Below are positions 1-57,720 of a stretch of DNA of 57,720 bases, piece after piece (position 1 is the stretch's first letter; every line of letters starts with the position of its first letter). Made by a program: the position numbers and the translations under genes. Source of the DNA: an uncultured virus (IMG/VR IMGVR_UViG_3300008262_000056) (taxonomy: Duplodnaviria > Heunggongvirae > Uroviricota > Caudoviricetes); IMG/VR virus record IMGVR_UViG_3300008262_000056, one strand, 5' to 3'. The notes under the pieces were generated by a model. It was not told where the DNA came from. It saw only the letters and a program-made list of their open reading frames with translations, and ran no database searches.

Positions 1-1296
1 ATATGGCGACAGGTAAAAATCGAGAATAATTATTTTGAGAACAAGTACTTCAAAATCATCATTCAAATGATTAGAGAGTATTACACGAAATATGACCACA
101 CACCGTCGTTTGATACGTTAGAACAAATCACAAAATCTGAATTACAACAAGAAATTGCATCCAAGATTGTTATGGATACAATCAAGAAAATTAAAGATGC
201 ACCTATCGATGGCGTAGCTTTTGTACAAGAAAAAGCGTTGAAGTTCTGTAAACAACAAGAACTACAAAAGGTAATGGGTAAGGCTCAAAAGATCATTGAT
301 GGTGGTGAGTTTGAGAGTTACGACACACTTGAAGAAATGGTTAAAACGGCTCTTCAGGTTGGTGCAAAAGACACTACTATGTTAGATGTGTTTTCCAACC
401 TTGATCAAGTTCTTGAGGATGATTACAGACACCCAATCCCAATGGGAATACCTGGAATCGATAGATTATTAAAAGGAGGTTTGGCAAAAGGGGAAATTGG
501 TGTTATCTTAGCACCTACAGGTGTCGGTAAGTCAACTATATTAACCAAAATGGCTAATCACGCTTTTAACTTAGGATTTAATGTACTTCAGATCTTTTTT
601 GAGGACAACCCAAAGGTTATCCAAAGAAAGCATTTCACATTATGGACGAAAGTTCATCCTGACGATTTGTCAGAGAAAAAAGATGAGGTTATGAAGAGAG
701 TTAGGGAAATTGAGGAATCAATGCCAAATAAATTGATAATGAAAAAGTTACCATCTGATACTATGACGATGTTACAAATTAAAAATCAAATTAGAAAAAT
801 GGTATCTGATGGGATCAAAGTAGATATGATTGTTTTAGATTATATCGATTGTATTGTTCCTGACAAAAATTTAGGTGATGAATGGAAGAGTGAAGGGTCA
901 GTGATGAGAGCATTTGAAGCAATGTGTCACGAAATGAATATTGTGGGTTGGACAGCAACTCAAGGTAACAGATCTTCAATATCTTCCGAAGTTGTTACAA
1001 CAGATCAAATGGGTGGATCAATTAAAAAGGCTCAAGTTGGTCACGTTATTATATCAGTTGCAAAGACATTACAACAAAAAGAAATGAAACTAGCAACAAT
1101 TGCAATCACAAAATCACGTATTGGTGATGATGGTGTTGTATTTGAAAACTGTAAGTTTGATAACGCAATGATTGATATAGATACTGAAAGCTCAATGACG
1201 TTCTTAGGTCTTGAAGAACAAAAAGAAGAAAGACAAAGACAAAGAGTTAAGGAACTCTTAGAAAAGAGAAAACAAAGAGAAACACAATCAAATTAA
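1..1296 (+). CDS. Replicative DnaB/gp41-like SF4 helicase (5' end incomplete or disrupted; frame open from base 1, first ATG at 67)
   Basis: Walker A APTGVGKS, Walker B IVLDYID, ATQGNR motif and KSRIG arginine finger. Confidence 0.9.
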
Positions 1297-1318
1297 CAAA
1301 ATAAGTAAATTTATAAAA

Positions 1319-2266
1319 ATGGAAAAAATACTAGTAGAAAATCCTGGTCGGTTTGTCATCTTCCCTATCGAACACAATGATATATGGGAATTTTACAAAC
1401 AACACCAAGCAGCGTTTTGGACGGCAGAAGAGGTGGATTTAACTAATGACATCAGAGATTGGGAAAATTTAACAGACAATGAAAAATACTTTATCAAAAA
1501 CGTATTGTCATTTTTCGCGGCTTCTGACGGTATTGTAAACGAAAACTTGGCGGAAAATTTTTACCGAGAAGTGCAATATCCCGAAGCTAAATTCTTTTAC
1601 GGATTCCAATTGGCGATGGAGAACATTCACTCATTAATGTATTCGTTGTTGATCGATACGTACATTAATAACCCAAAGGAGAAAGATGAATGTTTCAATG
1701 CAATTGATAGACTACCCGCGGTTCAGAAGAAAGCCAAATGGGCTTTGGAATGGATTGAAAAGGCATCTTTTGCAGAAAGATTAGTTGCGTTTGCTGCTGT
1801 CGAAGGTATCTTTTTCTCAGGTTCATTCTGTTCTATTTTTTGGATGAAATCAAGAGGGATTATGCAAGGTTTGTGTAACGCTAACTCATTAATCTTTAAA
1901 GATGAAAATTTACATTGTGATTTTGCAATTCACTTATTAAATAACCATTTAGAAAATAAACCTTCCGAAAAAAGAATTAAAGAGATTTTACTTTCGGCAT
2001 TAGAAATTGAAAAGGAATTCATAACAGAATCACTTCCTGTTTCTTTAATTGGAATGAACTCAAACTTAATGAAACAATATCTTGAATTTGTAGTTGATGG
2101 ATTACTCGTTAAGATGGGATGTAGTAAAGAATTCAACGTAGAACAACCGTTTAAGTTTATGGAGCAAATTGCTGTTGAAACTAAAGGTAACTTCTTTGAA
2201 TCAAGAACTATGGAGTATCAGAAGGCAAAACTGAATGAAACCATAACATTTACAGACGACTTTTAA
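1319..2266 (+). CDS. nrdB: Ribonucleotide reductase class Ia beta subunit
   Basis: [40 protein letters not shown] and DENLH di-iron/tyrosyl-radical motifs. Confidence 0.97.
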
Positions 2267-2276
2267 TTTTTGGAAT

Positions 2277-4706
2277 ATGTCATTAAAAATAAATAAAAGA
2301 GGAGGAGACAGTGTATCATTTAATCCTCAAAAAATTTACAACAGAGTTAAGAGAGCATCAAAAGGCTTGAATGTTAACTCTGATGAAATTTTCATTAAAG
2401 TAATTACTTCTGTACCAACGGAAGGTGAGGTAACTACAAAAGAACTTGATAAATTAGTTTATGAGATTGCAGCTTCATACACAGGTAGTCACCATGATTA
2501 CTCAAGATTGGCTGCGAGTGTTGCGATTTCTTCATACCACAAAGAAACTAATGAAAGTTTTTCACAAACAATGATGCAACTTTATGAAGATGGAATTATC
2601 AATGAAAAATTGATTGAAACTATTAAAGAATATGGTGAAGATACTATTGATGCGGCTATTAATCATGAAAATGATTATAACTTCGATTACTTTGCTTGGA
2701 GATCATTACAAGAAATGTATTTGTTGAAAAGACCAAATGGTAAAGTAGTTGAAAGACCACAACATATGTATATGAGAGTTGCTCTTTGGGTTACTACCAA
2801 TATGTCTGACGCATTTGAGTACTACAAATCATTATCAAATCAGTTGATTTCAAAGGCAACACCAATAATGATTAATGCTGGAACAAAAGTTCCACAATTA
2901 GCATCATGTGTACTTCACTATAACAACTCCGACTCAAGAAAAGGTTTATTAGATACATTAACAGATATTTCAACTTTCTCCTCTGATGCTGCTGGTATTG
3001 GATTATCTATGTCTAACATTAGAAGTAAAGAAAGTAGAATCTCAAGTTCAGGTGGATATGCTGGAGGTCTTTTAAAATATTTAAAAATTGTTAATGAATC
3101 ACTTAGATTCTTTAACCAACAAGGTCGTAGACCTGGTAGTGCCGCTATCTATCTTGAACCTTGGCACAAAGACATCTTTGATCTTTTAGACATCAAGAAG
3201 AACACAGGTGCGGAAGAATTGAGAGCTCGTGATTTGTTTACCGCACTTTGGATTCCTGATAACTTCATGAGAGCGGTTAGAAATAACACTAGTTGGTATT
3301 TGTTCTGTCCTAATGATATCACTAAGGCTGGTTTAAAACCTTTACAAGAATGTTTTGGTGATGAATATGAAGAGGTGTATGAAAAGGCAGTATCAATGGG
3401 GTTAGGTAAAAAAGTAAAAGCTCAGGACATTTGGAGTAAAGTTGTTGAATCTCAAATCGAAACAGGAGTTCCTTATTTATGTTCTAAAGATAATGCTAAT
3501 AGAAAAACTAACCACCAAAATATTGGGGTCATTAAACAATCTAATTTGTGTAATGAAATATATCAATATACTGATGAAGAAACTACAGCGATTTGTACAC
3601 TTTCATCGATGGTTTTAAAGAATTTTATTCAAGGGGGTAAATTTGATTTTGAACTTTTATTTAATGAGGTTAGAAAAGTTGTTAGATCACTTAATAAGGT
3701 AGTTGATATCAACAACTACTCAACTGAAAAAGGTAGAAAAGGTGGTTTGGAACAAAGAGCAATTGCAATTGGTACACAAGGTTTGGCTGATGTATTTTAT
3801 TTAATGGATTATATCTTCACATCTAATGAAGCTAAGAAATTGAACAAGGACATTTTTGAAACAATCTATTATGCGGCAATCTATGAAAGTAATCAGTTGT
3901 GCATGAACGGTAAGTATAAACCTTATTCATTCTTCAACGGATCACCAATGTCTCAAGGAGTATTCCAATTTGATATGTGGGGATTAGACGAAACTCAACT
4001 TTCAGGAATGTGGGATTGGAACAAACTCAAGAATAGTGTTTCACAATATGGGGTTTGTAATTCATTATTCACGGCTCAAATGCCCGTGGCATCTTCAGCT
4101 AAAATTACAGGTTCATATGAAATGACAGAACCAGCACACTCTGCAATCTTTAATAGACGAGTTGTTGGTGGTGAAATCATGATAGTTAACAAATATCTAA
4201 TCAACGACTTTGAAAAGATAGGTATTTGGTGTGAAGATTTAAAAAATGAAATCATTATAAATGAAGGATCAATTCAAAATATTAACTTTAATAACTATTT
4301 GGATTCTGAAGATAAAAACTACAATAAGAAAGTTAAACGAATTGAACATTTAATTCCTAAGTATAAAACTATTTGGGAGATCTCACAAAGAGAACTTATT
4401 GATATGGCTGCAGATAGAGCTCCATTTATTGATCAATCACAGTCAATGAACATCTATATGGCAAACCCAACCCTATCTAAGATTACATCATCACATTTCC
4501 ACTCTTGGGAAAAAGGATTAAAAACTTTATGTTATTATGTAAGAACTAAGGCAATATCAACAGGAGCTAAACATTTGGCGTTAGATATGTCTAAACGTGA
4601 AAAACCTAAAGTAACTCCTGAACCACCAAAAGTTGACTATTCTCACCTAAACTTACCACCAAGACCTGAGAATTCTGATTTTGAATGTTTTGGATGTTCA
4701 TCCTAA
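2277..4706 (+). CDS. nrdA: Ribonucleotide reductase class Ia alpha subunit with N-terminal ATP cone
   Basis: ATP-cone-like start, QLASC, SNLCNEI catalytic motif, AICTL, YYVRT tyrosine pair, C-terminal CFGC. Confidence 0.97.
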   Translation: MSLKINKRGGDSVSFNPQKIYNRVKRASKGLNVNSDEIFIKVITSVPTEGEVTTKELDKLVYEIAASYTGSHHDYSRLAASVAISSYHKETNESFSQTMMQLYEDGIINEKLIETIKEYGEDTIDAAINHENDYNFDYFAWRSLQEMYLLKRPNGKVVERPQHMYMRVALWVTTNMSDAFEYYKSLSNQLISKATPIMINAGTKVPQLASCVLHYNNSDSRKGLLDTLTDISTFSSDAAGIGLSMSNIRSKESRISSSGGYAGGLLKYLKIVNESLRFFNQQGRRPGSAAIYLEPWHKDIFDLLDIKKNTGAEELRARDLFTALWIPDNFMRAVRNNTSWYLFCPNDITKAGLKPLQECFGDEYEEVYEKAVSMGLGKKVKAQDIWSKVVESQIETGVPYLCSKDNANRKTNHQNIGVIKQSNLCNEIYQYTDEETTAICTLSSMVLKNFIQGGKFDFELLFNEVRKVVRSLNKVVDINNYSTEKGRKGGLEQRAIAIGTQGLADVFYLMDYIFTSNEAKKLNKDIFETIYYAAIYESNQLCMNGKYKPYSFFNGSPMSQGVFQFDMWGLDETQLSGMWDWNKLKNSVSQYGVCNSLFTAQMPVASSAKITGSYEMTEPAHSAIFNRRVVGGEIMIVNKYLINDFEKIGIWCEDLKNEIIINEGSIQNINFNNYLDSEDKNYNKKVKRIEHLIPKYKTIWEISQRELIDMAADRAPFIDQSQSMNIYMANPTLSKITSSHFHSWEKGLKTLCYYVRTKAISTGAKHLALDMSKREKPKVTPEPPKVDYSHLNLPPRPENSDFECFGCSS

Positions 4707-4713
4707 AATTAAG

Positions 4714-4743
4714 AATCACTACTTCGGTAGTGATTTTTTTTTT
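4714..4743 (+). terminator. Intrinsic terminator after nrdA
   Basis: AATCACTAC-TTCG-GTAGTGATT 9-bp stem with cUUCGg loop followed by a T run. Confidence 0.9.
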
Positions 4744-4764
4744 ACTTAAAAATTCTATAACTTA

Positions 4765-4771
4765 TATTTAT
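4765..4771 (+). promoter_or_regulatory. Putative late promoter motif TATTTAT (first of about 15 copies)
   Basis: 7 nt before the ATG of the first structural gene and right after a terminator; the same motif recurs before many structural genes. Confidence 0.65.
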
Positions 4772-4778
4772 ATGTGAT

Positions 4779-5237
4779 ATGGCAAATGGTATTACATACG
4801 GTATAGGGTTTCCCTTCGTTGATTCGTTTACAGGTAGATATTTGGATGTTACTGAAACTACCGAAGCTGAAATTAGAGGTAATCTAGTTCACTTACTTTT
4901 AACAAGAAAAGGAAGTAGATATTTTTTACCTGATTTTGGGACAAGATTATATGAATATATATTCGAACCACTTGATGGTCCTACGTTTTCAGATATTGAG
5001 GCGGAGATAAGGGACACCATTAGAACATTTATGCCAAACTTACAAGTTACAAATATTGTTGTTGAACCAGCATCTGCAGGACTTGAAGATAAAGGTTATA
5101 CGGTTAACCAATATGGTGAACGAGAATTTAAAGTTACAAACATTGCCAATTTAGAACACACGGCAAGAATCAAAATTGATTATAAAATCACTGATTCGGC
5201 ATTTGAATCACAAGATTTTGTTATATTAAATATTTAA
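4779..5237 (+). CDS. Baseplate wedge/sheath initiator, T4 gp25-like
   Basis: IRGNLVHLLLTRKGSRYFLPDFGTRLYEYIFEP matches the gp25/GPW signature. Confidence 0.9.
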   Translation: MANGITYGIGFPFVDSFTGRYLDVTETTEAEIRGNLVHLLLTRKGSRYFLPDFGTRLYEYIFEPLDGPTFSDIEAEIRDTIRTFMPNLQVTNIVVEPASAGLEDKGYTVNQYGEREFKVTNIANLEHTARIKIDYKITDSAFESQDFVILNI

Positions 5238-5243
5238 TGATAT

Positions 5244-7085
5244 ATGGCTGAAAAAAAGATATCCTATACGGTCCGAGATTTTCAAGGAGTAAGATCTGAG
5301 TTAATAAATTTCACAAGAACTTACTATCCTGATTTAGTTCAGAACTTTAATGATGCTGGGATTTTTTCAGTTATGTTGGATCTTAACGCCGCGGTAACTG
5401 ATAACTTGAATTATCAAATTGATAGAAGTATCCAAGAAACTGTATTACAATTTGCACAACAAAAGAATTCGGTTTATAATATTGCAAGAACTTATGGTCT
5501 TAAAGTACCTGGTCAAAGACCATCGGTTGCTTTAGTTGATTTCTCAATAACAGTTCCTGCTTTTGGTGATAGAGAAGACATAAGATATTGTGGAATCTTA
5601 AGAAGAGGATCTTTAGTTAATGGTGCTGGACAACCTTTTGAAACTGTCTATGACATTGATTTTGCATCACCAATTAATGCTGAAGGATCACCAAACAGAT
5701 TAAAAATACCAAATTTTGATTCAAGTGGTAAATTGATAAATTACACCATTGTTAAAAGAGAAGTTGTTGTAAATGGAGTTACAAAAGTGTTCAAAAGAAC
5801 AATTACCGCAAATGATGTAAAACCATATTTAGAGTTATTTCTCCCTGAAAAAAATATATTAGGAATTACAAGTGTGTTGTTGAAACCAGGAACACAATAT
5901 TCAACAGTACCAAATCCGCAAGATTTTTTAAGTTTGGGGCCTGAAAGATGGTTTGAGGTTGATGCATTAGTTCAAGATAGAGTTTTTGTTGAAGACCCAA
6001 CTAAAGTTTCAGATCAACCAGGTATTAAAGTTGGAAGATACATCACAACCTCTAATAAATTTATTTCTGAATACACACCACAAGGTTTCTGTAAAATGAC
6101 TTTTGGTGGTGGTAACATTTCGGCCGAAGAACAACTAAGAGAATTCGCTAGAGATGGTAAAGGATTTGATTTAAGTAGATATACTAACAATTACGCTATG
6201 GGTGCGGCTTTAACACCAAATACAACACTATTCGTTCAATACAGAATTGGGGGTGGATTAGCTAGTAATGTAGGTCTAAATACAATCAATCAAATTGGTA
6301 CAGTTTCATTCGCAGTTAATGGACCTTCTGATTCTGTAAATAGAAGTGTTATTAATAGTCTTCAGTGTAATAACGTAACTGCCGCAATTGGTGGTGCTAA
6401 TTTACCAACAACAGAAGATGTTAGAAATATGGTTTCATTTAACTTCGCAGCTCAGAACAGAGCAGTAACTGTTAATGATTATAATTCATTAATAAGAACA
6501 ATGCCGTCACAATATGGCGCACCAGCAAAAGTTGCAATCACTGAAGAAAATAATAAAATTAGAATCAAAATGTTGTCATACGACACTAATGGTAGTTTAT
6601 CTAATGTTGTTTCAAATACTTTAAAACAAAACATCGCAAATTATTTATCTAACTTCAGAATGATCAATGATTATATTTCCGTTGAAGCGGCAGAAACAAT
6701 TGATTTGGCTGTTACTGTTGATGTTGTATTAGATAATAGTCAAAACCAAGGTGCAATTATTTCAAAAACAATTGAAATTGTTAGTAACTTCTTTAATCCA
6801 TTAGTTATACAGTTAGGTCAAAATGTAAACATATCTGAACTTAGAAGACTAATACAAGCAGAAAACGGTATAGTTAGTATTTCTGACATTTCATTCTTTA
6901 ATCAAGTTGGAGGTCAATACTCTTCGGCACAAACATCTATGCCTTATTCGGATCCTGTAACAAGACAAATACAACCAACGGCAGATACTTTGTTTGCAAC
7001 TCCAACACAAATCTATCAAATTCGATTCCCAAACAAAGATATTAATGTAAGAGTATTGAACTTGAAATCCGTTAATTTCTCATAG
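5244..7085 (+). CDS. Baseplate wedge subunit, T4 gp6/baseplate J-like
   Basis: RDFQGVRSELINF start, YRIGGG and QNRAVTVNDY motifs; follows gp25-like gene. Confidence 0.85.
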   Translation: MAEKKISYTVRDFQGVRSELINFTRTYYPDLVQNFNDAGIFSVMLDLNAAVTDNLNYQIDRSIQETVLQFAQQKNSVYNIARTYGLKVPGQRPSVALVDFSITVPAFGDREDIRYCGILRRGSLVNGAGQPFETVYDIDFASPINAEGSPNRLKIPNFDSSGKLINYTIVKREVVVNGVTKVFKRTITANDVKPYLELFLPEKNILGITSVLLKPGTQYSTVPNPQDFLSLGPERWFEVDALVQDRVFVEDPTKVSDQPGIKVGRYITTSNKFISEYTPQGFCKMTFGGGNISAEEQLREFARDGKGFDLSRYTNNYAMGAALTPNTTLFVQYRIGGGLASNVGLNTINQIGTVSFAVNGPSDSVNRSVINSLQCNNVTAAIGGANLPTTEDVRNMVSFNFAAQNRAVTVNDYNSLIRTMPSQYGAPAKVAITEENNKIRIKMLSYDTNGSLSNVVSNTLKQNIANYLSNFRMINDYISVEAAETIDLAVTVDVVLDNSQNQGAIISKTIEIVSNFFNPLVIQLGQNVNISELRRLIQAENGIVSISDISFFNQVGGQYSSAQTSMPYSDPVTRQIQPTADTLFATPTQIYQIRFPNKDINVRVLNLKSVNFS

Positions 7086-7163
7086 GGATTTATTTTTTTT
7101 CAAAAGGGACTATTTTTCTATGAAAATAGGAAATAAACTATTTATGAAAAAACGATTTTTTTA

Positions 7164-10100
7164 ATGCCAAAATCATACAGAATAAGAACCGAAGTTGGTG
7201 TTGACAAGTACATCAATGTAAATTTAGAACAAGATTGGGAGTCTTTAGAAGTACTCTCACTGAAAATACTTGCAAATGATGTTTATACAAGAATGTGTGC
7301 TGATTACGGAGTTGTGGTTGGTAGAGTTTTTGTGAATAATGGTTTTGGTTTACCAAATGCAAGGGTTTCTGTTTTTATTCCCCTTGATGATGCGGATGAA
7401 CTAAATCCTGTAATTTCAGAATTATACCCATACAAAACTATCACAGATACTAATGAAGAAGGTTATAGATATAACTTACTTCCCAAGTTACCATCATACA
7501 GAGGTCACCAATCTACAGGATCATTCCCAAATGTGTCTGATGTATTAATGGATGACTCATACATTGAAGTCTACGATAAGTATTATAGATTTACTGTTAA
7601 AACTAATGAGAGTGGTGACTTTATGATTTTTGGTGTTCCTGTTGGAAACCAAACTATTGTTATGGATGTTGATCTTTCCGATATTGGATGTTTTTCATTA
7701 TCACCACAAGATTTAATTCAACAAGGATTAGCAACAGAGTCTCAAGTGAATGGATCTACATTCAAATCCTCAACAAATCTAAGAGAGTTACCACAAATTA
7801 AAAATTTAGTTTTTGACGTTGACGTATCTCCTTTTTGGGGAGATCCTGATTTATGTCAAGTTGCGATAACACGAGTTGATTTTGATTTGACAAAATTAGC
7901 AAACATTAATATACAACCGACCTCAATTTTCATGGGGTCAATTATATCTACAACAGATGATGATGCATTAAAAGTAAGTTGTAAACCAAAAAACAATACA
8001 GGAAATCTTTGTGAAATAGTTTCAGGACCTGGCGAAATTTTGGCAATTAGACACACAATCAATTCTGACGATCAAGGATTACCAATACTTGAACAATATC
8101 AAATAGAAGAGGAAGGAAAAGTTATCGATCAAGATGGAACATACCTATTGAATGTTCCTATGAATTTGGATTACGTTTTTACAAATGAATTTGGTCAACA
8201 AGTATTATCTGACGACCCATCAAAAGGTATCCCAACAAAAGGTAGATATAGATTTAAATTTAAATGGCAAAACGAACAAGGATTACAAGGGAGTTTTTTA
8301 CGAGCCAATTTTTTAGTCCCTAATGTTAAAGAATATGGATGGACAAATTATACTGTAGATCCATTAACAAATAACACACCCTCAACATACCCTTATAATT
8401 TAGGTGTTGGTGTTGTCACAGGATCTACAGTTGTTTTTGGGACGGCACAAGGATTGGCAGACCCAACAACAACCAATGTCCAATCTTATATAATATACAT
8501 AAATGGACAACCATATACAGGAACTCTAAACGCTATTGAAATAACACCAGGAGATCAACTTCAAATTGTTGCAAATCCTGTTGACCCCTCTCAACCACAA
8601 GTTATAACATTTAAACAATACCCACAAGCTCTATTTGATCTTTACAGATCATATGCCTTTAGTACCGATTGGGATGATTATGTTAACAAACAAGAAGCAA
8701 TCAATTGTGAAGATACCTTTTACGAATTCCAATACAATAAAGTCTATACAACGGCAATGTTCCTTGATAGATATAAAAACGGAATTGGAAGGGCAAAACA
8801 TTTAGGTATAAAAGAAATTGACAACAGAACTTGTAAATCAACTGTTAACACTTTTCCAGTAAATGATATAATAAGGAACTTTGATCCTATTTTTTTTGTT
8901 TTTAATGTACTTGTTAATATTTTGACATTCCCAATTTTGGTATTGTTATTTGTCGCCCACTTGATTGCGTTATTGTGGCCTGTATTGAAATACTTGTTAT
9001 TATTCCTTGGACCATATATTGTATATCAGGGTGTTTCTGCGGGAATAGATTTAGTTTATTATATTACTAGTCTTGGTGATTTTGCACCATTAGGAGGACC
9101 GGTAATTTCAATTGGTACTATTTTACAAATTATTGCTCAAGGGCTCAAAGTTATAATTCAAGTCGCAGCTGGTTTGGCGTTTACATATTTTTATACAAAA
9201 TTCTTTCTTGATAATACCCAAAATGGTAAGATAGACAATTTCCCAAGAATTGGTCTACCTATGATTGCATATCCTGACTGTACAAGTTGTGATTGTGATT
9301 GTGGAACAGCAACTTTGGATGATGACTTTGATGCAAATACTTTAGCACAAGAACAACAGGAAATTCAAAATAGTTTACAAGACCCCTCAAGCGGACTTGG
9401 GTTTGATGTAGTATTGACTCAAACAAATAGTGTAATTGCGCCTGTTAATTCTCCTGGATCATACGATGTTTCCCATCCTAATTTTGAAAACGATGATAAT
9501 GGAGACGACCCATTCCAATGTGGAAGTACGGGCGGATTCAAAAGTTTTGAGTCATTATTAGGACAAAACGATATTAGCACTGCGGTTGCTGTAAAGGCGG
9601 CCTTGGATTTCAAAAGAATAATTTCAGGTTATGATGTATTATCATCAACCGACCCAAATAAATTATATAGTAACGAACAATATTTGTTACATGCTCCTCA
9701 ACCGTTTTTATGGTCTGCAAACAAACAAGGGGCTGGTATTGCAGATGAAAGGTATTTTGCTTACCCAACAACGGCAACTTTTCCACAACAATTAAATCAA
9801 TTCAATACAAGAGATAAATATTTTTCAGGTGTTAACCAAATCAAAACAACTGTAAACCCAATTTCAGGTTCAACACCATTTTTTGATCAAGTTGTTGTTG
9901 TTTTGATGAATTCAGGAACCGCAGCGTCAATTACACCTGGTGGTATTTGTTCTTTCCAAGATCCAAACTATATGGATTCAGGTTCTCAGTTTAGAATGAG
10001 AAACCTTACGGGTGCAACACTGAATCAATTTGGTAACAATGCAATTACAGGTTTAACAACCACAGGTGTTACAACATATACTGTGAATTATGCAGACCCA

Positions 10101-12755
10101 TCTAACTCAAATGGAACATCAAGTTTACCGGCAATAATTTATATTGATCAACCACAAGTTAGTCAAGTTGCGGGAACTATAACACAAGAACAAAGTTTTT
10201 TACAATATCCGACAGATATAGAATATTTCCAATTGTTAACTGGTTTAACTGTAACAGACTTTGTAAACACTTCTTTAGGAACATCAGGATATTACAAAAG
10301 TGCTTATTTAGAACACAATGTACAATTTAATTATCCAATATGTAATGGAAATAATGTGCCTATTTGTCCTTCTTTTGGTCCATACACAATCCAAGACGTT
10401 TTATACACTATGCCGAATTGGCAAAATTTTGAAGTTTGTATTTTTGTTCGAGGTGTTGACCCTCACACCGCACCTCAAACAATTTCTTACGACGTGTCTA
10501 AAATATTTGGTCATACTTCGTTCAATGGAAGTGTAGTGATCAGTGGTAGTTATTATTTGAATGTACCAATACAAAGTTCTACGGTATCTCAAAAACCTCA
10601 AACACACAATACAACAAATAACAATAATGTTAAATTGTATTTTCCATCTTATAATTTTACAATTACACCACCAAGTATCAACCCAAACAACTATAGCGGT
10701 TTTACATCAAATTTACCTTATTTTTATTTAAGTACTGATGACACACCATCATATACACCAACACCTGGATGGTTAAATGTATCAACACAAACACAAGGTT
10801 CTCCTTTTGTTTATGTTGACTCGAGTTCACAATATACTTTACCAAGAAACCAAGCAAATCCAACGACATATGTTGGGGGTGGTGCGTTTTTAGGATGGGT
10901 TGGTAACAATCCGTTTTCATCAAACATGTTGACTGATACCGCAATATCTGACGATAATCAAAAGAAACAATATTATAACACTAATGCGGGATATTTTCAA
11001 CAACAATCTTCATGTGGAGGAAATGGTAATCTAAGTTCTTTATATTCTCCGGCATATTATAATCAATCTTTTTCACCTATAAATTTTGGAAATTCACTTC
11101 TTATAATCATGAGAAGTGATAGGTTACCAACCTCAACAAGAGTTGAAAATGGAGCAAGTCCTACAACAGGATATGCTTTACATCAGAACAACAATTTTGC
11201 GGTTTATACTGTTAGTGGTGAATTAGAACCACCAACAATAACTGCAGGTGCTGACTTACCATCAGGTGATAGTTTTGATGAAACTGGACCAACTTCAGCT
11301 TTGACCTCTACTTTAACATGTGAAGGTATGGTTCCTTTAGAGTGTTATAGCGGTTCAGGAAATAATGTTGGTGTAATACCTGCAGGACAATGTTCTATAC
11401 CTGAAAACAGGATGATAAATGGATGTTACTGTCTTCTTAATAAAAAATATGTCAAAGAGTATGGTTCAGATGTGAGATTATTTTTAGAATGGAAAGTTAG
11501 ATTTACCATGAACTTTGCTGCGTGTAGAGGAGTTTTTGCTCAAGTATTCCAAAACAATTGGATCAACGGAGTTCTTTATATGTTTAATTTTAACAAAAGA
11601 CAAACATTCGGTGTTAATCCATTGATACCAAATTATGATTATTGTACTGATGTTATTGTATTTGACGACATTAATAATAGTTTTTTCTACAGATCATCTC
11701 CTTGGAATAAAACCATCCAACAATTTATTGGTAAGAATAAACCACAAATTAATCCATTAATACCACAAAGATTGGCAACATTCCCAGGTTTTGGGTATAA
11801 TGATAGACAAATCCAATTTCCAACTACACTTACAGATTTAGGACCAAGAGACTTTTTTATAAATGAGATCTGTTGTGGGGCTGGTGAAAACGGGTTTGGA
11901 TCCTATTATGCTGACCAATTAAAATCTACCTCATATCAAGATAACTCAGACATTATACAACTTGGGTTTTTATCAAGAATATTGAATGAAGGTGTAAGAC
12001 AAAGAATATTACCAATAGGACAAGGTCAAAATAATACTGAGGGTAAAGGGATTGAACAATTCTTCAATAGCACAAGGGGAGGATACAGAATAGACGGAGA
12101 TTGGGCACAAATGTTATCAATCAACTCGGAATGGAAGGTTTTACCATTTATAAGTGAAAACCTTACAGGACCAAATGCTAATGATTTTATTTTCTTTGGT
12201 GATAATTATTATCCTGCAACCCCTCCATCAGGGGCAAATGATATAAAACCTATTATGGGACTATTTTTCCAAACCCCTCTTGAAAATTTAAGATATAGAA
12301 AAATTGAATCACCAGGTATTGAAACGTATAACTTCAACCCATTAATTCAAAATTACTTTGGATATGGTAAATCACAAGTGGTTCCACATTACAAGTGGAG
12401 TTTAAAACAAAGTAACCCAAGTCAAAACATATTTGGAACTGAAGACAATAATTGGTATACAAATGTTGTTGGACAAGGTTTCTTTAAGAAAAAATACCAA
12501 GATCTAGATTTTACAACTTTGGGTGAAAAGTATATTACAAGTACTACTAATTTAGGTTACATTTCAAACTATACATTAGCTGGTGTACCTGAACCACTTA
12601 TACCGCCATCAGTTGTCAATCAGGGACAACCTATTGGTAGCGCTAATCAAGCAGTAGTTGTCGGAGCACCTTACCATTTCTACTTTGGTTTGAACAATGG
12701 TAAAACTGCTTTGAATAGATTCTATAAACTTTATGTAGCAACAACAGAAGAATGA
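7164..12755 (+). CDS. Very large (1863 aa) putative baseplate/tail structural protein with an N-terminal beta-sandwich (carboxypeptidase-regulatory-like) region and an internal hydrophobic segment
   Basis: VVVGRVFVNNGFGLPNARVSVF...TNESGDFMIFGVPVG; hydrophobic stretch near aa 575-685; lies in baseplate operon behind TATTTAT at 7139. Confidence 0.55.
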   Translation: MPKSYRIRTEVGVDKYINVNLEQDWESLEVLSLKILANDVYTRMCADYGVVVGRVFVNNGFGLPNARVSVFIPLDDADELNPVISELYPYKTITDTNEEGYRYNLLPKLPSYRGHQSTGSFPNVSDVLMDDSYIEVYDKYYRFTVKTNESGDFMIFGVPVGNQTIVMDVDLSDIGCFSLSPQDLIQQGLATESQVNGSTFKSSTNLRELPQIKNLVFDVDVSPFWGDPDLCQVAITRVDFDLTKLANINIQPTSIFMGSIISTTDDDALKVSCKPKNNTGNLCEIVSGPGEILAIRHTINSDDQGLPILEQYQIEEEGKVIDQDGTYLLNVPMNLDYVFTNEFGQQVLSDDPSKGIPTKGRYRFKFKWQNEQGLQGSFLRANFLVPNVKEYGWTNYTVDPLTNNTPSTYPYNLGVGVVTGSTVVFGTAQGLADPTTTNVQSYIIYINGQPYTGTLNAIEITPGDQLQIVANPVDPSQPQVITFKQYPQALFDLYRSYAFSTDWDDYVNKQEAINCEDTFYEFQYNKVYTTAMFLDRYKNGIGRAKHLGIKEIDNRTCKSTVNTFPVNDIIRNFDPIFFVFNVLVNILTFPILVLLFVAHLIALLWPVLKYLLLFLGPYIVYQGVSAGIDLVYYITSLGDFAPLGGPVISIGTILQIIAQGLKVIIQVAAGLAFTYFYTKFFLDNTQNGKIDNFPRIGLPMIAYPDCTSCDCDCGTATLDDDFDANTLAQEQQEIQNSLQDPSSGLGFDVVLTQTNSVIAPVNSPGSYDVSHPNFENDDNGDDPFQCGSTGGFKSFESLLGQNDISTAVAVKAALDFKRIISGYDVLSSTDPNKLYSNEQYLLHAPQPFLWSANKQGAGIADERYFAYPTTATFPQQLNQFNTRDKYFSGVNQIKTTVNPISGSTPFFDQVVVVLMNSGTAASITPGGICSFQDPNYMDSGSQFRMRNLTGATLNQFGNNAITGLTTTGVTTYTVNYADPSNSNGTSSLPAIIYIDQPQVSQVAGTITQEQSFLQYPTDIEYFQLLTGLTVTDFVNTSLGTSGYYKSAYLEHNVQFNYPICNGNNVPICPSFGPYTIQDVLYTMPNWQNFEVCIFVRGVDPHTAPQTISYDVSKIFGHTSFNGSVVISGSYYLNVPIQSSTVSQKPQTHNTTNNNNVKLYFPSYNFTITPPSINPNNYSGFTSNLPYFYLSTDDTPSYTPTPGWLNVSTQTQGSPFVYVDSSSQYTLPRNQANPTTYVGGGAFLGWVGNNPFSSNMLTDTAISDDNQKKQYYNTNAGYFQQQSSCGGNGNLSSLYSPAYYNQSFSPINFGNSLLIIMRSDRLPTSTRVENGASPTTGYALHQNNNFAVYTVSGELEPPTITAGADLPSGDSFDETGPTSALTSTLTCEGMVPLECYSGSGNNVGVIPAGQCSIPENRMINGCYCLLNKKYVKEYGSDVRLFLEWKVRFTMNFAACRGVFAQVFQNNWINGVLYMFNFNKRQTFGVNPLIPNYDYCTDVIVFDDINNSFFYRSSPWNKTIQQFIGKNKPQINPLIPQRLATFPGFGYNDRQIQFPTTLTDLGPRDFFINEICCGAGENGFGSYYADQLKSTSYQDNSDIIQLGFLSRILNEGVRQRILPIGQGQNNTEGKGIEQFFNSTRGGYRIDGDWAQMLSINSEWKVLPFISENLTGPNANDFIFFGDNYYPATPPSGANDIKPIMGLFFQTPLENLRYRKIESPGIETYNFNPLIQNYFGYGKSQVVPHYKWSLKQSNPSQNIFGTEDNNWYTNVVGQGFFKKKYQDLDFTTLGEKYITSTTNLGYISNYTLAGVPEPLIPPSVVNQGQPIGSANQAVVVGAPYHFYFGLNNGKTALNRFYKLYVATTEE

Positions 12756-14548
12756 TGACAGTAGATCCATCAACAAGAATAATAGAATCAACGCAGAGAT
12801 ATAAATCGGCACCAAAAGTTGATCAATTTATAAATGTACCGTTCGCTCAAACTTCAAAAGACTTAATCGAATATGATAGAAGTGTTGATTTGAGTTTGGC
12901 AACTGTTTTTGATGAAGAAAGACAAGCGTCCACAATATTCAGACCTGTTACCAAATTTACGGTTTTATTTGAAAACGCTTATACTGGGTCAACAAAATAT
13001 GTTCCATATAGAGATAATCTATATTATACAAATGAACTAAATAACGCTATTCTATATTACCCATCAGGAAATTTTGGACCAAACCCATCAACAGTCCAAA
13101 CAGTTCAGTGGACAGGATTTCCACAATATTATGAATTCGATTTTATACGAACAGATAATGATGTAATTGGTTATACTCAACCACCAAATAATCATTTAGA
13201 TTTTAAAAACGTAAGTGCAACAACTTACAATTGGAGTCACTATTTAAGTTATGCTTTTATAAATGATTATAATAAAAATTTATTTGCCGTTGAACCTAAT
13301 TCTCAAATTAATTGGTCTTGGGTTGCTTCAGATGGTTTACCATACTATATAATGGTGGGTAACGATTTGAATGGGTTGAATATTACATTTAAGTGTCCTG
13401 TAGAACATGGTTTACAAGTAGGAGAGTTTGTTTTATTATCAACAAACTATAACGGAACTGAAATGTTTCAGGTATCAAGTTTGGGGGACACTGGAGATGG
13501 ATCGGACGCATTTATTTTCAACATTAAAAATATTGGTTATACAGGAACAACATTCCAAACAAATTCACAAGGGACTTTCAAAAGAGTTATAAATGCCGCA
13601 AATTCGGGAGATACTGTTAGTGAATATTATATAAGAAAACACAGAATATTAACAAATCAAGAATGTTCTGTCTTAGTAAATGCAGGGTTTGAAAGAAATA
13701 TTTATGGAGATAAAAGAAAATGTGAAATAAAAGTTTTAACACCAAATAACAAAGCTAGAGTGTCAACAAAAGAAGGTAATAGATCGTATACCCTTTCATT
13801 TAATTGTGATGTTGATATACAACCATTGAGAGATAACCAAGGAAGACCCTTAAGTGAATTATTTTTTACGTCAATTTGGAGAGGTTATTTTGGATGGACT
13901 AAAGATCTAAAACAAGGGTGGTACTTTAACACCTTCTTAGAGAATAAAAAACCTCAATCATGGTGGGATGACAATAATGTTAACTCAAATGTTATTGTTA
14001 ATCAAAATAGTTATGTTTCATTGTTAGGATCAGGACCTTTCTTTTATAATGATTTTTTACAGTCTGGTGACACTATAGATGGTGATTATTGTGAGTGGAA
14101 TAATTACGAACAATTAGAAAGAGTTATTTCTTTGTATCAACATAAAATAAAATATAACCCATTATGGTTCACACTTTATAATGATTTCTTACCCACAAAT
14201 CAGCCAGGTTATTTTTATCAACCACACAGTGCAATACAAATTGCGGCATTTTCAGATTACATTGAAGAGGGTGATTCATCAAATGTTGTTGGTATTCCTG
14301 ATTATGCTTATTACTCAACTATGGCGGCATTATTTAGATGGAGAGATAAATATCCTTATGGTTTTATTGATACTGACGGTATTGGTGTTGATTATCCGTT
14401 CTTAAATAATGCTCATTATCCTTATAAAAATACAATTTTTAGAATTACTCCTGAATTATATAATATACCAAATGATTATGCAATTTCAGGTTCGGTTCCA
14501 TTGAACATAACAACAATAGCAGAACCAACTACAGATGAATGCGAATAG
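12752..14548 (+). CDS. Putative virion structural protein (598 aa)
   Basis: ATGA overlap with previous gene; aromatic/beta-rich composition; structural operon. Confidence 0.5.
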   Translation: MMTVDPSTRIIESTQRYKSAPKVDQFINVPFAQTSKDLIEYDRSVDLSLATVFDEERQASTIFRPVTKFTVLFENAYTGSTKYVPYRDNLYYTNELNNAILYYPSGNFGPNPSTVQTVQWTGFPQYYEFDFIRTDNDVIGYTQPPNNHLDFKNVSATTYNWSHYLSYAFINDYNKNLFAVEPNSQINWSWVASDGLPYYIMVGNDLNGLNITFKCPVEHGLQVGEFVLLSTNYNGTEMFQVSSLGDTGDGSDAFIFNIKNIGYTGTTFQTNSQGTFKRVINAANSGDTVSEYYIRKHRILTNQECSVLVNAGFERNIYGDKRKCEIKVLTPNNKARVSTKEGNRSYTLSFNCDVDIQPLRDNQGRPLSELFFTSIWRGYFGWTKDLKQGWYFNTFLENKKPQSWWDDNNVNSNVIVNQNSYVSLLGSGPFFYNDFLQSGDTIDGDYCEWNNYEQLERVISLYQHKIKYNPLWFTLYNDFLPTNQPGYFYQPHSAIQIAAFSDYIEEGDSSNVVGIPDYAYYSTMAALFRWRDKYPYGFIDTDGIGVDYPFLNNAHYPYKNTIFRITPELYNIPNDYAISGSVPLNITTIAEPTTDECE

Positions 14549-15338
14549 AATAAAAATTTTAAAAACCGAACTTGAACAATTTGTTAATATACCAATTAAC
14601 ATGCAATGGGATTTTATGGGTAAAGATGATGCGATTGATGAATACGAAGTGAGTGTACTTGATCAAGTTATAGGACCTGCGGCGGATTTTGAAATTGCAA
14701 GGTTTCCACATAATATATTTCAGAATCAAGATACAGCAATTAATTATGAATTTTATTTTTATGATGATTCACAACCAATAACAGCAAACACTGTTGGTAA
14801 CTGGAATATTTCATATTTAAATAACGGATTCACCGCGGAAGAAATTTACTACTATTCAAAACCGTTTACTAAATCGTTTTTTAAGTTGGATTTTTATGAT
14901 ACTGCAGATGAAAGAGATCAACAAATCTATCTATCTGTAATTTTACCTGTTCAACAAGGATTAACACAAACAGTTGTTATATCTCCTTTAGTCCCACCAG
15001 TTGAAATTAAAAAACCAAAAATGGTTTTAGATTATTTAGGTGATAAAGAAGGATTTTTTATTTATTGGTTAAGAAGTAGAGATTTTATAGATGTCGATAC
15101 TTTTTATGTGACTGCAAAATTTTTTGATGCTAGGTTAGGTTTTTTTAAACAAATGACCAATACAAGACAAGATTTAATAACACCAACCAAATTTACTTTT
15201 AATAATGCAGACTATTTCTATTATAGATATAGTTTGAATTACGCAACTAAAACTTACGAGGTATTCTCCACTTCAACAAACTTAAGAGTTGGGGACGGAT
15301 TATCACCGATAAAATGGTATGAATATGTTAATCCATAA
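14535..15338 (+). CDS. Putative virion structural protein (267 aa)
   Basis: Overlapping gene in structural operon. Confidence 0.5.
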   Translation: MNANRIKILKTELEQFVNIPINMQWDFMGKDDAIDEYEVSVLDQVIGPAADFEIARFPHNIFQNQDTAINYEFYFYDDSQPITANTVGNWNISYLNNGFTAEEIYYYSKPFTKSFFKLDFYDTADERDQQIYLSVILPVQQGLTQTVVISPLVPPVEIKKPKMVLDYLGDKEGFFIYWLRSRDFIDVDTFYVTAKFFDARLGFFKQMTNTRQDLITPTKFTFNNADYFYYRYSLNYATKTYEVFSTSTNLRVGDGLSPIKWYEYVNP

Positions 15339-16513
15339 TGGAATTACAACAATATAATTTCATAATTTCTCCTGAAAACATCAAGAGTGATTTAGTATTT
15401 GTTCCTTATACAGGGGAGACAGATATAACGACAATCATAGACCCTTGTTGTTTAACAGCATTTACATTTAGTGCAGTAACAACAGGGACAACAGGTGTTT
15501 ATTTACCAATGGAATATGTGTTATCAGGAAATACAGGTGGTACATCATTTTTAACGGGATTAACGGTTAATTTAATGTTTACAGAATCTACTGTGGACAT
15601 TGGGTATTACACGCCAACGGACGGTTTAATTTTACAACTTGACGTTTTAAATAATTTTATTGTAACAGCAAATACAATAAATCCTTACACTTTCACATTT
15701 TATAATACTTCAGATTTAGAGTTAATAAAATTCTTACAATTAGTTACTTATACTTTAGATTGGGGTGATGGATCAGCACCACAAGCAGTCTTAGGTATTT
15801 CACCAATAACACATACATATCCTGTTAGTCAAACATCTTATACAATAACACTTACGGCAAACTCACCATGGGGTATTTCAAAAGTTCAAAAAGATATTAT
15901 TGTACCTTACACAAATGCAACAATACCAAATCCAAACGGATCAATAACGTTTTATCCTGCGGGAGGTAGTTGGTCGGCAACACCTATAAGTTATGATTAT
16001 ATTTTTACAGGTGACTCAAACACAAACATAATTGATTATTATTCCTACAATTATACATCAGTTCCATTTCCAATAACAGGTTTAACCTTATCTTCTGTTA
16101 ACGACTTAGCACAATTTGGACCTAAAACAAATTTATATGATGGTAAATTTAAATTAGGAGTTCAGGTTACAGGAACAACAGGGGCTATTGGAACATTTTG
16201 GGGACCTGATCCGAGTAATTCTTATACAGCATATACCATAAATGGTATGACTTATTTGGACTACGAAGATTATACCATTTATGTTACAGATTCTTATGGT
16301 TTAGTTCCTGGTGATATTGTTTTAACGGCATTAACAAAAAATGAGGCTTTATTAAATGTTATAGATCAACCTGAAATCATTACTAATGTTTTTGTTGAGA
16401 GAGGTAAATACACACCATTGGAAAATATACAAAGAATTGGGGAAGTTGATAATGTAGGAGACTTAGAAAAATACGGATACAAATATTTCAACATTGAAAA
16501 AGTATCAACATAA
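15338..16513 (+). CDS. Putative virion protein with a PKD (Ig-like) domain
   Basis: YTLDWGDGS...ITHTY...YTITLTANSPWG is the PKD signature. Confidence 0.65.
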   Translation: MELQQYNFIISPENIKSDLVFVPYTGETDITTIIDPCCLTAFTFSAVTTGTTGVYLPMEYVLSGNTGGTSFLTGLTVNLMFTESTVDIGYYTPTDGLILQLDVLNNFIVTANTINPYTFTFYNTSDLELIKFLQLVTYTLDWGDGSAPQAVLGISPITHTYPVSQTSYTITLTANSPWGISKVQKDIIVPYTNATIPNPNGSITFYPAGGSWSATPISYDYIFTGDSNTNIIDYYSYNYTSVPFPITGLTLSSVNDLAQFGPKTNLYDGKFKLGVQVTGTTGAIGTFWGPDPSNSYTAYTINGMTYLDYEDYTIYVTDSYGLVPGDIVLTALTKNEALLNVIDQPEIITNVFVERGKYTPLENIQRIGEVDNVGDLEKYGYKYFNIEKVST

Positions 16514-16540
16514 CTATTTATAAAAAAAAAGAAAAAACAA

Positions 16541-17446
16541 ATGGCTACAGGTAATTACGGAACTATTAGACCAGCGGATGTCAGTCCTGAAGACGTGGAA
16601 ATCGTTATGGTTTATACACCATCAAGAGATGACACACAAAACTTCATTTTAACAACATTAAATGCTCAAGATGTCTTAAGACCATACTTCAATAATAATG
16701 CAACAGGAGGAAATACTGTTGAAGTTTTAGGTGGGTTGTATAGTTTAAAACTACCTGCCGATCAGTTCACAAGTTTGGGAATTTATACTTTAATGATTAG
16801 ACCCGCACAAATTAGAACGACTATCACAGATTGTGGTGTTTTATCTGCTCTACCAAATGTTAAAGGAATAGTAATTGATTTGAATAATGTACCAACAGAA
16901 TATAGAAATAAATTTGTTAATCAAGGACTTGTAGGATTTAGAGTGGAATATTTGAATCCCGATGGAACAAAAATTCCTAACTTCTTTAGAATAATAACAT
17001 CTTCATTCTACTGTGAACCAGTCATTCAAAACTTAACTAACACAATTCAAAAATCTATTAGATATAGATATGTTGAAGGTGCAACAAATCTTTTATTTTG
17101 TACACTTTCACCATCTTCATCACCAACAAACAAACCAAGTGCAACTCCGTATATCGGACAACCTAACCAAAGTATTATAATAAGTAATACTTACTTCAAT
17201 CCAATATCAACAGAGATTGAAATAGTAGATCAAGATATTTCAACTTTAGCGATAGCACTTTACGGTAACCAAACTAAATCTATTGAGGACGGTATTTACA
17301 CTATTTACGACGCTGACAATAACATCTACCAACAATACAACTTGTATGAAATTAAAGATCAGTTTAATACTCTTCTTTATGAAGTTAGACAAAATCGTAA
17401 TGAAAATATCGATTTCTCTAAAGCTTTTAATAATATTGTTGCTTAA
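16541..17446 (+). CDS. Putative baseplate/tail structural protein (301 aa)
   Basis: Preceded by TATTTATA at 16515; structural operon. Confidence 0.5.
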   Translation: MATGNYGTIRPADVSPEDVEIVMVYTPSRDDTQNFILTTLNAQDVLRPYFNNNATGGNTVEVLGGLYSLKLPADQFTSLGIYTLMIRPAQIRTTITDCGVLSALPNVKGIVIDLNNVPTEYRNKFVNQGLVGFRVEYLNPDGTKIPNFFRIITSSFYCEPVIQNLTNTIQKSIRYRYVEGATNLLFCTLSPSSSPTNKPSATPYIGQPNQSIIISNTYFNPISTEIEIVDQDISTLAIALYGNQTKSIEDGIYTIYDADNNIYQQYNLYEIKDQFNTLLYEVRQNRNENIDFSKAFNNIVA

Positions 17447-20433
17447 TGGCCACACAGAAGTTTACTTGTCCACCTCAAAGTAGTGCCGCCAATGAATTCT
17501 CAAATAATTTGGTTGGAGTTCAGTTAGTCACTGGAGGAGGGTTAACGCAAGCAAATTTTAACTTCACAACAAACATATCCGAAAAACAGAATAGAACGTT
17601 TAATATTGGTACGTTTTCAGATCCAATAAATCTTGAGAGTATAAATATTGATAATAATATTGAAGCCGCTGAGATTTTAGCTAACAACTATAGAGTTTAC
17701 CCAAATTATGATTTATCTCAAGTAACAAACTTTACCCAATATGGTTCTTTAGTAAAAAGATTTTCAGTTTCAATAACTAAGATAATCAACTTTTATCCTG
17801 CAGGATTAGAGGTTTCACCAAATACAAATAAGTTTATAACTCAAGAAACGGCATTTAATATAACTTACGATGCGGTAGAGGACGACACAACTTTCGAAGT
17901 TTCAGTATCATCTATTAGAAATCCATTTGACATAGATTACACCGTTAATGCTGAAACTAATATGTTGTTTAATGAGATGGAAGTTTCACCTCTGAGGAAT
18001 ATGAAATTGGAGTATAAAAAATACGCCTTAGTTGTCAACGGCAATGAATATCCTGTAAATTATTTGTACCCTACGACAAGTAATTCATCTACATTAAAAT
18101 TAATTGTTGATGGAAACCCATTCAACGGGAATTCAATATCTTACGATTATATTGTTATAAGACCAAATAACTATGAAGTTAATAAAGTATTTAATCTGAA
18201 GTTTGATCCTGTTGAGAATTTTTTATTAAATAGAAATATTAATCCTCCATATACCGCAACTTTTACAGTACCAAGAGAACAAGAAGATGGAACATTTAAG
18301 ATAACAACAGAACTTGCCACATTCCCAAAATCAGGACTTTGGAACTTAGATATTGAATCACAAACATTTGATAACTACCTAACACAAATTAACGATTTTG
18401 CAATAAATCTTGATTCATATAACACGAATTTAGTTTCAAGATTTTTAACGACAGGTGCTCTGAAAGAGTTTGATACACCTGATCATAAATTTGAAAAACT
18501 TTTACAGATTTATGGTAGAAGTTTTGACGAAACTAAAGCATTCATTTCGGCGTTAGGTAATATTAATAGTGTTCACTATACTGTTAAAAATGATATACCG
18601 TCACAACTTTTGAAAAATTTGGCACAAACATTAGGTTGGGTAACAAACTTTTCACCTATATCGAATGAAGAATTGTTACAGGCAGTTTTTACAACACAAC
18701 CAAATACTTTTCCTGGTTTACAAATAGGACCAACGCCTGAGGAAATTAATTATCAATTTTACAGAAACTTAATTATAAATTCTGCGTGGTTATTTAAATC
18801 AAAAGGAACAAGAAAATCTATTGAGTGTCTCTTGAGGATGGTTGGAGCTCCTGAGGCTTTAATTGATTTTAACGAACACATTTATGTTGCTGATCAAAGA
18901 ATTAACATGAGTGAGTTTAATAAACAGTACTTACAATTATCGGGAGGAACTTTCCTACAAGAATATCCTGTATTAGAAACTAACAACACATACTCAATAC
19001 AAGGTATTCAGTACACTGGTTTTACAACAACATTTGCAAATGCAACAGTTTTAACTACAAGAGAAGATTATCCTGTTGATGAATTTGGATGTCCTAAAAT
19101 GCCAACACCAACGGAGGAATACTTTTTTCAAATTGGAGGAGGATGGTTCGAATCAACACCTCAACACAGGATGCCAGAATTTGTAATCCCAACAAATCAA
19201 GTATTCATAGGCGATAATCCTAATTTCCAAACTCAACTTTTACCTTTCAACTATGGAGAGGAATATCTACAACTGTACAGACATTTCCCATATATGAATT
19301 TGGGGTATAAGATTAGAAAAGTCCAAGATAATAAGAAAAGTTGGAGTGATACCTCACCAACACAACGAGTAAGTTCAGATGGTGGATTTAATGCTTATTA
19401 TGAAGTCGGTGAAGAATGTTTAACATTGAATGTAAAAAATGTTGACATTATGATGAATCCCGCACAAGGTTTGGTTTATGATGTTTGGACAATGTCTAGA
19501 CAATATAATTACCCAATACCTGAACAAGGTTTATTCTACACTCCTGACACACCTTGTAGTGTACCAAATCCTTACCCAAGATATGGTGGAATAGATTGGA
19601 CAACAATTATCCCAAAACCAAAACAAAAAACTTTCTTTGAATTTGCTCAAACATTTTGGAGAAATATGGTTAACACTAGAAACCGACAATTTATTACCGA
19701 TGGTAAAACTGGAGGTTACCCAACACTACAATCAATATATTGGAAATACTTAGAATCTCAGACACAAGCAGGAATACCAAATGATAATTTTACATACCAA
19801 ACTATGATAGATTATATTAATGGTATGGGTGACTATTGGATTAGAATGGTTGAACAAATGGTCCCTGCAACTACAATATGGAACACAGGAGTTAGATTAG
19901 AAAATTCAATATTTCATAGACAAAAATTTGTATGGAGAAGACAAGAAGGCTGTAAAATCGTTCCTGTTCCTTGTAAACCTTGTTCTTTGGCAACACAATT
20001 ATTTGTATACGATTGCCCTGTACAACAAGTGGTTTGTGGACTTTATCCTTGGAATAGTGACCCTACAATAACATCTATGGGTGCAGTCTTGAATGATACT
20101 TTAGATACTTTTTATAGCCAAAATTCATTAAACCCAACCGATTGTTTACAGAATTCAATTGTAACAACTTGGAATGTAGATTTGAGGGTAAATGGATTTG
20201 TATTGGTAATATCACCTTTCTACACAGGTATTGGACCATTCAATATCCCAACTAATTCAGAATGGGTTGACGCTTTGAGTAGTACATTAAATAATTTACT
20301 AACCTCAGGGTATAGTTATAATATTGATGAGGATAACGAACAAATAACAGTCTTTAACAATAATTGTCAACCTAATTTTGATGACTTTCAAATAAACATA
20401 GGACTTGAGTTCGAAATATATTGTAACGAATAA
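17446..20433 (+). CDS. Baseplate protein containing a P2 gpI/T4 gp7-like core
   Basis: IPSQLLKNLAQTLGW...YRNLIINSAWLFKSKGTRKSIECLLRMVG resembles the tail protein I 'KGT' motif. Confidence 0.6.
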   Translation: MATQKFTCPPQSSAANEFSNNLVGVQLVTGGGLTQANFNFTTNISEKQNRTFNIGTFSDPINLESINIDNNIEAAEILANNYRVYPNYDLSQVTNFTQYGSLVKRFSVSITKIINFYPAGLEVSPNTNKFITQETAFNITYDAVEDDTTFEVSVSSIRNPFDIDYTVNAETNMLFNEMEVSPLRNMKLEYKKYALVVNGNEYPVNYLYPTTSNSSTLKLIVDGNPFNGNSISYDYIVIRPNNYEVNKVFNLKFDPVENFLLNRNINPPYTATFTVPREQEDGTFKITTELATFPKSGLWNLDIESQTFDNYLTQINDFAINLDSYNTNLVSRFLTTGALKEFDTPDHKFEKLLQIYGRSFDETKAFISALGNINSVHYTVKNDIPSQLLKNLAQTLGWVTNFSPISNEELLQAVFTTQPNTFPGLQIGPTPEEINYQFYRNLIINSAWLFKSKGTRKSIECLLRMVGAPEALIDFNEHIYVADQRINMSEFNKQYLQLSGGTFLQEYPVLETNNTYSIQGIQYTGFTTTFANATVLTTREDYPVDEFGCPKMPTPTEEYFFQIGGGWFESTPQHRMPEFVIPTNQVFIGDNPNFQTQLLPFNYGEEYLQLYRHFPYMNLGYKIRKVQDNKKSWSDTSPTQRVSSDGGFNAYYEVGEECLTLNVKNVDIMMNPAQGLVYDVWTMSRQYNYPIPEQGLFYTPDTPCSVPNPYPRYGGIDWTTIIPKPKQKTFFEFAQTFWRNMVNTRNRQFITDGKTGGYPTLQSIYWKYLESQTQAGIPNDNFTYQTMIDYINGMGDYWIRMVEQMVPATTIWNTGVRLENSIFHRQKFVWRRQEGCKIVPVPCKPCSLATQLFVYDCPVQQVVCGLYPWNSDPTITSMGAVLNDTLDTFYSQNSLNPTDCLQNSIVTTWNVDLRVNGFVLVISPFYTGIGPFNIPTNSEWVDALSSTLNNLLTSGYSYNIDEDNEQITVFNNNCQPNFDDFQINIGLEFEIYCNE

Positions 20434-22631
20434 TGAGTATTTTAATTTATAATTATAGTGTAACGGGGGATTGTAGTAATACAGGTAGCGGTGCGGTTTC
20501 GTTTGATATAACTGGAAGTACACCAACAGTATCTCCTTTTAGTATTTCAGATGCAACAGGTCAAGGATTATTACCACTTTCTGCAGCAACAAATACATAC
20601 TCAGTAACTGGCCTTACAGGAGGCACATATTATGCTCAACTTACAGATTCTAGTACAGAAAAAGAAGTTTTAAACATTTATATTTCAACAGGCACTACAG
20701 CAACTATTGATTCGTCCAATACCACTTGTGGACAGAATAATGGAACCATAACAGGTTTCACGTCTGGCGTCTATGGACTTGTTTCTTTTAATTTATATGA
20801 TATAAGTAATAATTTAATTTCAGGTGTAACAACATCTAATTCTTATTATGAATTCACATCTCTTTCGGCCGGTACATATTACATTGTTGCAAACGATGGT
20901 GGTGGATGTACAGGAATAACCGCATCTGTAATATTAAATCCTTCATCAGGTTTAACATATGGTGCATATGTTGTTGATGATGCTAGTTGTTTAGGTTCAG
21001 GTAGTGGTAAAATTTTCTTAACAGGGTTAACACCACCATTGTCGGCATACACAATAACTTGGAGTCCTAACGCTTTAGGGCAAACAGGATCAACAATAAC
21101 AGGACTAACATCTGGATCTTATGTTGCTACTGTTACTAATTCAGTAGGATGTACGTTAAGTCAGTCATTTACTGTAAACACTATTCCGCCATTAACATCA
21201 GGTGGTTTTATTGTGGTATCACAACCTTCTTGTTTTGCCAATGATGGTGAAGTGGAGTTTATTGTTGTTGGTGGTACTGCACCATATTTTTTTAGTGGAT
21301 CATCAGGTCAAGTTGAAATAACATTTGATACTTCCGTAACTTTTACGGGACTATCTTCAGGATTATACTCATTTTTTGTGACAGATTCAGGTTTATGTAC
21401 AATTTATGATTCTGTAAGTTTAATAACACCAAACTCTTTTAGTACTGTTGCAGTAACAACAACTAACTCAACTTGTTCTGTAAATGATGGTAGTATTAAT
21501 GTTTTAGTTGATGGAGGACTTAGTACTGCAACCAACTTACAAATTTCGGTATCTGGAACAACAGGTATAAGTCAAATAGGATTGTTTGGTAGTTCTAATG
21601 AAACATTTAATGGTCTCGGAAGTGGAACATATATAGTAACAGTTGTATCTGCAGGTTGTACCTATACCGCATCAACAGTAATAAATTCTGTTAGTTTATA
21701 TAGTGCAACTACTGAAGTAACCGGAACTACATGTGGATTGAATAATGGGATTCTTGTTGTAAGTGCGTCAACAGGAGGAACTTTCCCATACACATATTCA
21801 TTAACAGGACCAAGTTACAACCCAAACACTACTACAAGCCAGTTCAACACGTTTACTAATTTAGCTAACGGAAATTACGTGTTAACAATACAAGATACCT
21901 CATCACCACCTTGTATACAAACATATGCGGTTAATATACCATATAGTCAAAGTGTAAACTTTAATCTATATCCAAACCAACCTGTAAATGGTAATGACGG
22001 ATCTATAACTGCGTTTATCACAAGTGGTGAACCACCTTTCACTTTAACTTGGAGTGGAGGAACTATAGGACTTCAAACAGGAAGTACTGTTACAGGTCTT
22101 ACTTCAGGTCCTTACAGTCTAACTGTAACTGATGCTAGTGGTTGTACACTAACAAAATACGCAACATTAACAGGTACTAAAAAATACACTAATTATTTAT
22201 ACTATAATGTTTGTGATAATACATTTACAGATAGTGGGTTAGTAACTAAAAGAACTATACGAGCAATGTATTTAGAAGGGTTCAATGACTTAACTAGTGG
22301 TGATACAAACTGTATTATAAATTCTGCAACTTTTACGATTGGTGCTGAAGTTGGTGGACAATCAGCAGAAACTATATTTTATACATCTTCTGGTTCTACA
22401 GATTACCCAAATGATATACTATGGGCAGACGCAATATCGACAATACTTAACGACTTTGTTGGAATATCAGATGTTACTATAGACCTACCTTCAAATAGAA
22501 TTATCATAAAAACAAACTGCGAAGAAATCACTAAAAACTGTGGTCCACAAACAATAAATCCATTACAAGATACTGAAATAAAAGTCAACTTATTGATTGA
22601 CTATGACATATCTTGTGTAAGTTGTAGTTAA
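20433..22631 (+). CDS. Putative tail fibre/adhesin with tandem SprB-like repeats
   Basis: Repeated C..NDG.I...GGT.PY.Y.W....TGL..G.Y..TVTD..GC units. Confidence 0.7.
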   Translation: MSILIYNYSVTGDCSNTGSGAVSFDITGSTPTVSPFSISDATGQGLLPLSAATNTYSVTGLTGGTYYAQLTDSSTEKEVLNIYISTGTTATIDSSNTTCGQNNGTITGFTSGVYGLVSFNLYDISNNLISGVTTSNSYYEFTSLSAGTYYIVANDGGGCTGITASVILNPSSGLTYGAYVVDDASCLGSGSGKIFLTGLTPPLSAYTITWSPNALGQTGSTITGLTSGSYVATVTNSVGCTLSQSFTVNTIPPLTSGGFIVVSQPSCFANDGEVEFIVVGGTAPYFFSGSSGQVEITFDTSVTFTGLSSGLYSFFVTDSGLCTIYDSVSLITPNSFSTVAVTTTNSTCSVNDGSINVLVDGGLSTATNLQISVSGTTGISQIGLFGSSNETFNGLGSGTYIVTVVSAGCTYTASTVINSVSLYSATTEVTGTTCGLNNGILVVSASTGGTFPYTYSLTGPSYNPNTTTSQFNTFTNLANGNYVLTIQDTSSPPCIQTYAVNIPYSQSVNFNLYPNQPVNGNDGSITAFITSGEPPFTLTWSGGTIGLQTGSTVTGLTSGPYSLTVTDASGCTLTKYATLTGTKKYTNYLYYNVCDNTFTDSGLVTKRTIRAMYLEGFNDLTSGDTNCIINSATFTIGAEVGGQSAETIFYTSSGSTDYPNDILWADAISTILNDFVGISDVTIDLPSNRIIIKTNCEEITKNCGPQTINPLQDTEIKVNLLIDYDISCVSCS

Positions 22632-22928
22632 ATGCCCTCACAAGTTACAATAGTATCGGCAATAGGTATTACACCACCATTTAGTGGAACCGCTTGTGAT
22701 GTCTATGGAAATCAATGTTCATATATAGGAAGTGGAACAACTTTTCCAATAACATTTACATTACCATCACAATTCAATACGGCTCCATCATTACAATTAA
22801 CATTACAAGATTCAATTGGATGTTTAGTGTCTGAAATAATTTATTGTTCAACCGAAGGATTACCAAAACAATTCCAAAATTTACAATATTACTTTTTTAT
22901 GGATGGAACTCAGTTTAATTTTCAGTAA
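22632..22928 (+). CDS. Small Cys-containing putative virion protein; paralog of 33495-33716
   Basis: MPSQVTI..G..PF...CD...C.YI...P..F.LP...DS.GCLV.E pattern shared with the 73-aa ORF. Confidence 0.55.
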   Translation: MPSQVTIVSAIGITPPFSGTACDVYGNQCSYIGSGTTFPITFTLPSQFNTAPSLQLTLQDSIGCLVSEIIYCSTEGLPKQFQNLQYYFFMDGTQFNFQ

Positions 22929-22949
22929 CCAAAATATTTATTATACGAT

Positions 22950-25856
22950 ATGGCATTATTAACGGATCAAATACAAGCTACTGGAGTTTCTCTAACAGAC
23001 TTAATTCACATAGTAATAACTGGTGATACTTCTCAAAATCCTGCGGGATCATCTTTTAAAGCATCAATTTCTCAACTTGTTAGTTTAATTAGTGGTTCTA
23101 CAGGAACAAACGGTACATCAGGAACTAATGGAAGTAGTGGTACAAATGGAACTAACGGTACATCAGGAACTAATGGGTCTAGCGGTACTAATGGGTCTAG
23201 CGGTACTAATGGAACAAACGGTACTTCAGGAACAAATGGATCTAGCGGTACTAATGGAACAAACGGTACTTCAGGAACAAATGGATCTAGCGGTACAAAT
23301 GGAACAAACGGTACTTCAGGAACAAATGGATCTAGCGGTACAAATGGAACAAATGGATCTAGCGGTACAAATGGAACTAATGGTACAAGCGGTCTAAGTG
23401 GTATTGGGTTATTTTTACCATTATCAGGGGGCACGGTTACGGGTAATACAATATTTAATGCCGGTTTAAGTGCGATAACAATATCGGCAACAACCTATCA
23501 AAACTTACCAAGTGATGTGATAATTATTGACTCAACACAGATTCAATCAGGATTTACAGGTGGAGTCTTGTTCCAAAGTTCAGCAAGTACGGTAAGTCAA
23601 ACTACTGGATTTACTTGGGATAATGTAAATAAAAGGTTGGGAATTGGGACTAACACCCCTCTCTATGACTTAGACGTTTATGGGTCTATCTATCAAAAAA
23701 CCGGAGAATTATTAATTACATCCACAAGTGGTGTTAATAAAGAAGGTCCATTTATAGCATCAGACGGCGGAACTAACAGAACCATTCAATTAGGAATTTC
23801 AGACAATTCAACTGTACCTGTCGGCATTGATATGTTTGTAACTAACAATACATTCCCGCCAAGTTACATGAACTTTAGAGTAAACGATGCTGATCTAGTT
23901 AGGATGTCTGGTAGTTCTGTTATAATTAGCGGTCTTACATATACAAGTGGTATAACCTCTACATCTAAAATAACATTTCCACAGCTGACAATTAATAGTT
24001 CATACACCATGACTGATAATGATTTTATGATTGATGTTACAGGAGGAACATTCAACGTACAATTACTATCTGCCGTAGGAAGACAAGGAAGAATAGTTGT
24101 TATTAAAAATAATGGTGGAGGTGCAGTTACGGTAGTCCCTTATGGTAGTGAAACTATAGATCTAGCACCATTTGTTATTTTAGGTGAAACAAACTCATTA
24201 CAATTAGTAAGTAATGGTAGTTTTTGGGTTGCAATGTCTTATAATATCTCAACAGTAAACTCATCAACAGGTGTTTTTGAATTTAGTGGTTTGACAAAGG
24301 CAAGTAATACCACATTTAATGTTGCCCCTGTTAAAGGTTGGATAGTTGATGATACAACTAATCCGTTGAGTCCCCAACTTTTATTTGTTTATTTTACTGG
24401 AGGAACGTATACTGATAGTTTTGTAACAACGGCTTTTGAGACATTTGTTTATTTAACAAGTGGTGCAACAATTGGACAACAATCAACACCACTAACTGAA
24501 CAACAAAGAAGACAAAATATATTTTTAGGTAAAATAGGACACCCTGAAAAAGTTTCAATTAACTTAGTGTTTTCACAACCTGATTTTGTTTTATCACCAT
24601 TATCTCAACTTCGTGATATGTTTGTACCTATTAATTTAATTAATGGGGGTGTATATCCATCAGCCAACGGAGCAAACTTAAAATTCAACACAAGTGCCGG
24701 GTTTATATATGGATTAGGTATTAATTTTGCATCGAATACATTGAACCCAAATGCATTATCGATATCAGGAACAAGCCCTTGTACATTCCAATATAGAACA
24801 CAAACAGGAGGAACGGTTACAAATGTTACAGATATTGACCCACTTAACTATGATGTTGGGGGTGTTATAACTCCAATCACAGGTACTAAAGCCACAAACC
24901 AAAGAATTTACCTATTGCAAAATGGACAATTTAGAATTCAATATGGTCAAACCGAATATAACACTTTAGTACAGGCGATAGAAGCATTACAAACAGAAAC
25001 ATTCACAATATTCCCCAATTTTGTAAATAATGCCGTTCTTATTGGTATATTAACGGTGTTAAGTACCGCAACGGATTTGACCGATACAACTAAAGCAAGA
25101 TTCTTTTTTGCGTCTAAGTTTGGTGAAACTGTAGGTGCTACGGGGGGTGTGTCAACAACAAACCTACAACAAGCTTATAATAACTCAGTACAACCTGAAA
25201 TAACAACCAACTCAACTTTAGGTGCGTTCTCAATCAAAAATGGTACGGGTAATCCTGATGCCACCACAAATTTATTTGAAGGAATTAATTCTGCAAATAC
25301 TTTAACATCGGTAATCACCGCAAGAGGTACTATCACAGGGTCTAGTATTACTACAAATGGTGCTGTGACGGGAGCTACCGTAATTGGTGATGTTATATCG
25401 GGTAACACAGTGTCGGCCTCAACACTTAACCTTGCAGGATCACAAATAAATACTGCTTGGACATCTTATGTACCTGTTTTGACCGCAAGTGTAACTAATC
25501 CTGTAATTGGTAATGGAACCGTAGAAGGTTGGTATAAAATAGTTGGTAAAACATGTTTTGTGAGAGGAAATATTGTAATGGGATCAACAACAACATTTGG
25601 TGCAGGAGAATGGTATGTGTCAGTACCATTTACCGCGGCTCATGCTGATGCAATATTATTAAATGCTGACATATTAGATAATGGGACCGCTTGGTATAAT
25701 GCATTTATAGCGGGTGCAAGAGCAGGATTTAATACCAAAGCGGCAATACAATATCAAAATACAGGAGGAACTACAGATAGTGTTTCACCAAGTACCCCAT
25801 TTACTTGGACAACTGGTGATAGATTTTTATGGAATGGAAGTTATGAAATCGCATAG
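22950..25856 (+). CDS. Putative tail fibre with Gly-X-Y repeat stalk
   Basis: About 35 G-X-Y triplets; FTWDNVNKRLGIGTNTPLYDLDVYG fibre motif; C-terminal WTSYVP...GWYKIVGKTCFVRG tip-like domain; TATTTAT at 22935. Confidence 0.75.
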   Translation: MALLTDQIQATGVSLTDLIHIVITGDTSQNPAGSSFKASISQLVSLISGSTGTNGTSGTNGSSGTNGTNGTSGTNGSSGTNGSSGTNGTNGTSGTNGSSGTNGTNGTSGTNGSSGTNGTNGTSGTNGSSGTNGTNGSSGTNGTNGTSGLSGIGLFLPLSGGTVTGNTIFNAGLSAITISATTYQNLPSDVIIIDSTQIQSGFTGGVLFQSSASTVSQTTGFTWDNVNKRLGIGTNTPLYDLDVYGSIYQKTGELLITSTSGVNKEGPFIASDGGTNRTIQLGISDNSTVPVGIDMFVTNNTFPPSYMNFRVNDADLVRMSGSSVIISGLTYTSGITSTSKITFPQLTINSSYTMTDNDFMIDVTGGTFNVQLLSAVGRQGRIVVIKNNGGGAVTVVPYGSETIDLAPFVILGETNSLQLVSNGSFWVAMSYNISTVNSSTGVFEFSGLTKASNTTFNVAPVKGWIVDDTTNPLSPQLLFVYFTGGTYTDSFVTTAFETFVYLTSGATIGQQSTPLTEQQRRQNIFLGKIGHPEKVSINLVFSQPDFVLSPLSQLRDMFVPINLINGGVYPSANGANLKFNTSAGFIYGLGINFASNTLNPNALSISGTSPCTFQYRTQTGGTVTNVTDIDPLNYDVGGVITPITGTKATNQRIYLLQNGQFRIQYGQTEYNTLVQAIEALQTETFTIFPNFVNNAVLIGILTVLSTATDLTDTTKARFFFASKFGETVGATGGVSTTNLQQAYNNSVQPEITTNSTLGAFSIKNGTGNPDATTNLFEGINSANTLTSVITARGTITGSSITTNGAVTGATVIGDVISGNTVSASTLNLAGSQINTAWTSYVPVLTASVTNPVIGNGTVEGWYKIVGKTCFVRGNIVMGSTTTFGAGEWYVSVPFTAAHADAILLNADILDNGTAWYNAFIAGARAGFNTKAAIQYQNTGGTTDSVSPSTPFTWTTGDRFLWNGSYEIA
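23094..23408 (+). repeat. Coding tandem repeat of 9-nt units (GTN/GSS/GTS) with a 45-nt higher-order unit
   Basis: ggaacaaatggatctagcggtac(t/a)aatggaacaaacggtacttca repeated nearly exactly. Confidence 0.95.
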
Positions 25857-25910
25857 ACTTTAAAATTCAAAATTAATTCACTTTACCTTATTTTAATTTA
25901 ATTTTCCTAT

Positions 25911-26891
25911 ATGGAAAATATGTTATTTGTTTCAGCACAACCCGATGTCCCCTACTTTATATGGCAAATAAAATTGTATGTTCATAATTTTATTGAAAAA
26001 GGAATCAACCCAAATCAAATACATGTTGTTTTAGGGTTAGTCAATAATGTAAACACACCATCTAAAGAATCAGAACAACTTAAAGAGTTAGGGGTTAATG
26101 TGCATTACTTTGTTGATCAAAGATCTAAAAAACATTATATACCAAGTATTAAACCATACCTCATCTCAAAGTGGATACAGTCAAATCCTGATTATGGAAA
26201 ATTATTTTTCCTTCATGATGCTGACATTATTTTTAAAGAATTACCGAGTTTTGATCGGTTGTTAAAAGATGAGGTTAGTTATTTATCTGATACAATAGGA
26301 TACATTGGATATAACTATATTATGGATTGTTGTGAAAGATATGAACAACAACACCCCAATTCAGATAAAGGACAACTTATAAGTGAAATGGCAGATGTAA
26401 TTGGTGTTGACGTTGAGACAATCAAAATTAATCAAGAAAATTCTGGTGGAGGACAATACCTAATCAAAAATACAAATTGTGAGTTATGGGATAAAATCTA
26501 TAGAGACTCAACTACTATGTATGACAAGATGTTGGATTATCAAAAAAGATTCCCGATAAATCCAGGTCAAATACAATTTTGGACTGCTGAGATGTGGTCA
26601 TTATTATGGAATTTATGGTTGTATAATATTGAAACTAAAGTTACAGAAGATCTTGATTTTTCTTGGGCAACGGATACCATAGAAACTTATGAAAAAAAAC
26701 CAATACTTCATATGGCTGGTGTGACTGATAACCTAAGAGCTACAAAATTCTACAAAGGTGATTACATTAATATAAACCCAATTTCTAAGTTGAGAGAAAA
26801 CCCTAATCATTTTGATTACATAGATAAAGATAGTTCGACAATAAAATATATCGATAATATGAAATCTTATATTCAAAAATACAACATATGA
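25911..26891 (+). CDS. GT-A fold glycosyltransferase resembling plant peptidyl-serine galactosyltransferase / hydroxyproline arabinosyltransferase
   Basis: YFIWQ, YIPSIKP, FLHDAD (DxD), GGGQY, WTAEMW and PILH motifs in the order seen in SERGT1/HPAT enzymes (recalled). Confidence 0.7.
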   Translation: MENMLFVSAQPDVPYFIWQIKLYVHNFIEKGINPNQIHVVLGLVNNVNTPSKESEQLKELGVNVHYFVDQRSKKHYIPSIKPYLISKWIQSNPDYGKLFFLHDADIIFKELPSFDRLLKDEVSYLSDTIGYIGYNYIMDCCERYEQQHPNSDKGQLISEMADVIGVDVETIKINQENSGGGQYLIKNTNCELWDKIYRDSTTMYDKMLDYQKRFPINPGQIQFWTAEMWSLLWNLWLYNIETKVTEDLDFSWATDTIETYEKKPILHMAGVTDNLRATKFYKGDYININPISKLRENPNHFDYIDKDSSTIKYIDNMKSYIQKYNI

Positions 26892-26908
26892 TTATTTATT
26901 GTTAATAG

Positions 26909-28987
26909 ATGGTAGAAAATTGTTATATATTATATTCTTGCGACGGAAGTTACGAACCGATCATTTCAAACTTTAGTGGGTTGAGCGCTTATTCGGCATC
27001 ATACATCTCTGTAAATTCGATAGATTCAGTAACAATAGAGGAGACTTGTTTTTATGTGTTAAGTTTAGGTGTGATAGACTGTACCATAACAAACGAAATA
27101 ACAATTTCAACAGGGATAACATGCAATTGTCAATGTTATTGTTATTTTATAAGATCTGTGGTTCAAACAACTGATGTTACATATGTTAATTGTAATGATG
27201 AAATTATTGTCGATACTATCCAAGAAGGATTAACTTATAATATTTGTAGTAAAGTTTATCCACAGTTTGATAATCAAGTACAAATCCCAATTAAATTAAC
27301 TGACATTTGTGTTGATAACCAATGTCCACCAACAATCCCAACTGTAAAACCAACAAACGAATGTGATGTTATTACTATATTCCCTATGGGAGTTACTTGT
27401 ATAACACAACAACCTTCATCAGAAAGAAATTTTGACGGGGCGGTTGAATTAGTTGTAACAGGAGGAACGCCACCTTATACTATATTTTGGGAAGTTGGAA
27501 GTTTTGCGCCAGCACTTACTAATCTTGGTGTTGGAGAATACTCAGCATCTGTTACGGATTATTATGGTGATTTCTCAGCATTTACAACTTGTGTTTTAAC
27601 TGCTGAAACTATAAATTATTCAGGTATGTGTTTTGTATTAACAGGTGTAGTAGAGGATCAGTTAGTATACATTAATTCAGAAGTAAAAGGGTTTAAAAAT
27701 ACCAAACCATACTTTGAAATACAATATGGTGTAAATCTTTTGGGTTACGTTTTTTGGGACCCAAGTTCGTCGAATAAATGGTTTTTTTGTCAAACATTAG
27801 ATTGTCAATTATCACCATATAATACACTTATATTACCTGATGGATTATATCCTACAGGAACAACAGGTGATTGGCAAGTTGTTTCAGACACACCGTATTT
27901 AATTGTTGAATCAACAATTGGTAATTGTTCGCCACCAACAATACCTAAAGAACAGTTTCCTCTTTGTGCAACAATAGTTTTAAGATCGACAAAACCTGGT
28001 TCTGCAACAATCACATCACAGGTCCAACTTGACCCAAGTGTCGAAATAAATGGAGAACCTAGTTGGTCATCATCAACAGATCAATATGTTGTATATTGGA
28101 ATAGCGGATCAACACCTGCTCAGTGGGTTATGACAGGGTTTACTAACCCATCAACATTGGTTTCAAATAATGATCCTTCATATCCGCCTGTAAGTAATTG
28201 GCAGGTTTATGGTTCACCTGAAGTTTATAGTGTTGATATTACACAAGGTGAATGTTCAGAATCATACATTGTATTAGCGTCTGCAATTGTAAATGATGCT
28301 CTATGTGGAGACAATGGTAATATTACCGTAAGTGCTTCGGGAGGAGATGCACCATATCAATATTCAATAGACGGAGGAATATCATATCAACCATCACCAA
28401 TATTTAGTAATGTTTTACCAGGAACTTACAGTGTATTTGTAAAAGACGTAAACACAACAATAGGTTCGTTTGGACCAGTGGTAGTTAATAACATACCAAC
28501 CACCATTTATAATGTAACAATGAATGTAAATTACAATAATAATACTTTTACGTTAACCGCACCATCGTTACCTGTTGGAGCTACCTTAACAGTGGACGTG
28601 GTTATGTCATCAGTATTCAATTATTACCCACAAAGTTTAAGTCCAATACCTACATATAATAATTTTACAACTATTAATGGTGTAGGTCTTATGACAAACA
28701 TTAATACGACAGCTAATACATATCCTTTAGGTGGACCTTGTAGTGTTCCTGGACCATTGAATAATACTCAAATTAGTAATACGTATTTAAACACAATAAC
28801 ATTAACAAGCGGTCAAGTTGTTACAGGTAGTACTACAAATAGTATTATTAATGCTCCTGTTACATCTTGCTCAAATGCTTTAGGGTATTATACACTATCC
28901 ATAGCTAATGCAATGATAAACAACTGTCAATGTTGTGATGCGAATCTAATTAATACGGTTCCACCAGCACCACAATCAGTTTTATAA
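26909..28987 (+). CDS. Cys-rich putative virion/fibre protein with SprB-like repeats
   Basis: VTGGTPPYTIFW...NLGVGEYSASVTD and ASGGDAPYQYSIDGG...FSNVLPGTYSVFVKD; TATTTAT at 26893. Confidence 0.65.
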   Translation: MVENCYILYSCDGSYEPIISNFSGLSAYSASYISVNSIDSVTIEETCFYVLSLGVIDCTITNEITISTGITCNCQCYCYFIRSVVQTTDVTYVNCNDEIIVDTIQEGLTYNICSKVYPQFDNQVQIPIKLTDICVDNQCPPTIPTVKPTNECDVITIFPMGVTCITQQPSSERNFDGAVELVVTGGTPPYTIFWEVGSFAPALTNLGVGEYSASVTDYYGDFSAFTTCVLTAETINYSGMCFVLTGVVEDQLVYINSEVKGFKNTKPYFEIQYGVNLLGYVFWDPSSSNKWFFCQTLDCQLSPYNTLILPDGLYPTGTTGDWQVVSDTPYLIVESTIGNCSPPTIPKEQFPLCATIVLRSTKPGSATITSQVQLDPSVEINGEPSWSSSTDQYVVYWNSGSTPAQWVMTGFTNPSTLVSNNDPSYPPVSNWQVYGSPEVYSVDITQGECSESYIVLASAIVNDALCGDNGNITVSASGGDAPYQYSIDGGISYQPSPIFSNVLPGTYSVFVKDVNTTIGSFGPVVVNNIPTTIYNVTMNVNYNNNTFTLTAPSLPVGATLTVDVVMSSVFNYYPQSLSPIPTYNNFTTINGVGLMTNINTTANTYPLGGPCSVPGPLNNTQISNTYLNTITLTSGQVVTGSTTNSIINAPVTSCSNALGYYTLSIANAMINNCQCCDANLINTVPPAPQSVL

Positions 28988-29013
28988 ATTGAATATAAGA
29001 ATATTTACAATAA

Positions 29014-31518
29014 ATGGCTTACATAATTAAAAATACATCTGGTTTAGTTAACACTCGTGTAACGGATACAGGTAGACAAAAAATGTCTGAAGGTAATTTT
29101 AATATCTTGTACTTTGCAGTAGGGGATAGTGAAGTTTCATACAATGAATTACCATCAACATACAATCAGGCTAATACTGTTGTATTAGAGCCACAGTTCA
29201 ATGCGCAGAATAGTTCAGGTGTTCCTGAGTCAAATAGACAGTACATCAAATATCCATATTTAGTTGATGAGGGACAAACAAACATATATGGTATTCCTTT
29301 TATGGATTCAGGTATTGAATCTGTTTATAATAGAGCAGCCATGAGAGGATTTTTCACAGGAAATACAACAGCGTCTACTATAGATTGGAAAGCATTAGTT
29401 AACAACACATATGTTATCACACCAAATTATGTAGTTAATATGTCTACGTTGAACGGAACAAATCAAATAAGTGTACAAAGAATGGACTGTAACGTTCAAA
29501 ATAATAATACACCTAATGTTGGAGATTTTATAACAATATATTACGATGGAAGGGCAGAAACTGATTGTTCTTGTACTAATTTCCCTACACCAACACCTAC
29601 ACCTTCATTGTATAGTACACCAACACCTACACCAACACCAACAGGTACAAATTCAATACCATGTGCTTCACCAACACCAACACCTTCACCAACGCATACA
29701 CCATGTTTAACACCAACACCAAGTGCTCAATGTCCCGTACCACCACCACCTGATTGTTTGAAAGATGTGGTAAGTTGTTTTTCAATTTTAACTTATAGAA
29801 TTGTTGAAGTTTGTGGTGATGTTTTAACGTTAGATAGAGAGACACCTGATTTTACAAATTTATCTATTGATTGTTGGGCGAGAACATTAATTTATCCACC
29901 ACAGATGGTTCCTTTGTATGATAGTTTTACACCTGAACCACATTGGAGTAAAAGTGTGATTGACTTCGAATCGGTTTGTGATACTGATCAGTTTGATGTT
30001 AAAATATGGAATATGAACATTCCTTGGACTGAGAGTCCTGCTGGTTTAGCGTCGGCTCAATTTCAAGACTATACAAAATTTGGTTCTATTAATTATATAG
30101 GACAAAAAGAATATTTTGGATACACTTCATCTGATGGTCAAACATCTACGGACGATGTGTATTACTACAATTCTTTTGGTGAAAAAATTGTAGTTACACC
30201 TGAAGAACAAAAAACTATAGCAATTATACACTATACTAACCAAACCATTGATTTCTTCTATGGTGAAAAATTTGCATTAGAACCATACGACACTCAAAAC
30301 CCTGAGAACACCCAAGGTCAAGCAAGAAATTTCAAGTTACATATGCCAACAATAATGTGGCATAAAAATCCTGAATGTTGTTTTGGACAAACGTTTTGGG
30401 TTGATCCTCCTGGATTTGACAATCAAAATTTATTTCAAGTTCAATATACTAAATCTAAGATTTCACAACAAATGAATCAACCTGGACTTAGGTATTATAA
30501 TCTTTGGGATACATTTGCACAACCTAATGGTCAACCAAGTAGAGTAGGTAAAGTTTACCCCGATTCAAAACTAATTGTTATTGACGACGAAGAATTGGTG
30601 GCCGCTCTATCATATAAATCAAATAGAAACTGGACATTACCGGCACCACAAGTGTCTTTAATAACACCAAACACGTGTGGAACTTCAAATACTACAGGTG
30701 TTTTGACAGGAGGAGGAGAAACACTTTGGGTGACTTATAGATTATCAAATTCAAACACATTTACAAATTCATTACATAGTAATTACTACACAAGTGTCGT
30801 TGGAACTGAAAATGTCTGTTCACCTGAAACACCAAAGAATGTTGCAATTAGATTTGGTGGAGATTTCCCATGTTTAGTACAACCTGGATTCTCACCAACA
30901 ACTACAACCACAACATTTAATCCTGTAACCACATCAACAACTACAATTAATCCACCATATACAACAACTACAACAACTCAGTGTCCTGTATGTACTGTTC
31001 CTGCTGGATTCTACGCACAACAGTTCCAAGTATTGGCTCAAAAAACATTATCGGGAGTAAGACCTGATCCGGCACAATGGAGGTTAATTGATTTTACAAG
31101 TCAAATTGAACAATACTTCATTAATGGTTATGTAACGCAAGAATCTTTAACTGCAACTACTTTTGTTGTGACTGCAGAAAATTATGGAAGTGCACCTATA
31201 TACAATCTAAACAATTACATAAGTTTAGTTCCTAATGGTGCTACAGGACAACAATTAAATTTTGGTGATGAATACTATTTCTACGGTAATTTAGAAACCG
31301 ACATTCAAGCAACATTGTATGAGATGAAATATAAAATTAACTTAAGTGATAATGAATTCTTACTCTCTCAAAACCCAACTTGGACCCAAGGAACACCATC
31401 TTATGTTACAGAAATCGCTCTTTTAGATGAAAATAAAGATGTTTTAGTTATGTCTAAAATGCAATCACCTATCTTAAGACAAGGAATTCAACAGTACGTT
31501 ATCAAATTAGATTTCTAA
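29014..31518 (+). CDS. Putative tail-collar/baseplate protein with Pro-Thr and poly-Thr insertions
   Basis: N-term TDTGRQKM...YFAVGD and C-term VTEIALLDENKDVLVMSK resemble the two halves of a P2 gpH-like collar domain; TATTTAC at 29002. Confidence 0.6.
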   Translation: MAYIIKNTSGLVNTRVTDTGRQKMSEGNFNILYFAVGDSEVSYNELPSTYNQANTVVLEPQFNAQNSSGVPESNRQYIKYPYLVDEGQTNIYGIPFMDSGIESVYNRAAMRGFFTGNTTASTIDWKALVNNTYVITPNYVVNMSTLNGTNQISVQRMDCNVQNNNTPNVGDFITIYYDGRAETDCSCTNFPTPTPTPSLYSTPTPTPTPTGTNSIPCASPTPTPSPTHTPCLTPTPSAQCPVPPPPDCLKDVVSCFSILTYRIVEVCGDVLTLDRETPDFTNLSIDCWARTLIYPPQMVPLYDSFTPEPHWSKSVIDFESVCDTDQFDVKIWNMNIPWTESPAGLASAQFQDYTKFGSINYIGQKEYFGYTSSDGQTSTDDVYYYNSFGEKIVVTPEEQKTIAIIHYTNQTIDFFYGEKFALEPYDTQNPENTQGQARNFKLHMPTIMWHKNPECCFGQTFWVDPPGFDNQNLFQVQYTKSKISQQMNQPGLRYYNLWDTFAQPNGQPSRVGKVYPDSKLIVIDDEELVAALSYKSNRNWTLPAPQVSLITPNTCGTSNTTGVLTGGGETLWVTYRLSNSNTFTNSLHSNYYTSVVGTENVCSPETPKNVAIRFGGDFPCLVQPGFSPTTTTTTFNPVTTSTTTINPPYTTTTTTQCPVCTVPAGFYAQQFQVLAQKTLSGVRPDPAQWRLIDFTSQIEQYFINGYVTQESLTATTFVVTAENYGSAPIYNLNNYISLVPNGATGQQLNFGDEYYFYGNLETDIQATLYEMKYKINLSDNEFLLSQNPTWTQGTPSYVTEIALLDENKDVLVMSKMQSPILRQGIQQYVIKLDF

Positions 31519-31572
31519 TAAAACTACAATTTTTATCTTCATAGTTTATAATATAAATAAAATAATAGTTTT

Positions 31573-32181
31573 ATGGCAAAAAATTTAAAAAACTCCCCCA
31601 AAGTTTTGGGTCTTGATATTTCCACAAAAACCATAGGGTGGGCATTGTTTGATATTAAAACACAAGAATTACTTGAATTAACTCACATCTCACCAAGACC
31701 AAAAATGGAAAAAGATGAGGATGATAAATTAAAAGAATTATTGTTAAAATCAGAAATATTTGCCGAAAAACTTAAACAATATAAAGATTTAGGAATTGTT
31801 AGAATTATCATAGAAGAACCACTTTTGAATTCTAATAACATTTATACAATACAAACACTATTAAGATTTAATAGTTTTGTGTTTAAAGAAATCTATAATA
31901 TAATGGGAATTGTTCCTGAATTTATTTCAACTTACAACTCAAGAAAATTTGCATTCCCAGATTTAGTTCAAGAAAACGATAAGAAAAAATTTGTATTATT
32001 TGGTGGATTACCAAAAGACGTGGATAAGAAAATGATCATTTGGGAAAAAGTTGCAAAAAGAGAACCCCAAATTACATGGCATTATACAAAAAACAATACA
32101 TTAAAGAAAGAAAATTTTGATCAAACAGACGCCTATACTTGTGTTTTAGGATTTATGAGATCAAAAGAAATTTGGAAATAA
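31573..32181 (+). CDS. RuvC-like Holliday junction resolvase
   Basis: VLGLDISTKTIGWA, IIIEEP and DQTDAY acidic catalytic motifs. Confidence 0.8.
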   Translation: MAKNLKNSPKVLGLDISTKTIGWALFDIKTQELLELTHISPRPKMEKDEDDKLKELLLKSEIFAEKLKQYKDLGIVRIIIEEPLLNSNNIYTIQTLLRFNSFVFKEIYNIMGIVPEFISTYNSRKFAFPDLVQENDKKKFVLFGGLPKDVDKKMIIWEKVAKREPQITWHYTKNNTLKKENFDQTDAYTCVLGFMRSKEIWK

Positions 32182-32206
32182 TATCTTTTATATAACCGAT
32201 AATTTG

Positions 32207-32238
32207 AAATATCGTCTTTTTAGACGATATTTTTTTTT
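32207..32238. terminator. Intrinsic terminator between convergent genes, possibly bidirectional
   Basis: AAATATCGTCT-TTTT-AGACGATATTT 11-bp stem followed by a T run. Confidence 0.85.
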
Positions 32239-32239
32239 A

Positions 32240-33493
32240 TTAACAAATTGCGCCTGTATCTGTAGCGGTAAAGTTAGGTGAAGTTGACGTTGGAATTGTA
32301 ATTGAACAAACGTAAACGGATGTATAACCGTTTAATCCACCTGTAGATACTGTTCCATCACACTCGTAGTAGTCATATTTAACAAAACTTGGACTATTAT
32401 TCTCAACGTACCATCTTGTAAGGATACAAGGAGGTAAAGTTGTAGTTGTGGTTGTAGTACTTGTTGATGTTGTGGTCGTAGTTGGTTGTATATTAGAAAA
32501 ACAAGCTAAACAAGAACCATCAACTCTTGAACCTATTTCAGTTAATAATACAACTGTGTCAACCCCACTTATGTTTTCAAACAAACCTTCAAATGTAACA
32601 CAAGTTTGTTGACCGTTAATTTCTGCAAAATATACGTAATTTTCTAAAGGAGTATTTCCTGAAATTAAAACTAAATCTGAAGTATAATAATCTACACCAT
32701 TGAAACAATCACTAAATCTTTTACTATTAGCACATTGAATTACTTCAGTAAACGTATTGAATATAACTTCGCCTGAAAAATTACAAGGATAGTTAATAGT
32801 TGTTGTGGTAGTCGTTGTTGGTGCTATTGTGGTTGTAGTTGTGGTATATGTGACCGCAATAGCCGTAATTGACTTTCCACTACAAGGATTAGGAAGTACT
32901 GTTGTCGTAGTAGTCGTTGTGGGGGCTGCTGTAGTTGTTGTAGTTGTTGTAGGAACTAAACAATCAAAAATGGCGCTAAAATCAAATGTAGCACATGGAT
33001 CCACAGTTGTGGTTGTTGTTACACAAATTCCGGTATACGCTACCGTGTCGTCAAAATCAGGACAATCTGATGTGCTTCCAAAAGGACCAAACTGATCACA
33101 TGGGTCACCTAAGTTTTGTGCTAAACACCATCTTGTTTCACCTGTTGAATAAAACATGAAATATCCGGTGGTTTGACCTGTAAAATAAGATTCACCATCG
33201 TAAATTCCTGCTAACTGATAAGTGTCATCATAATTAGTGTCGTTTTCAACACAAAAAAACTGAGGACAAGTACAACCTGAACTACCAATAATTGTACCTG
33301 AACCATCTATATCATATACATCTATACCATCTGAATAGTATGATAGTAATGCTGGACTACTACATATTGAGTCTAAATAAACAATGTCACCTACAGTTAA
33401 ACCACTACCATAAAGAGTAAAACTCAAAGTAGATCCACAGGAACTGTTAGGGTCTGAGGCGGATGAAAATAAACCTAAATTATTACAAGACAT
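32240..33493 (-). CDS. Cys-rich mucin-like putative virion protein with several poly-Thr tracts
   Basis: Several T5-T8 runs between Cys-rich modules; shares modules with 26909-28987. Confidence 0.6.
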   Translation of the reverse strand: MSCNNLGLFSSASDPNSSCGSTLSFTLYGSGLTVGDIVYLDSICSSPALLSYYSDGIDVYDIDGSGTIIGSSGCTCPQFFCVENDTNYDDTYQLAGIYDGESYFTGQTTGYFMFYSTGETRWCLAQNLGDPCDQFGPFGSTSDCPDFDDTVAYTGICVTTTTTVDPCATFDFSAIFDCLVPTTTTTTTAAPTTTTTTTVLPNPCSGKSITAIAVTYTTTTTTIAPTTTTTTTINYPCNFSGEVIFNTFTEVIQCANSKRFSDCFNGVDYYTSDLVLISGNTPLENYVYFAEINGQQTCVTFEGLFENISGVDTVVLLTEIGSRVDGSCLACFSNIQPTTTTTSTSTTTTTTTLPPCILTRWYVENNSPSFVKYDYYECDGTVSTGGLNGYTSVYVCSITIPTSTSPNFTATDTGAIC

Positions 33494-33494
33494 A

Positions 33495-33716
33495 TTATAT
33501 CAACAAATTTTCTTCAACCAAACAATTATTACTATCAACTGATTTTACACCTACCGAACCCATACCTTCTAAAATATACGGAAGATCAAAAACATATGGG
33601 ATTTGACCCGATGTTATTGTATCTATGTAAATACAAGTTGTGTAACCTGTATCACATGTGTAAATGTCAAAAGGTGAAGAACCGCTTAAACCAGTAATTG
33701 TAATTTGTGTTGGCAT
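33495..33716 (-). CDS. Small putative virion protein; paralog of 22632-22928
   Basis: Similarity noted above; TATTTAT on the minus strand at 33724-33730. Confidence 0.6.
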   Translation of the reverse strand: MPTQITITGLSGSSPFDIYTCDTGYTTCIYIDTITSGQIPYVFDLPYILEGMGSVGVKSVDSNNCLVEENLLI

Positions 33717-33755
33717 ATCAACAATAAATATAAAAGAACATGAAAGTTTGTGTAG

Positions 33756-33784
33756 TTGATGTATTGAAAGTTTATGTTTATATT
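33756..33784 (+). promoter_or_regulatory. Putative early/middle promoter TTGATG-N17-TATATT for primase operon
   Basis: 17-nt spacer; ATG 7 nt downstream; similar arrangement at 35534, 48533, 52087 and 57237. Confidence 0.5.
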
Positions 33785-33791
33785 ATAAGGG

Positions 33792-34691
33792 ATGGAAGAA
33801 AATGAAGCGTTAGTTGAGTTATTGGAAGAAGTTCTTGGTGATCACGGACTTCATTACCCAAATCGTGGACAAATTTCATTCAATTGCCCCGTATGTGATG
33901 ACGGTAGAAATAAACATAATATGGAGGTCAATTACATAGATAATGTCTATAAGTGTTGGTCCTGCGGTGATAGTGAGGGTACGCACGGAGCATTAGGTAG
34001 AATTTTTGATAAATACGGAAATAAAAAACAAAAAAAACTTTATAATGTTCTAAAACCTGAAACCGTTGTAAAGAGAGAAAAAAAGAAAAAAACGATGAAA
34101 CTCCCTGAGGGTTTTACGTTGTTCAAAGACTCAAGTCCGGTATATCCTGTGAGAAGACAAGCCATGAATTATCTTAAAAATCGTGGGATCACAGACGAGA
34201 TGATAGAAAAGTTTGGTATTGGATTTTGTGATAAAGGGGATCATGCTGGTCGAATTGTAATCCCATCATACAATACAAAAGGTGAGTTGAATTATTATAT
34301 TGCGAGAAGTTGGAACCCAATGTCTCGTGCTAAATATAAAAATCCTGAAGCCGAAAAAGACAAAATTATATTTTGGGAAAATCTAATTGATTGGAACAAA
34401 GACATTTATTTGGTGGAAGGTGCGTTCGATGGGTTATTCGTAGATAACCCAATTCCAATGTTAGGTAAACACATGTCAGAACTTTTGTTTGAGACGATAT
34501 ACAAAAAGGCAAAGGCTGATATAATTATTTGTTTAGATGCTGATGCTTGGGAAAACGCAGTTAAACTATACCACGAATTACATGGTGGTGAATTATGGGG
34601 TAGAATTAAAATAATAAAACTACCTGACGATAAAGATATTGCCGACCTACGAGGTGAAATAAAAGAAGAATACTATCATATTATAAGATAA
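33792..34691 (+). CDS. DNA primase (zinc finger + TOPRIM)
   Basis: CPVC...CWSC zinc finger, GRIVIP, LVEGAFD, CLDAD and KDIAD. Confidence 0.9.
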   Translation: MEENEALVELLEEVLGDHGLHYPNRGQISFNCPVCDDGRNKHNMEVNYIDNVYKCWSCGDSEGTHGALGRIFDKYGNKKQKKLYNVLKPETVVKREKKKKTMKLPEGFTLFKDSSPVYPVRRQAMNYLKNRGITDEMIEKFGIGFCDKGDHAGRIVIPSYNTKGELNYYIARSWNPMSRAKYKNPEAEKDKIIFWENLIDWNKDIYLVEGAFDGLFVDNPIPMLGKHMSELLFETIYKKAKADIIICLDADAWENAVKLYHELHGGELWGRIKIIKLPDDKDIADLRGEIKEEYYHIIR

Positions 34692-35554
34692 TGGATTTAA
34701 AAAAAATTGCACAAGAAATTAGGGACATCATTTCTGAAAGACAAAAAGAGTTCCAACTTACCTTTGAAGAGGAAAGTCACAAATATACAATGTTGGATAA
34801 AGATGGAAATTTAAAATCAGATTTTCCATCGGTATCTAAAGTTATGAAAATATTTTATGACGACTTTCCAACGGAACAAGCGGCGTATAACAAAGCCGGT
34901 GGTGATCCTGATGAGGCCGAAAGATTAATGGAAGAGTGGGCGGAAGCCGGTAGAAAATCAACAAACTTGGGATCTCGTTGTCACTTCTTTTTGGAAGAAC
35001 ATACACTAAAAGAATTTGGAGTTGAGAAAATTGTACGACAACCAATATTTGATTGTGATGCAGAACAGATCATTAAGAGTGATACTATGATTATGGCTGG
35101 TAAGCATTACATAGAACTTCTTAAAGAAAGAGGATGTATATTAATTGATACAGAAATGGTTTTAGGTCATCCTGACTTAGGTTATACAGGACAACCCGAT
35201 AAGGTGTGGTTAGTCATTGGAACAAACGGGAATCTTGGTATTTTAATAACGGATTGGAAATCTAACAAACCAAAGAATTTTGCGGTTACCCGTTATACTA
35301 AAAAAATGAAACAACCATTTGAAGACTTACCTGATAATGCTTTAGGTCACTACAATACCCAGTTACCTTTTTATGGTAAGTTACTTTTGAAAATGTTAGA
35401 AGGAACTAAATATGAAAACATACAACTATTAGGTTGTATTATCGTTTTGATTACTGAAGAAAGAGAGTACCATGAGTACCGAGTATCCAAAAAAACGATG
35501 AATACTATTTTAGAAATGGACATGAAACAATATTTGACTAAAATTAATAAATAA
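34691..35554 (+). CDS. PD-(D/E)XK exonuclease
   Basis: GSRCH, GQPDK, ITDWKS and QLPFY motifs. Confidence 0.75.
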   Translation: MDLKKIAQEIRDIISERQKEFQLTFEEESHKYTMLDKDGNLKSDFPSVSKVMKIFYDDFPTEQAAYNKAGGDPDEAERLMEEWAEAGRKSTNLGSRCHFFLEEHTLKEFGVEKIVRQPIFDCDAEQIIKSDTMIMAGKHYIELLKERGCILIDTEMVLGHPDLGYTGQPDKVWLVIGTNGNLGILITDWKSNKPKNFAVTRYTKKMKQPFEDLPDNALGHYNTQLPFYGKLLLKMLEGTKYENIQLLGCIIVLITEEREYHEYRVSKKTMNTILEMDMKQYLTKINK

Positions 35555-35562
35555 ACTATTAT
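35534..35562 (+). promoter_or_regulatory. Putative sigma70-like promoter TTGACT-N17-TATTAT
   Basis: Near-consensus -35/-10 with 17-nt spacer; ATG at 35568. Confidence 0.55.
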
Positions 35563-35567
35563 TGAGT

Positions 35568-35660
35568 ATGACACTAACAATAACACCTACTTGGGTAACA
35601 ACAACTAGTTGGGACCAATTATTACCTATTAAAGTAAAAATAAACTATATTATAAAATAA
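35568..35660 (+). CDS. Small 30-aa ORF MTLTITPTWVTTTSWDQLLPIKVKINYIIK (not in ORF track)
   Basis: Fills the gap between a promoter and the next ATG (35663). Confidence 0.4.
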   Translation: MTLTITPTWVTTTSWDQLLPIKVKINYIIK

Positions 35661-35662
35661 AA

Positions 35663-35878
35663 ATGGACGATATTATTAAACCAAAGATTGATCTTAGACA
35701 ACAACAGACAATCAAATGTGAAAAATGCGAGTCAAAGTTCTTCAAAGAAGTAACAATGCTTAAGAAAGTACCTAAATTATTAACAGGAAGTCACGAAGAC
35801 ACAATTGTACCATTCCCAACTTATATGTGTAATGAGTGTGGTCACGTAAACGAAGACTTTGAATTATTCATAGACTAA
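35663..35878 (+). CDS. Small zinc-ribbon protein
   Basis: CEKC...CNECGH. Confidence 0.75.
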   Translation: MDDIIKPKIDLRQQQTIKCEKCESKFFKEVTMLKKVPKLLTGSHEDTIVPFPTYMCNECGHVNEDFELFID

Positions 35879-35973
35879 TGGAAATAGGTAAAATGACTAT
35901 CAGTGAAGCAGAACCATACTTAGAAAGTATTGCAATGCTTTATGGATTAAACTTGGGTAAAGTTAAACAATAA
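35878..35973 (+). CDS. 31-aa ORF, possibly a truncated gene (MEIGKMTISEAEPYLESIAMLYGLNLGKVKQ)
   Basis: TAATG coupling to upstream gene; early stop. Confidence 0.4.
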   Translation: MEIGKMTISEAEPYLESIAMLYGLNLGKVKQ

Positions 35974-35981
35974 TTGAAAAG

Positions 35982-36131
35982 ATGGGTCAAGTAAAAGAGG
36001 AAAGAACTAAAAGCGATTTATTACCTTTCCAACACATACCAGTACCGATTAATCCATTCCCCGTCCAAGATGATCCCTACAGACCACCATACGAAGTATA
36101 TTGCGGAGACAAAACACAATTGAATGATTAA
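35982..36131 (+). CDS. 49-aa Pro-rich ORF, possibly a 5'-truncated gene
   Basis: MGQVKEERTKSDLLPFQHIPVPINPFPVQDDPYRPPYEVYCGDKTQLND; stop overlaps the SbcD start. Confidence 0.4.
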   Translation: MGQVKEERTKSDLLPFQHIPVPINPFPVQDDPYRPPYEVYCGDKTQLND

Positions 36132-36903
36132 GAAACTTATACACTTTTCAGACTTACATATCCGTCTTTTTAAAGACCACGATTTGTATAAATCAATTTT
36201 GGAAACTGCCATTGAACAATGGAAAGAGTTGAAGCCAGAACGCATCGTGTTCACGGGTGATTTAGTTCATTCTAAAAACCAAATGACACCTGAACTTATT
36301 GAGATGGTTAGATGGTTATTAACAGAATGTTCTTCTGTTGCTAAAACAATTATTATTCCAGGTAACCACGACTTCTTGGTTAATAACACAGAAAGATTGG
36401 ATGCTCTTTCACCTATCATTAATTCACTGAATAGTGAAAACATCGTCTATTACAAAGACAGAGGAGTTTATGAAGACGAAAACATCAGTTGGTGTGTGTA
36501 TTCACAATATCAAGGTAATATTCCGCCTGAAATTACTGAAGCGAAAGGTAAAAGAATTGGATTATTTCACGGACCAATTCAGGGAATGAAAACAGATCTT
36601 GGGTTTGACTTTGGTGAGGAGGCATATGACGTTGAAAAGTTCGATGGGTTAGAAACCGTGTTATGTGGAGACATTCACAAAAGACAAGAATTCAAATTCA
36701 AAACCGGTAAAGGTTATATGATTGGGAGTCCAATCCAACAAAATATTGGTGAGAGTATTGGACGACACGGTTATGGGATCTACAATGTTGAAAGTCAAGA
36801 ATATTCTTATGTAGATCTACCAAACCCAAAACCATTTCTAAAGTTCTCCATAAAATCATTTGAAGATATTGAAAATGGAACCGAAAAACTCCAAAATATT
36901 TAG
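36124..36903 (+). CDS. Mre11/SbcD (gp47-like) metallophosphoesterase nuclease
   Basis: FSDLH, GDLVH, PGNHD, FHG and GDIH motifs. Confidence 0.9.
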   Translation: MIKKLIHFSDLHIRLFKDHDLYKSILETAIEQWKELKPERIVFTGDLVHSKNQMTPELIEMVRWLLTECSSVAKTIIIPGNHDFLVNNTERLDALSPIINSLNSENIVYYKDRGVYEDENISWCVYSQYQGNIPPEITEAKGKRIGLFHGPIQGMKTDLGFDFGEEAYDVEKFDGLETVLCGDIHKRQEFKFKTGKGYMIGSPIQQNIGESIGRHGYGIYNVESQEYSYVDLPNPKPFLKFSIKSFEDIENGTEKLQNI

Positions 36904-37594
36904 TAAGGAAATGATGCAGGCGGTGTCTGCATTTTGTGAATCCAAAGAAATTAAGGATGTGGATAATTTCATTTACCTTTGTTTTAAACAAGGATTTGAT
37001 ATCAGAAAATATGGTCTTTTGGAAAAAACACTTAATGAAGGTGAAAAAGACTTAAAAACGGGTGAAGTTCAGGAAAAACGAGTGGAAATAGAGGTAATAA
37101 AAGAAATACGGGTGGAAGTTCCTGTCGAAGTTATTAAAGAAGTTGAGGTTATTAAAGAGGTTGAAAAGATTGTTGAAATACCTATTGAGGTAATCAAGGA
37201 AGTTGAGAAAATAATCCACACCTCTGATGATACTCAAGTAAATGAACTGTTGTCAAAAATAGAACAGTTAAACGGAGAAATTTCGATTAAAACTACCGAA
37301 ATTGGCAGAATTAGAGAAGAATTTTCCATTAAAACGGAAGAAATGGAAAATATTTTCCAAAATAAAATGTCTGAAAAGGATGAAGATTTAGACGAACTTA
37401 GACAAAAGTTAGACATTCTCGTAACAAATGATAAGACAAAAATGTTACAAGAAACACTCCAAAACTTAAGAAGTGAGTTACAACAAAAGAACGAACAAAT
37501 AAGAGAATTGGAAAAAATAAACCGAGAACTTCTTAACGGTAATCAAAATCAAGCTTACCTTTTGAGGGGATCAAATTTAAATAGACGAGTATGA
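36875..37594 (+). CDS. Coiled-coil protein with VEVP/IKEVEK repeats (ATG start 36875)
   Basis: VEVPVEVIKEVEVIKEVEKIVEIPIEVIKEVEKII followed by a heptad-rich tail. Confidence 0.7.
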   Translation: MEPKNSKIFSKEMMQAVSAFCESKEIKDVDNFIYLCFKQGFDIRKYGLLEKTLNEGEKDLKTGEVQEKRVEIEVIKEIRVEVPVEVIKEVEVIKEVEKIVEIPIEVIKEVEKIIHTSDDTQVNELLSKIEQLNGEISIKTTEIGRIREEFSIKTEEMENIFQNKMSEKDEDLDELRQKLDILVTNDKTKMLQETLQNLRSELQQKNEQIRELEKINRELLNGNQNQAYLLRGSNLNRRV

Positions 37595-37947
37595 TAATTT
37601 TAATGTGGATGATTGCGGCCTATGGGATGACCAATATTTTGGTTTACGGATCAATCTTCAACGGATTAAGAAATTGGATCCATAATAACGCACAACCTAA
37701 TGTTGGATTGACTATTTTTAGACCAGTATTTGAATTCATTTCAAACTTAATAAAATGTGTACTTTGCACATCAACATGGGTAGGATTCTTTTTATCGTTA
37801 ACATTGTTTGCACCTTGGCATGAAATAATTGGACTTAATAAATATATTTCTATATTTTTTGATGGAATGTTATCGGCAGGTGCCGTATGGGCGATTAATA
37901 GTGTAATCGAATGGTTTGAAGAAAATAGACCAAATAATAATAATTAA
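37591..37947 (+). CDS. Small membrane protein, DUF1360-like
   Basis: Hydrophobic helices with LIKCVLCTSTWVG (CxxC..W) motif. Confidence 0.6.
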   Translation: MIILMWMIAAYGMTNILVYGSIFNGLRNWIHNNAQPNVGLTIFRPVFEFISNLIKCVLCTSTWVGFFLSLTLFAPWHEIIGLNKYISIFFDGMLSAGAVWAINSVIEWFEENRPNNNN

Positions 37948-37959
37948 CTAAAAGTAAAA

Positions 37960-38277
37960 ATGGGAAAAGCGGCAAAAGAACACAGAAAGAAAGTTGCAAA
38001 ACGAAATGCAAAAATTAAACAAGAAAAGGCTGGCATGCAAAAAGCTTTTGATATGTTACTACAACAACAATTGGAAAAATTGAAAAATGATGAAATGACT
38101 GCAATGGTGGGAGATCAAGAAGTTAAAATGGAATTAGTTGAAGATAAAATAGTTGACCATGCATTCAAGTTCACTCCTAATGAAGAGGAGTCTGCAAAAA
38201 TCAACAAAGAATTTGAACCTGAATATGATAGTGCGGGATATACAATCGAAGATAGAGAGTTACCAACAGAAGAATAA
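37960..38277 (+). CDS. Hypothetical protein with basic N-terminus and acidic C-terminus
   Basis: Clean ORF in operon. Confidence 0.6.
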   Translation: MGKAAKEHRKKVAKRNAKIKQEKAGMQKAFDMLLQQQLEKLKNDEMTAMVGDQEVKMELVEDKIVDHAFKFTPNEEESAKINKEFEPEYDSAGYTIEDRELPTEE

Positions 38278-38279
38278 AA

Positions 38280-40652
38280 ATGGATCTTTTTAATCCGCCA
38301 AAATTATTTAACTACAATATTATGATAAAAGACTTGGACTTTTCTACGTTTGAAAACCCAATTATACAAGTTGTTTGGGAAGATTTACCAGAAAACTTCA
38401 CACAGGATAAACTCAAAAGTGTAAAACATTACTTCTCAAAAAAGTATAACACAACGAATGTAAATGTGTTAACAAAGGCAAAAAACGTTGAAACCGAAAC
38501 GATGCAAAGTATTGATGTTTCGGTAAATATTAACGATGCTCAGTACCAACTTGAACTAATCACAAACTATCTAAAGTCAAAAGGGCACGAAGATAAAAGT
38601 GAGGATATATTAGCTATTAATAGAATGGTTGAGAATAGAATGTCTGGGGACGAAGAAAACCAAGCTCAATTTAAAAAGTGGTATATTCGAAACATTGAGT
38701 TCTCAAACTTTTTATCATATGGAGAAAATCAAAGATTAGACTTTGATAAGTTAAATGGGATTGTGGTGGTTGAGTCTGATCCACCAAACTTTGGGGGGAA
38801 AACGGTTCTTACCGTTGACCTCCTAATGTTTTTATTCTTTAATGAAACGACAAAAACAACCAAAGCCGAGGAGATCTTCAACCGATTTTCAAATAAAGAC
38901 AAAGTTCACGTTAAAGGTGAAATTACAATTGATGGTGAAGATTATGTTATTATAAGAAACATTGAAAGAAAGTTATCTAAGAAAGGTGATTGGAACGTTA
39001 AAACAGAATTGGACTTCTTCAAAAAATTATCGGACGGTACCTTATTAAATTTTACTGGTGAACAAAGAAGAGAAACAGAAGCCTTCATTAAGAATTCAAT
39101 TGGAACCAAAGAGGACTTCTTAATGACAATTCTAACAACAGGATCAAATCTTGAAGAGTTGTTAGAGTCAAAACCAACGGCAAGAGGCCAGGTTTTGTCA
39201 CGTTTTATGGGACTTGAGTTTTTGAAAAGAAAAGAAGAAGTTGCAAAAGAAATCTACTCCGAGTTTTCAAAACAAAAAATTTCCAACATTTATTCATCAG
39301 AGCAATTAAAGACTGATATTGAAACGTATCAAAACTCAATTTCTGAATTACAAAATCAAATTAAGGAAAGTAAATTAAAATTGGTTGAGACTGATGAAGC
39401 GATAACAAAAGGTAAAACATATCGTGATGATATGTTAAAGAAAAAACACACAAACATTGATCAAGAATTGAGTTTGTTAAACCCTGAAAAAACCAAAGAT
39501 GAAATTAAAGAAATTGAACGTGAGAAATCGGGATATCTTGCAAAAATATCCGAAATCAAAGTTGTTGAACCTTCTAAATTCTATGAAGAAGAAATCCATG
39601 ACAAGGTTAAAGAAGAGATCAACATTCTTTACAAAGAGATCGTTAAAGTTGATACAGAAATTGCGTCAATTAACAAATTAAAATCTTCAGTTGAAGGTGG
39701 AATCAAATGTGAACACTGTGGAATTGAGTTGATGAATGCTGCTATTACAAATGCCAAAATTGCCGAATTAGATGGATTTATCGTGCAAAAAACCACAAAA
39801 ACAACACTTATGACGGATTTATCCGACAAAGAAAAAAGTTTTGTACAACTCAAAAAAGAGTTTGACGAATATGAAAAAAACAAGTTGGTTAAAGAAAAGT
39901 ATGAGATTTCTGTTGAAAGTTGTGACCTTAAGATTGGGTCGTTAAGTGATAAGATCAAAAGATGGGAGGAAATTCAAGATAAAATCCAAGAAAATCAAAA
40001 AATCGAAGCTCAGTTAATAAAGGCCGACGTGAGATTAGATGAGTTGGAAAATCAAAGAAGAACGATTAATAATTCAATCACAACAAACGAGGGATCAATT
40101 AAATCTATTGAGGAAAAGATTGATATTAACCAAAAGAAAATTGTTACAATTAAAGAGGAAGAAGAAAAAGAAAAGATATATAAGATCTACTTGGAACTTT
40201 ATGGTAAGAACGGTATATCAAAAATAATTATGAAAACAATGATGCCATTAATCAATTCTGAATTACAAAGATTGATGGAAGACTCATGTTATTTCAAATT
40301 GGAAATTCGTATTAATGAAAAGAATGAGGTTGAATTTATTATGACTGATAATGCAACTGGTGTTGAGAAATTAATGACTTCAGGTTCAGGTTTTGAAAAA
40401 ACAATTTCTTCATTAGCTTTGAGATCAGTTCTTACTAAGATTGCAAGTTTACCCAAACCAAATCTTGTTGTTCTTGATGAGGTGTTTGGAAAAATTGCTA
40501 ATGACAACTTAGAGATGGTTTATGAATTCTTCACAAAAATTAAAGATTATTTTGAAAAGATCTTTGTAATAAGTCACAACTCAATAGTATCAACTTGGGG
40601 TGATCATGTTGTAAAAATTAAGAAAGAAAACAATTTGTCAAAAGTTTTATAG
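38280..40652 (+). CDS. Rad50/SbcC (gp46-like) ABC ATPase with ~130-aa N-terminal extension
   Basis: NFLSYG, NFGGKT Walker A, CEHC zinc hook, SGSGFE signature, LVVLDE Walker B, ISH. Confidence 0.9.
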   Translation: MDLFNPPKLFNYNIMIKDLDFSTFENPIIQVVWEDLPENFTQDKLKSVKHYFSKKYNTTNVNVLTKAKNVETETMQSIDVSVNINDAQYQLELITNYLKSKGHEDKSEDILAINRMVENRMSGDEENQAQFKKWYIRNIEFSNFLSYGENQRLDFDKLNGIVVVESDPPNFGGKTVLTVDLLMFLFFNETTKTTKAEEIFNRFSNKDKVHVKGEITIDGEDYVIIRNIERKLSKKGDWNVKTELDFFKKLSDGTLLNFTGEQRRETEAFIKNSIGTKEDFLMTILTTGSNLEELLESKPTARGQVLSRFMGLEFLKRKEEVAKEIYSEFSKQKISNIYSSEQLKTDIETYQNSISELQNQIKESKLKLVETDEAITKGKTYRDDMLKKKHTNIDQELSLLNPEKTKDEIKEIEREKSGYLAKISEIKVVEPSKFYEEEIHDKVKEEINILYKEIVKVDTEIASINKLKSSVEGGIKCEHCGIELMNAAITNAKIAELDGFIVQKTTKTTLMTDLSDKEKSFVQLKKEFDEYEKNKLVKEKYEISVESCDLKIGSLSDKIKRWEEIQDKIQENQKIEAQLIKADVRLDELENQRRTINNSITTNEGSIKSIEEKIDINQKKIVTIKEEEEKEKIYKIYLELYGKNGISKIIMKTMMPLINSELQRLMEDSCYFKLEIRINEKNEVEFIMTDNATGVEKLMTSGSGFEKTISSLALRSVLTKIASLPKPNLVVLDEVFGKIANDNLEMVYEFFTKIKDYFEKIFVISHNSIVSTWGDHVVKIKKENNLSKVL

Positions 40653-40682
40653 AATTTTTAAAACTAATTAGAATTTTATCAG

Positions 40683-40690
40683 TATATTTG
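40683..40690 (+). promoter_or_regulatory. Bacteroidota-type -7 box TATATTTG
   Basis: Matches TAnnTTTG; 21 nt before ATG 40712. Confidence 0.5.
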
Positions 40691-40711
40691 TAGAACAATT
40701 AAAACACACAA

Positions 40712-41236
40712 ATGAACTACTTACTTTTTGTATATTATAATTCTGAAGTAGAAAATTCAGAAGAAAAAACACAAGAAATCGGAACACAACTTGCAGAACA
40801 TATGACTAGTGGTCAGGTTAAATTTATGTATGGAGATCGACATGCAATCTTCCATTTTGGATGTAAAAGTGATTTTAAAGATGTTGCTGATGTAGTATTC
40901 TTTATTTCCGAAGAAATACCGGGATTTGAATATCTTTTAACAAAAAAAGGTAGAGACCACAGTTCAAACTTTGATGAAGACAACCTTGAGCACTTAATGT
41001 CGTTAAAGAACACCACACCGAAGAAACATAAACCAGCGGCACCAAAATTAAGAACAAAAAATCTTGGTGATGGTGAAACGTTTTTGGATATTGCAGATCT
41101 TATTTTAAATCTAAAAAGAAAAGAAGTTTGTAATATGACTTTGGACGAACTATTAGATAAAATTAGTACTCAAGGTATGAATTCATTATCTGAAGTTGAA
41201 AAACAAAAGTTAGACGAATACTCAAAATCACTTTAA
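40712..41236 (+). CDS. Hypothetical protein with C-terminal DUF6576-like motif
   Basis: LDELLDKISTQGMNSLSEVEKQKL. Confidence 0.6.
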   Translation: MNYLLFVYYNSEVENSEEKTQEIGTQLAEHMTSGQVKFMYGDRHAIFHFGCKSDFKDVADVVFFISEEIPGFEYLLTKKGRDHSSNFDEDNLEHLMSLKNTTPKKHKPAAPKLRTKNLGDGETFLDIADLILNLKRKEVCNMTLDELLDKISTQGMNSLSEVEKQKLDEYSKSL

Positions 41237-41245
41237 CAAACATAT

Positions 41246-42046
41246 ATGAAAGACAAAAACACAGGGGCACCTATCAATCAGGATGAGATTTATCACTACC
41301 TTAAAGATATTAGAAAAATTAAGGTAATGACTGCAGAACGCGAACGTCATTTAGCCACACGAATGAAGTCGAATGATCTTACCTTGATTGAAAAACAACA
41401 AATTGAGGAAGAACTTTTAACAGGAAACCTACGTTTTGTAATAACAGTTGCAAAACAATATCAAAATCAAGGTTTAGATTTGTCAGATCTTATTGCAGAA
41501 GGTAATTTTGGTTTGATGAAAGCAATCAAGAACTTTGATTGGAATAAAGACTTACGTTTTATATCTTATGCTGTTTGGTGGGTTAAACAATCCATAATCC
41601 AATCTTTGAACGATAATTCGAGAACGATCCGTCTACCGGTAAACGTTGTCCAAGACTTACAAAAGGCTAAAAAGGAATTAGAGCAAACAGGAAAAAAACT
41701 TGACGACAAGTTCCAAACTTTACCATCTATCATAGATTTGGATATGAATATCAATGAAGACGGTGATACTTTGATTGATATGATTGAGAATAAAGACGCT
41801 GTAGCACCTGACGCTAGTTTTCACACAAAAGACATATTAAAAGATAAGTTAATGAGACTTTTAGATGTTTTGGATGAAAGAGAAAAAGTCATTGTAGGTG
41901 ATTACTTTGGTTTAACAGGAACACCAAGAACATTGGAAGATATTGGATCTGACTTTGGTTTAACAAAAGAACGTGTTCGTCAAATTAAAGAAAAAGCTCT
42001 TCGTAGACTTAGAAATGATTCTTCCGAATTATTTGATTATTTATAG
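41246..42046 (+). CDS. RNA polymerase sigma-70 family factor, RpoD-like, short Bacteroidota type
   Basis: NLRFVITVAKQYQNQGLDLSDLIAEGNFGL, FISYAVWWVKQSI, RTIRLP and FGLTKERVRQIKEKALRRLR; no region 1.1. Confidence 0.95.
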   Translation: MKDKNTGAPINQDEIYHYLKDIRKIKVMTAERERHLATRMKSNDLTLIEKQQIEEELLTGNLRFVITVAKQYQNQGLDLSDLIAEGNFGLMKAIKNFDWNKDLRFISYAVWWVKQSIIQSLNDNSRTIRLPVNVVQDLQKAKKELEQTGKKLDDKFQTLPSIIDLDMNINEDGDTLIDMIENKDAVAPDASFHTKDILKDKLMRLLDVLDEREKVIVGDYFGLTGTPRTLEDIGSDFGLTKERVRQIKEKALRRLRNDSSELFDYL

Positions 42047-42175
42047 AATGGGTTGAACCGAGATTACCCATACAACTCGGCAGAAGGTGCCTGAAGTCAC
42101 CAGGGTGAAACTCCCCAATTCTATCTATACGGTAGAATGAAATTACACTCCCCCACTGGTACCGGTGGGGGTTTT
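42047..42175 (+). ncRNA. Candidate structured small RNA with a possible H-type pseudoknot
   Basis: About 49% GC island; pairings 42048-53/42066-71, 42058-62/42076-80 and 42118-25/42131-38; TATTTATA immediately upstream and terminator at end. Confidence 0.55.
42150..42175 (+). terminator. Intrinsic terminator
   Basis: CCCCCACTG-GTAC-CGGTGGGGG followed by TTTTATTGTTTT. Confidence 0.85.
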
Positions 42176-42244
42176 ATTGTTTTATAGGGTTTATAATTAT
42201 CAATCATTTGATTATTTTGATATTTATCAAATAAAACAAATTAA

Positions 42245-43468
42245 ATGAATAAAAAATTTTTACCCTGGTTTTTATTGTTTTGTGCTTTAGGATTGTCAGG
42301 GACTGCCGCTTATTATAGTGTTATAGGTTTATCAATAATTTTCTCAGCTGTTGCAATTCCTGTTATTATAATGGGATCGTTTTTAGAAATATCTAAACTT
42401 GCAATTGCAACCTATCTACACGACAAATGGAAAGAAACTTACGGAGTTTTGAAGATCTATCTTACAATGGCCCTTGTAGTTCTTTCAATTCTAACTTCTG
42501 TTGGTATCTACGGGTTACTTTCAACAGGATTCCAAAAAAATATTGCGGGTCTTGAAATTAACAATAAAGTAATTGAAAATATTGAAGTTAAAAAAACTCG
42601 ATTCGAAGAAATCAAAACTGACTATCAAAAAGAGAAAAGTGTTTTGGACAAAGATATCACCAATTTAAGAAACGCCCTCTCAACTAACACAACTACCCAA
42701 TCAATAGATAGAACGACGGGACAGGTCATTACAAGAGCAAATGGAGGTAATAGAAAGGCTTTTGAGACTCAGTTAAAAGTTGCTCAAGAGAATAGAGATG
42801 GAATATCAAAGAAAATTGAATCCCTTAATGATAGTATTACTAGATTAGATTTAGAAATATTAGATCTTGCTTCCACAGAAATTGAATCAGGTGAGTTAGG
42901 TGCAATCAAGTATTTAAGTGAGATTACAGGTTGGGATGTTAAAAAAACTGCTAACTTTTTTATTCTAACTCTGATATTTGTGTTTGATCCTTTAGCAATT
43001 GCTTTAGTTATTTCTACAAACCAAGCATTTAAAATTTATAGAAGAAAAGATGAGGAAGAAGATAAAGTTGAAGATGAGTATCCTTTTTATGATGAGGTAG
43101 AAATACCTGAAAGTTATTTTGCAAATCATACCCCCCAAGTCACCCCCCAAGTCACCCCCCAAGTCGAACCTGAAATTGTTGAAAGAATTGTTGAAGTTCC
43201 TGTTGAAATTATTAAGGAAGTTGAAAAAATTGTTGAGGTTCCTGTGGAAGTTGTAAGAGAGGTTCCTGTTGATAGATTGGTTGAGGTTGTAAGAGAAGTT
43301 CCTGTTGAAGTGGTAAAAGAAATTGAGGTTCCTGTCGAGGTCCCCTTCAAATATTACGTAAACGATAATGGTCAAATATTTGATGATCAGGGAAATGAAG
43401 TTGAAGAAAGATTGTTTAATAAAAAGTTAGAAGAGATTGAGAAGAGGGTTTTAAAATATCAAAAATAA
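42245..43468 (+). CDS. Multi-pass membrane protein with coiled coil and C-terminal VEVP repeats
   Basis: Three N-terminal hydrophobic helices, coiled coil, FDPLAIAL helix, (EIVEVPV)n tail; TATTTAT at 42221. Confidence 0.7.
   Translation: MNKKFLPWFLLFCALGLSGTAAYYSVIGLSIIFSAVAIPVIIMGSFLEISKLAIATYLHDKWKETYGVLKIYLTMALVVLSILTSVGIYGLLSTGFQKNIAGLEINNKVIENIEVKKTRFEEIKTDYQKEKSVLDKDITNLRNALSTNTTTQSIDRTTGQVITRANGGNRKAFETQLKVAQENRDGISKKIESLNDSITRLDLEILDLASTEIESGELGAIKYLSEITGWDVKKTANFFILTLIFVFDPLAIALVISTNQAFKIYRRKDEEEDKVEDEYPFYDEVEIPESYFANHTPQVTPQVTPQVEPEIVERIVEVPVEIIKEVEKIVEVPVEVVREVPVDRLVEVVREVPVEVVKEIEVPVEVPFKYYVNDNGQIFDDQGNEVEERLFNKKLEEIEKRVLKYQK
43130..43165 (+). repeat. 3 x 12-nt perfect tandem repeat ACCCCCCAAGTC (TPQV x3)
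   Basis: Read directly. Confidence 0.95.
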
Positions 43469-43471
43469 TAT

Positions 43472-44065
43472 ATGGAAATAATTGAAAATTTAATCCAAAC
43501 AAACTTTAAAAAAGAAGACAAAAAAAATCAAATAGTTCTTTGTCACACATCAAGAACACTTTTTGATTATATGGTCTCAATAAAATTTAGATTTGGTGGA
43601 AAACCTATCAGATTACCTCATTACATTATTAGTAGAGACGGTAGGATTTTGCAGTTATTAGATGAAGAATTAAATGGTTATTTTACTAATAATGATCGAA
43701 TAAATTCCAAATCAATTGTGGTTTGTTTGGAAAACTTAGGATGGTTAGAAAAAGAACCTTTAAAACACCATCACATTAATTGGATTGGTAATATTTATAA
43801 AGAGAAAGTTTTTGATCGTAAGTGGAGAGATTATTTTTTTTGGCACCCATACACCGACATACAAGTTGAAAAAACTGCAGAGTTGTGTTTAGAGTTGACA
43901 AAAAAACATAAAATTGAAAAAAACTTTATTGGACACAACACAAAGGTAAAAGGTGTTGAGTCTTTTATGGGTATCATTACGAGATCAAACTTTGATGAAT
44001 TTGCAACGGATCTAAGTCCGGCATTTGATTTTGAAAAATTTAATAAATTGTTGAATGATGAGTAA
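43472..44065 (+). CDS. N-acetylmuramoyl-L-alanine amidase-like (Amidase_2) protein, putative endolysin
   Basis: IVLCHTS, PHYIISRDGRILQL, NSKSIVVCLE, YTDIQ, IGH and DLSP. Confidence 0.7.
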   Translation: MEIIENLIQTNFKKEDKKNQIVLCHTSRTLFDYMVSIKFRFGGKPIRLPHYIISRDGRILQLLDEELNGYFTNNDRINSKSIVVCLENLGWLEKEPLKHHHINWIGNIYKEKVFDRKWRDYFFWHPYTDIQVEKTAELCLELTKKHKIEKNFIGHNTKVKGVESFMGIITRSNFDEFATDLSPAFDFEKFNKLLNDE

Positions 44066-44648
44066 CTACGATGAAATAAAAAATTTGATTAGAGCATCAA
44101 GAAATGCCTTTAATACAAATTTAAATGAAGATGCCCAACGTATTAAAAAACAGTATGGGTTATTAACAGAACAACCTGTTGAGAAGGAAGAAGAAGTTGT
44201 TAAAGATGAAAACCAATCTTTCCAAAAAGAAAAAAAGGATTCTGATGAAATCGGAACTCAAAGAGATAAACAAAAGGCTTTTAGAATATTGGCCAATATT
44301 ATCGTTCTTCATGGAAAAACTAAGGCCGATCTACAATTGACTACAGATGAAAAAAACGCATTTACCTCAAGTGTTGATGAGTTTAGAACTGATGTTGCCG
44401 AATTAGTTGAATTTGGCAGACTTAATGTTTTCCCAAGTAACGTTGAATGGTCGGGTAAAATTTTAGAAAATGATATTGAATTTTTCTATACAATAAACGA
44501 ACCAAATGGTATCTACATTAATGGTCAAATGATAAAAATAGATCAAGATTATTTGGAAACAATTAATAAGTTACAAGCTTATTATGAGAAATTTAAAAAT
44601 AAATGGAGTAAAATTGTCGCAACAAGACAAGAAGATGTTGAAAAATGA
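44055..44648 (+). CDS. Hypothetical protein, possibly head-associated
   Basis: Leader-like NYDEIKNLI...LNE/LTE N-terminus. Confidence 0.55.
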   Translation: MMSNYDEIKNLIRASRNAFNTNLNEDAQRIKKQYGLLTEQPVEKEEEVVKDENQSFQKEKKDSDEIGTQRDKQKAFRILANIIVLHGKTKADLQLTTDEKNAFTSSVDEFRTDVAELVEFGRLNVFPSNVEWSGKILENDIEFFYTINEPNGIYINGQMIKIDQDYLETINKLQAYYEKFKNKWSKIVATRQEDVEK

Positions 44649-44998
44649 AAGAGTTCTTAATTAAAAATTGGAAAAATATTGTTCTTGGTTTATTGGGGGT
44701 GATTTTTGTTTATTTGTTGGTTCGAGTTTTTACACCAACTCCTGATATGTCAGAACTTAACAAATATAAGTTAGAACAAATAGACAAACACATCAACGAG
44801 ATGAAAAACCTCCAAAAAAGTTTGAGTGACTCAATACAATCTTACCAACACAAAATTGATGAGATTGACGATAAAATTTCACATATAAAAATTGAGAAAA
44901 AAGAGGTAAATAATTTTTACACTCAAAAAAGAGAAGAGATAAAAAACGCAGACAAGAAACAAATTGATAGTCTGTTAAGAAGTAGATATAATTTTTAA
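44645..44998 (+). CDS. N-terminal TM plus coiled-coil protein, i-spanin-like
   Basis: IVLGLLGVIFVYLLV anchor then heptads; near amidase. Confidence 0.5.
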   Translation: MKEFLIKNWKNIVLGLLGVIFVYLLVRVFTPTPDMSELNKYKLEQIDKHINEMKNLQKSLSDSIQSYQHKIDEIDDKISHIKIEKKEVNNFYTQKREEIKNADKKQIDSLLRSRYNF

Positions 44999-44999
44999 C

Positions 45000-45416
45000 A
45001 TGAAAAAACTAATATTTTTAATTTCATTTGTGTTTGTTAGTTTCATATCCGAAGCACAAGTAAAAAAACCTGTCGACACAACCCAAATGTGTATTCCTTA
45101 CGATGTAGCACAAAAAATGTTATTAGAACTTAATGATTACGACAGATTGAAAGAATTATCAAAACTAGATAAAAAAGAAATCACCGAACTTAATAATAAA
45201 ATAAATCTTTTAGAAAAAACAAATAATACTTGGCAAGTTAAAGATTCTTTAAGTGGTCAGATAATTTTACAAACAGAAGAAAAGGTAAAAATTTATAAAG
45301 AAGAAAATGAGAATTTAAACAAAGAATTGAAGAGACTTAAAACAAAAAATACACTATTTAATATTATATCAGGAGCTATTATTGCTCCATTAACATATAT
45401 CGCAGTTTTTAAATAA
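45000..45416 (+). CDS. Signal-peptide coiled-coil protein with C-terminal hydrophobic helix, spanin-like
   Basis: MKKLIFLISFVFVSFISEAQ signal; LFNIISGAIIAPLTYIAVF tail. Confidence 0.5.
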   Translation: MKKLIFLISFVFVSFISEAQVKKPVDTTQMCIPYDVAQKMLLELNDYDRLKELSKLDKKEITELNNKINLLEKTNNTWQVKDSLSGQIILQTEEKVKIYKEENENLNKELKRLKTKNTLFNIISGAIIAPLTYIAVFK

Positions 45417-45661
45417 TGGCCCTTACATCCTCAGATAAAAAAGAAATTGAAGTAATGATTAGAAAAGAGATCAAAGATTTCTTCAATTCTAACACTGCTA
45501 AACAATTTGAGGATAAGTTGATTGATAAAATCTCCAAAGAAATGCAAAAAGGAGGTCTTAAAAAAGACGTTAAAGAAATCGTCATAAAATCATTCCAAGA
45601 ATACTTTCAGACCATGTATCAGCAAAGATATTATTGGGAGTCAAAATTTAGAAGTGTGTGA
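45416..45661 (+). CDS. Hypothetical protein (81 aa)
   Basis: Translationally coupled ORF. Confidence 0.6.
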   Translation: MALTSSDKKEIEVMIRKEIKDFFNSNTAKQFEDKLIDKISKEMQKGGLKKDVKEIVIKSFQEYFQTMYQQRYYWESKFRSV

Positions 45662-46431
45662 TGGAAGATATTTTTAACAAAATAAAGGAAAAGGTTAGTT
45701 ATGGATTGGCAGATAATGCTGATGCAAAATATGATACATTGAAAGCATTAAACAAAGCTTCATCAGAATTATCTGAAGAAAAACATTTTACCGATTTTTT
45801 GAAAGATAAAGAAGACTTGATGAAAGTTTATTTGTTGGTTAAAAACAAAAAATTGTCAAACAATCAAATAAAGAAAAAAATAAAAGAATATTTGAAAGAT
45901 CCTGAGGAAATAACAAAATTCCTTGAATCGGTTTTAAATTCCAACAAGTCAAAAAAGAAAGAAGAATCTAAAGAGGCGATGGGAGCGGCATCCGCTGGTG
46001 GATACTCAATGCCATTATTCTCAACGACTAAAGGTGATATAGTTAAAGGTGTTAAGACTGTCAGAGAACAAGCCGAATATGACTTAAGTATTGAGGATGG
46101 TGATGGAGAAGTAACGAAAGCCGAAACAAAAGAAGCAACAAGTGTATCATCAAGTGGACAATATAATCAACCCTCAATTTGGGCAAAATCCATGAAGAAA
46201 AAAGATTTCAGAGGATATTCTAAGTCACAAATTCCTGGAGGAAAGTTTGTCCAAGTTAAGAAAAAATGTAAAAAATTCCCTTATTGTAATCAGGGGGATA
46301 TAAAGGCATTGAAAATATTCGAAAACGAATCAGTGCAGAACGCAATAGACAGTGTCTCGAGTAGCTACGGGATTGATAAAAACTATATTTCAGAAATTGT
46401 CTTTCAGGAAATCAGACAAAGACAAAAGTAA
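45658..46431 (+). CDS. Hypothetical protein with two EA..xSxG.Y..P repeats and C-terminal CKKFPYC
   Basis: KEAMGAASAGGYSMPLF and KEATSVSSSGQYNQPSIW. Confidence 0.6.
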   Translation: MMEDIFNKIKEKVSYGLADNADAKYDTLKALNKASSELSEEKHFTDFLKDKEDLMKVYLLVKNKKLSNNQIKKKIKEYLKDPEEITKFLESVLNSNKSKKKEESKEAMGAASAGGYSMPLFSTTKGDIVKGVKTVREQAEYDLSIEDGDGEVTKAETKEATSVSSSGQYNQPSIWAKSMKKKDFRGYSKSQIPGGKFVQVKKKCKKFPYCNQGDIKALKIFENESVQNAIDSVSSSYGIDKNYISEIVFQEIRQRQK

Positions 46432-46455
46432 AGATATTTATAAAGAAAAATAATT

Positions 46456-48015
46456 ATGAACACAAGACAATATATTAACTCAAGATTTGAAAAAATTATA
46501 TCAGAAAACATTAATGAGAAAGCAGATGCTATCTTACAAAGATTGAATTATGATGAGGAGGCACCATTCAATCCTGCTGGTAAATCATTTGACTATGTAC
46601 AAGAAGGTATGAAAGAAACTTGTGAACAATGTGGGTCTGAAATGAATGAAGGTGAATGTTCAGAATGTGGTTACCAAAATGAAGAGATTATGGAACTTGG
46701 CGGCATGGATGACGGACACCCGAAATATGGAAAGATGAATTTTTCAAAACTTTCAAGAAAAGAAATTGAAAAAATTATGAAAGATATGGACAATATGGAA
46801 GATGACGATGAAGAAGAATTCGTAGATTATGATGATATAGATTATGGTGATATGGATGATGATGAAGAAGAATATTATCCTGAACTGAGAATACCTCATG
46901 ACATGCCATCATACAAAACTAAATATAGACATAGTGATGATGAAGACGATGAATGGGAAGAAGTAGATTTAGACACAGAAACTGATTGGGATCAATTAGA
47001 AGAAGATGAATGTACTGAGTGTGGTGATATGTATGAAATTGAACTTGATGAAAAATTATATGGAAACCAAACAAAACTTGACAAAAACAAAAACGGTAGA
47101 ATAGATAGAGAGGATTTCAAAATGTTAAGAAAACAACAAGATGAGGAAGAAACTCTTTACGAAGTTGAATTTGAAAAAGATGAGTTTAAAGAAGAAAGTA
47201 AACCTGACTTTTTAGATTTAGACAAAGATGGTAATAAAAAAGAATCTATGAAGTCTGCAGCTAAAAGTAAAAAAATGAAAGGAAAGGTTACTGAGTCTTT
47301 AATTTTTACTGAAAATGAGTTGATTTCACTTATTGAAAAAACAGTAAATGAAGAAAAAAAATTCAAAATGAGCGAGCCTAAAGGTTATCAAGAGTACGAA
47401 AAAGCACACAGAAAAGATAAGAAAGAAAATGAAGATTATTTAAAGATGGTTGCTAAAAAAATGACTGATTACTTGAAAGGTATGTCTGACAAAGAGTCTA
47501 AATACGAAATGAAAGAAACACAAAAATTCCCAACTGAAAATGGTGGTAAAAGAAAAAAATATACTCCATCTGAAGCTGTTGATGAATACATTGATGCATT
47601 CTCTTATCCTGGACAAACTAATTTAGTTTATGATGAGATCAAACCTAATGATGAAAGAATTGAAAAATATCTGAAAGGTGACAGTACTACAGGAAATGCA
47701 CAAGTTGATAAAGACGGAAAGGCTTTAGGTAATGTTGTACCAAGTGAAGTTGGTGAGAAATTCTTCAAAAACTATAAAGATAATCTTTATGGTCAAGAAC
47801 AACAACAGGCTTCTTATAAGAGACAAACCCAACCTGTTGATCAGGCTGGTGAGGTAACTGAAAGAGGTTCTTTAAAATCTAAGAAAGGTAAAAAAACCGC
47901 ACAAAGTGTTTTGAATAAAGTTGAGGAATCTGTTAATCAAAAAGAAAAACAAAAATTAACAGAAGAATTCCAAAGAATTCAAAATCTAATGGGCTATAAC
48001 CAAAAGACTCAATAA
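46456..48015 (+). CDS. Highly acidic putative prohead core/internal protein with CxxC and EF-hand-like loops
   Basis: CEQC/CSEC/CTEC, DKNKNGRIDREDF and DLDKDGNKKE; many (I/L/V)xE sites; TATTTATA at 46435. Confidence 0.55.
   Translation: MNTRQYINSRFEKIISENINEKADAILQRLNYDEEAPFNPAGKSFDYVQEGMKETCEQCGSEMNEGECSECGYQNEEIMELGGMDDGHPKYGKMNFSKLSRKEIEKIMKDMDNMEDDDEEEFVDYDDIDYGDMDDDEEEYYPELRIPHDMPSYKTKYRHSDDEDDEWEEVDLDTETDWDQLEEDECTECGDMYEIELDEKLYGNQTKLDKNKNGRIDREDFKMLRKQQDEEETLYEVEFEKDEFKEESKPDFLDLDKDGNKKESMKSAAKSKKMKGKVTESLIFTENELISLIEKTVNEEKKFKMSEPKGYQEYEKAHRKDKKENEDYLKMVAKKMTDYLKGMSDKESKYEMKETQKFPTENGGKRKKYTPSEAVDEYIDAFSYPGQTNLVYDEIKPNDERIEKYLKGDSTTGNAQVDKDGKALGNVVPSEVGEKFFKNYKDNLYGQEQQQASYKRQTQPVDQAGEVTERGSLKSKKGKKTAQSVLNKVEESVNQKEKQKLTEEFQRIQNLMGYNQKTQ
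46803..46846 (+). repeat. 44-bp direct repeat, copy 1 (copy 2 at 57677-57720)
   Basis: TGACGATGAAGAAGAATTCGTAGATTATGATGATATAGATTATG identical at both sites. Confidence 0.95.
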
Positions 48016-48062
48016 TTTACATTACTTAGTCTTATCCTATAATTTTTTCATAGTTTTTTACT

Positions 48063-48530
48063 ATGGATAATTTTCTAAATTACATTACAAAAAATCTTGA
48101 CCCTGAAGAGGTGGACATCTGGTTCAGGGTCAATAATATAATTCCTGAAAAAATGGAATTGTATTATGACCTGTCTTATAGTCTATTCTTGTTAATCAAA
48201 AATACATATCTTGGAGATGAATCTGATAATGGTGAAACCACAGTAAAGATGAATGACACCGACAACAAAAAACACTTCAACTGGTGTTGGAAAAAAATCA
48301 TAGATAACTTTGAAAGAGAAAGTATTTCATTTGACATGGAAGGAGATCACTACGAGTATTTTTTTACACTATTCAATGAGATATATTACAGACAAAGCAA
48401 AGAAGCAATTAGAAATTCAATAGATGTATTTTTCAATGATCTTTTCAATAGAGAAAAGGCATTCACACAAGTCGATCTTGATTTAATCTTTAATATATAC
48501 AAAACACTAGATAAAAATCTTAAGGTTTAA
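48063..48530 (+). CDS. Hypothetical protein (155 aa)
   Basis: Clean ORF with TTTACA...TATAAT upstream. Confidence 0.65.
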   Translation: MDNFLNYITKNLDPEEVDIWFRVNNIIPEKMELYYDLSYSLFLLIKNTYLGDESDNGETTVKMNDTDNKKHFNWCWKKIIDNFERESISFDMEGDHYEYFFTLFNEIYYRQSKEAIRNSIDVFFNDLFNREKAFTQVDLDLIFNIYKTLDKNLKV

Positions 48531-48593
48531 ACTTTACAATAGTTTATTTAGAACCTAATTTATGTGTAATAAACAATAATTTTTTAATTTCAA

Positions 48594-48764
48594 ATGGAAA
48601 CTTTAGAAAAAATTAAAGAGCTTACTGAGCAACTAAGTGTTGACGTTAACAAATTCTTTAGCGGAAACAAAAGTGCTGGTACAAGAGCTAGAAAAACCTC
48701 ACAAGATTTAAAGGCACTTTTACAACAATTAAGAGGTGAAATTTTAGAGGAGAAAAAAAAGTAA
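48594..48764 (+). CDS. Histone H1-like Hc1 family nucleoid protein, 56 aa (missing from ORF track)
   Basis: METLEKIKELTEQLSVDVNKFFSGNKSAGTRARKTSQDLKALLQQLRGEILEEKKK; GNK.AGTRARK motif; TTTACA-N17-TAATTT upstream. Confidence 0.8.
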   Translation: METLEKIKELTEQLSVDVNKFFSGNKSAGTRARKTSQDLKALLQQLRGEILEEKKK

Positions 48765-48765
48765 T

Positions 48766-48960
48766 ATGAGGGAATTGGATATTTTGTGTCTTTTTATTTT
48801 TGTATTATCAATAATATTTGTTACTAATCAAATATTTAAGATTTCTGCTGAAATATTAAGTGAAAATCCTCAGAAGATAATTTATCGAGGATTTGAAAAA
48901 ATATCCAATTACTTCTTTGTATCCTACTTAATAACTTATATTTTAATCAAATTTTTTTAA
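48766..48960 (+). CDS. Small two-helix membrane protein
   Basis: Two hydrophobic stretches in 64 aa. Confidence 0.55.
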   Translation: MRELDILCLFIFVLSIIFVTNQIFKISAEILSENPQKIIYRGFEKISNYFFVSYLITYILIKFF

Positions 48961-48964
48961 AAAA

Positions 48965-49393
48965 ATGTATAACGAATTAAAAGACATATTTCAATTTTTA
49001 GTGTCAGTTAGAAAATTGAAAACATACTTGACAATAGATATTGAATTTCCTGCTAATTGGAAAATACCTAAAAAATATGTGATAGAAGATAAGATTGTTG
49101 AGAACGAAAAATTAAATGATAATTTTAGATTTTTTTCATTTGTTACTGAATTTAACGAAGTAGAAATGAACCAAACAGTTTCTAATATAAAGAAAATAAT
49201 TTCTTACAATAAAGAAATCGAAATGAAAGAGAAATTGTTGAAACAAAAAATAGACGAATTAAAACGAATTTTTGAAAAAGAAAACTTAGACAATTTACAG
49301 TCATTAAAATTTGATATTTTAGAAGAAAAATTAGATGATGGAGAAGAAATCGTTGACACGAGAGGAACAAATGGTGGATTGGTTGAACAGTGA
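48965..49393 (+). CDS. Hypothetical protein (142 aa)
   Basis: ORF in operon. Confidence 0.6.
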   Translation: MYNELKDIFQFLVSVRKLKTYLTIDIEFPANWKIPKKYVIEDKIVENEKLNDNFRFFSFVTEFNEVEMNQTVSNIKKIISYNKEIEMKEKLLKQKIDELKRIFEKENLDNLQSLKFDILEEKLDDGEEIVDTRGTNGGLVEQ

Positions 49394-49538
49394 AATTGAA
49401 AAAGATAAAATCGAATTAGATAAAGAAAAAAAAGATCTAATAAATTCATTAAAATCAATAAAAAAAGAAGAAGTTTTACCAAAACAAGAAAAACTTAGTT
49501 TATGGAAGAAAATAAAGAAAGTGTTATTGGGGTCTTAG
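49335..49538 (+). CDS. Hypothetical protein (67 aa) with amphipathic C-terminus
   Basis: Bridges two overlapping genes; SLWKKIKKVLLG. Confidence 0.5.
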   Translation: MMEKKSLTREEQMVDWLNSEIEKDKIELDKEKKDLINSLKSIKKEEVLPKQEKLSLWKKIKKVLLGS

Positions 49539-49819
49539 AAAAACTGGCATTAGTCACTGATGGATTGCAAAATATTTTTCCTGATGGTAAAGTCATTTGT
49601 GTTTATGAATTAAATGACGAGGACTTCAAACAAGTACAAGAAAATTTTCGAAAAATAGATCACTCACACAAAAGATTTTCTATTGATATTTCAGGAATTG
49701 AACACGTATTTATTCACGAAAATTTTGAAAGATCTGAAATTAAAGAAGAAGTCAAAATAGAAGAACCAAAAAAACAAAGTTGGATTAGAAAAGTACTATC
49801 TAGTTTTAAAAGTAGTTGA
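49502..49819 (+). CDS. Hypothetical protein (105 aa) with amphipathic C-terminus
   Basis: SWIRKVLSSF tail similar to the preceding gene. Confidence 0.55.
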   Translation: MEENKESVIGVLEKLALVTDGLQNIFPDGKVICVYELNDEDFKQVQENFRKIDHSHKRFSIDISGIEHVFIHENFERSEIKEEVKIEEPKKQSWIRKVLSSFKSS

Positions 49820-50434
49820 TCTCCTATATAGGGATTGTTTACTAATCCCTTTTTCAGATAAAATATCATACAAGTATTTTTTTTGTGCTTTGGAGGATTC
49901 AGAAACTATAATACAATCAATTCTTTGTTGAGAAATTAAAAATTCATTAAGGTTATCTAAAAATCTTTTTGATTCGTTTTCATCCTTCAATGAAAACAAT
50001 TTAACATCATCATCATTTTGTAAAACAACCTTATTATTCAATCTTGAAATTAACTTTATTGAATTTTTTGGTAAGTAGTTTTTGATAAAAACATCCATAG
50101 TTATTTTTGTCTTTTTATCAACGTCGTAAATCTTTTCAGGTATTTTATATTTTACAACTTTAAGTATCTTATAGTCAGGATCATCCAAATCTACCAAAAC
50201 CTGCCTACCCATCTCATCCCTAACAAACATCTTATCAAAGTTATTATCCTTCTTTTCAAGAATAGACAATTCATAATCACAAGGTTTTGCATTTTCAACC
50301 TTAGTTTCAAAAATGACAGATTGATTTTCCTCAATTAATTTATCGAAGAAAAGATTAGCCCTTTCTTTAGTTTTAAATTTGTTGATTATTTTTTTTCTTT
50401 CTTTATTTTTAAAGACAACAACTAAGTAGTTCAT
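49796..50434 (-). CDS. Hypothetical protein (212 aa)
   Basis: Long ORF with no competing plus-strand ORF. Confidence 0.65.
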   Translation of the reverse strand: MNYLVVVFKNKERKKIINKFKTKERANLFFDKLIEENQSVIFETKVENAKPCDYELSILEKKDNNFDKMFVRDEMGRQVLVDLDDPDYKILKVVKYKIPEKIYDVDKKTKITMDVFIKNYLPKNSIKLISRLNNKVVLQNDDDVKLFSLKDENESKRFLDNLNEFLISQQRIDCIIVSESSKAQKKYLYDILSEKGISKQSLYRRSTTFKTR

Positions 50435-50463
50435 AAATTAATAATAATATTTTCTTTTTATAA

Positions 50464-51381
50464 ATGAATAATGAAAATTTTTACCAAGTTTTGGGGGTCC
50501 AAGAAAATGCGACTCAAGATGAAATAAAGAAGGCATACCGTAATTTGGCGAAAGAGAATCACCCTGATACAGGTGGTGATGAAGATAAGTTTAAAAAGAT
50601 TTCGGTTGCTTACGATGTTTTAAGTGATGAATCTAAAAGAAGAGAATACGATACCAAAAGAAAAAATCCATTTGGTAATTATGATAACTATGAAGATATG
50701 TTCTCTAATATGTTTGGTGGTAGAAAACCAAGACAAACCGTACACACTACAAACATTACAGTGAATGTTGGTGTTTTAGATTCATATAGGGCAAATAAAC
50801 ATTCTCTTTCATATAGAAGACAAACAATGTGCGAACCATGTTCAGGCACTGGCGGCGATAAAAAAACTTGTGGGACTTGTAACGGTTCAGGTGTTGTAGT
50901 TAGACAAGTTGGATCAGGATTTTTTGTTCAAGTAGTACAGATGGCTTGTGATGGATGTGGAGGAATTGGAAGTATAACCATTAACCCATGTTTTATGTGT
51001 AGTGGAAGTGGATCAAAACCTGAAATAAAAAACTTGGACATATCTCTACCTCATGGAATAGATAATGGTCAGTTTTTAAGATTACAAGGAATGGGAGATT
51101 TTAAAAATGGAAACTATGGAGATCTTGTTGTTAGAGTTGATTTGAAACCACAGGATGGATTTGATAAGGTGGGTAATCATTTGGTATATAATGTTTTTAT
51201 GACACTTGATGAACTTAAACAAGGAAGTTTTAATGTCCCACATCCCGATGGTATGATGAATGTTAAGATGCCCAAAAAAGTTGATACATCACTACCATTG
51301 AGAGTCAAAGCAAAAGGATTTAGATTAGATACTGTTGGTGATTTGATGATCAACCAATATGTGAGATTTGATAGGGATTAA
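50464..51381 (+). CDS. dnaJ: DnaJ (Hsp40) co-chaperone
   Basis: J-domain with HPD, four CxxCxGxG repeats, C-terminal GDL motifs. Confidence 0.92.
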
Positions 51382-51539
51382 AATAAAGATATAACATCTT
51401 TGACAAACGATACGATACCGTATATACCAAAAAAGAAAAATATCCCACCACCAATTAGAACAAATCTTTGAGTGTTCTGTACTTGTTTACTTTCTTCACA
51501 AGTTCTACATTTTACTTCTGTTGCTTTTTTCTCTTCCAT
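51378..51539 (-). CDS. 53-aa CxxC plus TM protein (missing from ORF track)
   Basis: [53 protein letters not shown]. Confidence 0.6.
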
Positions 51540-51546
51540 AAATTAA

Positions 51547-52053
51547 TTATAACACAATGGTTTTAATATGAAAATAGTTTTCCAACATTACTTTCTTTTG
51601 TTGGGGTTTGTTTTTGTTGAAGAATCTAAGATAATTACCATCAAATGAATAAGTACTTGTTGGAATGACATAAACCCTGTCAGTAGACTTTTCAATTATA
51701 AATTCTAAATAATCAAAAACTTCTTCATCTTCATTGTCCTCATCTCTATAAACAAACTTTAACCTATCACCCAATGAATGATCAGCAAATGATCTAATAA
51801 TTTTTGGATATTTTAATTCTATAACTTGTGATAAAATGTCGTTAGGGACCGCAACTCTTTCGTGTGTTGAAGTATCAGAGTCAATAGAATCTAAAATTGA
51901 TTGTCTTATGAAATCAAAATCTTTATTACCCTTTCTATCTATTGATTGATGACTTGAAGCATAGAATGAATTACCTCTTGGACTGATATATAATAAATCT
52001 TCCCTGTCGGCTTGCTCGGCAATAATTGATCTTAGAGTTTGAAGCATTTTCAT
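51547..52053 (-). CDS. Hypothetical late protein, 168 aa (start revised to 52053)
   Basis: MKMLQTLRSIIAEQ leader; minus-strand TATTTAT at 52060-52066; avoids overlap with methylase. Confidence 0.65.
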   Translation of the reverse strand: MKMLQTLRSIIAEQADREDLLYISPRGNSFYASSHQSIDRKGNKDFDFIRQSILDSIDSDTSTHERVAVPNDILSQVIELKYPKIIRSFADHSLGDRLKFVYRDEDNEDEEVFDYLEFIIEKSTDRVYVIPTSTYSFDGNYLRFFNKNKPQQKKVMLENYFHIKTIVL

Positions 52054-52121
52054 ACTAGAATAAATATTTGAAAAATAAAAATACAATTGATTAGTCATCT
52101 TGTTTTTACTATCTTTATTAC

Positions 52122-52961
52122 ATGTTAAGTTATATCGGAGGTAAGAGTAAAATTGGTAAATGGATTGTTCCATTCTACGACAAAAACATGGAGGTCTATT
52201 TAGAGACTTTCGGAGGAATGTTTTGGTGTTTCTATAATATGGATCTAAAACAATTCCCAAATCTAAATAAAGTTGTTTATAACGACTTTAACCCACTAAA
52301 TTATAATCTATTCAAATGCGTCCAAAACCCAAACGAGTTGTTAAGGGCGATAAATTCAATTGATTGTCAAAAACAAGGCGTGGATCTTACACCTGAAATA
52401 TACAAACAACAATTTATCAGCTTTCAGGCTGAAGTTTTTAATGAAGGTTTCAGCGTAGAACCTGGCGATTATGAAGTTGCCGCTAAGTATGTCTATATTC
52501 TAACACAAGTTTTTAGTGGATCAAAACCTGAGACATCTAACTTCATTGACCTTAAAGGGAAATACAAATCAAAATATCTTACATTTAGAGATAAGTTATC
52601 TAAACCTGATTGGTTGGATCACTTTTTAAAAATTACTGATGTTGAAAACATGGATTTCGCAGATGTAATCAATAAGTATGACTCACCATCAACTTACATT
52701 TATTTGGACCCACCGTATTGGAAAACGGAAAATTACTACTCCAACCACGACTTTGATCGTCAAGATCATGAACGTTTGGCTAATGTTTTACACGGGGTTC
52801 AAGGTAAGTTTTCTTTATCTTACTATGACTTTGAATTACTTCACGAATGGTTTCCCGAAGACCAATACACTTGGGTTAAAAAAGAGTTTGCTAAAGCTGC
52901 GGCTGCTAAGAAAGGTGAGAAACAAAATATGGGGGAAGAATTATTGATAATGAATTATTAA
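52122..52961 (+). CDS. Dam-family (D12 class) N6-adenine DNA methyltransferase
   Basis: YIGGKS, ETFGG, VYND and YLDPPY motifs; no adjacent endonuclease. Confidence 0.9.
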   Translation: MLSYIGGKSKIGKWIVPFYDKNMEVYLETFGGMFWCFYNMDLKQFPNLNKVVYNDFNPLNYNLFKCVQNPNELLRAINSIDCQKQGVDLTPEIYKQQFISFQAEVFNEGFSVEPGDYEVAAKYVYILTQVFSGSKPETSNFIDLKGKYKSKYLTFRDKLSKPDWLDHFLKITDVENMDFADVINKYDSPSTYIYLDPPYWKTENYYSNHDFDRQDHERLANVLHGVQGKFSLSYYDFELLHEWFPEDQYTWVKKEFAKAAAAKKGEKQNMGEELLIMNY

Positions 52962-53001
52962 TTTTTTACTGTTTACAAATATTTATTAAATAAAAAATAT
53001 T

Positions 53002-54384
53002 ATGTCACTTAGGTTCACCAATCTATTAAGAGATCTTATTGTTGAAAGTTCAAGATTTCAAGTATTATTCGATAAGTTCGTAAAACCAAAAGAAAGAGGT
53101 CAAAGAGGTATTATGCCTTTTGAAACTTTATTTGCACTTATCGCCGCTGACCCAACTACAAAGGTCCCTGACGGTATGGATATCGATAATGTTAAACCTG
53201 AACAGATGGAGAAGGTTAAAATTGGGAAATACGCTCAATGGTTACTAAAAAACTTTGTCACTCCTAAATTACCTGCTGATCACCCTTTAATGGTTTCAGA
53301 TCCACAATCAGGTCAATATAAAGCGGCTTTAAAGGCATTCCAAGATCTTTTTATGGAAGACTTATATAAGGTTACAACAAACCTCCAAAAGTTTGAAAGA
53401 TTTAAAAATAGATTACCTCAAGAGTATAGAGATATTAACAAACTAACTCCTGAGACTTTATTTGATCAAGTTAAAGATTTCAGTTTAGAAAAAACCAAAG
53501 CGACTGCCGCTGAGAAAAAAGAAGCATCAACAACATATGCTCACCCTGGTGCTGACATCGTTTATAGAGGTCAAGATTGGACAGTTGCTAAAATATCAGA
53601 CAAAGGTCCATTAGGTAAAGAAGCCGCATGTTTCTATGGTGGATCTCATAATGAAGGTAGAAGAGGAGAAACTACTTGGTGTACATCTTCACCTGGACTT
53701 TCTTGGTTTGATCGTTATATTGGTAAAGGACCATTGTATGTTGTAATTCCAAACAAACCAACATCATTTAAATCTTACGGTAAAGAAGTTGGAGATGTTT
53801 CAGGTTTACCGGCAAACAGATACCAATTCCACTTCCCTGATAATCAGTATATGGATGCGGATGACAGACCAATCAATTTGATTGAATTCTTAAACACAAA
53901 TGAAGAAGGACTAAAACAATTCTTCAAACCTGAGTTCATGAAGTCATTAGCCGGAGATAAAGGTGAAAAAGTTGTGATTGATTATCCAGGTGATTCGGCA
54001 TCAAAATTCATTGCACTTTATGGTTTTGACGAATTCTTTGCCACTCTTCCTCAGTCATTGAAAAGACTTACATTCAAAAACACATCAAGAGACAAAATTT
54101 CATTGAATATTCCAAACGACATTGGAAGGTTCAAACAGTTGAACGCAATCAACTTTGTTGGATGTGTTGCAACTATACCTGAAGCAATTTGTCAATTACA
54201 AAATTTACAATATTTATCTTTAGTTAATAACCCAGACCTTCAAAAATTACCTGAATGTGTTGGGGATATGCAAAACCTTATGGTACTAAACCTTGGAGGA
54301 TCCGATCCTAAGAAAGTTCTACCTGAATCTGTATTCAGAAGAGCTGAAACAGACGAAGACTTCAACTTATTTACACACTCTTAA
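53002..54384 (+). CDS. Protein with WCT-motif central domain and C-terminal leucine-rich repeats
   Basis: TTWCTS...GPLYVVI...RYQFHF; IPNDIGRFKQL / IPEAICQLQNLQYLSL / LPECVGDMQNLMVLNL LRRs; TATTTAT at 52980. Confidence 0.75.
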   Translation: MSLRFTNLLRDLIVESSRFQVLFDKFVKPKERGQRGIMPFETLFALIAADPTTKVPDGMDIDNVKPEQMEKVKIGKYAQWLLKNFVTPKLPADHPLMVSDPQSGQYKAALKAFQDLFMEDLYKVTTNLQKFERFKNRLPQEYRDINKLTPETLFDQVKDFSLEKTKATAAEKKEASTTYAHPGADIVYRGQDWTVAKISDKGPLGKEAACFYGGSHNEGRRGETTWCTSSPGLSWFDRYIGKGPLYVVIPNKPTSFKSYGKEVGDVSGLPANRYQFHFPDNQYMDADDRPINLIEFLNTNEEGLKQFFKPEFMKSLAGDKGEKVVIDYPGDSASKFIALYGFDEFFATLPQSLKRLTFKNTSRDKISLNIPNDIGRFKQLNAINFVGCVATIPEAICQLQNLQYLSLVNNPDLQKLPECVGDMQNLMVLNLGGSDPKKVLPESVFRRAETDEDFNLFTHS

Positions 54385-54386
54385 AA

Positions 54387-55076
54387 ATGAATAGAAGATT
54401 AATAATTAATGAAGAAGAAAAAAGAAGAATTTTAAATCTTCATGAAAGTAGAAGATCTAAAGAATTAGGTTTTTTATTTGAAGACGATAATGCAAACAAT
54501 GAAGTACTGCTTCAAGGTACGGATAAGGATTATGATTATAAAAAAGTGGGAGATAAATATTATTTCAAGTTAAAGGATAACCCTACAAGTGTCGCGGCTA
54601 AAGGATACAAAACACAAGGAAAATTTGTAGATTGGACAGAAGCGACTAATCAAAAAGCTATAGATAAAATTTCACAACTACCTACATTATCAACAGTAGC
54701 ACAATTTCAGGGACCTGGTGAAGTTGACGGAAGTGATGAGACATTTGACGCACCACAAACCGCATCTACAACGGCGCAAACACCTACAGTGGCGTCAACA
54801 ACATCTACAACCGCAGCAACACCCACAAACGCAACTACAACTACAAACGCAACAACACCAGCACCTACGTCAAAAAACCCTGATGTTTTAGCAGACTTAA
54901 AAACTGCATCACAAATCAGACAAGAATTTAGACAAGGTAATAGAGATAAAAACAAAGCGATGAGACAATACAATCAAATGGTTAATAAATATAACAAATT
55001 AAAAAGTAAAATGAGTCCACAAGATAATTCGGCTTATCTACAAGCAATTGGCCAATTGAAACAACAAATAGGATAA
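54387..55076 (+). CDS. Hypothetical late protein with Thr/Ala-rich linker
   Basis: Leader IINEEEKRRILNLHE; TASTTAQTPTVASTTSTTAATPTNATTTTNATTPAPT. Confidence 0.65.
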   Translation: MNRRLIINEEEKRRILNLHESRRSKELGFLFEDDNANNEVLLQGTDKDYDYKKVGDKYYFKLKDNPTSVAAKGYKTQGKFVDWTEATNQKAIDKISQLPTLSTVAQFQGPGEVDGSDETFDAPQTASTTAQTPTVASTTSTTAATPTNATTTTNATTPAPTSKNPDVLADLKTASQIRQEFRQGNRDKNKAMRQYNQMVNKYNKLKSKMSPQDNSAYLQAIGQLKQQIG

Positions 55077-55096
55077 TAAATAAATTACATTCTTTT

Positions 55097-55129
55097 AAAA
55101 CCCCCCCTTCTTTTGATCGGGGGTTTTTT
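55097..55129 (+). terminator. Intrinsic terminator
   Basis: AAAACCCCC...GGGGGTTTTTT. Confidence 0.75.
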
Positions 55130-55152
55130 ATTTAACAAAGTATTTATCTTAT

Positions 55153-55527
55153 ATGAAAATCATCATAACAGAAGAACAGTATAATCTAATCAACGAAACC
55201 TATAGAAGAGATCGTTTTGATGCTGAGTACGCTGATGAATATCCAAAGTATAAGAAGTTGTTTTTAAAGACAATATCTAAAGATGTCAAAGGTTGGGGTG
55301 AATGGCCAGGATCAATTTATCTGATGACTGAAAACGGAGACCCTTTATTTGTATATAGAATACCATCAAAAACCGTATATTATGATTATTCAATAGATAA
55401 AGAGATGGAAGAATATATTCCTTATCACATTGTTTCGAGACACTTGAAAAACGCAGTTTACGATTACTTCAAAGGACTTTTTCCTGATGTTGAAATAAAA
55501 GAGGTAAGTGGGGCTAATATTGTATAG
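55153..55527 (+). CDS. MKIIITE-leader family protein A
   Basis: MKIIITEEQYNLINE; TATTTAT at 55141. Confidence 0.7.
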   Translation: MKIIITEEQYNLINETYRRDRFDAEYADEYPKYKKLFLKTISKDVKGWGEWPGSIYLMTENGDPLFVYRIPSKTVYYDYSIDKEMEEYIPYHIVSRHLKNAVYDYFKGLFPDVEIKEVSGANIV

Positions 55528-55529
55528 TT

Positions 55530-56087
55530 ATGAAAATAATAATATCTAATAATCAATATAGTCTTTTGAAGGAAGTGCATGTTGCTATTAAAAACATTGA
55601 GGGTCTTAAAAAGTATTGGAGAAACCAACAAAAAAAAGGTCAACAAATTAGATTTAATAAAGAAGATTTAGATTTTTGGGGTATTACAACTAGACAGGAA
55701 AAATATTATGCTCAAACAGCATTTCAAGAATTAGTTGGAGATGAGGTTTTTACTGAAAAAGTTATTAAAAAGTTAATCGGAAAAACATTTTCAACGAAAG
55801 ACTTTGATGATAGAATCACTGGTGGATATGATTTCGAGTGGGTGATTGATAATATGGAATATAGAGATTATGATTTTTATTTATATGGAAAAACATTACC
55901 GGGAGGAACTGTTACTCTTATGGATGGTAGACACATATCTTTAAGTGAAGGAATAAATCATGAAGATTTAGGTTGGGAAATACAAGAAGAAATTAAAGAT
56001 GTTGTCCAAGACTGTATGGATGAAATAATTTTACCTGTCACAGGATATGAAGTGATAGTACCATATTTAATTATATCTGAAGAATGA
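55530..56087 (+). CDS. MKIIITE-leader family protein B
   Basis: MKIIISNNQYSLLKE. Confidence 0.7.
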   Translation: MKIIISNNQYSLLKEVHVAIKNIEGLKKYWRNQQKKGQQIRFNKEDLDFWGITTRQEKYYAQTAFQELVGDEVFTEKVIKKLIGKTFSTKDFDDRITGGYDFEWVIDNMEYRDYDFYLYGKTLPGGTVTLMDGRHISLSEGINHEDLGWEIQEEIKDVVQDCMDEIILPVTGYEVIVPYLIISEE

Positions 56088-56410
56088 AAATAATAATTAC
56101 AGAATCACAGAAAGAAAAACTAATGAATGATTTTATGAAATCACTCGTAGATGATACCTTAGATGAAAACAAACCTTCTTATGTTGATTATTATATTGTT
56201 ATTTGGGATAAAACTGCTGTTTGGAACATTGATAACGAGCCGTTTATTGAATATGATAAATCTGATGGTAGATTGTGGATATCAAAAAAATATTTAAACA
56301 ACTTAGAATCTTGGTTCCCAATCAAAAAAGAAAAAGTGTTAGATATGATTAAAAACTCTTTTGAAAATAAATTTAATGTTGATGTAAAATATATCAAAGC
56401 GGAGTCATGA
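56084..56410 (+). CDS. MKIIITE-leader family protein A'
   Basis: MKIIITESQKEKL; body resembles 55153. Confidence 0.7.
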   Translation: MKIIITESQKEKLMNDFMKSLVDDTLDENKPSYVDYYIVIWDKTAVWNIDNEPFIEYDKSDGRLWISKKYLNNLESWFPIKKEKVLDMIKNSFENKFNVDVKYIKAES

Positions 56411-56994
56411 AAATAATAATTACAGAAAAACAATATAATAAGTTAACTGAAGATAAACTTCAGAAACTTTGTTATACAGTATGGAACCAACAAAAAAAGA
56501 GAGGTGAAGAACCTTATATTGATGATATAATATACGACATTACAGATATTAGAAAAAACACAAATGAAGACTTTCAAATCATTAGACCCATTTGGTATAG
56601 ATACAACGGTGGATTTAATAACTTATTTGAAAAACTTAAAAATGAAATTGACGAAAAAATATTTGACCTTACAAGTGATTGGGGTAATCTTGATACAAGA
56701 GTAGAAGTTATTGAAGTAAGTCAGTTTGGTAGATTAGGTGAAGATTTTGGAGTAGATATATTTGTAAATGTAGATCCAAATGGAACCATGGATTTCCAAA
56801 TGTATGAAGAAGGAACCGATAACGAAATTCAAGTTAACGATACGATTGAGGCGGCTTATTTTGAAGCTCAATCCAATTATGAAGGAAGTGATCTTCTTGG
56901 TTATTTAAGAGGGGAAGTTTATGACCTTTTTTATAAAAAGTTAGAAAAATACGGAATTCCAATTGACGTGGATGTTGATCTAAAAGAATTTTAA
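56407..56994 (+). CDS. MKIIITE-leader family protein B'
   Basis: MKIIITEKQYNKLTE; body resembles 55530 (W.NQQKK.G). Confidence 0.7.
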   Translation: MKIIITEKQYNKLTEDKLQKLCYTVWNQQKKRGEEPYIDDIIYDITDIRKNTNEDFQIIRPIWYRYNGGFNNLFEKLKNEIDEKIFDLTSDWGNLDTRVEVIEVSQFGRLGEDFGVDIFVNVDPNGTMDFQMYEEGTDNEIQVNDTIEAAYFEAQSNYEGSDLLGYLRGEVYDLFYKKLEKYGIPIDVDVDLKEF

Positions 56995-57013
56995 ATATAT
57001 ATTTATTATCACT

Positions 57014-57250
57014 ATGGGACCAATCGAAAAAAAAATCTTAGAATTATCTAAAACAGAAGGACTTTCTGAAGAAACAAAACTTGCTTTGACTATAATTAAA
57101 AATCAAGTTAAAGAAGATGAAAAACGAATTGTTAATGAAGCATATCAAAAAGGTTACCACGATAAAGAAATGAGCCGTAGACCCACTTGGAACTACTTTG
57201 AAAGTAAGTACAAATCATTCTTTACAAATTTCAGAGTTGGTGAATTGTAA
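57014..57250 (+). CDS. Hypothetical protein (78 aa)
   Basis: TATTTAT at 57000-57006. Confidence 0.6.
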   Translation: MGPIEKKILELSKTEGLSEETKLALTIIKNQVKEDEKRIVNEAYQKGYHDKEMSRRPTWNYFESKYKSFFTNFRVGEL

Positions 57251-57267
57251 AATTTTTCGTATCTTTG
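57237..57267 (+). promoter_or_regulatory. Putative early promoter TTGGTG-N17-TATCTTTG (Bacteroidota -7 box)
   Basis: TAnnTTTG match 4 nt before ATG 57272. Confidence 0.55.
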
Positions 57268-57271
57268 TGGT

Positions 57272-57556
57272 ATGGAAGACTTAAACAAACTCGAATTACC
57301 CGAAATCAAAACTCTTTGTAAACAATACGGAATCGGGACCGTAGGTGATAAAAAAACCCTAATTAAAAAACTCAAATATTTCTTGGACCCTATTGAGGAT
57401 GTGTTAAATACACACCCTGGTAGAAAACTACCAAAAGATAAAAAAATTGTTGGTGCTAAAGTAACCAAACAAGAAGAAATTAATAATGTGTTAAAAAAGA
57501 AGGGTCAATTTTTATATTATTCTTTGGGTTATCATTATTATATGGTGACAGAATAA
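57272..57556 (+). CDS. SAP-domain-like DNA-binding protein
   Basis: LNKLELPEIKTLCKQYGIGTVGDKKTLIKKL fits the SAP pattern L..L...EL...L...GL...G.K..LI.RL. Confidence 0.65.
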   Translation: MEDLNKLELPEIKTLCKQYGIGTVGDKKTLIKKLKYFLDPIEDVLNTHPGRKLPKDKKIVGAKVTKQEEINNVLKKKGQFLYYSLGYHYYMVTE

Positions 57557-57587
57557 AAAAACTAGATATTTATTAAATAAAATTGGT

Positions 57588-57720
57588 ATGAAAAAACAAA
57601 TACTTGAAGAGCTTAATGATATTAAGTATCTTTTTAATTACAATAGAGGTAAAATTATTTCAGAACAGGAACAATTTGACGATGAAGAAGAATTCGTAGA
57701 TTATGATGATATAGATTATG
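57588..57720 (+). CDS. Partial late gene running off the window end
   Basis: MKKQILEELNDIKYLFNYNRGKIISEQEQFDDEEEFVDYDDIDY...; TATTTAT at 57567. Confidence 0.7.
   Translation, partial: MKKQILEELNDIKYLFNYNRGKIISEQEQFDDEEEFVDYDDIDY
57677..57720 (+). repeat. 44-bp direct repeat, copy 2 (runs to window end)
   Basis: Identical to 46803-46846. Confidence 0.95.

Follow-up and report, generated by a model that had tools for sequence, protein, structure and literature searches.

Poly-threonine (poly-Thr) tracts in phage virion proteins are probably O-glycosylated by a new enzyme family, as suggested by comparisons of sequences. The member considered here is encoded in a 57,720-nucleotide stretch of DNA from an uncultured virus (IMG/VR record IMGVR_UViG_3300008262_000056), and this whole stretch is referred to as the window. 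The phage carrying the gene is large, aquatic and T4-like, and the gene lies among fibre genes. It is likely that a soluble, metal-dependent GT-A enzyme, made with the late fibre genes, O-glycosylates poly-Thr segments of the phage's own structural proteins. No description of this enzyme family paired with poly-Thr was found in the literature searched. The features concerned are as follows.

22950..25856, + strand: collagen-like tail-fibre protein, 968 aa, directly upstream of the enzyme gene (Pfam Collagen, E 1.9e-14; tail-fibre PHROGs)
25911..26891, + strand: predicted GT-A glycosyltransferase of the phrog_4417 family, 326 aa (ORF; phrog_4417; AF2 model; fold match)
26217..26225, + strand: DxD motif D103-A-D105, predicted ligand of metal and nucleotide-sugar (alignment conservation)
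26709..26711, + strand: His267, predicted third metal ligand (invariant in alignments A1 and A2)
26909..28987, + strand: SprB-repeat protein, 692 aa, directly downstream of the enzyme gene (Pfam SprB, E 5e-12)
29014..31518, + strand: conserved 834-aa protein with (PT)n and poly-Thr linkers (ORF; strict poly-Thr rule)
32206..32233, no strand assigned: strong hairpin terminator, a 12-pair stem followed by a T run, closing the + strand fibre/enzyme transcription unit
32240..33493, - strand: Cys-rich 417-aa protein with five poly-Thr tracts (about 32798-32950 and 32438-32482; ORF; strict poly-Thr rule)

The enzyme and its predicted fold

The 326-residue open reading frame is genuine and its product is predicted to be a soluble GT-A glycosyltransferase, based on a modelled GT-A fold, a conserved DxD motif and an invariant histidine. 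The protein matched phrog_4417, which PHROGs lists as function unknown, over its full length (E 1.8e-67; residues 4-319 on positions 1-290 of the 293 in the profile). At E ≤ 10 it received no NCBIfam name and no Pfam family, including GT8 (PF01501) and PF11397, and PF01501 matched 0 of the 62 members of the family alignment A1 at E ≤ 1. Sequence searches of solved structures with the protein and the family profile gave chance-level matches only (TAL-effector repeats, E 0.02; GNPTAB, 0.78), and megablast of window positions 20000-40000 gave no match in the phage collection.

The six motifs named in the original prediction (PYFIWQ..HNF, YIPSIKP..W, HDADIIF, GGGQY, WTAEMW and PILH) are all present and fall on the most conserved columns of A1, namely Y15, W18, Q19, N26, Y76, D103, D105, G179, G180, Q182, W224, M228, W229 and H267. 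Residues D105, G180, W229, H267 and K282 are invariant in these 62 sequences. D103 is at least 90% conserved and D105 invariant both in A1 and in A2, an alignment of 55 sequences. In the model the DxD motif is located around strands 98-101 and 106-108, after the fourth strand, and H267 is presumably a metal ligand, as in GT8-type enzymes.

The AF2 model of the enzyme has a pLDDT of 97.4 and a pTM of 0.94. It opens with a strand at residues 5-11 and has no hydrophobic N-terminal helix; since the first strand begins at residue 5, a membrane anchor is not predicted. Searching solved structures with the model gave 103 chains at Z ≥ 8, of which the best 24 are glycosyltransferases. The nearest are glycogenin (Z 15.8 and 15.1), LgtC (14.3), the UGGT catalytic domain (14.1), the Skp1 alpha-galactosyltransferase (6mw8, 14.1), GlyE (13.7), 3tzt (13.0) and A64R, which glycosylates the PBCV-1 capsid (11.1). 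Foldseek concurs with the GT-A fold (343 matches at E ≤ 0.001). Judged by the model, the nearest solved folds are thus those of retaining GT8/GT24 enzymes, with which the phage enzyme shares Z scores of 13.7-15.8 over 216-243 aligned residues, the DxD motif and the downstream histidine. The GT8/GT24 enzymes are likewise soluble and cytoplasmic, and several act on proteins or protein-bound glycans. Sequence identity to them is, however, 7-12%, and the acceptor proposed here is a bare poly-Thr peptide.

At E ≤ 0.001 the family counts 1215 proteins when clustered at 90% identity, and at 50% identity 839 representatives; it is found in phages of Bacillota and Bacteroidota and in aquatic T4-like phages; 77 phage records were matched by tblastn. 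Homologues occur fused to GT60 (PF11397), O-FucT, GT2, GT6, GT7C, GT25, GT29 and F5/8-type-C lectin domains. In one relative DUF7164 forms a separate C-terminal domain (residues 369-473).

The original prediction placed the enzyme with the plant GT95/GT96 hydroxyproline arabinosyltransferases (HPAT) and their relatives, and this kinship was not reproduced, as the Pfam HPAT model PF23452 (cut-off 23.9 bits) was never significant. It gave no match to the window protein at E ≤ 10. Among the 62 members of A1 it matched two, both at E ≥ 0.09; none of 73 diverse homologues (E ≤ 0.05) and none of 30 long ones (E ≤ 0.001) were recognised by it, and it was a precomputed domain in 0 of 120 among the matches listed in a search seeded with the five members nearest HPAT. 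A six-frame search of the virus record nearest the window (G001, 125 ORFs), which was used for genome-wide scans, gave no candidates, a result that is uninformative by itself as control genomes were equally silent. A language-model hint came from the ESM Atlas, where 19 of the 30 nearest named clusters belong to a set with PF23452 on 10% of its members. The plant HPAT/SGT1 enzymes are Golgi proteins with a type II membrane anchor and act on Hyp or Ser of extensin motifs. The phage enzyme differs in having no N-terminal anchor and in that the candidate acceptor residue co-varying with it is Thr, not Hyp or Ser; prolyl-hydroxylase families were absent from the 125 ORFs of G001. Both would nevertheless add sugars to repetitive, extended segments of the Ser/Thr/Pro type.

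Neighbourhood of the gene in the window

In the same-strand block at 4.8-31.5 kb no other enzyme family was recognised by Pfam or PHROGs, which bears out the original prediction of a single enzyme-like gene among structural genes. The repeat-bearing neighbours that it listed, with (GTN/GSS)n, (PT)n, poly-Thr and a Thr/Ala linker, were all located. For strict scoring, poly-Thr was taken as [ST]{6,} containing five or more T. On this definition only two ORFs of at least 80 aa in the whole window have poly-Thr, those for the 834-aa and 417-aa proteins, and neither is more than 6.6 kb from the enzyme gene. The tracts are two and four genes downstream of it, and the gene immediately upstream (position -1) has none.

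The 834-aa protein is the best candidate acceptor in the window. It contains a (PT)n linker at about 29581-29733 (aa ~190-240) and a poly-Thr linker at 30898-30978 (aa 629-655). With a mean pLDDT of 46.8, its AF2 model (39 sequences) does not permit fold searching, and a role in the virion is suggested by its context; the ESM Atlas gave no usable match for this protein. A predicted complex of the enzyme (A1) and Mn with a segment of the 834-aa protein (residues 615-665) scored 0.01 against a mark of 0.32 in a run without controls, and counts neither for nor against the pairing. The 417-aa protein is a second candidate acceptor, and its homologues at the same location frequently have poly-Thr. 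The collagen-like protein lacks strict poly-Thr and is a possible acceptor through its (GTN/GTS/GSS)n run at about 23094-23400. The SprB-repeat protein of the window has no poly-Thr, while its counterpart at position +1 does in 34 of 79 loci of the lineage. A Thr/Ala/Ser/Pro linker is found within 54387-55076.

The absence of TATTTAT ahead of the enzyme gene, from which expression of the enzyme before its substrates had been proposed, was confirmed for the 54 bases upstream. With 36 occurrences against 38.4 expected, the motif shows no enrichment in the window; its absence therefore says little, and it was dropped as a late-promoter marker. No terminator-like site was identified between the upstream fibre gene and the enzyme gene (25856-25911), and early expression was not upheld. 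TATTTAT stands 8-25 nt ahead of several structural-gene starts.

Contigs of relatives, mostly 90-99% alike, are present in two freshwater metatranscriptome runs; one covers 25869-26171, and others span much of 28969-31518. As DNA is possible in RNA libraries these contigs are not evidence of expression, nor can they show transcription, strand or level, and the uncovered parts carry no meaning.

Association of the enzyme with poly-Thr tracts

Linkage of the enzyme gene to poly-Thr is tight in position but not universal. Of 80 diverse IMG/VR loci, 43 have poly-Thr in the -1 gene, compared with 2 of 607 genes at least five positions away (Fisher p 2e-43), and with genes of at least 300 aa the figures are 40/55 at -1 and 0/87 at distance. 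The association holds after clustering of the enzymes, with poly-Thr at -1 in 37/53 clusters at 90% identity and 26/37 at 70%. The gap between the end of the -1 gene and the enzyme gene is 0-69 nt. Thirty of the -1 proteins with poly-Thr were scanned, giving five major tail proteins, five virion structural proteins, three PHROGs of unknown function and 17 without a family. In five cultured phages (phiFL1A, Lactococcus 1706, Clostridium phiCTP1, Lactobacillus Bacchae and Staphylococcus PT94) a homologue is directly 3′ of a gene ending in poly-Thr, annotated in four of the five as a major tail, tube or structural protein.

The same arrangement is found in bacterial genomes, where 36 of 51 stand-alone homologues (<420 aa) have poly-Thr at -1. 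At many of these loci proteins of ~210, 390-400 and ~105 aa (at -1, -6 and -5, and known by length and position) all end in poly-Thr. The exceptions are 26 of the 80 diverse viral loci with no T-rich tract (at least 8 T in 12 residues) within two genes, or 31 of 80 under the strict rule; within three genes about 15-17 of 80 lack a tract, as counted by eye. Poly-Thr is missing from the whole locus in 10 of the 51 stand-alone genomic cases, and from the -1 gene in all 29 long fused forms (≥420 aa), which are from Bacteroidota and Actinomycetota.

Enzyme and tracts also appear to have been gained and lost together repeatedly, on capsid, tail-tube and fibre-like proteins, as seen in sequence comparisons. 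Twenty-seven loci encode close homologues of the tail-tube protein of the Enterococcus phage phiFL1A; among them, both tube and capsid have poly-Thr C-terminal tails in 12/12 loci with the enzyme, and neither does in the 15 loci without it (0/15; p 6e-8). Mapped onto the tree of tube proteins, the trait requires four changes, at least two of them forced by well-supported branches. In the window's own lineage, the 66 loci with sufficient upstream flank, scored strictly in the homologue of the 834-aa protein, comprise 56 with enzyme and poly-Thr, seven with enzyme only, three with neither and none with poly-Thr only (p 0.003). In the alignment the enzyme-less members have the poly-Thr linker deleted or replaced and keep the (PT)n linker. 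Of poly-Thr and (PT)n, both put forward as acceptors in the original prediction, poly-Thr alone thus co-varies with the enzyme. Its central proposal, that the phage may glycosylate its own structural proteins, gains strong comparative support from the positional linkage and from the joint gain and loss.

In the complete genome of phiFL1A, poly-Thr is found in 2 of 63 ORFs, those for the major head and major tail proteins, which carry it C-terminally, and Pfam glycosyltransferase families match 0 of 52 ORFs, which leaves the homologue as the only candidate transferase. As no other glycosyltransferase is recognised, the enzyme probably adds the first sugar.

Proposed function, alternatives and known systems

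The enzyme would be cytoplasmic and metal-dependent, probably retaining and with a UDP-hexose as donor, and would be co-produced with the late fibre genes. Threonines of the poly-Thr tracts would be O-glycosylated before or during assembly, and the likely acceptors in the window are the 834-aa protein, through its poly-Thr linker, and the 417-aa protein, through its five tracts. On the particle this would give stiff, mucin-like linkers covered in glycans, which may confer shielding, protease resistance or adhesion.

Alternatively, the enzyme could extend a glycan that another transferase, such as a GT60 (PF11397) enzyme, has primed on Thr, by adding a later alpha-linked hexose in the manner of GT8-like enzymes; we regard this as unlikely. 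GT8-type enzymes add such later hexoses on Skp1 and on serine-rich-repeat adhesins, and the fold neighbours Skp1 alpha-galactosyltransferase, GlyE, UGGT and LARGE1 act on sugar acceptors. In Dictyostelium and Trypanosoma cruzi, mucin-type O-glycans on Thr are initiated by GT60 polypeptide alpha-GlcNAc transferases, which also act on Hyp of Skp1; they resemble the proposed system in starting, on the cytoplasmic or Golgi side, from mucin-like tracts rich in Thr. GT60 is a different domain from the phage enzyme, with no PF11397 match in the window protein, but both it and O-FucT are fused to some homologues, and G001 has a separate GT60 gene (E 1e-70) together with GT1, GT9, sulfotransferase and APS kinase genes, so that another enzyme could add the first sugar there. 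Against this, phiFL1A combines poly-Thr tails and the enzyme with no other recognisable transferase, although a host transferase could still prime, and the poly-Thr tag tracks the enzyme alone in 27/27 tail-tube loci.

Direct glycosylation of poly-Thr must also be weighed against an acceptor other than phage protein, with the enzyme acting on host envelope polymers (teichoic acid, LPS or capsule) or phage DNA and linked to poly-Thr indirectly, for example through a shared adsorption module. This appears improbable. The classical targets of phage transferases are DNA or the host surface, according to an excerpt of PMC12619734, LPS enzymes such as LgtC are among those with GT8-like folds, and the long fused homologues lack poly-Thr at -1. 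However, a membrane segment is absent from the model, the gene is inside late structural operons immediately behind the tagged gene, and capsid and tube are tagged together solely where the enzyme is present. With respect to DNA, thymidylate-synthase, hydroxymethylase and TET-type families are absent from the 52 ORFs of phiFL1A and 125 of G001, and a hydroxymethyl-base substrate for glycosylation is therefore not evident. The DNA-modifying GT-A enzymes described in part of 10.1101/2023.12.21.572611 have R..DDD..EDY/F motifs, unlike the phrog_4417-type enzyme. The same part of that source gives some phage DNA-modifying transferases GT8-like or PBCV-1 A64R-like folds, so fold alone does not fix the acceptor. 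That the protein is a catalytically dead GT-like fold which binds or chaperones poly-Thr proteins is very improbable, since conservation of the DxD, His, GGxQ and WxxxMW columns is complete or almost complete among homologues sharing 29-86% identity, as expected of an active site.

Glycosylation of poly-Thr by this family may extend well beyond the window. A portable tag and its dedicated soluble GT-A enzyme could be widespread in tailed phages of Bacillota and Bacteroidota and in abundant aquatic T4-like and jumbo phages, such that any capsid, tube or fibre protein can gain the tag and turn mucin-like, with the enzyme an ancient relative of the starters of plant and algal extensin glycosylation; this we propose tentatively, as a reading that falls a little short of probable. 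Phage particles are usually treated as bare protein, and virion glycosylation would on these terms be a common phage trait and not a mycobacteriophage curiosity. If the family glycosylates poly-Thr tags, many phages would have a glycan coat, among them abundant aquatic phages as well as phages of Enterococcus, Staphylococcus, Lactococcus and Lactobacillus that are relevant to therapy or dairying. The coat would influence immune recognition, stability, adsorption, mucus adherence and the interpretation of cryo-EM maps, and the tag and enzyme would make a very simple, genetically encodable glycosylation pair.

Virion O-glycosylation in the mycobacteriophages Che8, Corndog and Myrna was reportedly described by Freeman et al. 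in Cell Host Microbe in 2023. Excerpts of PMC12619734 and PMC12363180 state that transferases encoded by mycobacteriophages modify their own capsid and tail-tube subunits at the C-termini; the excerpt of PMC12363180 presents glycosylated virions as documented only for some mycobacteriophages, with glycans that blunt antibody recognition. The enzymes of Che8 have no detectable homology to the present family (hhalign probability of gp108, gp109 and gp110 to the family profile 0.05%, 0.15% and 0.40%, respectively), and mycobacteriophages were absent from the 77 phage records matched by tblastn. The Che8 capsid and tube C-termini (...KTGS and ...SDGS) are without poly-Thr, and its transferase genes are at the far right genome end and not behind a tagged gene. 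In phages of the phiFL1A type, and apparently in many prophages, the poly-Thr tags likewise occupy capsid and tube C-termini. The tracts of the window, which would be targets by comparison, differ in being internal linkers of fibre-like proteins.

Conservation and predicted fold of the enzyme

The coding features on which the analysis centres are as follows.
25911-26891 (+): enzyme, 326 aa
29014-31518 (+): 834-aa protein with a (PT)n linker and a poly-Thr linker
32240-33493 (-): 417-aa protein with five poly-Thr tracts

All six sequence motifs quoted for the enzyme in the original prediction were found, and they fall on columns that are invariant or at least 90% conserved in an alignment of 62 homologues (29-86% identity). 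These columns (Y15, W18, Q19, N26, Y76, D103, D105, G179, G180, Q182, W224, M228, W229, H267 and K282) recur when 55 distant members are aligned separately. No Pfam or NCBIfam family matched, even at E values up to 10; in PHROGs the enzyme belongs to phrog_4417 ('unknown function', E 1.8e-67). The family comprises 1215 proteins (E ≤ 0.001, 90%-identity collection), the best 120 of which are 74-86% identical and are all named 'hypothetical protein' save one bearing a tara coordinate string. At 50% identity there are 839 representatives, 313 of them with E below 1e-30.

An AlphaFold2 model built from the alignment (pLDDT 97.4, pTM 0.94) opens with a strand at residue 5, indicating a soluble protein. 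The top neighbours in a search against representative structures are retaining GT-A enzymes: glycogenin (Z 15.8 over 226 aligned residues), LgtC (14.3), the UGGT catalytic domain (14.1), Skp1 alpha-galactosyltransferase (14.1), WbbM (14.0) and GlyE (13.7), with PBCV-1 A64R, which functions in capsid glycosylation, at 11.1. Foldseek was concordant (WbbM, UGGT, XXYLT1, GTA/GTB and glycogenin, E 4e-7 to 2e-5), and the sole close matches in a viral structure library were two uncharacterised phage proteins, including Orf49 of Lactobacillus phage LP65. From the GT8-type neighbours we infer that D103, D105 and H267 bind Mn2+ and that the mechanism is retaining, the residue roles presumably being those of GT8 enzymes. 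A proposed kinship with plant HPAT/SGT1 enzymes was reproduced by no HMMER-level test and the plant-family label is not supported; the ESM Atlas neighbour list is the only pointer to a possible remote homology.

Linkage between the enzyme and poly-Thr tracts

In cultured phages the family was detected by tblastn in 77 records, at less than 40% identity throughout (Lactobacillus 23, Enterococcus 21, Staphylococcus 11, Lactococcus 8, and others). Six records were inspected, and in the five with translated neighbours (Enterococcus phiFL1A, Lactococcus 1706, Clostridium phiCTP1, Lactobacillus Bacchae and Staphylococcus PT94) the homologue lies directly 3' of a gene whose product ends in a Thr run; the sixth record was Chryseobacterium MA9V-3. 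The tagged gene is annotated as a major tail, tail tube or major structural protein in four of the five. As the five enzymes form one clade on the family tree, they count as one enzyme lineage in several unrelated phage types.

The position of poly-Thr ([ST]{6,} with at least 5 T) was scored at 80 diverse IMG/VR loci (enzyme identity of 42-75% to the distant member placed first in the re-ordered alignment) and at 80 loci of the window lineage. Genes were called greedily by length.

Table. Genes with poly-Thr, by position relative to the enzyme gene (diverse loci; window-lineage loci)
-3: 7/72; not listed
-2: 6/76; 0/74
-1 (same strand in the diverse loci): 43/80; 1/77
+1: 3/79; 34/79
+2: 2/73; 49/73
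+3: not listed; 16/69
+4: not listed; 17/68
5 or more positions away: 2/607; not listed

In the diverse set, -1 compared with five or more positions away gives a Fisher p of 2e-43; with genes of at least 300 aa only, the counts are 40/55 versus 0/87. When enzymes were grouped by single linkage, poly-Thr occurs within two genes in 37/53 clusters at 90% identity and 26/37 at 70%. The gap between the end of the tagged -1 gene and the enzyme gene is 0-69 nt. There are 41 distinct tagged -1 proteins; a PHROGs scan of 30 (near-duplicates and two of more than 1700 aa were omitted) identified five major tail proteins, in which a tube domain is followed by modules separated by poly-Thr, five 'virion structural proteins' and three members of unknown-function PHROGs, with 17 assigned to no family. 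The association is not universal: under a relaxed rule (at least 8 T in 12 residues) a T-rich tract within two genes is missing in 26/80 loci. Reading by eye the 37 loci that lack a strict tract at -1 showed near misses such as TTTTRPPATTTT in about ten, a tract at -2 behind a tiny ORF in four, and nothing within three genes in about 15-17. In the window lineage poly-Thr is found downstream of the enzyme, and the window agrees, its only two poly-Thr ORFs (the 834-aa and 417-aa proteins) being at +2 and +4.

The two traits are also gained and lost together. With the phiFL1A major tail protein as query, all 27 IMG/VR homologue loci (64-100% identity) were examined. The enzyme is at +1 in 12, and all 12 tube proteins carry a poly-Thr C-tail, as does a ~325-aa capsid protein 2.4 kb upstream; a poly-Thr ORF occurs in none of the 15 loci that lack the enzyme (p 6e-8). 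When the tube-protein cores were placed on a tree without their tails, four changes were needed to account for the trait, at least two of them forced by well-supported branches. The 834-aa protein as query gave 79 loci, of which 66 with more than 4.5 kb of upstream flank were used and 13 without were set aside. Enzyme and poly-Thr in the 834-aa homologue are both present in 56 of the 66, the enzyme without poly-Thr in seven, poly-Thr without the enzyme in none, and neither in three, two of which are probably near-duplicates (p 0.003).

Two low-complexity linkers separate conserved domains in an alignment of 39 of the 56 distinct 834-aa homologues. The (PT)n linker (window 29581-29733), flanked by conserved cysteines, is present in all 39 rows, including those without the enzyme. 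In the enzyme-less rows the poly-Thr linker is deleted (loci L253 and L247) or replaced by unrelated sequence (L265). Poly-Thr therefore goes with the enzyme, and (PT)n is kept regardless of it; as judged from the alignment, the latter is a conserved hinge independent of the transferase.

In GTDB species genomes the family is found in Bacillota, Bacteroidota, Actinomycetota MAGs and a few others. Stand-alone forms (<420 aa, n = 51) have poly-Thr at -1 in 36 cases and anywhere in the locus in 41, whereas long forms (≥420 aa, n = 29) have it at -1 in none and in the locus in one, so the pairing belongs to the stand-alone form and not to every family member. In a layout that recurs at many Bacillota loci, poly-Thr ends proteins of ~210 aa (-1), 390-400 aa (-6) and ~105 aa (-5), which by size and order resemble a tail tube, capsid and small head protein. 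Of the long forms, 13 were scanned; they have additional GT7C, GT60, O-FucT or lectin domains, or none that could be recognised. Fused forms of 450-1377 aa occur in Chitinophaga, Pedobacter, Mucilaginibacter, Acidimicrobiia and others (L286, L293, L296, L297, L299, L302 and L312, among other loci). Further fusion partners are a GT29 sialyltransferase domain (E 2e-20) in a family member on an IMG/VR contig (L164:8001-9485), and GT1, GT2 and FkbM methyltransferase domains in a close relative (P0271, 1915 aa, 65% identical).

The original observation is essentially right. Its interpretation, probable glycosylation by the phage of its own structural proteins, is well supported by the comparative evidence, namely the linkage and the joint gain and loss, and the expected co-occurrence with Thr-repeat structural genes holds in many phages for poly-Thr. 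The putative acceptor is best narrowed to poly-Thr, since (PT)n, also proposed, is kept without the enzyme. The upstream collagen-like (GTN/GSS)n run is a possible further acceptor; the Bacillus exosporium protein BclA has glycosylated G-x-T collagen-like regions.

First or later sugar

In phiFL1A (complete, 38.8 kb) poly-Thr occurs in 2/63 ORFs, the major head and major tail proteins, at the C-terminus of both. None of its 52 ORFs of at least 60 aa matches a Pfam glycosyltransferase family and its annotation contains no transferase. On this gene content, the first sugar there would have to come from the family member, short of priming by an enzyme of the host.

Such a role is less certain in the window's phage, where the main rival is that the enzyme elongates a glycan rather than starting it. 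The nearest IMG/VR record, G001, has at 1-19331 (= L167:1-19331), outside the window, an island of sugar-modification genes with genes for collagen-like fibres in between.

Table. Products encoded in G001 1-19.3 kb
Two collagen-like proteins
Sulfotransferase
APS kinase
Cytidylyltransferase-like protein
GT1 fused to FkbM methyltransferase, 969 aa
ConA-like lectin
GT9
GT60 enzyme (PF11397, E 1e-70)
HtrL/YibB-like protein
Further poly-Thr protein, 231 aa

The island suggests complex glycans, possibly sulfated or methylated. Its GT60 enzyme, together with the fusion of homologues elsewhere to GT60 and O-FucT domains, keeps elongation as the main rival to a first-sugar role in this phage.

Known systems and genome context

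To our knowledge, glycosylated phage virions have been described in mycobacteriophages only. According to two reports (PMC12619734, PMC12363180), Che8 gp110-type enzymes glycosylate the C-termini of the capsid and tail tube. The present family shows no homology to Che8 gp108-110 (hhalign probability ≤0.4%); the Che8 capsid and tube end without poly-Thr, and its transferase genes are at the far genome end. Phage GT-A enzymes that modify DNA have, according to 10.1101/2023.12.21.572611, R..DDD..EDY/F motifs and adjoining 5mYOX or ThyS genes; neither was seen among the scanned G001 and phiFL1A ORFs. A full-text search, with subscription journals mostly outside it, found no literature tying phrog_4417 or poly-Thr tags to phage glycosylation. 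We rate the present case as probable virion O-glycosylation by a widespread enzyme family, unrelated to that of the mycobacteriophages, with a simple poly-Thr tag.

The window belongs to a T4-like myovirus, encoding gp25-like and Baseplate_J wedge proteins, a gp55-like sigma factor, SbcCD, RNR, primase and a DnaB-like helicase. It maps to ~58.6-116.3 kb of G001 (136,112 bp, rated 46% complete), where a Pfam scan of 125/131 genes also turned up sheath, gp19 tube, gp32 and DNA polymerase B. Six genes spanning 20-kb cut points were omitted; four were scanned via the window and two (19358-21397 and 38436-40280) lie outside it. Auxiliary genes at window 50464-51381, G001:26690-28882(-) and G001:124504-125634 encode a DnaJ with its full set of domains (J, zinc finger and C-terminal), a protein of 731 aa that carries Fe/Mn superoxide dismutase domains, and one resembling glutamine synthetase.

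The enzyme gene lies within a series of fibre-like genes on the same strand. Between the upstream collagen-like fibre gene and the enzyme gene no terminator-like site was found, and a 12-pair hairpin terminator at 32206-32233 ends the unit, so that co-transcription of the enzyme with the fibre genes is the simplest reading. An earlier expression of the enzyme had been proposed from its lack of the 7-mer TATTTAT, which is not enriched (36 observed versus 38.4 expected), and this timing is not supported. The 7-mer does occur, at window 4765, 7139, 16515, 22935, 26893, 42221, 46435, 52980 and 55141, 8-25 nt upstream of the starts of several genes; there might be a longer late-promoter consensus.

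Contigs mostly 90-99% alike to window 22950-31518 occur in two freshwater metatranscriptome runs (X1 and X2), and close protein relatives also come from a marine (tara) source; the lineage seems to be aquatic and widely distributed. The collagen-like repeat at 23094-23400 differs in copy number, the protein having 968 aa in the window against 983 aa in G001, and joints and loose ends of the RNA-library contigs fall inside it, the variation being likely due to repeat slippage or assembly ambiguity.
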